Origin: Giardia intestinalis
Lineage: Eukaryota
DNA length: 64,000 nt
Assembly (NCBI GenBank): GCA_000002435.2
Contig: CM018793.1
Direction: 5' to 3' (one strand)
Of this stretch, positions 1 through 64,000 are shown piece after piece. A model generated the notes under the pieces. That model ran no database searches. It was not told the DNA's origin and was given only the letters and a program-made list of their open reading frames with translations. Position 1 is the first letter of the stretch. Each line of letters starts with the position of its first letter. The position numbers were made by a program, and so were the translations under genes.

Positions 1-1
1 T

Positions 2-136
2 GCGGCTGCCACCGCCGCGGCTGCTGCCCCTGAGGAGGCCAAGAAGGAGGAGTCTGACGACGACGAGATTGTCGGTGCCGGTGGGATGTTCGGCGGCGAC
101 TCGTCTTCCTCTGAGGAGGAGTCCTCGTCTGACTAG
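2..136 (+). CDS. 3'-terminal fragment of an acidic ribosomal stalk P-protein-like CDS (5' end outside window); stop TAG 134-136
   Basis: Frame 2 reads AAATAAAAAPEEAKKEESDDDEIVGAGGMFGGDSSSSEEESSSD*. An Ala-rich hinge followed by KKEESDDD is the hallmark C-terminus of eukaryotic P0/P1/P2 stalk proteins. An AGTGAAC poly(A) signal lies ~26 nt downstream. Confidence 0.55.
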   Translation, partial: AAATAAAAAPEEAKKEESDDDEIVGAGGMFGGDSSSSEEESSSD

Positions 137-161
137 GCGATCTTGCTGGGCTCCATCTCCG

Positions 162-168
162 AGTGAAC
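162..168 (+). promoter_or_regulatory. Giardia-type polyadenylation signal AGTGAAC for the P-protein-like gene
   Basis: Exact match to the AGT(A/G)AA(C/T) consensus, a short distance after stop codon 134-136. Confidence 0.5.
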
Positions 169-216
169 GCTGAGCAACGCATCTCTTTTCGCACCAAATC
201 CAGAGCTACACAGAGG

Positions 217-223
217 GTTTACT
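217..223 (-). promoter_or_regulatory. Polyadenylation signal AGTAAAC (minus strand) for the ankyrin gene 230..3364
   Basis: The plus strand has gtttact 6 nt beyond the TGA stop (plus-strand tca at 230-232), matching the Giardia AGTRAAY signal. Confidence 0.55.
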
Positions 224-229
224 CCGTAA

Positions 230-3200
230 TCATATCAAGTGCTGCGCCTGTCTGAACACTTTCTCAACCTCGTGGATGATGAGAGCATTTCCGCTTTCGC
301 GTGCATAGGAGAGGGTATCGCGGCCTGTTGCGGTCATCTGGTCGTGCTCGTCAGGCAGCATCTTCATTACACAGGGGAGGTGGGAATTTTGGCAAGCGAT
401 CATTAAAGCGGTGCGGCCGTCAACGGTCTGCATTTTCTTTTCAAGAGGGAGCAGAACCGAGACAATCTCATCAAATCCGTTCGCACACGCAGCCATCAGT
501 GCAGTTGCGCCATCCTGTGGGCGCTTAAACGACGCCTCTTTCTCTGCAAGTACCTTTACACACGCAAGATGTCCGAAAGAGGCTGCATACATCAACGCAG
601 TCATACCATCCCTGTCAGCCACACAATCTTCATATTCAAGAAGCGATTTAACGCACTCCAAATGACCGTACTCAGCCGCATACATTAGTGCCGTGCGGCC
701 ACAGCCATCTACCTCCCCACGCTGCGTATCGAGAAGCCTCTGCACCTCCGTGATGTTCCCTCCCTTCGCTGCCAGCATAAGCTCTGTCTTATTACAAAAA
801 GGAGACACGCTATAATCAATTAAGGAAGTAGTGCTACGTAAAGGCACGTCCGAGTTAACCTTGTGGCCTGTACGATGTGTGGAGTTTGTGGACACGTTGC
901 TGCTCGTAATAGGTGACCCGGAACTCGTCCTGACAAGAAGTTGATTGAATCCGAGAGTCTTAGAGGGTGACTTAACAGTGGAGGTGCCTTTCCTTGTGCT
1001 AGATGTCTTTGTAAGATCTGGGTTGCGAGATTGAGTTGGGGAAGTATGAAACCCAAGCACATCTTCATGTGTGCGCGGGAAAAGAAGACGGTCTGCTGCC
1101 CGAGGAATAAATCCGTGCTCCTCAAGCTTAAGTGTTGCAGAGCGCACCGTGCCTGTGAAGCGATTGGCTGCGATGCTGTTAGCCATAAATGCATTTGGAT
1201 TTCCTTGAACATAGATGCCTCCTGGGGATGCACTGGTTACCAGGTGCGCAGTATTAGTGGCCGTGTTTATCAGAACAGAGTCATCAGTATAGCCAGCTGC
1301 CTTTAGATTCTTCATTTGGTAACAATTGGCGCACCCCTGCATCTGGCTGACGCAAGCTGCAGCGAACGCACGTGTTTCCTCGAGAGCGTTTTGAAGGGCA
1401 GCAATACGTTTATCTTTGGCATGCAGTTGGCAGGCTATTTCTGTAAGCTTGGCGGTACATTCGGGGCAGGTGCAATAAAGCCTGATGCCGTAGTAATCGG
1501 CAGGTAAGATTCCTTGAATCTGAGCAGGGCCCATAGTAGCATTAGGATCAGGGGGTATGCTCCCCTGTGTGGTAACAAGGATGCTTCTGGAGGGAGAGTT
1601 AGAGTGGTCAATACGTTCATGTAAAGGCCTGCCCTTGGCGTCTGTCTTTGGCGTGTACTGTCTAGGAACGATTAGTGTGGGATCCAACTTTTCGTGACTG
1701 CTGACGGAAGGAAACGGAACGTGCTTCTCCACCGAAGTGCCTATTAGCGGAAACGGATTTGTGGAGTCGATGACATCTTCGTTCCTGTGGAACGCCCTGT
1801 TCCTTTCTTGGATATCTTGGCGCTTACGCCGCAGCTCCTCGTGCTCACGCTCTATCTCCTCCGCGCTTAGCCTGATATCGGCCCTGCCGCAAGTGCCGTT
1901 GTTTGCTGGCTCCCCCGAACCGTAATGCTCGACACCCTCCGGAACAGTGTATCCCACTCGCTGGTTAGCACGGAACACAGAGTCCTCTGTCTGACCGCCC
2001 TCGTCATCACTGGAGTATGCTTCATACGCATCGTTTACTACTCCGGCAGCCGATATCTGATTGATGATATCATCAACATCGACCTCATCCTGAGTAGCAG
2101 CGCCAACGTTGATCGGTCCGGCTGTCCCTTCTACAGATTCATCGAGAGCAGACGCACGAAGAGTATCCTCAACTGTGCCCTTAACGTCAGCGGAGGGGGG
2201 ATAGGCGGTCAATTGGGCGAGGGTGACTGGAAGCAGAGGCGGGGGTGATTCGGGATTTCCGTCGGTTGGAAACATTGCTGACAAGGCCTCCAGGCGAGAG
2301 GCGCTAGCCTTCATAAGCTCCACTTCGCGTTCGGCAGCCGCCTGCTCAGCAAGGGCGAGACGCTCAGCCGCTTTTCGCGATCGCTCCGCAGCATTCTCAG
2401 CGAGCCTACGCTGGATGGAGTCGGCTTCCCTTTGCTCTTCTGCACGGCGTTCTGCGGCCTTGGCCGCAAGGACCTCTTCTTCAGATGGAGGCCTCTCCTT
2501 CTCGCGCTCAGAGGCCAGCTCATCGATATTACTAACGAAATCTTCCATAGCCTTTTTCTTTTTGTCTATCTCATATCTGTTGACGACCTGGCAGACCTTC
2601 TGTTGAGCTAGACGCATAGACTCGCTGAGACCCTCCATTGGAGGAACGACCTCATTCTTGAAGGATTCGGTCATCACCTTAGAGTGGCTCATGATCACGT
2701 TGGCCTTTTCCTGAGCCGACATTTCAGCAACTAATGCCAAGGCCTTCGACGAAACCTTCGACGACTGCAGGAGACGCATGCTCGCAGTAATGACACTAGG
2801 GTCTATGTCCGGGAAGTCGAAGGACGCAATGTAATCGGCTATATTCTGGAAACCGTGGTCCTTGGCGATCTTGATGGCACGAGCAGCATCGTGTTTGGAT
2901 ATATGGTTCCCCAGCTCGATTAGCTTCTTGACCGACTCCGTCTTTCCCAGGCTACACGCCAACTCGAACGAAGTCATTCCGGCACTATCGCGGGCACGTT
3001 TGAGCGCACCGTGCATCAGCACGATGGACCTTAGGCTCTCCATTGCAGCAGCAAAATGCAAGGGCGTAGAGCCGTCCTTGAGCCGGGTAGCTATCTCGTA
3101 CATGCACATGTCCGAGACGCAGCCAGGCTGGTCGTACCTGATGGCAGTGAGGATGGCATTCTCGCCGCGGTCATTGCAGATGCCGTGCTCAATGGGGGCA

Positions 3201-3364
3201 AGAAGCTTTGTTATGCGCCTATCTCCGCGTTTACACGCGAGGATCAGAGCAGTGTCACCGCGGCTGTTCTTCTTCTTTGCATACGTGGGCAGTGCCTCCA
3301 CGATGGCATCTATGTCTCCGACCTCACACGCCCTGAACCACTGCAAATAGTTTTGGACCTTCAT
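230..3364 (-). CDS. Ankyrin-repeat plus coiled-coil protein, Giardia 'Protein 21.1'-like, 1044 aa
   Basis: Complete ORF ATG..TGA. N-terminal ankyrin repeats (e.g. NSRGDTALILACKRGDRRITKLL, GSTPLHFAAAMESLRSIVLM). Central charged coiled-coil (EREKERPPSEEEVLAAKAAERRAEEQREADSIQRRLAENAAERSRKAAERLALAEQAAAEREVELMKASASRLEAL). Four C-terminal ankyrin repeats (GRTALMYAAEYGHLECVKSLL, DGMTALMYAASFGHLACVKVLA, GATALMAACANGFDEIVSVLL, GRTALMIACQNSHLPCVMKML). An AT-rich element lies just upstream of the ATG. Confidence 0.85.
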   Translation of the reverse strand: MKVQNYLQWFRACEVGDIDAIVEALPTYAKKKNSRGDTALILACKRGDRRITKLLAPIEHGICNDRGENAILTAIRYDQPGCVSDMCMYEIATRLKDGSTPLHFAAAMESLRSIVLMHGALKRARDSAGMTSFELACSLGKTESVKKLIELGNHISKHDAARAIKIAKDHGFQNIADYIASFDFPDIDPSVITASMRLLQSSKVSSKALALVAEMSAQEKANVIMSHSKVMTESFKNEVVPPMEGLSESMRLAQQKVCQVVNRYEIDKKKKAMEDFVSNIDELASEREKERPPSEEEVLAAKAAERRAEEQREADSIQRRLAENAAERSRKAAERLALAEQAAAEREVELMKASASRLEALSAMFPTDGNPESPPPLLPVTLAQLTAYPPSADVKGTVEDTLRASALDESVEGTAGPINVGAATQDEVDVDDIINQISAAGVVNDAYEAYSSDDEGGQTEDSVFRANQRVGYTVPEGVEHYGSGEPANNGTCGRADIRLSAEEIEREHEELRRKRQDIQERNRAFHRNEDVIDSTNPFPLIGTSVEKHVPFPSVSSHEKLDPTLIVPRQYTPKTDAKGRPLHERIDHSNSPSRSILVTTQGSIPPDPNATMGPAQIQGILPADYYGIRLYCTCPECTAKLTEIACQLHAKDKRIAALQNALEETRAFAAACVSQMQGCANCYQMKNLKAAGYTDDSVLINTATNTAHLVTSASPGGIYVQGNPNAFMANSIAANRFTGTVRSATLKLEEHGFIPRAADRLLFPRTHEDVLGFHTSPTQSRNPDLTKTSSTRKGTSTVKSPSKTLGFNQLLVRTSSGSPITSSNVSTNSTHRTGHKVNSDVPLRSTTSLIDYSVSPFCNKTELMLAAKGGNITEVQRLLDTQRGEVDGCGRTALMYAAEYGHLECVKSLLEYEDCVADRDGMTALMYAASFGHLACVKVLAEKEASFKRPQDGATALMAACANGFDEIVSVLLPLEKKMQTVDGRTALMIACQNSHLPCVMKMLPDEHDQMTATGRDTLSYARESGNALIIHEVEKVFRQAQHLI

Positions 3365-3681
3365 CTATGTGCCTCCTTTATTTTCTGCGTGCGTCACCTT
3401 TTTTTATTTTGGCGCAATTTTCAAAAACCGATACCCAGACCACTCTGGACGTTTCACTGATGTACTATCGTTATTAGCAATCACATAGGGACCGCCGTAT
3501 AGTTTTCTGTTCACTAAGCAATTTCTATTAGCCCTAATTAGGTTCTTTTAACCGATGGATGTATTCTTCTTTCCTTGCTGGCCATCTTATTTAGTATATT
3601 CGCCCGCTATTTCCCCTCCTTGGCACAGGCATATACGCCCTTAAAATATCAAACGTCAGGGTGCCGTAAATCACTTTAAAA

Positions 3682-5634
3682 ATGAAACCCATTCTAGATG
3701 AATCTACTGATGTACCTGTTTCTATTCTTCCAATTAGTGAGATTGAGAATCTGGTAAGGGCCAAAGATATTATTTCTCTAGTTTCTAGGCCGTATTTCGC
3801 GGCCGCCATTAAATCACTCTATCCCCCCGTGATGAACCTTATGGACGATCAGAATGTGATACAGCAGGTGATGGTGACGGTCTATTATCAGGAAAACCAG
3901 TCTGAGAGCGCGCTGCAGACAGTTAAGACCAACCTCGTCAGTGCGTTTCAGGACTGCGGCACTGGGAGCATTGCATTGGCAGCGCTTATGTTCAAGCATC
4001 CCATTGTTCTAAGTAGAATTTTCCAAAAGCTCACAGAGATCACCATTTTAGACACAGAAAGCATGATACTTTCATTTGAAAAGCTTAATACGCCATCAAC
4101 CCGGTACTTCTTCGAGGTAGTTACAGCAGCCTTGTCATCATTTACTTTGCATCACGAGCACCTAGTAGCGTTTATCAATTACTTGCTTGCGTTCCCAGCG
4201 TCCTTTGATGGCCTTGTGTCTTTGTCTGGATACGCCTGTTTTCAGACCTTGTTGGAAGCGCTGTTTGTAGTTAAATTAAATAGAACGATGGAGGTTACCT
4301 CCAAGATAACCTCTGCGTGGCGTGAAGGAGGCATGGGGTCCAGGATGCTCACATGTCTGATCCGCTCCTTTTCATATACGAATCGCACGATCACCTGTGT
4401 AGATCTTACCAGAGGGATTGCCGATATATTAATAAAGGGACTACTACTGGACATTGATTATATAGTCGAAAGTACACTTGAGGCGATTCCCGAGCTGACT
4501 AGAATCATCGCATTTTCAGACCAATCTGCAGCATACACAGATTTGTGCGACTTTGCTGATCATATTCACATGAAGGCGGACGCCCTTCGCTCCCTTGTTG
4601 ACCTGTGGGTTTGCGCTGTGAGATGCCTTATGATACGGATACACCAGAACGCTGTTTCCATCTACTCGTACCAAGACAGTCCTATATATGCCTCTGGCGC
4701 GACTATCACTGTCTCGGATATGAAACAGCACAACATTTTCGTGGTAGATATCTTTCAGCAGTTCATAGATGTGTTGCAAAGCGGAGACTTTTCAATGACT
4801 CTGGTAGGAGATTACATGCATCCACCAATACTGCACTTAACTCTACAGAGACTCACAGCGGTAGCGCGCTTGCTCTGCGTGGCTGGGGACATACGTAGCT
4901 TTCATTATTTCAAGACACATGGATACTATCCGCCAGATTACTTTATGGATCCTGAGAATACTCACAGCACAACTAACCACCAAATTGGAAAGGTGTACGG
5001 TGCCCTGCCACCGACTGCGCACCTCACCATCATTGGGTCTGACGATGTACCAATAGAGGAGCTGTGTCAGACTGACAATGGAGCTGTTGTCGAGGCCTCT
5101 ATGCTTGGAATTGTGAAAGCGCTGCTGCAAGCTAATGTGCACGCCTTTGTCAACTGCATTTTCAGCAACTCGTCTAATGATTTGCAGTGCTTACTTTCTC
5201 TCTGTACAGCCGTTGACTCCCTTCTTCTGGAATACAGGTTCATGATTCCGCAGCTAATAGAACAGGTTGTAGCCAATGAGTACATCACTACTCTATTTTC
5301 TGATACTCTCAAAGGCATCTCCTCGTTAGTTGCTCACAACTCAAACTTCACAGTGGAAGAGAGCCTTACGGATAGGCTTACAAATAGACATAGGTTACGC
5401 CTACCTTTGAAAGCCGTTTTTGTTTGCTCTTTTGTCCAGAACCTTTACAAGATGCTCGACAATGAAGGCGATAGAAGACAGTTAATAGGAAAAAGAATGC
5501 TTAGTCTGCAGAACATAAAGATCTCGTTCACAAGCGAATCCCAGCAACAGAAGCGTGGACAAGACCCGCTGGCTTCATTCCTCAATGAAGGGTCTGTTAT
5601 ACACAGTATACTCAGGTACAGCTCACCTTTGTAA
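3682..5634 (+). CDS. Hypothetical protein, 650 aa, no recognisable domain
   Basis: Long uninterrupted ORF. The ATG sits in a typical Giardia AT-rich initiator (cactttaaaaATGaaa). Stop TAA 5632-5634 lies 10 nt from the stop of the convergent gene. Confidence 0.6.
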   Translation: MKPILDESTDVPVSILPISEIENLVRAKDIISLVSRPYFAAAIKSLYPPVMNLMDDQNVIQQVMVTVYYQENQSESALQTVKTNLVSAFQDCGTGSIALAALMFKHPIVLSRIFQKLTEITILDTESMILSFEKLNTPSTRYFFEVVTAALSSFTLHHEHLVAFINYLLAFPASFDGLVSLSGYACFQTLLEALFVVKLNRTMEVTSKITSAWREGGMGSRMLTCLIRSFSYTNRTITCVDLTRGIADILIKGLLLDIDYIVESTLEAIPELTRIIAFSDQSAAYTDLCDFADHIHMKADALRSLVDLWVCAVRCLMIRIHQNAVSIYSYQDSPIYASGATITVSDMKQHNIFVVDIFQQFIDVLQSGDFSMTLVGDYMHPPILHLTLQRLTAVARLLCVAGDIRSFHYFKTHGYYPPDYFMDPENTHSTTNHQIGKVYGALPPTAHLTIIGSDDVPIEELCQTDNGAVVEASMLGIVKALLQANVHAFVNCIFSNSSNDLQCLLSLCTAVDSLLLEYRFMIPQLIEQVVANEYITTLFSDTLKGISSLVAHNSNFTVEESLTDRLTNRHRLRLPLKAVFVCSFVQNLYKMLDNEGDRRQLIGKRMLSLQNIKISFTSESQQQKRGQDPLASFLNEGSVIHSILRYSSPL

Positions 5635-5644
5635 TCAGGAAAAG

Positions 5645-8600
5645 TCATTTAGAGTTCTTATTTAGTTCTGCTTCCAATGCATTTAGGCAATCCATATACG
5701 CGTGCTGTGAGTGACCTGGTGTATCCGTAATAGATCCCTTCACTTTACCGGTTTTGCTTAGCCTTGCCGTCTTGATTACATTGATCTTATTCTCAGCTAT
5801 CCAGATGGAGTGTTGCTTTTTGAGAGATACTAAGAGCTTCATCACCGAGCTCTCCCCCATATTATAGGAGCTAATTAAAAGAGGAGCCAGGCTTCCCTCT
5901 AAATATGCAGTGAACTCTCCCTCCTCTTCCGTTCCGGTTGCCTTGCTATCTAGACCAGCATCCCGCAGGGCGTACTCGTGAATCTGAGTGATGGCCTCCT
6001 TGGGGGAAGTCTGCAGAAGAGACAAGTTCGCCTTTAGAGAGACCTGCTTTGTAGTCCTTGAGAACCCGGCAGGGGCAGTTACTAGACGCTCTCTCTCGAC
6101 CTTACTTGCGCCGCTCTCAAATCCAGGGATCTTGGATTTATGTCTAGAGATAGATGCGTTCGCAGATTCAGTGGTTGCAATAGCACTGCTCATATAGTTG
6201 GCAATCTCTGCTGCCGCATGGTGGGCAACATCATTATGCAGCGAGGGGGGCCCAATCAGTCGTGCAGCTTGAGCACCAGGTGTGGCACTATCCCTTGACC
6301 TGTCCTCAGAATATGAAGCACTGTCCTGCAGTGACATTGGCGAGTTATCGCTGTTATGAGATATGCTGTATCCAGTTCCTGGATATCCTAGACTGGTAAG
6401 GAATATCTCATAATAAGGAGGGATGATCTCTAGTTGGTCAATGATGCCACTGCCGATTGTCGACTTCACATACGTTTCTGTCATTGATCTCACAAAGCGC
6501 AAACAGAGGCGAACATCCTTGCTGTCCACGCCGTAAAGTTCATAGGAGCGGTGATACATATCTGCAAATACCTTGTTTGTGTCTGGATTAAGTAGATAGA
6601 AGACATTTTCTGGAGAAACCCCGTGCTCTAATTGAAGATACGTCAAGACGTGGTCACAAGCAGTATTGAAGCAGGTGGCAAGCATCTGAATGAACTTCAG
6701 TGGATCGAGCTGCATCGTGGCTGATCCATTGCTATCACCTTGTAGTTCTTTGCGCGCTGGATTGATCTGGCTTTGTAAGGAATCTGTAATGGGTATAAAC
6801 ATTTTTGTAAGGACTTCGTTTTGCAAGTGTAATAAATATGAACCATGCTGAGCAAGGTTTTCAGGAATAAACCGAAAGACAAGCGCGGGCATTGCCGTAA
6901 TTTCTGCATTAAGGTCTTCTGCGTCATTGCTGTGCCGTGCAACAAAATAGTCGCAGGTAAAGCTCATAAGGGTCACATAGACCTCTAGGAGTAGACTCAT
7001 ATTTGCTTTAGCGAGCGTCTCGATGTTTCCATTAGAAAGTAGAGACATCATTATCCCGATGTAAAGCTCAATAACGTCAGTCACAATCTCCTCTGTCTCA
7101 TCAACAAAAAGCCCTTGAATCAATGACCTGTTACAAAAGTAGCCTATCTCAACAAGAATGGTCGCCGCGTCATGGCTGCTCAGAAACTTTGAACACCCTT
7201 GTGACTCAACACATTCCAGCAGTACAATTGCTGCGTAGCGTACAAGGCGATAGACCAGCTTAGATCCTATGTGCTCATTGACACTTGTATTAAGTGCGCT
7301 GATAGCACTCTTGCTCAGGCTTACCCCAAGACTTGCTCCAATGCATGGCTGTATGACTCCAATAGCATTATCCCTATGTATCCTTAAGATGCGTACAACC
7401 AGCTGTACAAGAAGTCGGCAAAGAGAAGAGTGTAAAAGCTCCTTGTGGTCGCGCACATGGTTGATGAGCAGCTTCATGGCCGTAATTACCGGTTCAGTCG
7501 ACTTGCTGATTTCTTCTTCTGGTACAGAAAGCTGAGAGATGATCTTAGATAGCTTTGTATCGACGTCATGGAAGGGTATCATAGAAGCAATGATGGATTG
7601 AACAGATGGAGGACAGCCATGCGAGAATTGCGCAGACAGCACAGTAAACGGCACATCCTTTTGCAAAACTAAGAGAAAGGTTCTAAACAGCGACTGTAAG
7701 GACTCGAGTGCTCGCTCATCTCGCTCATACATGCGCAGGAAATCAATAGTGGTGGTGAGACACCAGGAAATACTAGTGCTTTGATTGACAGAAGGGAACA
7801 GAGGCACATTCTTACTGCTCATCTCGGAGCAGATAGACCTTATGCAGTTTGAGAGCTCGACAATGTTGACTGGAACCTGAAGGCTGTCTGGATCCGAGAG
7901 TAGTAAGACCTCACTGGAAGTGAGGTTAAACACATGTCTGGGCTCTTGTGATAGACTAACAAACAGAGGAAAGATGGTGTTCGATATCGTGGTAAGGGCT
8001 TCCGTACAATCACTGTCTTTTGAGGTGGGAGGACAGTCACCAGTTGACGCTTTCAGAAGAAGCACAATTCGCACAAGCACAGGAGCTATAGTGTCGATAG
8101 AGTTTTTAGTCAAGCCTGGCAGAGAGGGTGTAAAAAAGCTCACAAGAAGAGTTTCTAAGGTCTTAGCAATCTTGGTAAACAGGTCTGGGGGCAACAATAA
8201 ACTTGAATTAGGAAATGGATTGGCAGTACTAAAGGATAAAGAAAATAAAAGGACACAGTATCGACAGAAGAACTCAAAGAGCTGCACAAAGGTTGCTTGG
8301 ATCATACGATAGGTAAGTCCTTCCGCAGTACCAGACGAATGGGGCGAAATCTTAAGCACGTAGAGAGAATTGCAGGCTGTTCCCTTTGAATGTAAAAAAG
8401 TTAGAAGATCATGAATGGTGCACTTGGAAGCAAAGTCACAGGCTAAGGATAAGAAGTGATTAATGGATGCCATATCCAGCTGCAGCAGATTGATATCGAA
8501 GTTCCTAAAAAGCTCACAGGCTGTCACAAACAGGCCGTCTATAAACTCTTGTAGATTTAACAGGCATATGCTTTCAGGTCCTGCCAGCAGGAGAGTGTTG

Positions 8601-10783
8601 GTCAGGTCAATGAGGATGCTAGAAAGACGATAAGGTTTTGCCAGAAAATCAGCGAGAATAAGGCTTTCGGAGATGACATCGAGGGGATTGAGTAGAAGCT
8701 CGGATATCTTATGCGTGTTTTGCGGGGGTCTAGTAGAGATGGGAGTAGTGCCAGCCACATTGCCACTGAGGCTGGGCACAGTAGGTACAGTAGGCGTCCC
8801 ACTAACGACACGCTGCTTGGTGGTGGGCGTTGTTGTTTGGCGAGTACGCGACACCTGTATTTGTGGAGACTTCCTGTCTGCCAGCTCGCTTGACCCTGGA
8901 CGAGACGGAGTGCGCCTTATCCCTGGAGTAACCCCAGGAGACCTTGTGCGGGCAGTGGTTGAGACAGGAGTTGCTGCTGTGGTGGCAGGGGCAGTAGGAG
9001 GATGGGGATCTACATTAGGAATAAGTCCAGAGTTGACTGCGGCCTGAATACTCAAAACAAGACTTTTCAACCTCTGGACCTCGGTCGACGAACCACCAGT
9101 GGACAGCGCATTGAAGCGCATAATTTCGGCCATGATGGTGGACACAGGGGCATTCTTCTGATATCCTATCATAGGCTGGAAAAGGATGTCAGAAAGGACC
9201 TGCAAATGTTGCGGAGACTGGATGTGATGAATGCAGCACGCAGAAAGCATCTCGGTGCAAGCGTTACGGATCCCTTGTGACGCATCGCAAACAAGCCCCA
9301 TTGATGCTTTGCTAAGGGCTCCAAGAGCCTTTGTAGTTAACGTGATCCTAGACCTGAAGGAGTCGATAAAGCTTTGCAACTGATCCTTACTCCTAATATT
9401 GAGACCCGAAGCCTTTAAGTAATAAGAGTACCCTTCGAATGAATCTTCTAGAAAGGATGAAACATTGGTCATAACCCCCAGTTCTGTTGAGAATCCATAG
9501 CAGTGCTTAAGAAAGATCAGCATTTCCTGTCGTTGGTCGGGAGACTTGCTGCTGAGCGCAGCTAGTACGTCGGTCATGGCCTCTGTGAGCGTTATCTTAT
9601 TGATTAACAGAGCCATCATAGATTTGTTGCAGTGAGACACAATAGCGGGCCGCTTTTCTCTGAGCTTTCCTATTAAAGACTGAAAAAATTGCTTAGCAAG
9701 TTGGGGAGGAAACGCTTCGATTACGCTTCCCATGAGTCCTTGCAACCTGATAGCTTGAATACAGCACGCATTATTAGATTCATTGTCAACCAGGTGCTTT
9801 ACTATTTTAGTAAGATTGCTCCACGAGTTTGTCGGAGGGATTCTTGGCTGCGGGTGGCTGGCTAAATCGTCATAGATCTGTTTTAGTATATTGCATCGCT
9901 CCTCCCACTTCGAAGAAGTGTTTTGGAGAATCGTTTCCCACCCAGGGTCAACTGTAGGAAAGTAGTAGTCTTGGAGTGCAGGGGTACCCCCGTCTACTGA
10001 AGATTGCAGCAGGGCTGAAGACGGGTTCTCAGGCCTAGCATCCCCCCTTCCTTGTCTAGGCCCTGTGGTACCTTTTTTCATCCCTCGCTGCCCCCCTGGT
10101 CCACCTCCCTGGTCCACTTCCTTCGTTTTATCTGCTATTGCACTAAGAAGTGCCTGGAAGTGTGCTTTAGGGAGCTCTGACTCTAGTATCCCCATCAGAT
10201 CATGAGCGTCCTTAGAGTCTAGCGTGAGTACCTGTGCAATTGCCTCCTGCGACGCCTTTCTAACCTCTGGTTCCTTGGCCTGGAGAGTCTGAATTAGCAG
10301 AAAAATCACGTCGGTGAAGTCTAGTTGCTTTCCCCGTGCCGATGAGTGCTCTATTTGTTGTTTGATAAGCTCTGTAAGAGCTATCAGCGCTGCCTTGGCC
10401 TGAGTCGGATTGCTACTCTGAACTGTACTAGTTACCACTCCCATGACTATATCGTGTGACCGCTTCTCGAAATCTAGGAGCAGAGCCATCGACATTGCAC
10501 GCACATTACTCTTGGAATGGATGCAACAAGGATAGATCAGCAAAGAAACAATCTCGTAGAAGACGGGCCAAGAGTGCAATTCTGGCTCGTCCTTAATCCG
10601 CTCAAGTAGCTGCAGTGCAGCACTCAGACAGAGCAAGTTCGAGTCTCTGAGTGACTGGGGAAACACATCGCTAACTGACGCAATGGCCACGGATGGCTCT
10701 TCCCTAATCAAGCCCTGTATTGTTTCTAGTCTTATCTTCCATTCACTCTTCCCGGAGTTATCATCGGCTGGAGCAGCTTGCAT
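5645..10783 (-). CDS. Large HEAT/TOG-like repeat protein, 1712 aa; possibly XMAP215/Dis1-family microtubule-associated protein (tentative)
   Basis: Complete ORF ATG..TGA. The N-terminus SEWKIRLETIQGLIREEP...LRDSNLLCLSAALQLLERIKDEP resembles the start of TOG1 in XMAP215/ch-TOG (WKaRL...DSNavvqlkgLeaal). A second KW-E-R motif (TSSKWEERCNILKQIYDDL) sits ~280 aa in, at the spacing expected for TOG2. Mostly alpha-helical repeat character with a Ser/Thr/Pro-rich linker. Confidence 0.45.
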   Translation of the reverse strand: MQAAPADDNSGKSEWKIRLETIQGLIREEPSVAIASVSDVFPQSLRDSNLLCLSAALQLLERIKDEPELHSWPVFYEIVSLLIYPCCIHSKSNVRAMSMALLLDFEKRSHDIVMGVVTSTVQSSNPTQAKAALIALTELIKQQIEHSSARGKQLDFTDVIFLLIQTLQAKEPEVRKASQEAIAQVLTLDSKDAHDLMGILESELPKAHFQALLSAIADKTKEVDQGGGPGGQRGMKKGTTGPRQGRGDARPENPSSALLQSSVDGGTPALQDYYFPTVDPGWETILQNTSSKWEERCNILKQIYDDLASHPQPRIPPTNSWSNLTKIVKHLVDNESNNACCIQAIRLQGLMGSVIEAFPPQLAKQFFQSLIGKLREKRPAIVSHCNKSMMALLINKITLTEAMTDVLAALSSKSPDQRQEMLIFLKHCYGFSTELGVMTNVSSFLEDSFEGYSYYLKASGLNIRSKDQLQSFIDSFRSRITLTTKALGALSKASMGLVCDASQGIRNACTEMLSACCIHHIQSPQHLQVLSDILFQPMIGYQKNAPVSTIMAEIMRFNALSTGGSSTEVQRLKSLVLSIQAAVNSGLIPNVDPHPPTAPATTAATPVSTTARTRSPGVTPGIRRTPSRPGSSELADRKSPQIQVSRTRQTTTPTTKQRVVSGTPTVPTVPSLSGNVAGTTPISTRPPQNTHKISELLLNPLDVISESLILADFLAKPYRLSSILIDLTNTLLLAGPESICLLNLQEFIDGLFVTACELFRNFDINLLQLDMASINHFLSLACDFASKCTIHDLLTFLHSKGTACNSLYVLKISPHSSGTAEGLTYRMIQATFVQLFEFFCRYCVLLFSLSFSTANPFPNSSLLLPPDLFTKIAKTLETLLVSFFTPSLPGLTKNSIDTIAPVLVRIVLLLKASTGDCPPTSKDSDCTEALTTISNTIFPLFVSLSQEPRHVFNLTSSEVLLLSDPDSLQVPVNIVELSNCIRSICSEMSSKNVPLFPSVNQSTSISWCLTTTIDFLRMYERDERALESLQSLFRTFLLVLQKDVPFTVLSAQFSHGCPPSVQSIIASMIPFHDVDTKLSKIISQLSVPEEEISKSTEPVITAMKLLINHVRDHKELLHSSLCRLLVQLVVRILRIHRDNAIGVIQPCIGASLGVSLSKSAISALNTSVNEHIGSKLVYRLVRYAAIVLLECVESQGCSKFLSSHDAATILVEIGYFCNRSLIQGLFVDETEEIVTDVIELYIGIMMSLLSNGNIETLAKANMSLLLEVYVTLMSFTCDYFVARHSNDAEDLNAEITAMPALVFRFIPENLAQHGSYLLHLQNEVLTKMFIPITDSLQSQINPARKELQGDSNGSATMQLDPLKFIQMLATCFNTACDHVLTYLQLEHGVSPENVFYLLNPDTNKVFADMYHRSYELYGVDSKDVRLCLRFVRSMTETYVKSTIGSGIIDQLEIIPPYYEIFLTSLGYPGTGYSISHNSDNSPMSLQDSASYSEDRSRDSATPGAQAARLIGPPSLHNDVAHHAAAEIANYMSSAIATTESANASISRHKSKIPGFESGASKVERERLVTAPAGFSRTTKQVSLKANLSLLQTSPKEAITQIHEYALRDAGLDSKATGTEEEGEFTAYLEGSLAPLLISSYNMGESSVMKLLVSLKKQHSIWIAENKINVIKTARLSKTGKVKGSITDTPGHSQHAYMDCLNALEAELNKNSK

Positions 10784-11172
10784 TGGCCACTCTGTTTTTG
10801 TTTTTTAAATTTTCTTCATCTAAATTGCGAGCAATGAAAAAGAAGATGGTGATAACGACTATGCGCTCTTGCTATTCTGCCAGGACAACTTTGTAGCTAC
10901 GCGGATCACAGAGCAGTTTATCACCTCCTGCTGCAGTTCCGTCCAGCGCTGTCCATGATCTGCTAAAGGTTTAAAAAGCTTTTAGAAACCACATCGAATT
11001 ATCTTCGCCCTACAAATCTACCAATTGCCGTCTTTTTTAAAATCTTTGGCGATTCCATAAAAATTCCGGGGGCCAGTAACGTAGAAGCTCGGCTATATGG
11101 ACGTAAAGTCTTAAATTTCTTTTACGCCATTTTGCAATTCATAAAATTATCAAGTTTGCCTTGGTGCGGTGC

Positions 11173-14100
11173 ATGGAGACAGCTCGTGCTTTCCCACGAA
11201 ACAGCTCAGCACCCACACCATATAGGAGTAAGGGGGTTGTGGATGTCATTAATAAAAGCTCGAGTATTGCGCTTTTTGCTGATCAGTCTTATAGCCCATA
11301 TCAATCAGCATTCAACTCAACATCTGATAGTCTATCGGTGAGTGATTTCCCTCAAAACCCTGGGATGCATAGTGTGATTCACATTTACGACTGCCATATT
11401 GTCCCCTCTCCAGCTCCCTGGAATGCCCCCACTCCCGTCATAGACGCATACGACCCCATCATAACCTTTCCTACCTCAATTACCAACTCTCCGTTTCTTC
11501 AGCGTAACTCATCAACGGGAAGAGGATCAATCAACTCTGCTGGTATGTCGGGGTCTGCTTTGCTACGCCTATCCACGTCGTACGCACGGGCCTCCCCGCT
11601 TTCTGAGCGAGATCTTGCGGCTGCATCCCCTCTCTCTCCGGTAATGAATGCAGCGGACGCCTTGCGATCATCTGTTAACCAGTTTGCAGAGAGTACTACG
11701 AACGCGTACGAAACCAACGGAGAGATATTCTTTCCTCGCGTTAAGATATTGCAGGATTGTCGCGACGAGGAAGACGTCACCGAAAAAGAAGGTGTACAGA
11801 GTCTCATCACAGAGTATCTTCCCGAGAACAACCCTTCCGCCTCCATTGCTCTCTCAACCTTTGAAGTGATTGCAGAGGAACAATTGGGGGTTAGATCTAC
11901 GAGTTCTCATGAGAGATCTGAATCAAAGGTTAGCCGTGAGCAACTTCTAGATGACCAATATTATCAGGGTGTGGACATTGCATCATTTATGCCGTTTCCT
12001 CAGCGGGTGGGAGAGCATGGAGACAAGGGTGGTCGATGGAGAGGAAAGGGGGCGCCCGTTGGGGTTCCATTTGGGGTACAGAACTACCAATCTACTCAGT
12101 CATCCAGCTCTCGGCGTCTCCTTTCCTCCGCGGTTAAGCACCAAAGCCGCGCAGTCCCCAAAGAGGTCTTTGCGTCATCCGTTGATGACGCGTTTCTGCC
12201 TCTGAAGGGGTTAACAGAACAGCAGCTCTCTTTCACTACAACACCTGTTATGACTCACAGAACAGAGGATGATGATCAGTATCGGTACTCACTAAAAACT
12301 AAGTTCTCTAAGCATAACGCTGATGAGGATTCTGCGCTCTCTGGAAAGGATAAAGGCATGTCTCCAATCACTCACAAGTATACTAACCAAATTAGCCGTG
12401 ACACCTCTGGCTCAATTCGTCTTGGGGAGACGCTACTCGCCGAAGCCAGTCCAGACCAACGTATCTCAATTATCAAACGTCTGCTTAAAGCTGCAATGAC
12501 CCACAGAGACATTGAAGTGGTTATCTACTTTACTGCTAAGCTGGTGGATATGGCGTCTATCGACTCTCGTGTGTCTAGGGAGATAACAGACTACATCCGT
12601 TTCTTAGAAGAGCATGGATATGTAGCTAAAGCTGCTGCTCTCCTGATAAAGTGTGTAGAAAATCACCTTCGATCCGCAGACGGTGCGAATTTCCCAGAGC
12701 AGCTTATCCTTAAGGCTCTTAAGCTCTACGAATCTATAGGGGAATATGACTCGTGCTATCATTTAATTGAGCGTACAGTTCAGCAGTATACGCAACCACC
12801 TTTCTATACTTGTGGTTCTAACTTTCCAACCGGCGGCAGCATGAATAGGCACTCTGTTAGTCTAGACAAGTATTGGAGAGTCATCTTTTTTGGTGCATAT
12901 CTTGAGATGCTGCAAGGAAACCATGGCCGAAGCCGAGAAATAATCTCGTATCTAATTCTTCATACCAAGGAACCAGGCCCTGTGATAGTAGATTACCTGG
13001 AGCTAGAATTGAAGTATGGTTCCTTTAAGTGCGCATTCAGTTACATCTTCCAGTACTTCTTGCGCGAAGAAATCTTGTATTCACCGCTGTCGCTTCTATC
13101 CTTTGAGCTGATGATGCGGGGGTTTCCCAACAACATAAAGCTTATCATGGGAATACTCAAGAAGATGACAAGCAGCTGCGCGATCAACGACATACGCTGG
13201 AAGCTAAAGTGCTTGTGTGCACTGTATTGCATAAGGAACAATAACGCAGAGCAAGCTCTCAATCTCTGCTTTAAGGCGCTATCCTGTGCTAAGGATGGCG
13301 TCCAGTGGCGCATCTTTGTCCTCATAGCCAAGATTTACTTTATACGCAGCTGCAAGAGCAACGTATCTGACTACTGGGTGAGGGAAATGAAGGAGAAGCT
13401 GTTCAACAATCTTACACAGGCGTATCAGACGGCTCCATTGAAATCACGGCTTTTTGTTATAATTGAAAGGGCACACTACTATGAATACTATGGAGATATC
13501 AACACCGCATTAAGCTTGCTGCTCGAAGCAATCAGCACGAATCAAAAAGAGTGGAAATACACGTTAGAATACGCAAATATTCTTCGTAGACACAACAGGC
13601 TAGTGGAGGCCTTGGAAAGCATTGCCTTCTCCCTTACTCTGGGAGATAATGTAAGTACAGGGCGGCTCTGGGCTCTGTATGCGTCTACGGCACAGTCAAA
13701 AGGTGCAAGCTCACATTACATGGTAATAAAGGCGGCCGTCTATCACTGTCCAAAAAGTGCTGACGTCTGGGTAGAGCTTGCTCGACTGTTCCTCAATCCA
13801 GCATACAATTGCTTCAACACTGCTACTGCAGAGGATGCTCTTGCTAAAGCGGTATACTATACCCCGCAATACGGAGACACGTACATTGAGTGGCTAAGGC
13901 TTCTAGTAATTAAGTACCTTGTATACGGCACGAATATCTCCTCTGTTGTGCGACAGTGCCTCGGTTTATGTATTGACATGAAGCCTACGTACGGTAATTT
14001 GTGGTCATACTGCAAAGCAAAAACAGTCCATCTGGGGTATTGCCCTGTTAAAGACTACAATGGACCAGCATCTGTTTCTAAGAGCATCGTTGATTGTGCG

Positions 14101-14379
14101 TTCTTCCACGTTATCCAGGACGTTTATCAGAACCTAGACCTATATAAGGTGGCGTGCAGATTTCAAAAAGAGTACGCTGACCAGGCCACAGGTGGAGTGA
14201 TTGGGGCACTCTCCCTTAGACCCGAGGACGTGCAAAAGAAAACTCCAACACAAAGGTGGTACAACTTCAATACAGCAATCGGCCTATTTGATAAGCTGCA
14301 CGCAGAAGCACTAAACAACCCATTAAGCGACAAGAAGGAGAGGGCTGATTTGATTTTTGGCAGTGATCTTGTTCTCTAG
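11173..14379 (+). CDS. Hypothetical protein, ~1068 aa: Ser-rich N-terminal region and HAT/TPR-like helical-repeat C-terminal region
   Basis: The ORF track starts at 11161 with a TTG. The first ATG is at 11173 (ATGGAGACA = MET...). C-terminal repeats have W/Y/E spacing like HAT/TPR repeats (EWKYTLEYANIL, RLWALYASTAQ, DVWVELARLF, TYIEWLRLL). Stop TAG 14377-14379. Confidence 0.6.
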   Translation: METARAFPRNSSAPTPYRSKGVVDVINKSSSIALFADQSYSPYQSAFNSTSDSLSVSDFPQNPGMHSVIHIYDCHIVPSPAPWNAPTPVIDAYDPIITFPTSITNSPFLQRNSSTGRGSINSAGMSGSALLRLSTSYARASPLSERDLAAASPLSPVMNAADALRSSVNQFAESTTNAYETNGEIFFPRVKILQDCRDEEDVTEKEGVQSLITEYLPENNPSASIALSTFEVIAEEQLGVRSTSSHERSESKVSREQLLDDQYYQGVDIASFMPFPQRVGEHGDKGGRWRGKGAPVGVPFGVQNYQSTQSSSSRRLLSSAVKHQSRAVPKEVFASSVDDAFLPLKGLTEQQLSFTTTPVMTHRTEDDDQYRYSLKTKFSKHNADEDSALSGKDKGMSPITHKYTNQISRDTSGSIRLGETLLAEASPDQRISIIKRLLKAAMTHRDIEVVIYFTAKLVDMASIDSRVSREITDYIRFLEEHGYVAKAAALLIKCVENHLRSADGANFPEQLILKALKLYESIGEYDSCYHLIERTVQQYTQPPFYTCGSNFPTGGSMNRHSVSLDKYWRVIFFGAYLEMLQGNHGRSREIISYLILHTKEPGPVIVDYLELELKYGSFKCAFSYIFQYFLREEILYSPLSLLSFELMMRGFPNNIKLIMGILKKMTSSCAINDIRWKLKCLCALYCIRNNNAEQALNLCFKALSCAKDGVQWRIFVLIAKIYFIRSCKSNVSDYWVREMKEKLFNNLTQAYQTAPLKSRLFVIIERAHYYEYYGDINTALSLLLEAISTNQKEWKYTLEYANILRRHNRLVEALESIAFSLTLGDNVSTGRLWALYASTAQSKGASSHYMVIKAAVYHCPKSADVWVELARLFLNPAYNCFNTATAEDALAKAVYYTPQYGDTYIEWLRLLVIKYLVYGTNISSVVRQCLGLCIDMKPTYGNLWSYCKAKTVHLGYCPVKDYNGPASVSKSIVDCAFFHVIQDVYQNLDLYKVACRFQKEYADQATGGVIGALSLRPEDVQKKTPTQRWYNFNTAIGLFDKLHAEALNNPLSDKKERADLIFGSDLVL

Positions 14380-16628
14380 CTCGGAATAAGTTTTTCTAGG
14401 GATTCCGCGTACCTTATCACATACTCTACGCAATCGCTTTGGTCGTATTCCTTGCACCAATCTAACACTGTCTTTCCAGAAGCCTGTACAAGTTCGTACT
14501 CACGGGGCATCAGTATCTTCAGGCATTCCAGATTACCGTTTCTAGCTGCAGCCATGAGTGCCGTGAACCCGTTAACCTTTTGCATCCCTGCCTCCTTTTC
14601 ACATAGTAAACTAACTATTTCAAGATGCCCGTTCCACGCAGCGCTCATAAGAGCAGTCCAGCCGCTCTTCATAGAGAAGCCAGCCTCGCGCGAAACGAGA
14701 TATATGCAGGCTTCCACATTGCCCGAATCGGCCGCGGCCATCAAAGCTGTCCACCCGTCGGTCGATTGCATCCCTATCTCCACGTCCAATAGCTCAAGGA
14801 GTGTTTTGCCACCCCGCTTAGCGCCAATCATCAGTGAGGTTTGACCATCGTTCTTTTGCAGTCCTGCTTCGTGAGGAGCAAGGTGGCGAATAGAAGAGTA
14901 ATGGAGCGCCTTGACTGCAAAGTAGAGAGCAGTCCGTCCCTCCGAGTCCTGCTTTCTGGCCTCTTTGCCCGTTTCTATTAGAAGAGCGACAATATCAGCA
15001 TTTCCCACGCTAGCCGCCATCATCAGTGCAGTACGTCCGCTTTTGTTAGTGGTCCCAGCTTGAGACAGCAAGCTCTCAGCCATCCTGAGATCGCCGAGCA
15101 AAGCAGCCTGCATCAGTAGAGTGTTCGCCTTACTGTCAAATAGGACAGCAGATGAACGAAGCTCCTTCAATGGTGGCTGCTCTATTGTAATGTCAGACAG
15201 CTCGCACTCTATGTTCTCATCACCGTGTAGATCTGATAGATTCCCCCGAGGAGAGGGGATACCTGATAGTAGAGCCCTGTGTAATTCTACGTCAAATTGG
15301 GATGAGGAAGCGCCTAAATTGGGCTTAGCCGGTGACACAGATATAGGAGGCTGAAGGGTGGATGATGTCAGAGTGTCGAGGATTATAGATGATCGTCTTA
15401 GCTCACGGAGTGTGCTGTCCTTGACGACGGCAGTGTCTTGTGAGACTAATGAGTCTGTCTGCAATACTACATCGACCATCTCAACACTCTGAGTCAGCAT
15501 TGCAATCTTTTTATATGCAATCGAAAGTTCTTCCTTGTAAATAGATATTTCTGAATGCATAGAGGCCATCTTTGCTTTTATCTCCTCGTACTTGGCCTCT
15601 TCCTTTGTCTGTACTTCTGCCCTTCGCCTAAAAGCTTGAAGTATTGCCTTGCAATACCTCCCAATGTCGTTGTAATTGTATATCTCTGACTTAGAAGATA
15701 AAGAAACGTCATAAACTCCTGCGGCAACTCCCTCATTTATCAGCTGAGAAAGGAGTCTCTGCAAGTAGCTTACACGATAGTTCGAGACGGTCGCATCCAT
15801 CGTGGTTGACATTGCAGATATACTAGACGAGGAGGGTCGCCGAGCATGATCAGGACGCTCTGCAGCCAATGTTTCGCATCTGCGCTCTAATTCCTGCAAC
15901 CGTGAATCAGCCATTCGACGCTCTATTTCGCCGTGCCAGCACTTTGTGCATGGAGTTGTGTTATTAATTCTCGCCAGGCGCACATACGCTAAAAGGTCCA
16001 CTATGGACGACGCCCGCACAGAGTTTGCTGCAGAAATCGCGCGGTTAATGTCGGCAATAATGGCTCCGTGGCCATTATTAATCAAATACTCTGCAGCCTC
16101 CACGCTGCCACTTAAACACGCGTGATCCAAAGCAGAATATCCCTGAAAGTCCCTAAGAGCCGGTGCATGTGTCTTGATTAAGATAGGCAGTGCGTCCATG
16201 GAACGGTTGCGTGCAGCGCGCATTAGCGGGCTGAATCCGTTGTCAGGAATGATGGTGCCTTCTAGTGGAAGAAGAGTAATGCAGGCAGGGGCGTTATTAG
16301 ATTCGGCTGCGTAACAAAGGGCTGTGGAGCCACTGTTGTCAACCATCCCTCCTTCGTGTCGTGCCAGGAGAATAACTGCCGAAATATTAAGAGGGCTTTC
16401 AGTGCCGATGTGAGGTGGTTCTCTAGGGTCACCATAGTGCTGCATGTCTCCAGATCCGTGCAAAGGATCAGCAGAATGTGCCACACCCAAAACGGCCCTC
16501 ATCAGTGCTGTCCGGCCTGCGTCATCCTGTGACCGCTTGAAGTTGGCCAGGTGCTTACTTAAAAAGACAACATCACCAGTCTCAGCAGCCTTCATCCATC
16601 GCGAAGAGTCAAAGGGTTTGCTGGTCAT
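14376..16628 (-). CDS. Ankyrin-repeat plus coiled-coil protein, Giardia 'Protein 21.1'-like, 750 aa
   Basis: ATG..TAG. N-terminal ankyrins (GRTALMRAVLGVAH, GSTALCYAAESNNAPACITLL, GYSALDHACLSGSVEAAEYLI). Central coiled coil (KEEAKYEEIKAKMASMHSEISIYKEELSIAYKKIAMLTQ). Six C-terminal ankyrins (GRTALMMAASVGNADIVALLI, GWTALMAAADSGNVEACIYLV, GWTALMSAAWNGHLEIVSLLC, GFTALMAAARNGNLECLKILM). Its stop overlaps the stop of the convergent gene within CTAG at 14376-14379. Confidence 0.85.
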   Translation of the reverse strand: MTSKPFDSSRWMKAAETGDVVFLSKHLANFKRSQDDAGRTALMRAVLGVAHSADPLHGSGDMQHYGDPREPPHIGTESPLNISAVILLARHEGGMVDNSGSTALCYAAESNNAPACITLLPLEGTIIPDNGFSPLMRAARNRSMDALPILIKTHAPALRDFQGYSALDHACLSGSVEAAEYLINNGHGAIIADINRAISAANSVRASSIVDLLAYVRLARINNTTPCTKCWHGEIERRMADSRLQELERRCETLAAERPDHARRPSSSSISAMSTTMDATVSNYRVSYLQRLLSQLINEGVAAGVYDVSLSSKSEIYNYNDIGRYCKAILQAFRRRAEVQTKEEAKYEEIKAKMASMHSEISIYKEELSIAYKKIAMLTQSVEMVDVVLQTDSLVSQDTAVVKDSTLRELRRSSIILDTLTSSTLQPPISVSPAKPNLGASSSQFDVELHRALLSGIPSPRGNLSDLHGDENIECELSDITIEQPPLKELRSSAVLFDSKANTLLMQAALLGDLRMAESLLSQAGTTNKSGRTALMMAASVGNADIVALLIETGKEARKQDSEGRTALYFAVKALHYSSIRHLAPHEAGLQKNDGQTSLMIGAKRGGKTLLELLDVEIGMQSTDGWTALMAAADSGNVEACIYLVSREAGFSMKSGWTALMSAAWNGHLEIVSLLCEKEAGMQKVNGFTALMAAARNGNLECLKILMPREYELVQASGKTVLDWCKEYDQSDCVEYVIRYAESLEKLIPS

Positions 16629-16684
16629 GGCAATATCCCATTAAAAAATTCTGCTTCATACAAAACCTTTTCCCAGGCTACAGT

Positions 16685-19600
16685 TCAACCACCAGATCGC
16701 TTCCTGCCTGTGTATCTCCGCATCCCAATTCCGCTTCCGGGTCTAGCTATCCCGCCAATCGTTATCCATGTGCTTCCGTCCTCGGGTTTGAATCTCCGCT
16801 GTCCGAGAGCCTCTATGTGCGCTAGCTCGCTTTCCGTGAGGTTCTCATTCAGGCTCTGCTCAATACTATTGGTGTTGCTAATGAGATTCTTGACATGGCT
16901 CTGTGACAAATATCTGGATTGAGAAGTCGTACCTGATGTAGCCATCGCTCCTCTTTTCCAAGGGTTTTTACTACCGACGTCTTTTTTATGATCAGCTTCA
17001 AATGAGCTGGAAGGGCGAAGAAGGGTATTTGGAGTGTGATCCACACTACAGATAGATTGTTCTGCAGAGCTATTGACAGAACCCCTGGAAATGAGTTTGA
17101 TTTGTCTTTGTGCACCGGCAAGCACTTCAGGCAAAATGGGTTTCTGAACAGGGACGCCAGTAAGGATCATGGAAACCCCGTCTCTATTAGTAGACTTCTG
17201 GTACTCGCACTCAGCTACGCTCATAGACCCTGGCTTTTTAACGCTCTTCTTAGTGTTCGGTAGACGATTCCTGTCAAGGGAAGATTGGCATCTATGAACA
17301 GGCACCTCCTTGGCGTTATTTGTGTCGGTGTATCTTGCAAATAATTTATTAAGGCCTTCTGTGTCATCGTTGGAACTGAGACTTGTCTGGAGTGACGAAT
17401 TTAGTGAAAAGTAATTAGGTGTCATGTCTGCCACCATGCCTGCCTCTAAGGTCTTCTCCACGTGTCGAGGAAGCCGCACCCCGGCGCTTTTGATGGAGCT
17501 GAGCCTAGAACTCTGACTTGCAGTTCTCCTTTCTGTGGTGGAAATGTTTGAAAGATCCCTTGATATGGGAGTGTTGTCTGGTATGCACGACTGCTTTCGC
17601 TCTTTCCTTTTATGAATAGCGTCTATCTGCTCTGCAGCCTGATGGCCAGTAGGAAGTGGCCTTAGAGTAGGAGAGTCGTCATGTGAAGATGTGCCATCTG
17701 ATGACAAAGATGCATTCTTCGGTGCAATATTTTCTGTTGTGACAAGCTTCTGCAGAATACGACCTAGATCCTTATCTTGGCGGGGTGTCTTCATTCCTCG
17801 TGATCGCAAGCTGTCTATTGTGAGCCGGGCAGCCTTTTGCTTAACGTTCAATGACATGTTCAGCTGTACGATATTTAGCGAACCTTTCGTTCCTGAAGGT
17901 GGCTTGAGGTGACTTCCTGACATTGGTCTAGAGGAGGAACTTGTTATTTGGGCAGCACTTGGAGCGTGGGAATCGTCGCTAATGGTGACTCGGCGACCTT
18001 TCTTATTGAGCGTGCTAGAGGGCTCATGAATGGAAGATTGTTCCTCAGACAGATCATCTAGCTTTTCCTGAACATCAGGTACCTCGCACATTGAAAAGAA
18101 TGATTCGGATTGGGATATAAACTCCACAATGCTACCGTCAAATTCATCTAGGTCTCCCCTCTGTAATCTGTCCAGTCGCTGCTTAATGTCTCGAGACAGC
18201 ATGTCCAAATTGTTCATTTTAAGCGCGAGGGCTACCGTTTTGGTGGGAGAGAAAGCCAGAGGGCTCGGTGTACCATCTTTCACCATTGTTAGTTTTATAT
18301 CGCTAACAGGTAACGCTGTGTGTGGTCGAGACAGCTCCTTCGCCATTGATACAGCAGCGTTCTTAGCAAGGCTAGACCTGCTATCTGCCAAGTCAGCGTT
18401 ACTCTCTCGAGCCTCCAGGTTTTCGCGTGTCTTCCTTATCTCCTTTGCTTCCATCTCATCGGAATTAACTCCATACATATAATCATACGCTCCAACTTTC
18501 GACTTTCCACTGGTCAACGCTTCCATTGAGATTCGCTTAAATAAAGTGTCTGAACTTTTCATGATGAGCGGCAACTGAGAGAACACGGAATCGAGATCAT
18601 CCAGGACCATGTACTGAATGCTAGTAAGCATGTTATTCTTGTGCTGTGCTTCAAATAGTCGTGTAGAGAACTCAATCATTACAAGACGACTAAGAAACAA
18701 GTGCCTCATGCGATGCTGCATATCTAGCTCCCTTTCGCTCACGATGGTAGATGCAAATCTTTGTGAGCCAGAGCTATGCGATGTTCCTGTTGTAGGCCTT
18801 GTAGAGCGGTAGGACAGCAATAGTGTTTTATCACTCTTCTCGGATGCTTCGCTTTCTTTGGCTCTTTCTCTCGCCGTAATTGGCATTTCGCCGGTTCCAA
18901 ACGGTGCTGTATTTAGTGACGGCTCTAGACTGTATTTCTCAAAGGGTTCTTCATTAGCAATAGGGAAGTATCGCTGGAGAGCCTCCTTGAATGCTGCACC
19001 CTTGCGATAGCTAATGAGCAACAGGCCGCTTATATTATATATGGGCCCATGGAGACGCCAGTTCCGCATGACTTCCATCATGAGATAGCGTATACGCTCT
19101 AATTCAGCCTTATGCTCAACTTCCTTTTGATGTCTTCTAATTTGATACTCTCTAAATACAGCCGGATGCTTGGTGTAGTACTCACTATTCAACGTTAGAG
19201 CCTTTTCAATCAAAAGATCCAAATCGTAGTCATGCTGTTGTAACAAATTTTCAAATCGCTCGGAATAAAGCCTAACAGCTTGAATGTTCAGGACATGGTG
19301 CATGTTAAAGACGAGCCTGTTCCATAGGTCATAGCATGATGCCGTGTCATTACTGTATGCTCTAGTGTTCTCCATCAGCTGCGAAATCTGTGCATTTCTA
19401 ACTTCCAAACTCTTTACAGCTCTTTGACTCTGTAGCACCGCAGACACATCCATAACATGCTTATTTAGAGTTTTGGTGTGTAGAAGAAAAGATCTATAGT
19501 CTATATAGTCCACAGGAAGCATTATAAACTGTCTCAAGTGTGTTGCGCTGTATATGCCGATAGGGTTGCATTCCGCTTTTCTATTAACTAGGGAATATGT

Positions 19601-22600
19601 GTCTAACACACTTTCAGATCCATACAATACATGTGCAAAGCCAGACGTAGCTGTACACGGTGGAAGGTCACTTAGCGGCGTTGTTTGCTTAGTTATGATC
19701 GGCACAAACTCCTTTTCTACCATTGTCTTAAAATAAACAGCGGCCTCCCTGTGCCTAAAAATATGTGAAAGAGAGCACGCAAAGCTCTCCGATGCTTGTA
19801 AAATAATGATCTCCATAAGATAGGTGGGTAACTGTCTGCTGTGACAAAGTGATTGTGAGCGAGCAAATGTATTTATCCACGTTTTTATACCAGATAGTTG
19901 GTTCTCAGGACGAGCTGAAGCCGCTCTTCTGTGATTGATTTGGCCGGGTCTAGAATTTTCCGTGGTCGGAGTGATTGAGGTGTGACCTGCTAAAGCGTGA
20001 GTGCCTCTGGTTATTACTATTTCTTTTGTCAGCTCTCGTGCACCACAGCTTTGGCCCCCTCTGGATGGTGTGCTGACGAGTCTTTCTCTACCAAATGACT
20101 GGGATAGCATCCGCTGAATATCCACAGTAAATACATGAGTAGTCAGACGCATAGAACTGAGGCCAATATCTTCTCCTATCTCCCTGTTTTCTGAAAGGCA
20201 ACCCTTTCCAATACTTGACTCCAGCAAGCTTTTGTATGTACTCTTCTCTGAATAGGAAGCCAAAGTGATGGCTGGTCGACTCTCTAGTACGTTTCGCTGA
20301 TCACAAATATGACTGACCTCTGTATCTGCGAGCGCAGCTTTATTCACGGGTTTCTGCGTCTCAGATATACTCCCCCCTGTTTTCCTTGGTGCTATGCGCC
20401 TGCCGAAGATATCGTACATATTCATGATTCTATTCCGTTTGCGACGACCAACTCTGCTCAAATCTGGAAGCGTGTCCGGACAGATTTCATATAATTGTTC
20501 TTCTTGTGCTCGCAGTCTGTTATATTTATATCTATCATATCTGCAAGTTAAGAGGCCTTTCAGAAAGATTTCTGGATCGTCGCTAGTATCTTCCTTAGTA
20601 CTTAGCGTAAAGAGCATAATATTCTTAGTCCTCTCTGCAATCGTCACGTATGCAGATGTCGCTGATGTCAAGACGTTTGCTGCATCGGAGTACGCCAGAT
20701 CCCATGACTTGGCTAGCCCCCAGTACTGGGCATTAAGAGTATTGAGAAAGGACGCCTCAATTGGTCCACTGAGACAATCAACAGATAAGAACCGAAGTCC
20801 ACTAGGAAATATAGCACTCGCAAGTCGTGCGGAAGAAAACGTTAGACTATGCAAATGGTCTATGTACCTTTGCTTGTCATATAGCTTTGAAGAGAGCTCA
20901 TGAATGGAAGACTCTGAGAAATCTACCCCCTTGTCGTGCTCCATTGCACGTTTGTCTTCCCTAGAATTGTAGATTTCACCTCTGGGTGCAACTGTGTGCA
21001 TAGCAAAGGTTCCCGACGAGATCTGAAAGTCTTTAGTTTGAGTGCCCCCAGAAGCTGATTGATGCAACAAAATTGAAGTTGAAAGGTTTTTCTTCTGTGG
21101 TAACAGATATTCTGGCCGGGGAGTAGAAACATATACATCCCTTCCTATCGCGTCGACGATCAGCTTTTTGTTGAAGCAAGACTCAATGTTTCGTACTACT
21201 TTTGAGGCTAGGATAAGGGATGTTTCAAATGCGAGACAACAATTCTCTGCGGTGCTTGTATGATTGTGCATGTAGACGCCACTGAAGACAAGTTCTTCGT
21301 CGGAAATAGACGTATCTAGAAAGTCCTTTAGACTTTTCATCCTTGGCTGTAAGAGATTGGATGTAGTTGGAACGGCAGAAGTTATAGGGCTGTACTGACG
21401 TATATTATATGCTCCAAGAGTGTAATAGCTTACGTCTGGATAGAACCTTACATAGTTGTTCTGTAAGACATTCTCTGTCGATTTTGATATCTTCGAACAT
21501 TGGAGTCTACTTCTAATTCTCCGGTGCACGATGCTTCGCGTCTCTGCAGACGGAATAACCGCTCCGTGAGAGTCATTCCACCGCCTTCCGAACAAGGTCA
21601 TGCTGGGAACAGGTCTGTGGACACAACAATTCTTGCTTAGGCTATACTTCCAGTGGCTAATACTGTAGTATATATTGCAGTCATCATACAGTGTGTCCTT
21701 AGTAAGAGAGTGAGACGAGTATCGCTCCAACTTACGCAGCTCTTCAAACGAACGTGCCCTTCGTGCTTTACTTTCTGACTGTTTGGGCTTGACGTGCCTA
21801 TTACTGATAATGCTATGTTGATCCTGGGTGGAACGTAGAGCTGTATCAAACGACTTCCCGGACGTAATAGTAAACGAATGGTGTAAATCGCTATGGTATG
21901 ACGGGCTTGATGAACGACTGGCCTGAAAGCTCATGGATTGGCTACGACTAGCATTGTGGCGCGAAGTAGGTCTTTGATGAATGGATTGGCGATCAATACA
22001 CGACCTCTGAGCGGATTTAGATCTTGGAGGTATTAGTAATACATTTTCTGTACTACGCAAAAGATTTTGGGTGTTCGTTATCTCACGATCATAATCTGCA
22101 ACGGAAACATCGACAAGCGGATGGTCTGTGTATAAAATCAGGCGTCTTCTTCCTTCTGGATACACCATGTCTGCAGTCGTTGTTATAGAGGCACGGTTGG
22201 ATACCGCAATAGCAGCGTGCATCGGTGTGCATCTCCTGTTAATAACATCTAGTGCATTCGTGGAATTGGAGAGTTTTGAGAAGACCCCGTGCAAAAAGCC
22301 CATAAAGCGTAGGCTGTCAAGCCGTTGTCTCAGGATAAACTCTGGATTCAGGCATGTATCTATATGGGCCTCCGAGGTCAGCTGAGGCATATTATAATAG
22401 AAGTACCTTTTGTGCTTTTTCAACCCTGATGCTTGCATCTCTACTTCCGTATATGTACCGAATGCCAGTATACCGTGGTATTCTGCGTGTAAAATCTTCT
22501 GCGTCAATGGGTATAAATAAGTGCTCAGTGAGGTCAGGTATTCAGACAGGACAATTAGTTGCTGGGATCTGAAGGCTGCTGCATCTCTTTTAAACGAGTC

Positions 22601-25600
22601 TGTCTTTGCAGTAATGTATCTTTGATATATCTGGGTCAGTTGAACACCAAACGGTTCCTGCGGCTTGGTCTTCTTATTGGAGAGGACAGGGCATGATTGC
22701 ATAATTAATTCCCTAGTATCATGCAAACTTGTGGATGGAGATTGTGAAGGTACGTGTGAGATGGTCACAGATCCATTGCATATAGAGGAAAATGGTAGCA
22801 TAGGTGTGCTAAACGAACGCAGTTGTCCTGAAGTTAGGTCTAAGTCAGATAGTTCAATATTGCCGGGTGTTACACGATCGATATGTGGACCTGAGAAAAA
22901 CACATCCGCGGAAAGGGAAGGGTCAGTTTGAGTATGGTCATGTGACTGGAAATCCAAGAAGCACGTCTGCACTGCACAGCTATAGCCGTCACTCGTCCGA
23001 CGAAGAAAGTCACAACAGGAGCGAGACCTCCCAGGACGGGTGCTAAAGCCTTCTGTTGGTGTCAGGGTACCATAGCGATAACTTCTGTGAGATGGCTTCT
23101 TAGAGGAGGCACGGGGAGAGCGCATCTGCGTGATGACTGCTCCAACAAAAGTGTCGCTGTCATCTGACCATCGAGCTGGAGACGATGACCTAGAGTAGGA
23201 GAAGCTATTACTTTTTGAGGTCCGCCTAGTTGACGACGCTGATGACACGCTAGATGTGGGAGAAATGTGCGAGGAAGTGCGTGCTTTTCCAGCAGTAGCC
23301 GGGAGTGGAGTGTCTGCTTTGCTAGGTACTTTAAGCCCTAAGGCTGATAAAACGATGTCTGGACGCCTCAAATTATACGGTGATCGGTGTGACATAGAGA
23401 GAAGAAGGTCTCTGTCTCGAGAGCGGAGATTGATGAGCTCAGATGGATGGTGCAGACCTTTGACATGCTCCTGGATAGAAGAAAAGCACTCTGGGCGGGG
23501 GCTAGATGCCGCTGGACGTAGAGCTCCAGAGGATGGACGTGGGGGAAGGCCACTGTGGATGCTATCTTGGGCGAGGCCAGAGACAGCCGGAATAGAGGTC
23601 CCGTGTCCTCTACTCTTTTCGCTGACAGATCCGTTAAGGGAATCATGGGATTGAGAAGTAAGGATATCACTGGGAAAAGACACAGCAGATGAACTTCTAG
23701 AACGTATCAGGTTTTGATTTTCTTTGAGTTCTAAGGTATTGGCATCTTCTGCATCTGCAAGACCGACTTCAGGAGCGCTATCAAATGGAGTAATCGATTT
23801 TCTATCTACTAAAGAAGCATCTTTAGATTTAGAAGTCTGGGGCATTGAAGTCTGTTGGCTACTTCGTAACGTACTTGGTTCCTTATTAGACAATGGATGT
23901 ATCCGACAGGTAGAATCGTTGAGCTCCAATAGCTGTGTCTTTGCCACCATATCTGGCCTTGCTGGTACTACATGATCCCCAATAGTTCTTTTGGTGTTAT
24001 CGTGATTTTGCGTTGTCTGTGGTTTTAAGCTAGTGATGCTGTCTGCTAGCTCTGGCAGAAGATGAAAATCATTATGTTGCTGAGTAGGTAAGGTTGCTAG
24101 AGCTTTGGATGATCCAAAAGATGAAGTTAGAGATGGGTCAATTGGTTGTAACGATTTCACCCTTGCCGAAGTTGACAAGCTCATTGTGGAATTTGAAGCG
24201 TAGCTATACCTATCTTGTAACTCCTTTCCACTAGCGTTACGCCCTTGTATCAAAGAACTGTGCAGGTTGGATGGAAACGCAAGATTGACACGTAGCGCAT
24301 TCAGGTCAGCTCCGTCTTGCCTTGTATGTGCCGTGACTGTTTGGGAACCAGTTAAATTGTTCCTACGTAACCTGTTTCCCTTATTTGGTTGTCGCCTTAT
24401 AAGATTCTTTTCAGTCAAGTTTTCTGTAGAAGTTCCAATAAAGATGGATGGCACAATCAATTCTGGAATTTCCAGTGATTGATTGTCCTGAATCGTTTTC
24501 TTAGCTGCGAGGGTACGCCTTCTCATGGTGTGAAACTTCATGGGTGAAAGGACAACGGAATGCAGGAGGACTGAAGGCTTGTCACTATACCTTGTGACGT
24601 TCATGTTGATCAAATCTAACGTACTGACCTCTAACGGTTGGTCAGTGTCCCGGAGCTGCTCGCATATGCTCTTTCCAGTAGACCCCATTAGAGACACCCT
24701 GCTATCATAAACAACCCCTTCTGTAGAGCGTTGCATGGTTTGTAAGCTGATTGCTTGCTCCTGAACCTCTTCAAAGCGCTTCTGTGTTTGCATTAAATCC
24801 TGGATGCGTATTGCATGCTGCTCCATAAGCCCTCGTTTCTCATGCAGGAAAGAAAATAGCTGCTCTTTGAAGATGGAATCATTCTTAACAACTTGCGGCA
24901 GAAGAGGCTCCAGTGCTCTAATGTTATCGGGCTGAGATGCTGAATCAACCATACGTAACAGCAAACGGACTAAATCTTTACGCTTAACCTGGATTGCAGT
25001 GTTGGTGGTTTGGGAGTCAAACGTGTGCTGTGCTGGAAGTATGTCATAATCGGCTAATATAGTCTGAATCAGGGAAGCGTCTTCAAGAAGAGGATGTCTT
25101 AGCTTCGCTTTGGTCTTCTGGCCGCGAAGACCACTCACTTGTTTAGCAGTAGTAACTGGTGGTGCACTGTTCTGGTCAGTCTGAAATTCATACCGTGGTA
25201 GTAGTTCATTAAGAGACTCAACTGATTCCCTCGGAAGAAGGTGCTGGAACGAAGTACTCCTCCGTTTTTCTAAGCTCTCTTTCATCTGTTGTGAGTCTAA
25301 ACTGGGGTGTTGACCGCCGCCGTCACCCTGCCAAAAATGCTCTCCGCTGCTCGTTTCTTCATTATCTGCACATCCATATATGTCTGAATCTGCCCGGTAT
25401 ATTTTGGTCAGCCTGTCGGCATTCAAAGAGCGAATCTCTCCGTTAGCACCAACACCGACATCGAGATATGAAAAGACTTGTAATACATCCTTGAGGGAAT
25501 ACGGCGCAAAGCGGGTACGTGCTTGGGCGAGACTACGCATATACCTAGCGCTTTGAACTCCATCCCTTGCTACACGAGGTTGCATGAATTGGGCCTTGTC

Positions 25601-28600
25601 AACTGGTTTGATGTTCTCATTACTACTCCTTGTTTCTGTGTCATGGAGGTATCTGTAGCTAGGCGCTAATGCAGCAGACGAAACGTTTGCTGCGCCTATT
25701 TTCCATGTTAGTCTCTGAGGCTCCTTAAATTTCTTTTCTTTGACTGGCGAAATCTGATGACCCACGGATTGATTGGATAGAATGCCGTTGTTATTTAAAC
25801 TGACACTTATCTTTTCTGGAGAAAGACCCCTTCCCATTGCTGGCTCGCTGGATACATGTAGCATGTTAGGAAAAGCCCTATTTATCTCTGTAACAGCGGC
25901 GTTCCACATTTCGTCGCGGGCTTCGATCGCTTCTTTTTCGGTGGTCTGACGATACGCCGCCTGCCTCATTATAGTGAGCTTATACACTATGTTTCCAAGG
26001 GCTGATGACAGCTTCGCAAGAGAAGATAGGGGAAGCCCTCTGTCTAATAACACACCTTGGTGCATGGGAGTGCCAGCGCTGGGTCTGCGGTCTAAGGAAT
26101 TAGCCCCCCGATCCTCCAGGGCAGTTGGCGAAAAAGGCTTACTTTGAGCGTTATTACGCCGCACTTGTTGAATTAGTGCACCAGTTATACTCTCAGTATA
26201 ACGGGTAAGGAAGCGCTTCTCTTTCTCTCCATACATATGCACAGAAAGGGCGTCCAGAACGTGGGTTAATTGCTGGTTTAAATCAATGAGTGTAGGGCCG
26301 CTCCTTACATCACTCGTGTCAGGTCGGGACAATGGATAGAATTCAATCGCAGACAAGACGCTTGCATCATTAGGTACGCTAGTTAGTTTTCTAGAGGTTT
26401 CACTGGCAGACCACCTAGGCCTATGGATGACATCCGCTCTTTCCGATTGAGTTGTAGATATGAATGACCCGTCATCGGTGAGGAGGTTAGATCCGTGTCT
26501 TTCTCCTTCAAAAGGAGCCTGGGGAGCAAATAGAGGCGTTAGAACACTGCCAGCATCAGTGCATCTGGGCCCTTGTACAGATAACGGACGAGAAACCTTA
26601 TAAACTAAGCTTCCAACAGGCTCTACTGAATCGGTAAGATCCCTCTGTTGTAGCATGTTGAAATGGTGCTTGTGTGCATACTCAATGCGTGTTCTCATAT
26701 CATAGTACTTCGGAATGCCAGTGAAGACGGTTACACGAACTGTGTTCCTTGTCTGTGCTCTAGATTTTAGCCATGCATGATGGGTTTCACGTGGTAACAA
26801 CGTCTCCATAGAACTTATGCGCCGAGTAAAGCGGGAAGAAGGGAGAGAGGATGGCCGCATAGGCTTCTGGTGAACAGCCCGTGGCAGTGGTTGTAGAGCA
26901 GAGCTGGTGGATGCAGATAGTGCCTTATGCTCCTCCATTTGATCAGAGGATGCAATGGGATACAAAATATCGGGAGGGCGCAGTTTCGGCCTAAGAGTTT
27001 GTGGATCAGACTTGGATGCTTTCAATGTTTCCTTCCGAAAGTGACTACTAAATAACTGTGAGCTCTTTGGGGATGATCTAAAAATACGATGCTCATTATG
27101 AACCATGGCCGTGGATGAGTTGCTACGCTCGTTGTTATCGTCTGCAGAGGTAGATGAATCCATGCTACCATCGCGACTATTCGTTGGCCGTGATTCTCTA
27201 CGAAAGTCAGCCAAAATATTAGGTTGTGTAGTGCCTGACAGAGGAGCATTGCTCAGACCCCCTTGCTGAGCTGTACAAGCGCTAGTGTGCTTTTCTTCTA
27301 AGTGAGAAGTGTTACTTTCAGAGTATGCTACAACAGATATATCAGCGGGCAGACCTTCGGAAGGGCCTGCAAGTGTAGGAAAAGAGGCCTCCCTAGCAAC
27401 CGGGCTAGAGCCGCTCTTAGAAGGGTATATGAAATCTTTCGATTTGGAAGACGATACGTTAGATGTTCTTACTAGTGAAAGCGAGTGAGGAGCACTTGAC
27501 GGGGGTGCAGTCATAGTAGTCATGGCTCCAGTCGATAACGATAAGCTCTTTCTTAGTGAAGTAATGCCTGGTGTGGAAGAAGAAGTTTGCAGCGAATATA
27601 CTTGTAGGCTACTCAGCTCTTTTGCTGGCTGCAATGGGCAGCTAACCAGATCTTCCCTTTCCTGTCTCCGCAGTTCTGATGCCCCTAAAGAGGGCTCTTT
27701 ATCTGATTTATGGGCTTTGGGAATCCATCGAGTGGACATTGCGCTAGTCATGTTTCTTCCTGGATGCTTAAAATACATATCTGGCTTTAAGTCTGTGAGT
27801 TTGTGCGGCAAAATATTGTGGGAATCTAAGTAGCCTCTCCACTGTGATACGCCTTCTATTGTGCTCGGCTTTATCTGGTTGATATCTATCGCAGGAACAC
27901 CCAGCTGTTGATAGTAGAACCTAGCGTCGTCAAGGGTCTCTATTAAAATAGCGCGTTCGCTGTCTGTAAAAAGACCTGTCCGCGCCAAGAAGCTAAACAC
28001 ATTTTGCCTTCTATGAATATGCAGGAGCATCTTAATCTTATCATCTGTTTCATCTCGCCGGGGAAGCTTTAGAATATGAACCATTGCAGACGCCATAGAA
28101 GCATACTTTCTATTGCGTGACAGCAGCTTGGATATAGAATATAACTCTGACACACGCTCAACACGAGGCCAAGCTCTTTGATCAGACTCTAGAGAATCGT
28201 TCATTTGAGGAGTGCGATTACATGGTAAAGCAGCTGGTATGCTTGTGCTGTTTCCTTGAGAATGAGATTTGTGAGGCTTCAAAACTGGCAACTCAGAGCA
28301 CGACTCTTCAGTATGCTTATGCGTGCTGAGAATAAACGATACAATGCTATCAATCTTTCTCTCCTCGAGGTTAGTAGCATCTGAGGACGATGGAGGGGCT
28401 ACAATCTGCGGAGAATGCTGGTTAAGTGCACATCGATCAACACGATCAGCTGCTTCAGGGAGTGACATGGCACAACTGATTACATTAGAGATAGATTGTT
28501 CAATATTTTTAGTTGCAGCATAACCAGATAGTTGTGGCTCTGGATCATTTAGTAGATGATTGTTTTTTTCATGGCCAACACTACTAGTGGGAGATTGTCC

Positions 28601-31366
28601 ACTCAGGTCTACTACAGGCCGCATACTATTATCATATACCGTAATATGCTGAGAATCATGGTAGAAGGCACCACCACTTTTGTCCTGAGAAATATCACTG
28701 GATATGGAGGAAGATTCACCATTCTCTCGACATTTGGGAGACGTTCGAAAAGATCCGCCACTTATTGAGGCCAGTGTAGAGGAACTTTGAGATAGGACCT
28801 CCGATGCATCAGTTAACAGGTCACTAAGCGCAAGGTTAGTATCAGAACACTCGCCCTTGCCTGACCCAATTTTCTTATCCCGCGATCGTTCTCGAAGCCT
28901 ACCTCCAACAGTGCTATGCAAAAGACCGTCTCCTGATTGCCTCATCTTATCGTCTATTACTTTACGATAGTCTTGCTCGAAATTAAGGGAATGAACGCGC
29001 CGATGACGACCCATTATTACCTCACCTGAGATATTCGTGACAGGAAAAAACCGAGTATGATCATATCTATCTATTTCATTGCATGAAATTCGTTTATAGC
29101 GGTCGTAGTTGCCTTGTCGTGGGGATAGCTGACGATAATTATCCGGGTCATCTTGTCCATACTCAAAGCGCCTCATGATCTGGTCGAGCATCTTCTCTCT
29201 GATAAGGGTCTCTCTTGCCATTCGCAAATGAGCATCTGCAAGAGCAACTCTGTCTGAGAGAACTGTTCTAAACCGTGGCTCTTCCTCGTTTGTCTTCGGT
29301 GTAAAGGAACGTCCACCGGGACTGCTTTTCATCCTTTTTTCTCTTAGCTGTTTTAGTAATTGTACAGGCGAACGGGGATCACTCTTGCTTAATGCCCCTG
29401 CTCCCTGCCCCGTGCTACCACTTCTACTGATAGGTGTTCCACCCGTTTGATACAGATGAGAGTCCATAAATTGGTCGGCAGCAGAGGCAGAGATAGCTGT
29501 CTTCACCGACAGATCGATCATGGAGTCAAAGGCCGGAGCTAAGTTAGAGCCTAACTCCTTACAACCTTTCATAAATAATGACTGTTGAGCAAGATCTGCC
29601 GACTCGAAAATCACCCTAACGTCGTATGGATAATCCTCTTCACTATTACCGAGGATATCGCGCTCCCCCTGGGAGTAAAACCGATAGTTCCCAAAGCGCG
29701 GTATATAGCTAATTAACGGCAGTAGGAATTGCGGGAGGCTTATTGTATGAATAGTGTTAGCCATGGACACTAATAACCTGCCATTGTGTATGCGTAACTG
29801 CATATTTTTCTTAGGTTTCTCAGAGGCACTACACTTGTACAGGCCTGAGGTGGTCATGTTCTCTAGATACACCGGCCTAGAGATGGCGTTGTCATAGGCG
29901 GTGAGATTAAACGCAACAAGGTAGCCTTTAAAGCACGTGAAGAGAACGAGATAGTCATCAATAGATGCAATTTGTGACGATTCGAAGCCCTTAGTTAGAA
30001 TAACACTAGGGCGAGGAAGCTTTAGTGTTGTGGATTGCTTTGGAGTGTAGATTTCATCTCCAGAAAGTCCAGATTGACGATGTGCAGACCCACACTCCCA
30101 CTCCTCCACGAAAGTGTCTAGAAGTTCCTGCATCACGCCCTCAGCCTGTTCTTTGGCAAGTCTCTCTTTTAGTTCAATGTACTCTGTCAAAAAGTCACGC
30201 ATAGGAGGCTGATGTGACTCAGCATTCAATGCGGTCAAAGGACTAATGTTTTCGGTAGATTGATCATCACGCAGTGCTCTTTTTTGTGCCTCAGTATGCT
30301 TACTTATGCAGAATTTCCCTAACAGTGGGTCGCTGCCTAACAGAACACGAGCCTTGATCCCCGGTTTTCCTGTTATTTTTGTTTTTAGCCGACCAGATTG
30401 GTAGGTATTTGTACAAGCAATGTCGTGCTTCATTACCGCTTTTGTTTTAATATTTATTGTAAGCATCATTCCGTCAATATACCCCAGAAAGAGAGTAACC
30501 GGAGAAAGGATGTGTATTTGCTTGATGTGCTCCGGATAAACACGCTCGAAGAAAATGAAGTTGGCAAGGCTTGATACACCAACAGGTGACACATCGGAAG
30601 CTGGGACAGGTTGATTCTGGACCCGTTGCCTAAGAGATTCCGACGTCATTAATATGTACACACGTCCAGTTATGTCTCCTATGAAAGAAAGCCCAAGGTT
30701 TCCAAAACACATTGCTGTGATACGGTTCCGTAGGTAATAGGGGGTGATCTGAGAAAAGTTACTGCAATAAAGGAGCGCATTGAAAGAGGGTATCCGCAAG
30801 TCTGCATTAAAGTCAACGTGAAAGGAGAGCATAAAGCTCTGGTGGTTAGTGGGATCGATCTCCATGTGTACATCTGATATTGTTCGATTTAGCTGCATAA
30901 CCGGAGCATACATATTTGTTCTGTTATCAATTGCCAGATCAATGCAACGGCCTGCATCCAAAGAATGAACTAAGTCAACGGCTCTAACAGACGGAGTACT
31001 GTACGATTTGCCAAACGACTGCAGAATATATAAGATTCCGTCTTCTGTTATTACATAAAGACATGTATCATTCCATGCTGCTCCCACGCGTAAAACGTTG
31101 AACTTAAATGATTGTCGCGAAATTAGAACAGAGTTGGCTGCAGATAAAAGAATTGTTGTATTCTTAGTTGCCACAAAGATGTAGCTAGTGGATAAAGTAA
31201 AGTCTATTATTTCTGTGGGTGCTTTATAATGGATACCGATGGTAGTCAATCTGTGGCCTTCAGGAGGAGCTGATTTTGCATTAGCTACTCCTCGATTAGG
31301 AGCATTAGACATCAAATTTAGTGATGGTGGGCTTGACTGATCGCTGTTGTTGATCGCTTTTAACAT
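16685..31366 (-). CDS. Giant hypothetical protein, 4893 aa
   Basis: Single uninterrupted ORF of 14.7 kb, ATG at 31366-31364, TGA at 16687-16685. An AT-rich element precedes the ATG. The N-terminal ~400 aa look beta-strand-rich and possibly propeller-like (FVATKNTTILLSAANSVLISRQSF..LYVITEDGILYILQ). The central ~2 kb of protein is Ser/Thr/Pro-rich low complexity. No Walker A, BEACH or kinase motifs were seen. Confidence 0.7.
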   Translation of the reverse strand: MLKAINNSDQSSPPSLNLMSNAPNRGVANAKSAPPEGHRLTTIGIHYKAPTEIIDFTLSTSYIFVATKNTTILLSAANSVLISRQSFKFNVLRVGAAWNDTCLYVITEDGILYILQSFGKSYSTPSVRAVDLVHSLDAGRCIDLAIDNRTNMYAPVMQLNRTISDVHMEIDPTNHQSFMLSFHVDFNADLRIPSFNALLYCSNFSQITPYYLRNRITAMCFGNLGLSFIGDITGRVYILMTSESLRQRVQNQPVPASDVSPVGVSSLANFIFFERVYPEHIKQIHILSPVTLFLGYIDGMMLTINIKTKAVMKHDIACTNTYQSGRLKTKITGKPGIKARVLLGSDPLLGKFCISKHTEAQKRALRDDQSTENISPLTALNAESHQPPMRDFLTEYIELKERLAKEQAEGVMQELLDTFVEEWECGSAHRQSGLSGDEIYTPKQSTTLKLPRPSVILTKGFESSQIASIDDYLVLFTCFKGYLVAFNLTAYDNAISRPVYLENMTTSGLYKCSASEKPKKNMQLRIHNGRLLVSMANTIHTISLPQFLLPLISYIPRFGNYRFYSQGERDILGNSEEDYPYDVRVIFESADLAQQSLFMKGCKELGSNLAPAFDSMIDLSVKTAISASAADQFMDSHLYQTGGTPISRSGSTGQGAGALSKSDPRSPVQLLKQLREKRMKSSPGGRSFTPKTNEEEPRFRTVLSDRVALADAHLRMARETLIREKMLDQIMRRFEYGQDDPDNYRQLSPRQGNYDRYKRISCNEIDRYDHTRFFPVTNISGEVIMGRHRRVHSLNFEQDYRKVIDDKMRQSGDGLLHSTVGGRLRERSRDKKIGSGKGECSDTNLALSDLLTDASEVLSQSSSTLASISGGSFRTSPKCRENGESSSISSDISQDKSGGAFYHDSQHITVYDNSMRPVVDLSGQSPTSSVGHEKNNHLLNDPEPQLSGYAATKNIEQSISNVISCAMSLPEAADRVDRCALNQHSPQIVAPPSSSDATNLEERKIDSIVSFILSTHKHTEESCSELPVLKPHKSHSQGNSTSIPAALPCNRTPQMNDSLESDQRAWPRVERVSELYSISKLLSRNRKYASMASAMVHILKLPRRDETDDKIKMLLHIHRRQNVFSFLARTGLFTDSERAILIETLDDARFYYQQLGVPAIDINQIKPSTIEGVSQWRGYLDSHNILPHKLTDLKPDMYFKHPGRNMTSAMSTRWIPKAHKSDKEPSLGASELRRQEREDLVSCPLQPAKELSSLQVYSLQTSSSTPGITSLRKSLSLSTGAMTTMTAPPSSAPHSLSLVRTSNVSSSKSKDFIYPSKSGSSPVAREASFPTLAGPSEGLPADISVVAYSESNTSHLEEKHTSACTAQQGGLSNAPLSGTTQPNILADFRRESRPTNSRDGSMDSSTSADDNNERSNSSTAMVHNEHRIFRSSPKSSQLFSSHFRKETLKASKSDPQTLRPKLRPPDILYPIASSDQMEEHKALSASTSSALQPLPRAVHQKPMRPSSLPSSRFTRRISSMETLLPRETHHAWLKSRAQTRNTVRVTVFTGIPKYYDMRTRIEYAHKHHFNMLQQRDLTDSVEPVGSLVYKVSRPLSVQGPRCTDAGSVLTPLFAPQAPFEGERHGSNLLTDDGSFISTTQSERADVIHRPRWSASETSRKLTSVPNDASVLSAIEFYPLSRPDTSDVRSGPTLIDLNQQLTHVLDALSVHMYGEKEKRFLTRYTESITGALIQQVRRNNAQSKPFSPTALEDRGANSLDRRPSAGTPMHQGVLLDRGLPLSSLAKLSSALGNIVYKLTIMRQAAYRQTTEKEAIEARDEMWNAAVTEINRAFPNMLHVSSEPAMGRGLSPEKISVSLNNNGILSNQSVGHQISPVKEKKFKEPQRLTWKIGAANVSSAALAPSYRYLHDTETRSSNENIKPVDKAQFMQPRVARDGVQSARYMRSLAQARTRFAPYSLKDVLQVFSYLDVGVGANGEIRSLNADRLTKIYRADSDIYGCADNEETSSGEHFWQGDGGGQHPSLDSQQMKESLEKRRSTSFQHLLPRESVESLNELLPRYEFQTDQNSAPPVTTAKQVSGLRGQKTKAKLRHPLLEDASLIQTILADYDILPAQHTFDSQTTNTAIQVKRKDLVRLLLRMVDSASQPDNIRALEPLLPQVVKNDSIFKEQLFSFLHEKRGLMEQHAIRIQDLMQTQKRFEEVQEQAISLQTMQRSTEGVVYDSRVSLMGSTGKSICEQLRDTDQPLEVSTLDLINMNVTRYSDKPSVLLHSVVLSPMKFHTMRRRTLAAKKTIQDNQSLEIPELIVPSIFIGTSTENLTEKNLIRRQPNKGNRLRRNNLTGSQTVTAHTRQDGADLNALRVNLAFPSNLHSSLIQGRNASGKELQDRYSYASNSTMSLSTSARVKSLQPIDPSLTSSFGSSKALATLPTQQHNDFHLLPELADSITSLKPQTTQNHDNTKRTIGDHVVPARPDMVAKTQLLELNDSTCRIHPLSNKEPSTLRSSQQTSMPQTSKSKDASLVDRKSITPFDSAPEVGLADAEDANTLELKENQNLIRSRSSSAVSFPSDILTSQSHDSLNGSVSEKSRGHGTSIPAVSGLAQDSIHSGLPPRPSSGALRPAASSPRPECFSSIQEHVKGLHHPSELINLRSRDRDLLLSMSHRSPYNLRRPDIVLSALGLKVPSKADTPLPATAGKARTSSHISPTSSVSSASSTRRTSKSNSFSYSRSSSPARWSDDSDTFVGAVITQMRSPRASSKKPSHRSYRYGTLTPTEGFSTRPGRSRSCCDFLRRTSDGYSCAVQTCFLDFQSHDHTQTDPSLSADVFFSGPHIDRVTPGNIELSDLDLTSGQLRSFSTPMLPFSSICNGSVTISHVPSQSPSTSLHDTRELIMQSCPVLSNKKTKPQEPFGVQLTQIYQRYITAKTDSFKRDAAAFRSQQLIVLSEYLTSLSTYLYPLTQKILHAEYHGILAFGTYTEVEMQASGLKKHKRYFYYNMPQLTSEAHIDTCLNPEFILRQRLDSLRFMGFLHGVFSKLSNSTNALDVINRRCTPMHAAIAVSNRASITTTADMVYPEGRRRLILYTDHPLVDVSVADYDREITNTQNLLRSTENVLLIPPRSKSAQRSCIDRQSIHQRPTSRHNASRSQSMSFQASRSSSPSYHSDLHHSFTITSGKSFDTALRSTQDQHSIISNRHVKPKQSESKARRARSFEELRKLERYSSHSLTKDTLYDDCNIYYSISHWKYSLSKNCCVHRPVPSMTLFGRRWNDSHGAVIPSAETRSIVHRRIRSRLQCSKISKSTENVLQNNYVRFYPDVSYYTLGAYNIRQYSPITSAVPTTSNLLQPRMKSLKDFLDTSISDEELVFSGVYMHNHTSTAENCCLAFETSLILASKVVRNIESCFNKKLIVDAIGRDVYVSTPRPEYLLPQKKNLSTSILLHQSASGGTQTKDFQISSGTFAMHTVAPRGEIYNSREDKRAMEHDKGVDFSESSIHELSSKLYDKQRYIDHLHSLTFSSARLASAIFPSGLRFLSVDCLSGPIEASFLNTLNAQYWGLAKSWDLAYSDAANVLTSATSAYVTIAERTKNIMLFTLSTKEDTSDDPEIFLKGLLTCRYDRYKYNRLRAQEEQLYEICPDTLPDLSRVGRRKRNRIMNMYDIFGRRIAPRKTGGSISETQKPVNKAALADTEVSHICDQRNVLESRPAITLASYSEKSTYKSLLESSIGKGCLSENREIGEDIGLSSMRLTTHVFTVDIQRMLSQSFGRERLVSTPSRGGQSCGARELTKEIVITRGTHALAGHTSITPTTENSRPGQINHRRAASARPENQLSGIKTWINTFARSQSLCHSRQLPTYLMEIIILQASESFACSLSHIFRHREAAVYFKTMVEKEFVPIITKQTTPLSDLPPCTATSGFAHVLYGSESVLDTYSLVNRKAECNPIGIYSATHLRQFIMLPVDYIDYRSFLLHTKTLNKHVMDVSAVLQSQRAVKSLEVRNAQISQLMENTRAYSNDTASCYDLWNRLVFNMHHVLNIQAVRLYSERFENLLQQHDYDLDLLIEKALTLNSEYYTKHPAVFREYQIRRHQKEVEHKAELERIRYLMMEVMRNWRLHGPIYNISGLLLISYRKGAAFKEALQRYFPIANEEPFEKYSLEPSLNTAPFGTGEMPITARERAKESEASEKSDKTLLLSYRSTRPTTGTSHSSGSQRFASTIVSERELDMQHRMRHLFLSRLVMIEFSTRLFEAQHKNNMLTSIQYMVLDDLDSVFSQLPLIMKSSDTLFKRISMEALTSGKSKVGAYDYMYGVNSDEMEAKEIRKTRENLEARESNADLADSRSSLAKNAAVSMAKELSRPHTALPVSDIKLTMVKDGTPSPLAFSPTKTVALALKMNNLDMLSRDIKQRLDRLQRGDLDEFDGSIVEFISQSESFFSMCEVPDVQEKLDDLSEEQSSIHEPSSTLNKKGRRVTISDDSHAPSAAQITSSSSRPMSGSHLKPPSGTKGSLNIVQLNMSLNVKQKAARLTIDSLRSRGMKTPRQDKDLGRILQKLVTTENIAPKNASLSSDGTSSHDDSPTLRPLPTGHQAAEQIDAIHKRKERKQSCIPDNTPISRDLSNISTTERRTASQSSRLSSIKSAGVRLPRHVEKTLEAGMVADMTPNYFSLNSSLQTSLSSNDDTEGLNKLFARYTDTNNAKEVPVHRCQSSLDRNRLPNTKKSVKKPGSMSVAECEYQKSTNRDGVSMILTGVPVQKPILPEVLAGAQRQIKLISRGSVNSSAEQSICSVDHTPNTLLRPSSSFEADHKKDVGSKNPWKRGAMATSGTTSQSRYLSQSHVKNLISNTNSIEQSLNENLTESELAHIEALGQRRFKPEDGSTWITIGGIARPGSGIGMRRYTGRKRSGG

Positions 31367-31853
31367 TGAGCTGTGTTCTCTGTTTAATTTTGTTAAAATT
31401 GAAGACGCATGCAGGGCGGCTTTACTTTATGCCTCTGTATGTTTAGTGAGCGCATACTCTACCCGCAACACAGAATGTACTTATTGGCAATTAGTTAGCT
31501 TTCCCTTTCGAGGATGTTAGTCATTGTCATAAGGGTGTCTTTTGGTCTTCACTAGAAAAATTGGCAGATAGCGAGCTACTTGGTTGTTGCAAGTAACTAC
31601 TCAGCTAATAAGCTTATTATATAGAGCTATCAAACCAACTCGAGAACGTTGCGTGTCTCCATTCTTATTCATGAAGATTCAGAGACAACTAGATGGGTCA
31701 TAGATATAGCCTAGAGGAACTCTTGTTAGTTGTCGAGGGACAAGGTTTCGCCCTAGGCCATGGCCCCTTACATGCGGCGCCCTGCCGCTCTCGCCAGAAG
31801 GTGCGTCGATGCTCCGGGGTGGGGCCTTGAGATATAGTGTAACACATGGGCGC

Positions 31854-31860
31854 GTTTACT
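31854..31860 (-). promoter_or_regulatory. Polyadenylation signal AGTAAAC for the 3'-terminal VSP unit A
   Basis: The minus-strand sequence after the TGA (31870-31868) is ctcagGTAGTAAACgcgcc, a consensus AGTRAAY signal. Confidence 0.6.
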
Positions 31861-31867
31861 ACCTGAG

Positions 31868-34800
31868 TCACGCCTTCCCCCTGCAGAGGAACCACCAGCA
31901 GAGGAAGCCCACGAGGCCCCCCACGACAGCGATGACAGCCACGGAGATCCCTGCTATGGCACCAGTACTGAGGCCGCTCTTGTTGACGCTTCCGCCGGTG
32001 TTGTCGCCAGTGCCGTCGCCCATCACGAAGCACATGAACGCACCGGTGGATGACACCGTGCACTGCCTGCACCCAGCGAGCCCCTCAGAGCACGGATTAC
32101 ACTTTGTCCCAGCACTCTGCGGTTTGTAATATCCAGTGCTGCATGTAGCACAGGCGTTAGCGTCGTTAGCAGCCGTGCATGTCTCGCAGCTAAGATGGCA
32201 CCTTTTATTGGAACAATCGCCATTATCAGCCGTTAGACCACTGGCACATTTTGTACATTTTCCTCCCTGCACTGTAGTACACACTTGCTTGCCAGGCTGT
32301 CTATCTGTCTGATAGCAACCGCCATCTTTGAAGAAGTAGTTATTTTCACATTGAGTGCATGCTCCATTACTCACCGTAGTGCAAAATCGTGTTCGCGTAT
32401 TGGCCGCACAGTTGCCATCCAGTGGTGCCTGTTGAGTGTTCTTGCACTTTGAGCAGTATGCAGTTCCTCCTATCTGAGCCCCACACTCTGCGCATCCATC
32501 GTTTGTAGAACTCACGCTGCACTGGTTCATGCACGTGCCCCCATTGGCAGGAGTATCAGCATCTGTATACTGAAGCATCCTCCCAGCAGGACAAGCCGTA
32601 CACTTATCAGCGCCCTCACCCTTGCACTCTACGCACGCATCGTTGCACTTCTTGCACTTTCTGTCAGTGTCATTTCCGTAGTAGCCCTTGAGGGTCGTGC
32701 AGTCAGATACGCATTGACTGGTTGGGGTGAGGTAGTACTCAGACAGACACTTTGTACAGACCTCCTTATCGGCACCTTCACTGGTGCACTCCAAACAGTG
32801 CTCTGTGTTACAGTTACTGATTGGTTGGCATTCAGTCGATTCAGTATTAGGTTGGAGTCCTTCGTTGCACTCGCACACTTGGCTATCCTGTCCGGTGGCC
32901 TTGGGGGTAGAGTTAGCAGGGCAACTAGCAACGCACGACTTTCTGTTGAGACCAAAGATGGTCTTCGTATCAGTCGTACACGTCTTACAAACCACTCCGT
33001 TGGCGCCTTTCTCACAAGTGGTGCAGTCAGTTGTTCCAGCCGACACACATGTATTGCACTCCTTTGCTTCTTCATCAACGTAGTGGGTTGCCGGACAACC
33101 AGCTGTGTCAACGCACGTGCCGGTTGTGGACTCGCCATCCTTCTTCAGGTACTTCTTGGTCCCAGACGTTTTACACAGGCTGCACTTCTGTTGCTCCTTG
33201 GCCACGCACACAGCGCAATTATCATCTGCACACGCGGTGCACTTCTTCTCGGTAGCGTCGATGAAGAAGCCCTCCTCATTAGTACACGCCTCTGCGCTAA
33301 CACAGCTGGGTGCATCGCCAGCTTTAAAGTAGAATCCATCAACACACTCCCCACATATATTGTCCACCACACAGCTCTTGCAATCACCCACAGAGCATGT
33401 CACACACCCACTACCACCCTTGTTGGGCTTCTTACCACTGTCACAGGCAGTACACACAGCGACAGTCATACCAGCTGTTGTTAGAGCTGTCGGGGCTGTG
33501 CACTGAGAGCAGCCATCTACTCCCACGTATGCCTTAGCGGTACCTTGAGGATCTACTAGTGTGCCAAGGGAGTTGCCACATGCCAATACAGACTGCTGAG
33601 CATTGGATGCCCCTGGTACCAGGAAGTACTTATTATTCTCATTAACAGCGGTACAGACACCGTTGGCTGCTGTCTTGCACATGGACTTACCCGGCTGAGT
33701 TGACACACTATAGCAGCCTCCCATGTACAAGAAGTATCCTGTAGTACATGATGTACATGTATGATTGTTACAGTTATTCCCCTCTTTCTTTTCATTCCCA
33801 ACACATAGTCCATTAATGGGGAACTCACTGTCCTTTCCACAGTATGAACAGTAGTGATGCTCCTTCCCTGTGTTGTCGATCACTATTGCATCGCAGGCTC
33901 CAGAAGTACCACCACAAGCCGTGGGGTCTTCACAAGTCTTCTCACACGTGACCGCTCCTCCAGCCCCTACCTTCTTTTGGTAGTTCACCTTACAAGAGTC
34001 ACAAGTAAACGAGCCAGAGAGGGTGCACGTTGCACAGCCGGGCACTCCATCTGTCGGATCGTCGCATGGGACGCACTTCTTGGCCCCGTCATTCTTTAAG
34101 AAAAACCCTGGCTTGCACTTTTCACAGGTATCTATAGCGCCTCCTGGCCCGCACTTTCCGCAATCGCCAGCGCACGCAACGCATACGGCGGGGTTACCGT
34201 TCCCGCTGTCGTAGTAGCCATCGAGGCACGTCTTGCATTCTGGCTTAGCGCCGTTCTTGCTGCAGGTCCCGCAACCGGGGCTTCCCTTGTTATTATCTGT
34301 CTTGCTGCTATCGTTGCTACATAGTATGCATTCGGCATCTCCGTCGCTCAAGAAGTTCTCACCAGTTGCTCCGCTTTGAGTGCAGGTGCCGGCGTCTATA
34401 CACGTAGTCGTCCCGTCGGCCTCTTCCTTGACTATCTTAGCTCCATTACATGCCGTGCACTTTGGGCCCCCAGTTGCCGGGTTGTACTCACACGTGGTGC
34501 AATCAGTTATTGCAGACGCCTTGCAGGTCATTGTCACAGGGTCAGCATAAGTGTTTCCAGTGCATCCATCACTATTCACGCATGCATTATCCTTCAGGAA
34601 CGTATTTCCCTTACAAGAGGTACACTGGGTCTCTGTAGTCTCACAGGTCAGACAGGACTGATCACACTTCTCACATGTCTGAGCGTTCTTATAGTATCCA
34701 TCTCTGCAGGTATCACACGTGGCCGCTCCTGGACTACCACTTGGTGCCGTACATGTGGCGCAGTTAGCCACCCCTGTATATCCATCTGCCCCATTGACAT

Positions 34801-34920
34801 CATGACAGAGGATGCACTCGCTACCCTTCTCTGGTGTTGCAGCCGGGTTCTTGAACAGGCCGTTATCTGCCTTACAAGCAGTGCACAGTCCTCCCTCAGC
34901 CTTTGTGCATATCTCACTCC
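31868..34920 (-). CDS. VSP unit A: variant-specific surface protein-like cassette, ~1016 codons, intact ORF but no ATG or signal peptide
   Basis: Many CXXC motifs, GGCY motif (LYMGGCY), transmembrane helix [24 protein letters not shown] and the invariant tail CRGKA followed by TGA. The ORF track starts it at 34771 with a GTG. The frame stays open upstream to TGATAG..TGG AGT GAG ATA TGC (..WSEICTKAEGGLCTACKADNGLFKNPAATPEKGSECILCHDVNGADGYTGVANCATC). This is the 3'-most unit of the array and has a unique 3' flank. Confidence 0.85.
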
Positions 34921-34973
34921 ACTATCATACTATCACCCTCTATCACACCATTGTACAGCATTCACTACCCAAG
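34921..34973 (-). repeat. Inter-cassette spacer A|B
   Basis: Minus-strand sense: TGA cttggGTAGTGAATGctgtacaatggtGTGATAGagggTGATAGtaTGATAGtggagtgag|ATATGC. It holds the poly(A) signal AGTGAAT, TAGTGA, and three TGATAG heptamers that give stops in all three frames. Confidence 0.8.
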
Positions 34974-36836
34974 TCACGCCTTCCCCCTGCACACGAACCA
35001 CCAGCAGAGGAAGCCCACGAGGCCCCCCACGACAGCGATGACAGCGACGGAGATCCCTGCTATGGCACCAGTACTGAGGCCGCTTCTGTTGCCCCCGCTG
35101 GGCTTGGTGGACACGCACGCCTCACCCTCCAGCCTGTAGTCGTCCCCGCACTGGCCGCACTTGTTCTCCTCGCTGCACCTGACGCACCCGTCGATATTGC
35201 AGGCGATGCACTTCGTTCCGTCTGTGTTCGGCCTCTGGTCTTTACTGGTACAGGCCTCGCACTTATCGCCTGCTCCACAGTGCGAGCATCCGTCAACGGT
35301 ACATGCGAAGCACCCGCTCCCAGCCAGGTTGGGCTTGTTGTTGTTGGTACACGCTGTACACACAGCAGCAGTCATACCAGTCTCAGACAGAGCTGTTGGG
35401 GCCGTGCATGCCGAACAGCCATCTACCCCCACATATGCCTTAGAGGTATCACCAGTGCCTACTAGTGTGCCAAGGGAGTTGCTACATGCCAATACAGACT
35501 GATTCTGATTGGTTGCCCCAGGGACTATGAAGTACCTATTGTTGGCATTAACAGCAGTACAGACACCGTTGGCTGCTGTCTTGCACATATGTTGTCCAGG
35601 TACTGTATCAACCTTGTAACAACCTCCCATATACAAGAAGTAGTTGTTAGTGCATTGTGTACATACACCTTGATCACATTGATTATTTGCTTTAGCACTA
35701 TTACACTTCCCATCTATAGGATACGTATTAGCTTCTCCACAGTATGAGCAATAATGATGCTCTACACCCTTATCATCAATCACTATTGCATCGCAGGCAC
35801 CAGAAGTTCCTCCACAGGCAGTATCATCTTCACAGATCTTGGTGCATGTGACAGAGCCAGTACTGCCCTCCTTGCGATAGTTAGGCTTACAGTCAGTGCA
35901 CTTGAAAGCACCGTTGTTAGAGCAGACACTGCAGCCTTCGCGACCCTTATCGTCTACGCTATCGCATGGGACGCACTTCTTCCCCTGTTGATCTGTAGTA
36001 GTTACTAAGAAGTATCCAGTCTTGCAGGTTTCACACTTATTTGGATCACCAGCAACAGAGCATGTGGCACAGTTATCACCACACTTGTCTGTACATGTAC
36101 TAGTACCACTATCAAAGAAGTATCCATCGAGACAGGCTGAGCAGGTTGGATTGTCACTTCCTGTTTTCGTACATGTCTTGCAGTTGGCCTTTCCTTCGTT
36201 ACCAAGAGTTGAATCTGTCACATCACTACAAAGAGCACACGTTTTGTCCTCCTTCATAAATAAGGCCTCGTCAGCGCCCTCGCATCCTTCAAGCGTCTTC
36301 GCCACGCAGGTCGATGTCCCGTCGAGGGCCGTCCTGGGGGTCTTATTGGTCCCGCAGTTAGTGCACTTCGGCTTCCCCGTGGCCTTGTCGAAGGAGCATG
36401 CCGTGCACTCTGCGTGTATCGTACTACATGCCTTGCATGTTCCCGACTCCGGGTCAGCATAAGTGTTTCCATCGCATCCAGTATCTTGTACACATTGATT
36501 ACTCTTCAGGTACTTCCCCTCTGGGCACGATGTACAATGATTCTGACCACTTCCATCGCAGGTCAGACAAGCGTCATTACATTTGGTACATGTCTGAGAG
36601 TTCTTGTAGTATCCATCTTGGCACTCTGTACACGTGGCAGGTCCTGGACTACTGTCTGACTTGGTACACTGTGCGCAGTTAGCCACCCCTGTATATCCAT
36701 CTGCCCCATTGACATCATGACAGAGGATGCACTCACTACCAGGCTTCTGAGGTGTAACTGGGTTCTTGAACAGGCCGTTATCTGCTTTACAAGCAGTGCA
36801 CAGTCCTCCCTCAGCCTTTGTGCATATCTCACTCCA
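34974..36836 (-). CDS. VSP unit B: short-type VSP-like cassette, ~620 codons, no ATG or signal peptide
   Basis: Ends ..[47 protein letters not shown]-rich with a GGCY motif. Near-identical to unit C, with ~7 aa differences. The frame is open upstream of the track's GTG 'start' to the spacer stops. Confidence 0.85.
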   Translation of the reverse strand, partial: WSEICTKAEGGLCTACKADNGLFKNPVTPQKPGSECILCHDVNGADGYTGVANCAQCTKSDSSPGPATCTECQDGYYKNSQTCTKCNDACLTCDGSGQNHCTSCPEGKYLKSNQCVQDTGCDGNTYADPESGTCKACSTIHAECTACSFDKATGKPKCTNCGTNKTPRTALDGTSTCVAKTLEGCEGADEALFMKEDKTCALCSDVTDSTLGNEGKANCKTCTKTGSDNPTCSACLDGYFFDSGTSTCTDKCGDNCATCSVAGDPNKCETCKTGYFLVTTTDQQGKKCVPCDSVDDKGREGCSVCSNNGAFKCTDCKPNYRKEGSTGSVTCTKICEDDTACGGTSGACDAIVIDDKGVEHHYCSYCGEANTYPIDGKCNSAKANNQCDQGVCTQCTNNYFLYMGGCYKVDTVPGQHMCKTAANGVCTAVNANNRYFIVPGATNQNQSVLACSNSLGTLVGTGDTSKAYVGVDGCSACTAPTALSETGMTAAVCTACTNNNKPNLAGSGCFACTVDGCSHCGAGDKCEACTSKDQRPNTDGTKCIACNIDGCVRCSEENKCGQCGDDYRLEGEACVSTKPSGGNRSGLSTGAIAGISVAVIAVVGGLVGFLCWWFVCRGKA

Positions 36837-36908
36837 CTATCATACTATCATCACACTATCACCCTCTATCACACACTATCACCCATTGTACAGCATTCAC
36901 TACCCAAG
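36837..36908 (-). repeat. Inter-cassette spacer B|C (expanded)
   Basis: Same family as A|B, with extra (G)TGATAG copies: ..caatgGGTGATAGTGTGTGATAGAGGGTGATAGTGTGATGATAGTATGATAGtggagtgag. Confidence 0.8.
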
Positions 36909-38771
36909 TCACGCCTTCCCCCTGCACACGAACCACCAGCAGAGGAAGCCCACGAGGCCCCCCACGACAGCGATGACAGCGACGGAGATCCCTGCTATGG
37001 CACCAGTACTGAGGCCGCTTCTGTTGCCCCCGCTGGGCTTGGTGGACACGCACGCCTCACCCTCCAGCCTGTAGTCGTCCCCACACTGGCCGCACTTGTT
37101 CTCCTCGCTGCACCTGACGCACCCGTCGATATTGCAGGCGATGCACTTCGTTCCGTCTGTGTTCGGCCTCTGGTCTTTACTGGTACAGGCCTCGCACTTA
37201 CCGCCTGCTCCACAGTGCGAGCATCCACTAACGGTACATGGGAAGCACCCGCTCCCAGCCAGGTTGGGCTTGTTGTTGTTGGTACACGCTGTACACACAG
37301 CAGCAGTCATACCAGTCTCAGATGGAGCTGCTGGGGCCGTACATGCCGAACAGCCATCTACCCCCACATATGCCTTAGAGGTATCACCAGTGCCTACTAG
37401 TGTGCCAAGGGAGTTGCTACATGCCAATACAGACTGATTCTGATTGGTTGCCCCAGGGACTATGAAGTACCTATTGTTGGCATTAACAGCAGTACAGACA
37501 CCGTTGGCTGCTGTCTTGCACATATGTTGTCCAGGTACTGTATCAACCTTGTAACAACCTCCCATATACAAGAAGTAGTTGTTAGTGCATTGTGTACATA
37601 CACCTTGATCACATTGATTATTTGCTTTAGCACTATTACACTTCCCATCTATAGGATACGTATTAGCTTCTCCACAGTATGAGCAATAATGATGCTCTAC
37701 ACCCTTATCATCAATCACTATTGCATCGCAGGCACCAGAAGTTCCTCCACAGGCAGTATCATCTTCACAGATCTTGGTGCATGTGACAGAGCCAGTACTG
37801 CCCTCCTTGCGATAGTTAGGCTTACAGTCAGTGCACTTGAAAGCACCGTTGTTAGAGCAGACACTGCAGCCTTCGCGACCCTTATCGTCTACGCTATCGC
37901 ATGGGACGCACTTCTTCCCCTGTTGATCTGTAGTAGTTACTAAGAAGTATCCAGTCTTGCAGGTTTCACACTTATTTGGATCACCAGCAACAGAGCATGT
38001 GGCACAGTTATCACCACACTTGTCTGTACATGTACTAGTACCACTATCAAAGAAGTATCCATCGAGACAGGCTGAGCAGGTTGGATTGTCACTTCCTGTT
38101 TTCGTACATGTCTTGCAGTTGGCCTTTCCTTCGTTACCAAGAGTTGAATCTGTCACATCACTACAAAGAGCACACGTTTTGTCCTCCTTCATAAATAAGG
38201 CCTCGTCAGCGCCCTCGCATCCTTCAAGCGTCTTCGCCACGCAGGTCGATGTCCCGTCGAGGGCCGTCCTGGGGGTCTTATTGGTCCCGCAGTTAGTGCA
38301 CTTCGGCTTCCCCGTGGCCTTGTCGAAGGAGCATGCCGTGCACTCTGCGTGTATCGTACTACATGCCTTGCATGTTCCCGACTCCGGGTCAGCATAAGTG
38401 TTTCCATCGCATCCAGTATCTTGTACACATTGATTACTCTTCAGGTACTTCCCCTCTGGGCACGATGTACAATGATTCTGACCACTTCCATCGCAGGTCA
38501 GACAAGCTTCATTACATTTGACACATGTCTGAGAGTTCTTGTAGTATCCATCTTGGCACTCTGTACACGTGGCAGGTCCTGGACTACTGTCTGACTTGGT
38601 ACACTGTGCGCAGTTAGCCACCCCTGTATATCCATCTGCCCCATTGACATCATGACAGAGGATGCACTCACTACCAGGCTTCTGAGGTGTAACTGGGTTC
38701 TTGAACAGGCCGTTATCTGCTTTACAAGCAGTGCACAGTCCTCCCTCAGCCTTTGTGCATATCTCACTCCA
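36909..38771 (-). CDS. VSP unit C: short-type VSP-like cassette, tandem duplicate of B with a 1935-bp period
   Basis: Same architecture and CRGKA tail as B. Differs at a few codons (VKCNEAC vs TKCNDAC, APAAPSETG vs [27 protein letters not shown] vs [18 protein letters not shown]). No ATG after the last in-frame stop. Confidence 0.85.
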   Translation of the reverse strand, partial: WSEICTKAEGGLCTACKADNGLFKNPVTPQKPGSECILCHDVNGADGYTGVANCAQCTKSDSSPGPATCTECQDGYYKNSQTCVKCNEACLTCDGSGQNHCTSCPEGKYLKSNQCVQDTGCDGNTYADPESGTCKACSTIHAECTACSFDKATGKPKCTNCGTNKTPRTALDGTSTCVAKTLEGCEGADEALFMKEDKTCALCSDVTDSTLGNEGKANCKTCTKTGSDNPTCSACLDGYFFDSGTSTCTDKCGDNCATCSVAGDPNKCETCKTGYFLVTTTDQQGKKCVPCDSVDDKGREGCSVCSNNGAFKCTDCKPNYRKEGSTGSVTCTKICEDDTACGGTSGACDAIVIDDKGVEHHYCSYCGEANTYPIDGKCNSAKANNQCDQGVCTQCTNNYFLYMGGCYKVDTVPGQHMCKTAANGVCTAVNANNRYFIVPGATNQNQSVLACSNSLGTLVGTGDTSKAYVGVDGCSACTAPAAPSETGMTAAVCTACTNNNKPNLAGSGCFPCTVSGCSHCGAGGKCEACTSKDQRPNTDGTKCIACNIDGCVRCSEENKCGQCGDDYRLEGEACVSTKPSGGNRSGLSTGAIAGISVAVIAVVGGLVGFLCWWFVCRGKA

Positions 38772-38822
38772 CTATCATACTATCACCCTCTATCACACAT
38801 TGTACAGCATTCACTACCCAAG
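38772..38822 (-). repeat. Inter-cassette spacer C|D
   Basis: Same family: TGA cttgggtAGTGAATgctgtacaatgTGTGATAGagggTGATAGtaTGATAGtggagtgagat. Confidence 0.8.
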
Positions 38823-41800
38823 TCACGCCTTCCCCCTGCACACGAACCACCAGCAGAGGAAGCCCACGAGGCCCCCCACGACAGCGATGACAGCGACGGA
38901 GATCCCTGCTATGGCACCAGTACTGAGGCCGCTCTTGTTGACGCTTCCGCCGGTGTTGTCGCCAGTGCCGTCGCCCATCACGAAGCACATGAACGCACCG
39001 GTGGATGACACCGTGCACTGCCTGCACCCAGCGAGCCCCTCAGAGCACGGATTACACTTTGTCCCAGCACTCTGCGGTTTGTAATATCCAGTGCTGCATG
39101 TAGCACAGGCGTTAGCGTCGTTAGCAGCCGTGCATGTCTCGCAGCTAAGATGGCACCTTTTATTGGAACAATCGCCATTATCAGCCGTTAGACCACTGGC
39201 ACATTTTGTACATTTTCCTCCCTGCACTGTAGTACACACTTGCTTGCCAGGCTGTCTATCTGTCTGATAGCAACCGCCATCTTTGAGGAAGTAGTTATTT
39301 TCACATTGAGTGCATGCTCCATTACTCACCGTAGTGCAAAATCGTGTTCGCGTATTGGCCGCACAGTTGCCATCCAGTGGTGCCTGTTGAGTGTTCTTGC
39401 ACTTTGAGCAGTATGCAGTTCCTCCTATCTGAGCCCCACACTCTGCGCATCCATCGTTTGTAGAACTCACGCTGCACTGGTTCATGCACGTGCCCCCATT
39501 GGCAGGAGTATCAGCATCTGTATACTGAAGCATCCTCCCAGCAGGACAAGCCGTACACTTATCAGCGCCCTCACCCTTGCACTCTACGCACGCATCGTTG
39601 CACTTCTTGCACTTTCTGTCAGTGTCATTTCCGTAGTAGCCCTTGAGGGTCGTGCAGTCAGATACGCATTGACTGGTTGGGGTGAGGTAGTACTCAGACA
39701 GACACTTTGTACAGACCTCCTTATCGGCACCTTCACTGGTGCACTCCAAACAGTGCTCTGTGTTACAGTTACTGATTGGTTGGCATTCAGTCGATTCAGT
39801 ATTAGGTTGGAGTCCTTCGTTGCACTCGCACACTTGGCTATCCTGTCCGGTGGCCTTGGGGGTAGAGTTAGCAGGGCAACTAGCAACGCACGACTTTCTG
39901 TTGAGACCAAAGATGGTCTTCGTATCAGTCGTACACGTCTTACAAACCACTCCGTTGGCGCCTTTCTCACAAGTGGTGCAGTCAGTTGTTCCAGCCGACA
40001 CACATGTATTGCACTCCTTTGCTTCTTCATCAACGTAGTGGGTTGCCGGACAACCAGCTGTGTCAACGCACGTGCCGGTTGTGGACTCGCCATCCTTCTT
40101 CAGGTACTTCTTGGTCCCAGACGTTTTACACAGGCTGCACTTCTGTTGCTCCTTGGCCACGCACACAGCGCAATTATCATCTGCACACGCGGTGCACTTC
40201 TTCTCGGTAGCGTCGATGAAGAAGCCCTCCTCATTAGTACACGCCTCTGCGCTAACACAGCTGGGTGCATCGCCAGCTTTAAAGTAGAATCCATCAACAC
40301 ACTCCCCACATATATTGTCCACCACACAGCTCTTGCAATCACCCACAGAGCATGTCACACACCCACTACCACCCTTGTTGGGCTTCTTACCACTGTCACA
40401 GGCAGTACACACAGCGACAGTCATACCAGCTGTTGTTAGAGCTGTCGGGGCTGTGCACTGAGAGCAGCCATCTACTCCCACGTATGCCTTAGCGGTACCT
40501 TGAGGATCTACTAGTGTGCCTAGGGGGTTACTACATGCCAACACGGACTGCTGAGCATTGGTTGCTTCTGGGACTACGAAGTACTTATTATTCTCACTAA
40601 CAGCTGTACAGACACCGTTGGCTGCTGTCTTGCACATGGACTTACCCGGCTGAGTTGACACACTATAGCAGCCTCCCATGTACAAGAAGTATCCTGTAGT
40701 ACATGATGTACATGTATGATTGTTACAGTTATTCCCCTCTTTCTTTTCATTCCCAACACATAGTCCATTAATGGGGAACTCACTGTCCTTTCCACAGTAT
40801 GAACAGTAGTGATGCTCCTTCCCTGTGTTGTCGATCACTATTGCATCGCAGGCTCCAGAAGTACCACCACAAGCCGTGGGGTCTTCACAAGTCTTCTCAC
40901 ACGTGACCGCTCCTCCAGCCCCTACCTTCTTTTGGTAGTTCACCTTACAAGAGTCACAAGTAAACGAGCCAGAGAGGGTGCACGTTGCACAGCCGGGCAC
41001 TCCATCTGTCGGATCGTCGCATGGGACGCACTTCTTGGCCCCGTCATTCTTTAAGAAAAACCCTGGCTTGCACTTTTCACAGGTATCTATAGCGCCTCCT
41101 GGCCCGCACTTTCCGCAATCGCCAGCGCACGCAACGCATACGGCGGGGTTACCGTTCCCGCTGTCGTAGTAGCCATCGAGGCACGTCTTGCATTCTGGCT
41201 TAGCGCCGTTCTTGCTGCAGGTCCCGCAACCGGGGCTTCCCTTGTTATTATCTGTCTTGCTGCTATCGTTGCTACATAGTATGCATTCGGCATCTCCGTC
41301 GCTCAAGAAGTTCTCACCAGTTGCTCCGCTTTGAGTGCAGGTGCCGGCGTCTATACACGTAGTCGTCCCGTCGGCCTCTTCCTTGACTATCTTAGCTCCA
41401 TTACATGCCGTGCACTTTGGGCCCCCAGTTGCCGGGTTGTACTCACACGTGGTGCAATCAGTTATTGCAGACGCCTTGCAGGTCATTGTCACAGGGTCAG
41501 CATAAGTGTTTCCAGTGCATCCATCACTATTCACGCATGCATTATCCTTCAGGAACGTATTTCCCTTACAAGAGGTACAGTGGGTCGCCTCAGTCTCACA
41601 GGTGGCACAGTTCCCTTGGCACTTCTCACATGTCTGAGCGTTCTTATAGTATCCATCTCTGCAGGTATCACACGTGGCAGGTCCTGGACTACCACTTGGT
41701 GCCGTACATGTGGCGCAGTTAGCCACCCCTGTATATCCATCTGCCCCATTGACATCATGACAGAGGATGCACTCGCTACCCTTCTCTGGTGTTGCAGCCG

Positions 41801-41876
41801 GGTTCTTGAACAGGCCGTTATCTGCCTTACAAGCAGTGCACACTCCACTACTGGCCTTTGTGCATATCACACTCCA
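38823..41876 (-). CDS. VSP unit D: long-type VSP-like cassette, ~1017 codons, A-like, no ATG or signal peptide
   Basis: Begins ..WSVICTKASSGVCTACKADNGLFKNPAATPEKGSECILCHDVNGADGYTGVANCATCTAPSGSPGPATC. The track's 'M' is a GTG. The C-terminal ~590 aa appear identical to units A, F, K, N and the 3' part of I. CRGKA tail followed by TGA. Confidence 0.85.
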   Translation of the reverse strand, partial: WSVICTKASSGVCTACKADNGLFKNPAATPEKGSECILCHDVNGADGYTGVANCATCTAPSGSPGPATCDTCRDGYYKNAQTCEKCQGNCATCETEATHCTSCKGNTFLKDNACVNSDGCTGNTYADPVTMTCKASAITDCTTCEYNPATGGPKCTACNGAKIVKEEADGTTTCIDAGTCTQSGATGENFLSDGDAECILCSNDSSKTDNNKGSPGCGTCSKNGAKPECKTCLDGYYDSGNGNPAVCVACAGDCGKCGPGGAIDTCEKCKPGFFLKNDGAKKCVPCDDPTDGVPGCATCTLSGSFTCDSCKVNYQKKVGAGGAVTCEKTCEDPTACGGTSGACDAIVIDNTGKEHHYCSYCGKDSEFPINGLCVGNEKKEGNNCNNHTCTSCTTGYFLYMGGCYSVSTQPGKSMCKTAANGVCTAVSENNKYFVVPEATNAQQSVLACSNPLGTLVDPQGTAKAYVGVDGCSQCTAPTALTTAGMTVAVCTACDSGKKPNKGGSGCVTCSVGDCKSCVVDNICGECVDGFYFKAGDAPSCVSAEACTNEEGFFIDATEKKCTACADDNCAVCVAKEQQKCSLCKTSGTKKYLKKDGESTTGTCVDTAGCPATHYVDEEAKECNTCVSAGTTDCTTCEKGANGVVCKTCTTDTKTIFGLNRKSCVASCPANSTPKATGQDSQVCECNEGLQPNTESTECQPISNCNTEHCLECTSEGADKEVCTKCLSEYYLTPTSQCVSDCTTLKGYYGNDTDRKCKKCNDACVECKGEGADKCTACPAGRMLQYTDADTPANGGTCMNQCSVSSTNDGCAECGAQIGGTAYCSKCKNTQQAPLDGNCAANTRTRFCTTVSNGACTQCENNYFLKDGGCYQTDRQPGKQVCTTVQGGKCTKCASGLTADNGDCSNKRCHLSCETCTAANDANACATCSTGYYKPQSAGTKCNPCSEGLAGCRQCTVSSTGAFMCFVMGDGTGDNTGGSVNKSGLSTGAIAGISVAVIAVVGGLVGFLCWWFVCRGKA

Positions 41877-41939
41877 CTATCACCCTCTATCACCCATTAT
41901 CACACACTATCACACATTGTATAGCATTCACTACCTGAG
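41877..41939 (-). repeat. Inter-cassette spacer D|E
   Basis: TGA ctcaggtAGTGAATgctatacaatgTGTGATAGtgTGTGATAAtgggTGATAGagggTGATAGtggagtgtg. The last in-frame stop (TAG) is followed directly by W S V I C T K. Confidence 0.8.
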
Positions 41940-43691
41940 TCATGCCTTCCCTCTACATATGAACCACCAGCAGAGGAAGCCCACGAGGCCCCCCACGACA
42001 GCGATGACAGCCACGGAGATCCCTGCTATGGCACCAGTGCTGAGCCCGCTCCTGTTGGTGCTCATAGACACACACTTACCATTGTCTAGACTGTATCCAT
42101 CAACACACTCCCCACACACATCATCCACCACACAGCTCTTGCAGTCACTCACAGAGCACAGCACACACCCACTACCATCCCTGTTGGGCTTCTTACTACT
42201 GTCACAAGAGGTACACACAGCGACAGTCATACCAGCTGTTGTTAGAGCTGTTGGTGCTGTACACCGGGAGCAGCCATCCACCCCCACGTATGCCTTAGCA
42301 GTATTACCAGTACCTATTAGTGTGCCTAATGGGTTACCACATGCCAATACAGACTGATTCTGATTGGATGCTCCTGGTACTACGAAGTACTTATTACTTG
42401 CTGCTTCTGTGCATATCCCACTACTATCTGCTTTCGAGCACATGAAGCTACCAGGAGCCTTCTGAGTGCTATAACAACCTCCCATATAGAGGAAGTAGTT
42501 AGCAGCACATGATGTACATGTATGACTGTTACAGTTATTCCCGTTCTTTTGACTACTTTCAACACAGATGCCATCAATAGGGAACTTATTAGCCTCTCCA
42601 CAATAGGAACAGTAGTGCTTTGCATTGCCCTGATTATCAATCACTGTGGCATCACAAGAGCCAGCTGTCCCACCACAAGCAGTGGGGTCCTCGCAGGTCT
42701 TCTCTGTGCATGTATAGTTGTCTTGGTTTCCAGCGGGTTTTCTGTTAGGCTTGCACTTTGTGCACTTGAGGGATCCAGTACTGTTGTCACACTCGGCACA
42801 GCCCTCGATGCCATTATCGGTTTTGCTATCACAGGGGACACACTTTCCTGCTGGTTTTGCAACCTCAACGAGGAAGAACCCTGCCTTGCAGGTCAGGCAC
42901 TTATCCTCGGCAGTTTCAGCTGAGCATGTGGCACAGTTGTCGGCGCACTTGTCTGTACATGTCTTAGTATTTGTATTAAAGAAGTAGCCATCCAGACACT
43001 CTGAACAGACCGGTGGTTGTCCAGAAGCTTTAGCACATTTTTTACAGTTATCCTTTCCCTGATCGTTGCCAGACCCACTACTATCACTGCATAGATAACA
43101 GGCTGAGTCATCGTCTGCCTTGAAGTGATTCTCGTCTACGCAATCAGACGTAACAGTAACGCATGTCGTGGTGCCGTCGATGGCCGTCTTCACCTTCTTA
43201 TTGTTATTACAGGCGGTGCACTGGGGCTTACTGACGGTCGCATTGTACTCACACGTGGTGCAATCAGTTATTGCAGAATCCTTGCAGGTCATTGTCACAG
43301 GGTCAGCATAAGTGTTTCCAGTGCATCCATTATTATTCACGCATGACTTGTCAGTCTTCAGGTACTTCCCCTCTGGACACGATGTACACTGATTCGGACC
43401 ACTTCCATCGCAGGTCAGACAAGACTGATCACACTGCATACATACCAGAGAGTCCTTGTAGTATCCATCTTGGCAGGTATCACACGTGGCAGCCCCTGGA
43501 CTATTAGCTGGTGCCGTGCACTTGAGGCAATTAGCCACTCCCTTGTTCTCATTCGCTCCCGTGGCATCATGGCACAGGATGCACTCATTACCAGGGGTCA
43601 CTGTCGTAGCCTTGTTCTGGAATATGTACTGGTTATCTACCTTACAAGCAGTGCACACTCCATCACTGGCTGCTGTGCATATCACACTCCA
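41940..43691 (-). CDS. VSP unit E: short-type VSP-like cassette, ~583 codons, tail FICRGKA
   Basis: Begins ICTAASDGVCTACKVDNQYIFQNKATTVTPGNECILCHDATGANENKGVANC. Ends [29 protein letters not shown]...FICRGKA*. An AGTGAAT poly(A) signal follows 6 nt after the TGA. No in-frame ATG lies between the last spacer stop (TAG) and the coding start. Confidence 0.85.
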   Translation of the reverse strand, partial: WSVICTAASDGVCTACKVDNQYIFQNKATTVTPGNECILCHDATGANENKGVANCLKCTAPANSPGAATCDTCQDGYYKDSLVCMQCDQSCLTCDGSGPNQCTSCPEGKYLKTDKSCVNNNGCTGNTYADPVTMTCKDSAITDCTTCEYNATVSKPQCTACNNNKKVKTAIDGTTTCVTVTSDCVDENHFKADDDSACYLCSDSSGSGNDQGKDNCKKCAKASGQPPVCSECLDGYFFNTNTKTCTDKCADNCATCSAETAEDKCLTCKAGFFLVEVAKPAGKCVPCDSKTDNGIEGCAECDNSTGSLKCTKCKPNRKPAGNQDNYTCTEKTCEDPTACGGTAGSCDATVIDNQGNAKHYCSYCGEANKFPIDGICVESSQKNGNNCNSHTCTSCAANYFLYMGGCYSTQKAPGSFMCSKADSSGICTEAASNKYFVVPGASNQNQSVLACGNPLGTLIGTGNTAKAYVGVDGCSRCTAPTALTTAGMTVAVCTSCDSSKKPNRDGSGCVLCSVSDCKSCVVDDVCGECVDGYSLDNGKCVSMSTNRSGLSTGAIAGISVAVIAVVGGLVGFLCWWFICRGKA

Positions 43692-43752
43692 CTATCACAC
43701 ATTATCACACTATCACCTTCTATCACACATTGTACAGCATTCACTACCTAAG
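43692..43752 (-). repeat. Inter-cassette spacer E|F
   Basis: Same family; plus strand atcacactccactatcacacattatcacactatcaccttctatcacacattgtacagcattcactacctaagtca. Confidence 0.75.
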
Positions 43753-46700
43753 TCACGCCTTCCCTCTACACACGAACCACCAGCAGAGGAAGCCCACGAG
43801 GCCCCCCACGACAGCGATGACAGCCACGGAGATCCCTGCTATGGCACCAGTACTGAGGCCGCTCTTGTTGACGCTTCCGCCGGTGTTGTCGCCAGTGCCG
43901 TCGCCCATCACGAAGCACATGAACGCACCGGTGGATGACACCGTGCACTGCCTGCACCCAGCGAGCCCCTCAGAGCACGGATTACACTTTGTCCCAGCAC
44001 TCTGCGGTTTGTAATATCCAGTGCTGCATGTAGCACAGGCGTTAGCGTCGTTAGCAGCCGTGCATGTCTCGCAGCTAAGATGGCACCTTTTATTGGAACA
44101 ATCGCCATTATCAGCCGTTAGACCACTGGCACATTTTGTACATTTTCCTCCCTGCACTGTAGTACACACTTGCTTGCCAGGCTGTCTATCTGTCTGATAG
44201 CAACCGCCATCTTTGAGGAAGTAGTTATTTTCACATTGAGTGCATGCTCCATTACTCACCGTAGTGCAAAATCGTGTTCGCGTATTGGCCGCACAGTTGC
44301 CATCCAGTGGTGCCTGTTGAGTGTTCTTGCACTTTGAGCAGTATGCAGTTCCTCCTATCTGAGCCCCACACTCTGCGCATCCATCGTTTGTAGAACTCAC
44401 GCTGCACTGGTTCATGCACGTGCCCCCATTGGCAGGAGTATCAGCATCTGTATACTGAAGCATCCTCCCAGCAGGACAAGCCGTACACTTATCAGCGCCC
44501 TCACCCTTGCACTCTACGCACGCATCGTTGCACTTCTTGCACTTTCTGTCAGTGTCATTTCCGTAGTAGCCCTTGAGGGTCGTGCAGTCAGATACGCATT
44601 GACTGGTTGGGGTGAGGTAGTACTCAGACAGACACTTTGTACAGACCTCCTTATCGGCACCTTCACTGGTGCACTCCAAACAGTGCTCTGTGTTACAGTT
44701 ACTGATTGGTTGGCATTCAGTCGATTCAGTATTAGGTTGGAGTCCTTCGTTGCACTCGCACACTTGGCTATCCTGTCCGGTGGCCTTGGGGGTAGAGTTA
44801 GCAGGGCAACTAGCAACGCACGACTTTCTGTTGAGACCAAAGATGGTCTTCGTATCAGTCGTACACGTCTTACAAACCACTCCGTTGGCGCCTTTCTCAC
44901 AAGTGGTGCAGTCAGTTGTTCCAGCCGACACACATGTATTGCACTCCTTTGCTTCTTCATCAACGTAGTGGGTTGCCGGACAACCAGCTGTGTCAACGCA
45001 CGTGCCGGTTGTGGACTCGCCATCCTTCTTCAGGTACTTCTTGGTCCCAGACGTTTTACACAGGCTGCACTTCTGTTGCTCCTTGGCCACGCACACAGCG
45101 CAATTATCATCTGCACACGCGGTGCACTTCTTCTCGGTAGCGTCGATGAAGAAGCCCTCCTCATTAGTACACGCCTCTGCGCTAACACAGCTGGGTGCAT
45201 CGCCAGCTTTAAAGTAGAATCCATCAACACACTCCCCACATATATTGTCCACCACACAGCTCTTGCAATCACCCACAGAGCATGTCACACACCCACTACC
45301 ACCCTTGTTGGGCTTCTTACCACTGTCACAGGCAGTACACACAGCGACAGTCATACCAGCTGTTGTTAGAGCTGTCGGGGCTGTGCACTGAGAGCAGCCA
45401 TCTACTCCCACGTATGCCTTAGCGGTACCTTGAGGATCTACTAGTGTGCCTAGGGGGTTACTACATGCCAACACGGACTGCTGAGCATTGGATGCCCCTG
45501 GTACCAGGAAGTACTTATTATTCTCATTAACAGCGGTACAGACACCGTTGGCTGCTGTCTTGCACATATGTTGTCCAGGTGGACTCTGAGTGCTATAACA
45601 ACCACCCATATATAAGAAATATCCTGTAGTACAAGACTCACAGACATGGTTGTTACAAGTATTACTTTGAGCCTCACTAGCACAGAGACCATCTATAGGA
45701 TACTTACTGCTATCCCCACAGTATGAACAGTAGTGCTTTGTGGTGCCCTGATCATCTATTATCATGGCATCACAAGCACCAGAGGTACCCCCACAGGCAG
45801 TATCATCTTCACATACCTTTGTACATGTAACAGGACTGGTACCACTCTGCTTGCGATAGTTCACCTTACAGTCAGTACACTTGAAAGTACTGGCCTCCAT
45901 TGTGCATTGGGAGCACCCCTCGATGCCCCCATTGTTTGTGTCATCGCAGGCGAAGCATTCTCCAGGAGTGCTACTGACCTTCAGGAAGAACCCGGTCTTG
46001 CAGGTTTGGCATTTGGTCTTGTCAGCTTTTTCAGAACATGTGGCACAGTTAGCACCACAGGCCTCACACGTGGCGGCAGGGCCATTTCCTTCTTTGATAT
46101 ACCCTTCGAGGCATTCTATGCATTCTGGTTTCTGACTTTGCTGCTTAGTACATGTCTTGCAGCCGGCAATGCCTTTGTTCTTTTGTTCTGGATCCGACGC
46201 TGCGGGATCACTGCACAAACGACACACGTTGTCTTCGGTCATAAAGAGACCGTTATCAGCTCCTTGACACCCGGCGTAGTTCTTCGCCACGCAGGTCGAG
46301 GTTCCATCAAGGGTCGTCCTGGGGATCTTACTGTTATCACAAGCTGTGCACTTCGGCTTCTTGGTAGTCGAATCAACTTCACACTGGGTACATGCTTGAT
46401 CTATCGTGTTGCAGTCCCTACAAGTTCCCGACTCTGGGTCAGCATAAGTGTTTCCAGTGCACTCATTACTATTCACGCATGCATTATCCTTCAGGAACGT
46501 ATTTCCCTTACAAGAGGTACACTGGGTCGCCGACGTCTCACAGGTCAGGCAAGAGTCGTTGCACTTCTCACATGCGCCGTTACTATTTAGAAAGTATCCC
46601 TCTGTGCATGCAGTACACGTGGCAGCCCCCTTGTTACTGTCTGGCGCTGTGCATGTGGCGCAGCTCTCCACTCCCTTATATCCATTCGCTCCCGTGGCAT

Positions 46701-46825
46701 CATGACAGAGTATGCACTCCCCACCAGGGGTCACCTTGTCTGCCCCATTCTGGAATATGTACTGACTATCTGTATTACAAGCAGTGCACACTCCATCACT
46801 GGCTGCTGTGCATATCACACTCCAC
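43753..46825 (-). CDS. VSP unit F: long-type VSP-like cassette, ~1023 codons
   Basis: Unique N-terminal half (ICTAASDGVCTACNTDSQYIFQNGADKVTPGGECILCHDATGANGYKGVESCATCTAPDSNKGAATC..). It shares NCATCSEKADKTKCQTCKTGFFL with unit J. The C-terminal ~590 aa are the shared long-type module. CRGKA tail followed by TGA. Confidence 0.85.
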
Positions 46826-46885
46826 TATCACACATTATCACACTATCACCTTCTATCACACATTGTACAGCATTCACTACCTAAG
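46826..46885 (-). repeat. Inter-cassette spacer F|G
   Basis: Same family (plus-strand tatcacac / ctatcacc heptamers, attcactacctaag, then tca). Confidence 0.75.
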
Positions 46886-48619
46886 TCACGCCTTCCCTCT
46901 ACACACGAACCACCAGCAGAGGAAGCCCACGAGGCCCCCCACGACAGCGATGACAGCGACGGAGATGCCGGCTATGGCACCAGTGCTGAGCCCGCTCCTG
47001 TTGGTGCTCATAGACACACACTTACCATTGTCTAGACTGTATCCATCAACACACTCCCCACATATATTGTCCACCACACAGCTCTTGCAATCACCCACAG
47101 AGCATGTCACACACCCACTACCACCCTTGTTGGGCTTCTTACCACTGTCACAGGCAGTACACACAGCGACAGTCATACCAGCTGTTGTTAGAGCTGTCGG
47201 GGCTGTGCACTGAGAGCAGCCATCTACTCCCACGTATGCCTTAGCGGTACCTTGAGGATCTACTAGTGTGCCAAGGGAGTTGCCACATGCCAATACAGAC
47301 TGTTGAGCATTGGTTGCTTCTGGGACTACGAAGTACTTATTATTCTCATTAACAGCGGTACAGACACCGTTGGCTGCTGTCTTGCACATGGACTTACCCG
47401 GCTGAGTTGACACACTATAACAACCACCCATGTATAGGAAGTATCCCGTAGTACATGATGTACATATATGATTATCACAAGTATTCCCATTCTTTTGACC
47501 ACTATCAACACACTTCCCATCAATTGGTATCTTATTGGTCTCTCCACAGTAGGAACAGTAGTGCTTTGTGGTGCCCTTATCATCAATTATCATGGCATCG
47601 CAGGCACCAGAGGTACCCCCGCAGGCCGTATCATCTTCACAAGTCCTGGTGCATGTGACCCCAGTTGAAGGGGTACCGCTCTGCTTGTAGTTCACCTTAC
47701 AGGAGTTGCAGGTCAACGAGCTAGAGAAGGTGCACGTTGCACATCCATCGATGCCATCCTTAGCTGTATCACTACAAGGGACGCACTCACCGGGGCCACT
47801 GACTTTCATGAAGAACCCCTCCTTACAGGTCAAGCACTTATCGTCTCCAATTTGAGTGCAGGTGGCACAGTTGGGAGCACAGGCCTTACACTTGAAGGTG
47901 CCGGGCGCAGAATCGTAATATCCGGGTAAGCATCCGGTACAAGCGGGTGGTTGGTTGTTATTAGGTTTTGTGCACGCACTACAGCCCTCCAGTCCCTTAT
48001 TTGTGTTCTCATTATCTCCGCTGGTATCGCTGCACAAGACACACGCAGCATCACCATCTGCCTTGAAGTGATCAGCATCCTGGCATCCAGAGCTCACATC
48101 AACGCACGTTGTGGTGCCATCGATGGCCGTCTTCACCTTCTTACTGCCACAGTTAGTGCACTGGGGCTTACTGACAGTCGCATTGTACTTGCATGCCGTG
48201 CAATCAGTTATTGTACTACATGCCATGCACGTTCCAGACTCTGGATCAGCATACTTACCATTACCACAGCTATCAGTACATTGATTCCCATTGAGGTACT
48301 TCCCCTCTGGACACGATGTGCACTGGGTCGCCGATGTCTCACAGGTGGCACAGTTCCCCTCGCATGGCTTACAAAGCTTGTTGTTTAGGAAGTACCCCTC
48401 TTGACAGGTATTACACGTGGCAGGTCCTGCATTCCCTGGTGCCGTACACTTGAGACAGTTGGCCACTCCCGTATATCCATTCGCTCCCTTGATATCAGAG
48501 CACAGGATGCACTCACTACCAGGGGTCACCTTGTCTGCCCTGTTCTGGAATATGTACTTGTTATCTGTCTTACAAGCAGTGCACAGTCCATTACTGGCCT
48601 TTGTACATATCACACTCCA
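46886..48619 (-). CDS. VSP unit G: short-type VSP-like cassette, ~577 codons
   Basis: Begins ICTKASNGLCTACKTDNKYIFQNRADKVTPGSECILCSDIKGANGYTGVANCLKCTAPGNAGPATCNTCQEGYF. Ends CVDGYSLDNGKCVSMSTNRSGL...FVCRGKA*. No ATG or signal peptide. Confidence 0.85.
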   Translation of the reverse strand, partial: WSVICTKASNGLCTACKTDNKYIFQNRADKVTPGSECILCSDIKGANGYTGVANCLKCTAPGNAGPATCNTCQEGYFLNNKLCKPCEGNCATCETSATQCTSCPEGKYLNGNQCTDSCGNGKYADPESGTCMACSTITDCTACKYNATVSKPQCTNCGSKKVKTAIDGTTTCVDVSSGCQDADHFKADGDAACVLCSDTSGDNENTNKGLEGCSACTKPNNNQPPACTGCLPGYYDSAPGTFKCKACAPNCATCTQIGDDKCLTCKEGFFMKVSGPGECVPCSDTAKDGIDGCATCTFSSSLTCNSCKVNYKQSGTPSTGVTCTRTCEDDTACGGTSGACDAMIIDDKGTTKHYCSYCGETNKIPIDGKCVDSGQKNGNTCDNHICTSCTTGYFLYMGGCYSVSTQPGKSMCKTAANGVCTAVNENNKYFVVPEATNAQQSVLACGNSLGTLVDPQGTAKAYVGVDGCSQCTAPTALTTAGMTVAVCTACDSGKKPNKGGSGCVTCSVGDCKSCVVDNICGECVDGYSLDNGKCVSMSTNRSGLSTGAIAGISVAVIAVVGGLVGFLCWWFVCRGKA

Positions 48620-48680
48620 CTATCACACTATCACCCTCTATTACCCATTATCACACATTGTATAGCATTCACTACCCAAG
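48620..48680 (-). repeat. Inter-cassette spacer G|H
   Basis: Same family. Confidence 0.75.
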
Positions 48681-50435
48681 TCACGCCTTCCCCCTGCACA
48701 CGAACCACCAGCAGAGGAAGCCCACGAGGCCCCCCACGACAGCGACCACAGCGACGGAGATCCCCGCGATGGCCCCCGTGGAGAGCCCGCTCCTGTTGGT
48801 ACTCATAGACACACAGGAGGTCCCACTGCTGTCTAGACTGTACCCATCAACACACTCCCCACACACATCATCCACCACACAGCTCTTGCAGTCACTCACA
48901 GAGCACAGCACACACCCACTACCATCCCTGTTGGGCTTCTTACTACTGTCACAAGAGGTACACACAGCGACAGTCATACCAGCCCCAGTCAGAGCTGCTG
49001 GGGCTGTACACTGCGAACAGCCATCCACCCCCACATATGCCTTAGAGGTATCACCAGTGCCTACTAGTGTGCCAAGGGAGTTGCCACATGCCAATACAGA
49101 CTGTTGAGCATTGGTTGCTTCTGGGACTACGAAGTACTTATTATTCTCACTAACAGCGGTACAGACACCGTTGGCTGCTGTCTTGCACATGGACTTACCC
49201 GGCTGAGTTGACACACTATAGCAGCCTCCCATGTACAAGAAGTATCCTGTAGTACATGATGTACATGTATGATTGTTACAGTTATTCCCCTCTTTCTTTT
49301 CATTCCCAACACATAGTCCATTAATGGGGAACTCACTGTCCTTTCCACAGTATGAACAGTAGTGATGCTCCTTCCCTGTGTTGTCGATCACTATTGCATC
49401 GCAGGCTCCAGAAGTACCACCACAAGCCGTGGGGTCTTCACAAGTCTTCTCACACGTGACCGCTCCTCCAGCCCCTACCTTCTTTTGGTAGTTCACCTTA
49501 CAAGAGTCACAAGTAAACGAGCCAGAGAGGGTGCACGTTGCACAGCCGGGCACTCCATCTGTCGGATCGTCGCATGGGACGCACTTCTTGGCCCCGTCAT
49601 TCTTTAAGAAAAACCCTGGCTTGCACTTTTCACAGGTATCTATAGCGCCTCCTGGCCCGCACTTTCCGCAATCGCCAGCGCACGCAACGCATACGGCGGG
49701 GTTACCGTTCCCGCTGTCGTAGTAGCCATCGAGGCACGTCTTGCATTCTGGCTTAGCGCCGTTCTTGCTGCAGGTCCCGCAACCGGGGCTTCCCTTGTTA
49801 TTATCTGTCTTGCTGCTATCGTTGCTACATAGTATGCATTCGGCATCTCCGTCGCTCAAGAAGTTCTCACCAGTTGCTCCGCTTTGAGTGCAGGTGCCGG
49901 CGTCTATACACGTAGTCGTCCCGTCGGCCTCTTCCTTGACTATCTTAGCTCCATTACATGCCGTGCACTTTGGGCCCCCAGTTGCCGGGTTGTACTCACA
50001 CGTGGTGCAATCAGTTATTGCAGACGCCTTGCAGGTCATTGTCACAGGGTCAGCATAAGTGTTTCCAGTGCACTCATTACTATTCACGCATGCATTATCC
50101 TTCAGGAACGTATTTCCCTTACAAGAGGTACACTGGGTCGCCGACGTCTCACAGGTCAGGCAAGAGTCGTTGCACTTCTCACATGCGCCGTTACTATTTA
50201 GAAAGTATCCCTCTGTGCATGCAGTACACGTGGCAGCCCCCTTGTTACTGTCTGGCGCTGTGCATGTGGCGCAGCTCTCCACTCCCTTATATCCATTCGC
50301 TCCTGTGGCATCATGACAGAGTATGCACTCCCCACCAGGGGTCACCTTGTCTGCCCCATTCTGGAATATGTACTGACTATCTGTATTACAAGCAGTGCAC
50401 AGTCCTCCCTCAGCCTTTGTGCATATCTCACTCCA
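48681..50435 (-). CDS. VSP unit H: mosaic VSP-like cassette, ~584 codons
   Basis: F-like N-terminus (..[62 protein letters not shown]). A/D-like middle (VTMTCKASAITDCTTCEYNPATGGPKC ... TGYFLYMGGCYSVSTQPGKSMCKTAANGVCTAVSENNKYFVVPEATNAQQSV). C/E-like end (GNSLGTLVGTGDTSKAYVGVDGCSQCTAPAALTGAGMTVAVCTSCDSSKKPNRDGSGCVLCSVSDCKSC...SMSTNRSGL). CRGKA followed by TGA. The track's start is a GTG, and the frame is open upstream to the spacer. Confidence 0.8.
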   Translation of the reverse strand, partial: WSEICTKAEGGLCTACNTDSQYIFQNGADKVTPGGECILCHDATGANGYKGVESCATCTAPDSNKGAATCTACTEGYFLNSNGACEKCNDSCLTCETSATQCTSCKGNTFLKDNACVNSNECTGNTYADPVTMTCKASAITDCTTCEYNPATGGPKCTACNGAKIVKEEADGTTTCIDAGTCTQSGATGENFLSDGDAECILCSNDSSKTDNNKGSPGCGTCSKNGAKPECKTCLDGYYDSGNGNPAVCVACAGDCGKCGPGGAIDTCEKCKPGFFLKNDGAKKCVPCDDPTDGVPGCATCTLSGSFTCDSCKVNYQKKVGAGGAVTCEKTCEDPTACGGTSGACDAIVIDNTGKEHHYCSYCGKDSEFPINGLCVGNEKKEGNNCNNHTCTSCTTGYFLYMGGCYSVSTQPGKSMCKTAANGVCTAVSENNKYFVVPEATNAQQSVLACGNSLGTLVGTGDTSKAYVGVDGCSQCTAPAALTGAGMTVAVCTSCDSSKKPNRDGSGCVLCSVSDCKSCVVDDVCGECVDGYSLDSSGTSCVSMSTNRSGLSTGAIAGISVAVVAVVGGLVGFLCWWFVCRGKA

Positions 50436-50486
50436 CTATCATACTATCACCCTCTATCACACATTGTACAGCATTCACTACCCAAG
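50436..50486 (-). repeat. Inter-cassette spacer H|I
   Basis: Same family. Confidence 0.75.
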
Positions 50487-53400
50487 TCACGCCTTCCCCC
50501 TGCACACGAACCACCAGCAGAGGAAGCCCACGAGGCCCCCCACGACAGCGATGACAGCCACGGAGATCCCTGCTATGGCACCAGTACTGAGGCCGCTCTT
50601 GTTGACGCTTCCGCCGGTGTTGTCGCCAGTGCCGTCGCCCATCACGAAGCACATGAACGCACCGGTGGATGACACCGTGCACTGCCTGCACCCAGCGAGC
50701 CCCTCAGAGCACGGATTACACTTTGTCCCAGCACTCTGCGGTTTGTAATATCCAGTGCTGCATGTAGCACAGGCGTTAGCGTCGTTAGCAGCCGTGCATG
50801 TCTCGCAGCTAAGATGGCACCTTTTATTGGAACAATCGCCATTATCAGCCGTTAGACCACTGGCACATTTTGTACATTTTCCTCCCTGCACTGTAGTACA
50901 CACTTGCTTGCCAGGCTGTCTATCTGTCTGATAGCAACCGCCATCTTTGAGGAAGTAGTTATTTTCACATTGAGTGCATGCTCCATTACTCACCGTAGTG
51001 CAAAATCGTGTTCGCGTATTGGCCGCACAGTTGCCATCCAGTGGTGCCTGTTGAGTGTTCTTGCACTTTGAGCAGTATGCAGTTCCTCCTATCTGAGCCC
51101 ACACTCTGCGCATCCATCGTTTGTAGAACTCACGCTGCACTGGTTCATGCACGTGCCCCCATTGGCAGGAGTATCAGCATCTGTATACTGAAGCATCCTC
51201 CCAGCAGGACAAGCCGTACACTTATCAGCGCCCTCACCCTTGCACTCTACGCACGCATCGTTGCACTTCTTGCACTTTCTGTCAGTGTCATTTCCGTAGT
51301 AGCCCTTGAGGGTCGTGCAGTCAGATACGCATTGACTGGTTGGGGTGAGGTAGTACTCAGACAGACACTTTGTACAGACCTCCTTATCGGCACCTTCACT
51401 GGTGCACTCCAAACAGTGCTCTGTGTTACAGTTACTGATTGGTTGGCATTCAGTCGATTCAGTATTAGGTTGGAGTCCTTCGTTGCACTCGCACACTTGG
51501 CTATCCTGTCCGGTGGCCTTGGGGGTAGAGTTAGCAGGGCAACTAGCAACGCACGACTTTCTGTTGAGACCAAAGATGGTCTTCGTATCAGTCGTACACG
51601 TCTTACAAACCACTCCGTTGGCGCCTTTCTCACAAGTGGTGCAGTCAGTTGTTCCAGCCGACACACATGTATTGCACTCCTTTGCTTCTTCATCAACGTA
51701 GTGGGTTGCCGGACAACCAGCTGTGTCAACGCACGTGCCGGTTGTGGACTCGCCATCCTTCTTCAGGTACTTCTTGGTCCCAGACGTTTTACACAGGCTG
51801 CACTTCTGTTGCTCCTTGGCCACGCACACAGCGCAATTATCATCTGCACACGCGGTGCACTTCTTCTCGGTAGCGTCGATGAAGAAGCCCTCCTCATTAG
51901 TACACGCCTCTGCGCTAACACAGCTGGGTGCATCGCCAGCTTTAAAGTAGAATCCATCAACACACTCCCCACATATATTGTCCACCACACAGCTCTTGCA
52001 ATCACCCACAGAGCATGTCACACACCCACTACCACCCTTGTTGGGCTTCTTACCACTGTCACAGGCAGTACACACAGCGACAGTCATACCAGCTGTTGTT
52101 AGAGCTGTCGGGGCTGTGCACTGAGAGCAGCCATCTACTCCCACGTATGCCTTAGCGGTACCTTGAGGATCTACTAGTGTGCCTAGGGGGTTACTACATG
52201 CCAACACGGACTGCTGAGCATTGGATGCCCCTGGTACCAGGAAGTACTTATTATTCTCATTAACAGCGGTACAGACACCGTTGGCTGCTGTCTTGCACAT
52301 ATGTTGTCCAGGTACTGTATCAACCTTGTAACAACCTCCCATATACAAGAAGTAGTTGTTAGTGCATTGTGTACATACACCTTGATCACATTGATTATTT
52401 GCTTTAGCACTATTACACTTCCCATCTATAGGATACGTATTAGCTTCTCCACAGTATGAGCAATAATGATGCTCTACACCCTTATCATCAATCACTATTG
52501 CATCGCAGGCACCAGAAGTTCCTCCACAGGCAGTATCATCTTCACAGATCTTGGTGCATGTGACAGAGCCAGTACTGCCCTCCTTGCGATAGTTAGGCTT
52601 ACAGTCAGTGCACTTGAAAGCACCGTTGTTAGAGCAGACACTGCAGCCTTCGCGACCCTTATCGTCTACGCTATCGCATGGGACGCACTTCTTCCCCTGT
52701 TGATCTGTAGTAGTTACTAAGAAGTATCCAGTCTTGCAGGTTTCACACTTATTTGGATCACCAGCAACAGAGCATGTGGCACAGTTATCACCACACTTGT
52801 CTGTACATGTACTAGTACCACTATCAAAGAAGTATCCATCGAGACAGGCTGAGCAGGTTGGATTGTCACTTCCTGTTTTCGTACATGTCTTGCAGTTGGC
52901 CTTTCCTTCGTTACCAAGAGTTGAATCTGTCACATCACTACAAAGAGCACACGTTTTGTCCTCCTTCATAAATAAGGCCTCGTCAGCGCCCTCGCATCCT
53001 TCAAGCGTCTTCGCCACGCAGGTCGATGTCCCGTCGAGGGCCGTCCTGGGGGTCTTATTGGTCCCGCAGTTAGTGCACTTTGGCTTCCCCGTGGCCTTGT
53101 CGAAGGAGCATGCCGTGCACTCTGCGTGTATCGTACTACATGCCATGCACGTTCCAGACTCTGGGTCAGCATACTTATCATTACCACAGCTATCAGTACA
53201 TTGATTCCCATTGAGGTACTTCCCCTCTGGACACGATGTGCACTGGGTCGCCGATGTCTCACAGGTGGCACAGTTCCCTCGCATGGCTTACAAAGCTTGT
53301 TGTTTAGGAAGTACCCCTCTTGACAGGTATTACACGTGGCAGGTCCTGCATTCCCTGGTGCCGTACACTTGAGACAGTTGGCCACTCCCGTATATCCATT

Positions 53401-53538
53401 CGCTCCCTTGATATCAGAGCACAGGATGCACTCATTACCAGGGGTCACTGTCGTAGCCTTGTTCTGGAATATGTACTGGTTATCTACCTTACAAGCAGTG
53501 CACACTCCATCACTGGCTGCTGTGCATATCACACTCCA
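50487..53538 (-). pseudogene. VSP unit I: mosaic VSP-like cassette disrupted by two 1-nt deletions in C-runs
   Basis: The ORF track splits it into 52966..53532, 51089..53284 and 50487..51152. Relative to paralogues, cagttccctcgcatgg (~53277) should be cagttcccctcgcatgg, and gagcccacac (~51091) should be gagccccacac. In composition, the first ~38 aa are E-like and the next part G-like. It switches to B/C-like at ..GTCMACSTI|HAECTACSFDKATGKPKC, then to the A/F-like 3' module at CKTAANGVCTAVN|ENNKYFLVPGASNAQQSV. Ends CRGKA followed by TGA. Confidence 0.75.
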
Positions 53539-53599
53539 CTATCACACATTATCACACTATCACCCTCTATCACACATTGTACAGCATTCACTACCCAAG
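53539..53599 (-). repeat. Inter-cassette spacer I|J
   Basis: Same family. Confidence 0.75.
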
Positions 53600-55450
53600 T
53601 CACGCCTTCCCTCTACATATGAACCACCAGCAGAGGAAGCCCACGAGGCCCCCCACGACAACCACCACAGCGACGGAGATACCTGCTATGGCGCCTGTGC
53701 TGAGGCCGCTTCTGTTGCCCCCGCTGGGCTTGGTGGACACGCACGCCTCACCCTCCAGCCTGTAGTCGTCCCCACACTGGCCGCACTTGTTCTCCTCGCT
53801 GCACCTGACGCACCCGTCGATATTGCAGGCGATGCACTTCGTTCCGTCTGTGTTCGGCCTCTGGTCTTTACTGGTACAGGCCTCGCACTTACCGCCTGCT
53901 CCACAGTGCGAGCATCCGTCAACGGTACATGCGAAGCACCCGCTCCCAGCCAGGTTGGGCTTGTTGTTGTTGGTACACGCTGTACACACAGCAGCAGTCA
54001 TACCAGTCTCAGACAGAGCTGTTGGGGCCGTGCATGCCGAACAGCCATCTACCCCCACGTATGCCTTAGCAGTATCACCAGTGCCTACTAGTGTGCCTAG
54101 GGGGTTCTCGCAGGCCAGGACAGACTGATCAGTATTGGATGCCCCCGGGACCAGGAAGTACCGGCCGTTCTCGCTGGGGGCGGTGCACCTCCCTCCCTCG
54201 GCAGTCTTGCACATATAGCTACCAGGAGCCTTCGACACATCATAGCAGCCGCCCATGTACAGGAAGAACCCGGCAGCACACCGGGTGCAGACGCCATTGG
54301 CACAGGTGTTGTCACCCTTAGTTCCTGTGCAGATCCCATCGATGGGGAACGTGGCGGGGTCTCCGCACAGCGAGCAGTACTGGGAGAACGCCCCGGCGCT
54401 GTCAACGACGACCGCCCCGCAGGCCCCAGACGTCCCCCCGCAGGCCGTGGGGTCCTCGCAGGCCTTTGTGCACTTCACCGGATTGGTTCCCTCCTTGCGA
54501 TAGTTGAGCTTACAGGAGTTGCAGGTCAACGAGCCAGCGAAGGTGCACGTTGCACACCCATCGACTCCATCTGTCGGGTTATCACAGGGGACGCATGTGC
54601 CGGGGGAAGTGCCCCCTCTCAAGAAGAACCCGGTCTTGCAGGTTTGGCATTTGGTCTTGTCAGCTTTCTCAGAGCAGGTTGCGCAGTTCTCGCCACAGGC
54701 GTCACATGTGAAGCCGCTGTTGGTGTTCTTGATGTACCCCTCCAGGCACTCTGTGCAGGTCGGCGGTGTGGCGCCAGTCCTCGAGCACTTCTTACAGCCG
54801 ACGATGCCCTGGTTCTTCTTCTCTTGCTCTGTCACTGCGTCGCTGCATAGAATACACGCTGTTGCGTCGTCTTTCATGAATAGCCCACTATCGGTGGCTT
54901 TGCAGCCGTCGTCTGTCTTTTCCACGCACGTCGTCGTCCCGTCGGCAGCAGTTCTTACCAGCTTCCCGTTACAATCGGTGCACCTCGGCTTTCCCGTGGC
55001 ATCATTATATTCACATGCGGTGCACCCAGCTATGTCGGGATCACATGCCTTGCAGGTCCAGGTCTTCTTGTCTGCGTACTGGGTTGCCTCGCATCCACTA
55101 GCATCTACACATTGATTATTCTTCAGGTACTTCCCCTCAACGCAGGCGGTACACTGAGTCGGAGTATCAGCTGAGCAAGCAGAGCAGCCGTCTCCGCACT
55201 TCACACATGCACTGTCCTTCGTAACGAACCCTGCTTGACACTCTGTACACGTGGCCGGTCCGCTAGTGCCCGTGTGGGAGCATTCTGAGCATCCAGCGAC
55301 TCCCATGACCCCGTTTCTATCTGTCGTATCAGAGCACAGTATGCACTCACTACCCTTCTCTGATGGTGCAGCCGGGTTCTTGAACAGGCCGTTAGCTGTC
55401 TTACAAGCAGTGCACAGTCCTCCCTCAGCCTTTGTGCATATCTCACTCCA
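53600..55450 (-). CDS. VSP unit J: short-type VSP-like cassette, ~616 codons, divergent ectodomain
   Basis: ..ICTKAEGGLCTACKTANGLFKNPAAPSEKGSECILCSDTTDRNGVMGVAGCSECSHTGTSGPATCTECQAGFVTKDSAC ... LYMGGCYDVSKAPGSYMCKTAEGGRCTAPSENGRYFLVPGASNTDQSV ... B/C-type tail [10 protein letters not shown]...FICRGKA*. The only ATG near its 5' end (MGVAGC) is internal to the CXXC region and has no signal peptide. Confidence 0.8.
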   Translation of the reverse strand, partial: WSEICTKAEGGLCTACKTANGLFKNPAAPSEKGSECILCSDTTDRNGVMGVAGCSECSHTGTSGPATCTECQAGFVTKDSACVKCGDGCSACSADTPTQCTACVEGKYLKNNQCVDASGCEATQYADKKTWTCKACDPDIAGCTACEYNDATGKPRCTDCNGKLVRTAADGTTTCVEKTDDGCKATDSGLFMKDDATACILCSDAVTEQEKKNQGIVGCKKCSRTGATPPTCTECLEGYIKNTNSGFTCDACGENCATCSEKADKTKCQTCKTGFFLRGGTSPGTCVPCDNPTDGVDGCATCTFAGSLTCNSCKLNYRKEGTNPVKCTKACEDPTACGGTSGACGAVVVDSAGAFSQYCSLCGDPATFPIDGICTGTKGDNTCANGVCTRCAAGFFLYMGGCYDVSKAPGSYMCKTAEGGRCTAPSENGRYFLVPGASNTDQSVLACENPLGTLVGTGDTAKAYVGVDGCSACTAPTALSETGMTAAVCTACTNNNKPNLAGSGCFACTVDGCSHCGAGGKCEACTSKDQRPNTDGTKCIACNIDGCVRCSEENKCGQCGDDYRLEGEACVSTKPSGGNRSGLSTGAIAGISVAVVVVVGGLVGFLCWWFICRGKA

Positions 55451-55501
55451 CTATCATACTATCACCTTCTATCACACATTGTACAGCATTCACTACCTAA
55501 G
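55451..55501 (-). repeat. Inter-cassette spacer J|K
   Basis: Same family. Confidence 0.75.
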
Positions 55502-58500
55502 TCACGCCTTCCCTCTACACACGAACCACCAGCAGAGGAAGCCCACGAGGCCCCCCACGACAACGACCACAGCCACGGAGATGCCCGCGATGGCCCCCGT
55601 GGAGAGCCCGCTCTTGTTGACGCTTCCGCCGGTGTTGTCGCCAGTGCCGTCGCCCATCACGAAGCACATGAACGCACCGGTGGATGACACCGTGCACTGC
55701 CTGCACCCAGCGAGCCCCTCAGAGCACGGATTACACTTTGTCCCAGCACTCTGCGGTTTGTAATATCCAGTGCTGCATGTAGCACAGGCGTTAGCGTCGT
55801 TAGCAGCCGTGCATGTCTCGCAGCTAAGATGGCACCTTTTATTGGAACAATCGCCATTATCAGCCGTTAGACCACTGGCACATTTTGTACATTTTCCTCC
55901 CTGCACTGTAGTACACACTTGCTTGCCAGGCTGTCTATCTGTCTGATAGCAACCGCCATCTTTGAGGAAGTAGTTATTTTCACATTGAGTGCATGCTCCA
56001 TTACTCACCGTAGTGCAAAATCGTGTTCGCGTATTGGCCGCACAGTTGCCATCCAGTGGTGCCTGTTGAGTGTTCTTGCACTTTGAGCAGTATGCAGTTC
56101 CTCCTATCTGAGCCCCACACTCTGCGCATCCATCGTTTGTAGAACTCACGCTGCACTGGTTCATGCACGTGCCCCCATTGGCAGGAGTATCAGCATCTGT
56201 ATACTGAAGCATCCTCCCAGCAGGACAAGCCGTACACTTATCAGCGCCCTCACCCTTGCACTCTACGCACGCATCGTTGCACTTCTTGCACTTTCTGTCA
56301 GTGTCATTTCCGTAGTAGCCCTTGAGGGTCGTGCAGTCAGATACGCATTGACTGGTTGGGGTGAGGTAGTACTCAGACAGACACTTTGTACAGACCTCCT
56401 TATCGGCACCTTCACTGGTGCACTCCAAACAGTGCTCTGTGTTACAGTTACTGATTGGTTGGCATTCAGTCGATTCAGTATTAGGTTGGAGTCCTTCGTT
56501 GCACTCGCACACTTGGCTATCCTGTCCGGTGGCCTTGGGGGTAGAGTTAGCAGGGCAACTAGCAACGCACGACTTTCTGTTGAGACCAAAGATGGTCTTC
56601 GTATCAGTCGTACACGTCTTACAAACCACTCCGTTGGCGCCTTTCTCACAAGTGGTGCAGTCAGTTGTTCCAGCCGACACACATGTATTGCACTCCTTTG
56701 CTTCTTCATCAACGTAGTGGGTTGCCGGACAACCAGCTGTGTCAACGCACGTGCCGGTTGTGGACTCGCCATCCTTCTTCAGGTACTTCTTGGTCCCAGA
56801 CGTTTTACACAGGCTGCACTTCTGTTGCTCCTTGGCCACGCACACAGCGCAATTATCATCTGCACACGCGGTGCACTTCTTCTCGGTAGCGTCGATGAAG
56901 AAGCCCTCCTCATTAGTACACGCCTCTGCGCTAACACAGCTGGGTGCATCGCCAGCTTTAAAGTAGAATCCATCAACACACTCCCCACATATATTGTCCA
57001 CCACACAGCTCTTGCAATCACCCACAGAGCATGTCACACACCCACTACCACCCTTGTTGGGCTTCTTATCACTGTCACAGGAGGTGCATGTAGCGGCAGC
57101 CATACCAGCCTCAGTCAGAGCTACTGGGGCTGTACACTGGGAGCAGCCCTCGACCCCCACGTATGCCTTAGTATCTACTAGTGTGCCTAGGGGGTTACCA
57201 CATGCTAGTACAGACTGATTCTGATTGGATGCCCCTGGGACTATGAAGTACTTATTGTTGGCCGCCTCTGTGCATATCCCATTATTATCTGCTTTCTTGC
57301 ACATGTAGTTGCCAGGTTGAGCTGATACACTATAACAGCCGTTCATATAGAGGAAGTAGTTAGCAGCACAAGAGGGACAGGTATGACTAGTGCAAGCAGT
57401 ATTGCCTTTCTTATCAGTAGCACAGAGACCATCGATAGGAGCTTGTGAGCTATCTCCACAGTATGAACAGTAGTGCTTTGTGTTGCCATCAGTATCAATT
57501 ACTATGGCATTGCAAGCTCCAGAGGTACCACCACACGCAGTCTCATCCTCGCAGGTCTTCTCTGTGCATGTATAGTTGTCTGAGGTTCCAACGGGCTTCC
57601 TGTTAGGCTTGCACTTTGTACACTTGAGGGATCCTGCAGGACCAGTGCACTCAGCACATCCATCGATGCCCTCCTGTGCATTATCACAAGGAAGGCACTC
57701 ACCAGTAGGACCACTGCCTTTCATGAAGAATCCAGGCTTGCATTTAGTACACTGATTATTGCCAGCTTGAGTGCAGGTGGCGCAATTCTCGCCACAGACT
57801 GTGCATGTAGCGGTACCACTACCACTATTTGCGCTATTGTAGTATCCGTCGAGGCATGTCTTGCACTGAGGATTTGTACCAGAATTAGCTTTAGAGCATG
57901 TGCTACAACCAAGAACACCTGTATTGCCAGGGGTTGAATCTACATTATTACTGCAGAGAATGCACTTTTTGTTCGGTTCAGTTAGAAAGTTCGGACCATC
58001 GTTCCCGTTTTGGGTACAAGCCCCCTCAGCAATGCAGGTGGTCGTCCCGTCGGCCTCTTCTTTGACTATCTTACCAGTACATGTCAGGCACTTCGGCTTC
58101 TGCAGCGTCGTATCATACTCACATGTGTCGCATCCATCTATCCCCACTTCTTGAGCGTTACAAGCTGTGCACTTGCCGGTGCTTGGGTCGGGGTACTTAT
58201 TTCCAGTGCATTGACCAGCCTCTACGCAAGTGTTAGTATCAGTCTTCAGGAACGTATTTCCCTTACAAGAGGTACACTGGGTCTCTGTAGTCTCACAGGT
58301 CAGACAGGACTGATCACACTTCTCACATGTCTGAGCGTTCTTATAGTATCCATCTCTGCAGGTATCACACGTGGCCGCTCCTGGACTACCACTTGGTGCC
58401 GTACATGTGGCGCAGTTAGCCACCCCTGTATATCCATCTGCCCCATTGACATCATGACAGAGGATGCACTCACTACCAGGCTTCTGAGGTGTAACTGGGT

Positions 58501-64000: not shown

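What the first reader, a model, noticed from the sequence alone, without database searches (positions are those of the whole stretch)
34921..34973. Conserved 50-72 bp spacer fuses stop, poly(A) signal and a three-frame stop element
Directly after every CRGKA-TGA comes c(t/c)(t/c)(a/g)gGTAGTGAATGct(g/a)tacaatg, in which the AGTGAAT poly(A) signal overlaps TAG and TGA. A variable number of (G)TGATA(G/A) heptamers follows, then GTGGAGTG(A/T)G at the next cassette. Heptamers 7 or 10 nt apart step through the reading frames. In the A|B spacer I confirmed TAG/TGA stops in all three frames. Any read-through from the upstream unit, in any frame, is terminated before the next cassette. The heptamer copy number varies between spacers and is expanded in B|C and L|M, like a microsatellite. 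The same element recurs at all 13 junctions.
Basis: seen in the sequence. Interest (0 to 1): 0.6.

Follow-up and report, generated by a model that had tools for sequence, protein, structure and literature searches.

The report
Junction spacer in silent Giardia VSP array
The flagged 53 bases are one of 13 near-identical joints between promoter-less surface-antigen gene copies in a known Giardia pseudogene array: a known family-specific poly(A) signal followed by a small unstable repeat, whose many stop codons look like a by-product of its sequence, not a purpose-built insulator.

Summary
The window is Giardia intestinalis WB. On the minus strand, 31868 to beyond 64000 is a head-to-tail array of 5'-truncated VSP cassettes (psiVSPs), a known arrangement.

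The element is real. All 13 internal junctions read CRGKA-TGA, C(T/C)(T/C)(A/G)GGTAGTGAATGCT(G/A)TACAATG, then 3-5 TGATAR cores, then GTGGAGTG(A/T)GATA-TGC.

Corrections:
- The repeat unit is 8 or 10 nt, not 7 or 10.
- The 14th, terminal CRGKA-TGA has AGTAAAC and no repeats.
- GTGGAGTGAG is coding sequence (W-S-E-I-C, matching residues 103-107 of an intact WB VSP).

The first 17 nt are the published VSP extended poly(A) signal. All 13 spacers close all three frames, but so do 61-79% of composition-matched shuffles. Closure fails at one array junction in another sample and at an assemblage B junction. Seven other VSP 3' ends examined (one shown complete) keep the poly(A) signal but lack the repeat. 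If the signal is used, the repeat lies beyond the predicted cleavage site.

Best reading: a unit joint spread by tandem duplication, with a slippage-prone repeat. The cassettes have no initiator, start codon or signal peptide, and probably serve only as recombination donors. The repeat tract is a small detail I did not find described in the papers searched.

The parts
31868..64000 (-). Head-to-tail array of 13 complete VSP cassettes (A to M) and one partial cassette (N). All lack a start codon and signal peptide, so this is a psiVSP linear array. It continues beyond the window.
   Evidence: Searches give the layout. Pfam PF03302 (VSP) matches with E-values of 1e-82 and 1e-38. Flanking genes are exact matches to Giardia intestinalis WB proteins.
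34910..34973 (-). B|A junction, the flagged spacer: 64 nt from the base after TGA to the base before the first Cys codon.
34958..34974 (-). VSP extended poly(A) signal ACTTGGGTAGTGAATGC. The AGTGAA hexamer is at 34966-34961. TAG (34967-34965) and TGA (34964-34962) are in frame with the CRGKA stop (34976-34974).
   Evidence: for the sequence. The published motif is ACUUAGRUAGURAAYRY.
34922..34956 (-). Imperfect tandem repeat of 8- and 10-nt units with core (G)TGATAG, 3 cores here. The last TAG (34924-34922) is in frame with cassette A.
31871..34921 (-). Cassette A: an uninterrupted frame of 1017 codons, from WSEICTKAEGGLCTAC to CRGKA. The first Met is at residue 130.
31852..31868 (-). Terminal extended poly(A) signal ACTCAGGTAGTAAACGC (AGTAAA at 31860-31855) after the last cassette. 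It is followed by unique sequence with no repeat tract.
36825..36908 (-). C|B spacer, 84 nt, 5 TGATAR cores (expanded).
38760..38822 (-). D|C spacer, 63 nt, 3 cores.
41865..41939 (-). E|D spacer, 75 nt, 4 cores. It carries the CTCAGG and GCTATACA variants.
43680..43752 (-). F|E spacer, 73 nt, 4 cores.
46813..46885 (-). G|F spacer, 73 nt, 4 cores.
48608..48680 (-). H|G spacer, 73 nt, 3 TGATAR cores plus one TAATAG variant.
50424..50486 (-). I|H spacer, 63 nt, 3 cores.
53527..53599 (-). J|I spacer, 73 nt, 4 cores.
55439..55501 (-). K|J spacer, 63 nt, 3 cores.
58562..58624 (-). L|K spacer, 63 nt, 3 cores.
60472..60553 (-). M|L spacer, 82 nt, 3 exact cores plus degenerate ones (expanded).
62369..62429 (-). 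N|M spacer, 61 nt, 3 cores with 8-nt spacing.

Best explanation
The segment is a unit joint in a known kind of locus, a Giardia intestinalis WB psiVSP linear array.

Each array unit has three parts:
- A VSP coding region cut off at about codon 103. It has no initiator, no ATG, no signal peptide and none of the first ~100 residues. It begins at the conserved W/G-S-E-I-C motif.
- The family's normal 3' end: the transmembrane segment, CRGKA, the stop and the extended poly(A) signal.
- A short imperfect tandem repeat of 8- and 10-nt units with core GTGATAG.

How it behaves (inferred):
- The array grew by tandem duplication or unequal crossing-over. It is kept similar by exchange within the conserved block of roughly 200 nt that spans the transmembrane segment, the signal, the repeat and the cassette start.
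- The repeat gains and loses units by slippage or unequal exchange.
- The high stop density comes from the TGATAG core. Its practical effect is that each cassette frame is closed immediately upstream, so the cassette cannot be translated in place.
- The extended poly(A) signal could end any transcript at each unit.
- The cassettes matter, if at all, as silent donors for segmental recombination into intact VSP genes.

Shown here: the anatomy, the recurrence, the length variation, the truncation point, the mosaic structure and the open frames. Inferred: the slippage mechanism, use of the poly(A) signal and the donor role.
For: - Organism and locus.
- The 14 CRGKA ends and 13 conserved junctions.
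- Repeat periods of 8 and 10 nt.
- 10 of the 13 complete cassettes keep one open frame of 577-1023 codons, running from the last spacer TAG to CRGKA, with no nearby ATG.
- Cassette residue 1 (WSEICT) aligns to residue 103 of the intact WB VSP P0042.
- Pfam VSP match.
- The junction sits in a conserved block. Pairwise identity is 0.88-0.96 in the last ~100 coding nt, 0.96 in the signal, 0.43-0.74 in the length-variable repeat and 0.96 at the cassette start.
- Near-identical cassettes have spacers of different lengths.
- Cassettes are mosaics with exchange breakpoints inside the coding region.
- dN/dS among intact cassettes is 0.2-0.63, from small counts.
- The same signal-plus-repeat module precedes cassettes truncated at different points in other samples (L008, L009).
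- The module shows up in old WB gene models that start MLYSDSDS....
- Literature: linear arrays have intergenic regions of about 60 bp that contain stops, and their downstream members lack the initiator. psiVSPs sit in arrays without start codons. The extended signal is tied to VSPs and psiVSPs.
Against: - Nothing here shows the mutational mechanism directly.
- The module sits upstream of cassettes with different truncation points, and it is absent from the terminal and non-array VSP ends examined. Both facts also fit a functional junction element.
- The stop-preserving variants TGATAA and TAATAG occur, which selection for stops would also predict.
- Only 5 junctions outside the window and a handful of non-array genes could be examined. 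The rest of the WB chromosomes could not be retrieved.
- No expression or 3'-end data were available for this array.
Confidence: 0.7

Rival explanations
1. One reading: the repeat is a selected three-frame stop element. It ends any read-through translation from the upstream unit before the next cassette.
For: All 13 window spacers and the two longest outside ones have stops in all three frames. Stop density is about 1.7-1.9 times the shuffle expectation. The variants TGATAA and TAATAG keep both stops.
Against: - 61-79% of shuffles also close all frames.
- The 13 copies are not independent.
- The tract lies beyond the predicted cleavage site of the signal just upstream.
- The in-frame series TGA...TAG TGA already exists in the signal, in the other VSP ends examined as well.
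- The downstream cassettes have no start codon anyway.
- The L009 junction at 1879 leaves the downstream cassette's frame open through the whole spacer and 145 nt upstream of the stop.
- The assemblage B junction has one frame without a stop and no tract.
- The terminal and non-array VSP ends examined lack the tract.
Confidence: 0.08
2. The repeat is a recombination element comparable to the 70-bp repeats upstream of silent VSG genes in Trypanosoma brucei. On this view it is a fragile or homologous tract marking the 5' edge of each silent cassette, where array rearrangement or gene conversion begins.
For: - It lies immediately upstream of every silent cassette, whatever the truncation point. 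This includes a 70-residue mini-cassette.
- It varies in length between otherwise 99%-identical units.
- It is absent from the terminal and non-array VSP ends examined.
- The cassettes show abundant segmental exchange.
Against: - The four VSP 5' regions with an initiator that were examined have no such tract upstream, so there is no homologous partner at a recipient gene (L006, L010, L011, L013).
- The mosaic breakpoints seen are inside the cassettes, not at the spacers.
- The assemblage B head-to-tail junction has no tract.
- No break-related or protein-binding evidence exists.
Confidence: 0.12
3. An account of origin only: the start of the tract (ACAATGTGTGATAG) is a decayed VSP initiator plus the first codons (CAATGTTGTTGATAG, coding M-L-L-I-A). 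Each unit would then descend from a full gene that abutted the upstream poly(A) signal and later lost codons ~5-102.
For: Alignment ACAATG-TG-TGATAG against ACAATGTTGTTGATAG gives 14 matches with two 1-nt gaps. Nominal shuffle p is 0.004-0.015 against two assemblage E (P15) VSP starts. The published initiator is PyAATGTT.
Against: - The comparison is post hoc.
- It is not significant against two other VSP starts with an initiator, or for the L009-type spacers, which read TATAGTGTG at that position.
- In other WB arrays CAATG sits at a different place within the tract.
- The segment also reads as one more degenerate repeat unit.
Confidence: 0.1
4. The G/T-rich tract is a downstream auxiliary element that strengthens cleavage at the AGTGAA signal.
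For: Its position, starting about 10 nt after the hexamer, and its GU-rich composition resemble metazoan downstream elements.
Against: GU-rich downstream motifs are not enriched and are in fact depleted at Giardia cleavage sites, and CstF orthologues are doubtful. The terminal and non-array VSP ends examined, including one shown complete, have no such tract.
Confidence: 0.04

Closest known systems
Giardia psiVSP linear arrays (Adam et al. 2010, PMC2996952; Xu et al. 2020, PMC7000408; also in G. muris, PMC7641422)
   Same: Head-to-tail VSP copies with intergenic regions of about 60 bp that contain stops. Downstream members have no PyAATGTT initiator, no proper start codon and no signal peptide. 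There is evidence of recombination among members. The window is such an array in the WB reference genome.
   Different: The papers I could read give spacer length and the lack of an initiator, but not the spacer's internal anatomy. The 8/10-nt GTGATAG repeat tract and its length variation were not found in the searchable literature.
VSP extended polyadenylation signal ACUUAGRUAGURAAYRY (Rodriguez-Walker et al., bioRxiv 10.1101/2022.03.07.483299; AGURAA signal, PMC9014877)
   Same: The first 17 nt after and including the last base of the stop codon match the motif, at the usual distance from the stop.
   Different: 8 of the 13 window junctions have G instead of A at motif position 5 (CTTGGG), and one has CTCAGG. 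Every internal junction examined uses AGTGAAT. The terminal cassette and the seven other VSP ends examined outside the window use AGTAAAC.
70-bp repeats upstream of silent VSG genes in Trypanosoma brucei (from general knowledge)
   Same: A short, length-variable repeat directly upstream of each silent, promoter-less surface-antigen cassette in an array.
   Different: No matching repeat lies upstream of the four VSP genes with an initiator that were examined. The exchange breakpoints seen are inside the cassettes. There is no evidence that the tract starts recombination. The resemblance is one of layout only.
Silent cassette arrays of bacterial antigenic variation, such as Borrelia vls and Neisseria pilS (from general knowledge)
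   Same: Promoter-less, 5'-truncated cassettes that stay open-reading and are joined head to tail by short conserved joints.
   Different: This is a eukaryote. Each Giardia cassette keeps a complete 3' end with its own stop and poly(A) signal. No dedicated expression site is known.

Membership tests
Giardia VSP (complete gene) | Cysteine-rich CXXC ectodomain that matches Pfam PF03302 | tested here: met
   Cassettes A and B match PF03302 with E-values of 1e-82 and 1e-38. Cassette B is 60% identical to the intact WB VSP P0042 over 620 residues.
Giardia VSP (complete gene) | Conserved C-terminal transmembrane segment and a CRGKA tail followed by a stop | tested here: met
   The window has 14 CRGKA-stop ends. 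The alignment runs through ...[13 protein letters not shown].
Giardia VSP (complete gene) | Extended poly(A) signal ACUUAGRUAGURAAYRY a few nt after the stop | tested here: met
   It is present at all 14 ends. Four junctions read CTTAGG, as in the motif; eight junctions read CTTGGG; one junction and the terminal end read CTCAGG.
Giardia VSP (complete gene) | Initiator PyAATGTT containing the start codon, followed by a signal peptide | tested here: not met
   No cassette has an ATG near its start. The frames open at WSE/WSV straight after a TAG, and the first Met is at residue 48-283. Cassette residue 1 aligns to residue 103 of P0042. The spacer reads CAATGTG, CAATGGG or CAATGGT, never CAATGTT. 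These are therefore psiVSPs, not VSPs.
psiVSP linear array | Head-to-tail VSP copies separated by about 60 bp, with downstream members lacking an initiator or proper start codon | tested here: met
   The spacers are 61-84 nt and there are 13 junctions.
   All 13 of 13 spacers in the window are closed in every frame, but 61-79% of shuffles are too. The L009 junction at 1879 and the assemblage B junction L012 each leave one frame without a stop.
70-bp-repeat-like recombination boundary | The repeat lies upstream of each silent cassette | tested here: met
   This holds at 13 window junctions and at junctions in L008 and L009.
70-bp-repeat-like recombination boundary | The same repeat lies upstream of the expressed or recipient gene, providing homology | tested here: not met
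   No tract lies upstream of the VSP starts with an initiator in L006, L010, L011 and L013.
70-bp-repeat-like recombination boundary | Conversion tracts begin in the repeat | tested here: inconclusive
   Exchange breakpoints among the cassettes fall inside the coding regions, around positions 1000, 1300 and 1540. No donor-to-expressed-gene events could be examined.
GU-rich downstream polyadenylation element | The element is enriched downstream of genuine cleavage sites in this organism | not testable with these tools
   The literature reports no enrichment, and a depletion, in Giardia. No 3'-end data were available for this locus.

The most novel reading that the evidence does not exclude
The GTGATAG repeat tract is a functional cis-element of assemblage A psiVSP arrays. 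On this reading it is a fragile or protein-bound tract where units are duplicated, deleted or copied, so it sets the 5' boundary of donor cassettes much as the trypanosome 70-bp repeats do. That would explain why the same module precedes cassettes truncated at different points.
Probability: 0.1. Interest if true: 0.6.

Novelty: already known. Interest (0 to 1): 0.2.

Why it matters
Whether Giardia diversifies its surface antigens by recombination from silent arrays is still open. That process would add to the epigenetic or RNA-based switching already proposed. The joints between the cassettes are where any cis-acting signal for it would be expected.

This analysis shows that the joint is mostly a known family signature, the extended poly(A) signal, plus an unstable short repeat. 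The evidence does not call for a special insulator function.

More useful for the open question are two other observations. Most cassettes keep long open frames, and they are clear mosaics of one another. Both fit a donor role. The repeat tract could also serve as a practical length marker for tracking array rearrangements between isolates.

Tried and rejected
1. Repeat tract as a decayed signal-peptide coding region. Rejected as the main account: the cassette starts at residue 103 of an intact VSP, not just after the signal peptide. The resemblance to the initiator is weak and post hoc.

2. Repeat tract derived from the downstream cassette start (AGTGAGATA). Rejected because the same tract precedes cassettes with quite different starts in L009.

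3. Structured RNA. The minimum free energies are no better than shuffles on either strand (z from -0.56 to +0.36). The window has no Rfam family match.

4. Splice signals (GTATG...TAG). Considered from general knowledge of Giardia intron consensus sequences. No branch-point or 3' motif is visible, and I did not pursue it.

5. Downstream GU-rich polyadenylation element. The Giardia 3'-end literature argues against it.

6. Retrieving the rest of the WB chromosome to find the array head and other arrays:
   - Look-ups for the intact WB VSPs P0041 and P0042 found no record.
   - Exact look-ups of ten window cassette ORFs were not in the collection, possibly because they were submitted with V rather than M as first residue.
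   - Several look-ups returned single VSP genes, not arrays.

7. A literature search for the TGATAG motif with Giardia and VSP returned four papers whose titles and abstracts do not concern array spacers. I did not open them.

Full report
**Where the window comes from.** Four proteins encoded at 230-16628 are exact matches to Giardia intestinalis WB clone C6 proteins: GL50803_004644, two Ankyrin repeat protein 1 entries and the STU2-like protein. They lie on a 4,018,654-bp chromosome record. Short-read assemblies of the same region all stop about 530 nt beyond the 4893-residue gene at 16685-31366. That is the edge of the repeated region described next.

**The locus.**
- On the minus strand, 31868 to beyond 64000 is a head-to-tail series of VSP-like units.
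- The window holds 14 CRGKA-stop ends. Units are either about 1.8-1.9 kb or about 3.1 kb long.
- Cassettes A and B match Pfam PF03302 (VSP) with E-values of 1e-82 and 1e-38.
- 10 of the 13 complete cassettes keep a single open frame of 577-1023 codons, from the last TAG of the upstream spacer to CRGKA. None has an ATG near its start; the first Met is at residue 48-283. Three cassettes are broken.
- Aligned to the intact WB VSP P0042 (708 residues, MLLIALHLVTSILA...), cassette B starts at P0042 residue 103. Both read W-S-E-I-C-T there.
The cassettes lack the initiator, the start codon, the signal peptide and about 100 N-terminal residues.

This arrangement is already published:
- Adam et al. 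2010 describe 'linear arrays' with intergenic regions averaging 60 bp. Their downstream members lack the PyAATGTT initiator, and the authors hypothesise that they are unexpressed recombination cassettes.
- Xu et al. [quoted passage not shown]
- G. muris has similar arrays.

**Checking the observation.**
- The flagged segment, read on the minus strand, is TGA | CTTGGGTAGTGAATGCT | GTACAATGGTGTGATAGAGGGTGATAGTATGATAG | TGG AGT GAG ATA TGC.
Lengths are 48-71 nt to GTGGAGTG and 61-84 nt to the first Cys codon. Each has 3-5 TGATAR cores.
- The cores are 8 or 10 nt apart, not 7 or 10. Tandem Repeats Finder reports periods of 8 and 10.
- GTGATAG occurs 39 times in the window against 9.9 expected. Of these, 32 are in the spacers.
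- The 14th end, the terminal cassette A at 31868, is different. It reads CTCAGGTAGTAAACGCGCCC followed by unique sequence.
- The expansions at B|C and L|M are real.
- Cassettes B, C and L are about 99% identical, yet their upstream spacers are 84, 63 and 82 nt long. The tract therefore changes length faster than the flanks accumulate substitutions.

**The first half of the spacer is a known signal.** Giardia uses AGURAA as its poly(A) signal. Cleavage is most often 13-15 nt downstream of it. All 136 WB VSPs and most psiVSPs carry an extended form, ACUUAGRUAGURAAYRY, a median of 6 nt after the stop. The window junctions match it, with CTTGGG in place of CTTAGG in 8 of 13. The TAG and TGA that overlap the hexamer are in frame with the CRGKA stop. 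The other VSP ends I examined show the same in-frame stops, as TAG TAA.

**Is three-frame closure special?**
- All 13 spacers close all three frames.
- For each distinct spacer, 61-79% of composition-preserving shuffles do the same. Stops are about 1.7-1.9 times denser than expected because of the TGATAG core.
- The 13 copies share descent and are not independent tests.
- In a contig from another sample (L009), the junction after the stop at 1879 has one TGATAG. It leaves the downstream cassette's frame open through the whole spacer and 145 nt upstream of the stop.
- An assemblage B head-to-tail junction (L012) has no tract and one frame without a stop.
- If the poly(A) signal is used, cleavage would fall near TACAATG and the tract would not be part of the mature RNA. 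This is an inference.

**Distribution of the tract.**
- The same signal-plus-repeat module occurs at five junctions in two other samples (L008, L009).
- In L009 it precedes cassettes that begin at different points: GLLFIGGCY..., and a 70-residue mini-cassette that holds only the last part of the ectodomain, the transmembrane segment and CRGKA.
- Old WB gene models from other arrays start MLYSDSDS(DS)AMWCGGDSDS.... That is the spacer translated from the ATG inside AGTGA-ATG, through GAT-AGT repeats.
- Eight terminal or non-array VSP 3' ends keep the extended signal but have no tract, and all use AGTAAAC. They are the window terminal end, L005, L006, two in L007, L010, L011 and L013. L010 is demonstrably complete, with an initiator and a signal peptide. 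Several of the others are truncated or frameshifted gene models.
- Every internal junction examined uses AGTGAAT.
- The four VSP 5' regions with an initiator have no tract upstream. They read CAATGTTGTTGATAGC (L006 and L011), CAATGTTGCTAACAGC (L013) and TAATGTTGTTAGC (L010).

**Context of conservation and exchange.**
- The junction lies inside a conserved block. Mean pairwise identity is 0.88-0.96 over the last ~100 coding nt, 0.96 over the signal and 0.96 over ATAGTGGAGTGAGATATGCA. It drops to 0.43-0.74 only where the tract varies in length, and to 0.5-0.9 in the cassette 5' region.
- The cassettes are mosaics:
  - A and D are 98.4% identical over their full length.
  - B, C and L are about 99% identical.
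  - I joins a B-like 5' 1.5 kb (88.8%) to an A-like 3' 1.8 kb (99.4%).
  - A, D, F, I, K and N share their 3' 1.6-1.9 kb at 96-99.7%.
  - A and H share the 5' 1.65 kb at 92%.
- The exchange breakpoints therefore lie inside the cassettes, not at the spacers.
- dN/dS among intact cassettes is 0.2-0.63, from small counts. Together with the long open frames, this argues against free decay and fits the published donor-reservoir idea.

**Other tests.** The spacers show no RNA secondary structure beyond shuffles on either strand. The window has no Rfam match. GU-rich downstream elements are not a feature of Giardia cleavage sites. The start of the tract resembles a VSP initiator plus first codons: ACAATG-TG-TGATAG against ACAATGTTGTTGATAG, nominal p 0.004-0.015. 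The comparison is post hoc and fails for other starts and for the L009-type spacers.

**Conclusion.** The element is real and was accurately spotted. It is the unit joint of a known psiVSP array, made of the known VSP extended poly(A) signal plus a short unstable 8/10-nt repeat. The abundance of stops is best read as a by-product of the repeat core, so the insulator reading is not supported. Treating the tract as a recombination element remains possible but has little support. The repeat tract itself is a minor descriptive addition that I could not find in the searchable literature.

Noticed in passing
window 31868-64000, minus strand: The cassettes are clear mosaics of one another. For example, cassette I (50487-53599) joins a B/C/L-like 5' 1.5 kb (88.8% identity) to an A/D/N-like 3' 1.8 kb (99.4%). 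Six cassettes share their 3' 1.6-1.9 kb at 96-99.7% identity. The exchange breakpoints are inside the coding regions.
   Followed up: partly
window cassettes A-H, J and K (for example 31871-34921 and 34977-36836, minus strand): 10 of the 13 complete 'pseudogene' cassettes keep uninterrupted frames of 577-1023 codons. Pairwise dN/dS is 0.2-0.63, from small counts. That is not what freely decaying pseudogenes would show.
   Followed up: partly
window 31855-31860 compared with the 13 internal junctions; also loci L005, L006, L007, L010, L011, L013: The poly(A) hexamer variant splits cleanly by position. All 18 internal array junctions examined have AGTGAAT. The terminal cassette and all seven other VSP ends examined outside the window have AGTAAAC.
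   Followed up: partly
L009 1880-2147 (ENA ERZ27260139, contig k141_94899): A 70-residue mini-cassette holds only the last part of the ectodomain, the transmembrane segment and CRGKA. It is flanked on both sides by the same poly(A)-signal-plus-repeat spacer. Its frame is open through the upstream spacer.
   Followed up: partly
proteins P0040, P0043, P0046, P0048 and P0156 (old WB gene models XP_001703902, XP_001707663, XP_001706653, XP_001707667, XP_001705183): Their N-termini (MLYSDSDSAMWCGGDSDS... or similar) are translations of array spacers. Four of the five start at the ATG inside the poly(A) signal AGTGA-ATG. These old 'complete VSP' models are therefore artefacts of reading through a spacer.
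   Followed up: partly
window ~31895; loci L001-L004: Independent short-read assemblies of WB-like samples all end about 530 nt past the 4893-residue gene, at the 3' edge of the array. The array is collapsed or missing in short-read assemblies.
   Followed up: no
window 16685-31366, minus strand: A 4893-residue ORF lies immediately downstream of the array. It has no Pfam hit on record.
   Followed up: no
window 32629-33138, 39584-40093, 44514-45023, 51247-51756, 56263-56772 and 63188-63697 (minus strand); 32714-33484 and its copies (plus strand): Each long cassette carries a recurring 169-residue ATG ORF in another frame of the same strand, and most also carry a 256-277-residue ORF on the opposite strand. 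These are probably composition artefacts copied along with the repeat unit.
   Followed up: no
L006 ~9720-10000 and L011 ~1395-1630 (assemblage E, isolate P15): Two P15 VSP genes have an intact CAATGTT initiator and an MLLIA... signal peptide. One has an in-frame TAG and the other a frameshift further on, so they were annotated from an internal ATG. They are either recently disabled VSPs or sequencing errors.
   Followed up: no
window spacers, for example 34940-34954 (minus strand): The spacer segment ACAATG(G)TGTGATAG resembles the VSP initiator plus first codons (ACAATGTTGTTGATAG). Nominal p is 0.004-0.015, the comparison is post hoc, and it does not hold for all spacer types.
   Followed up: partly
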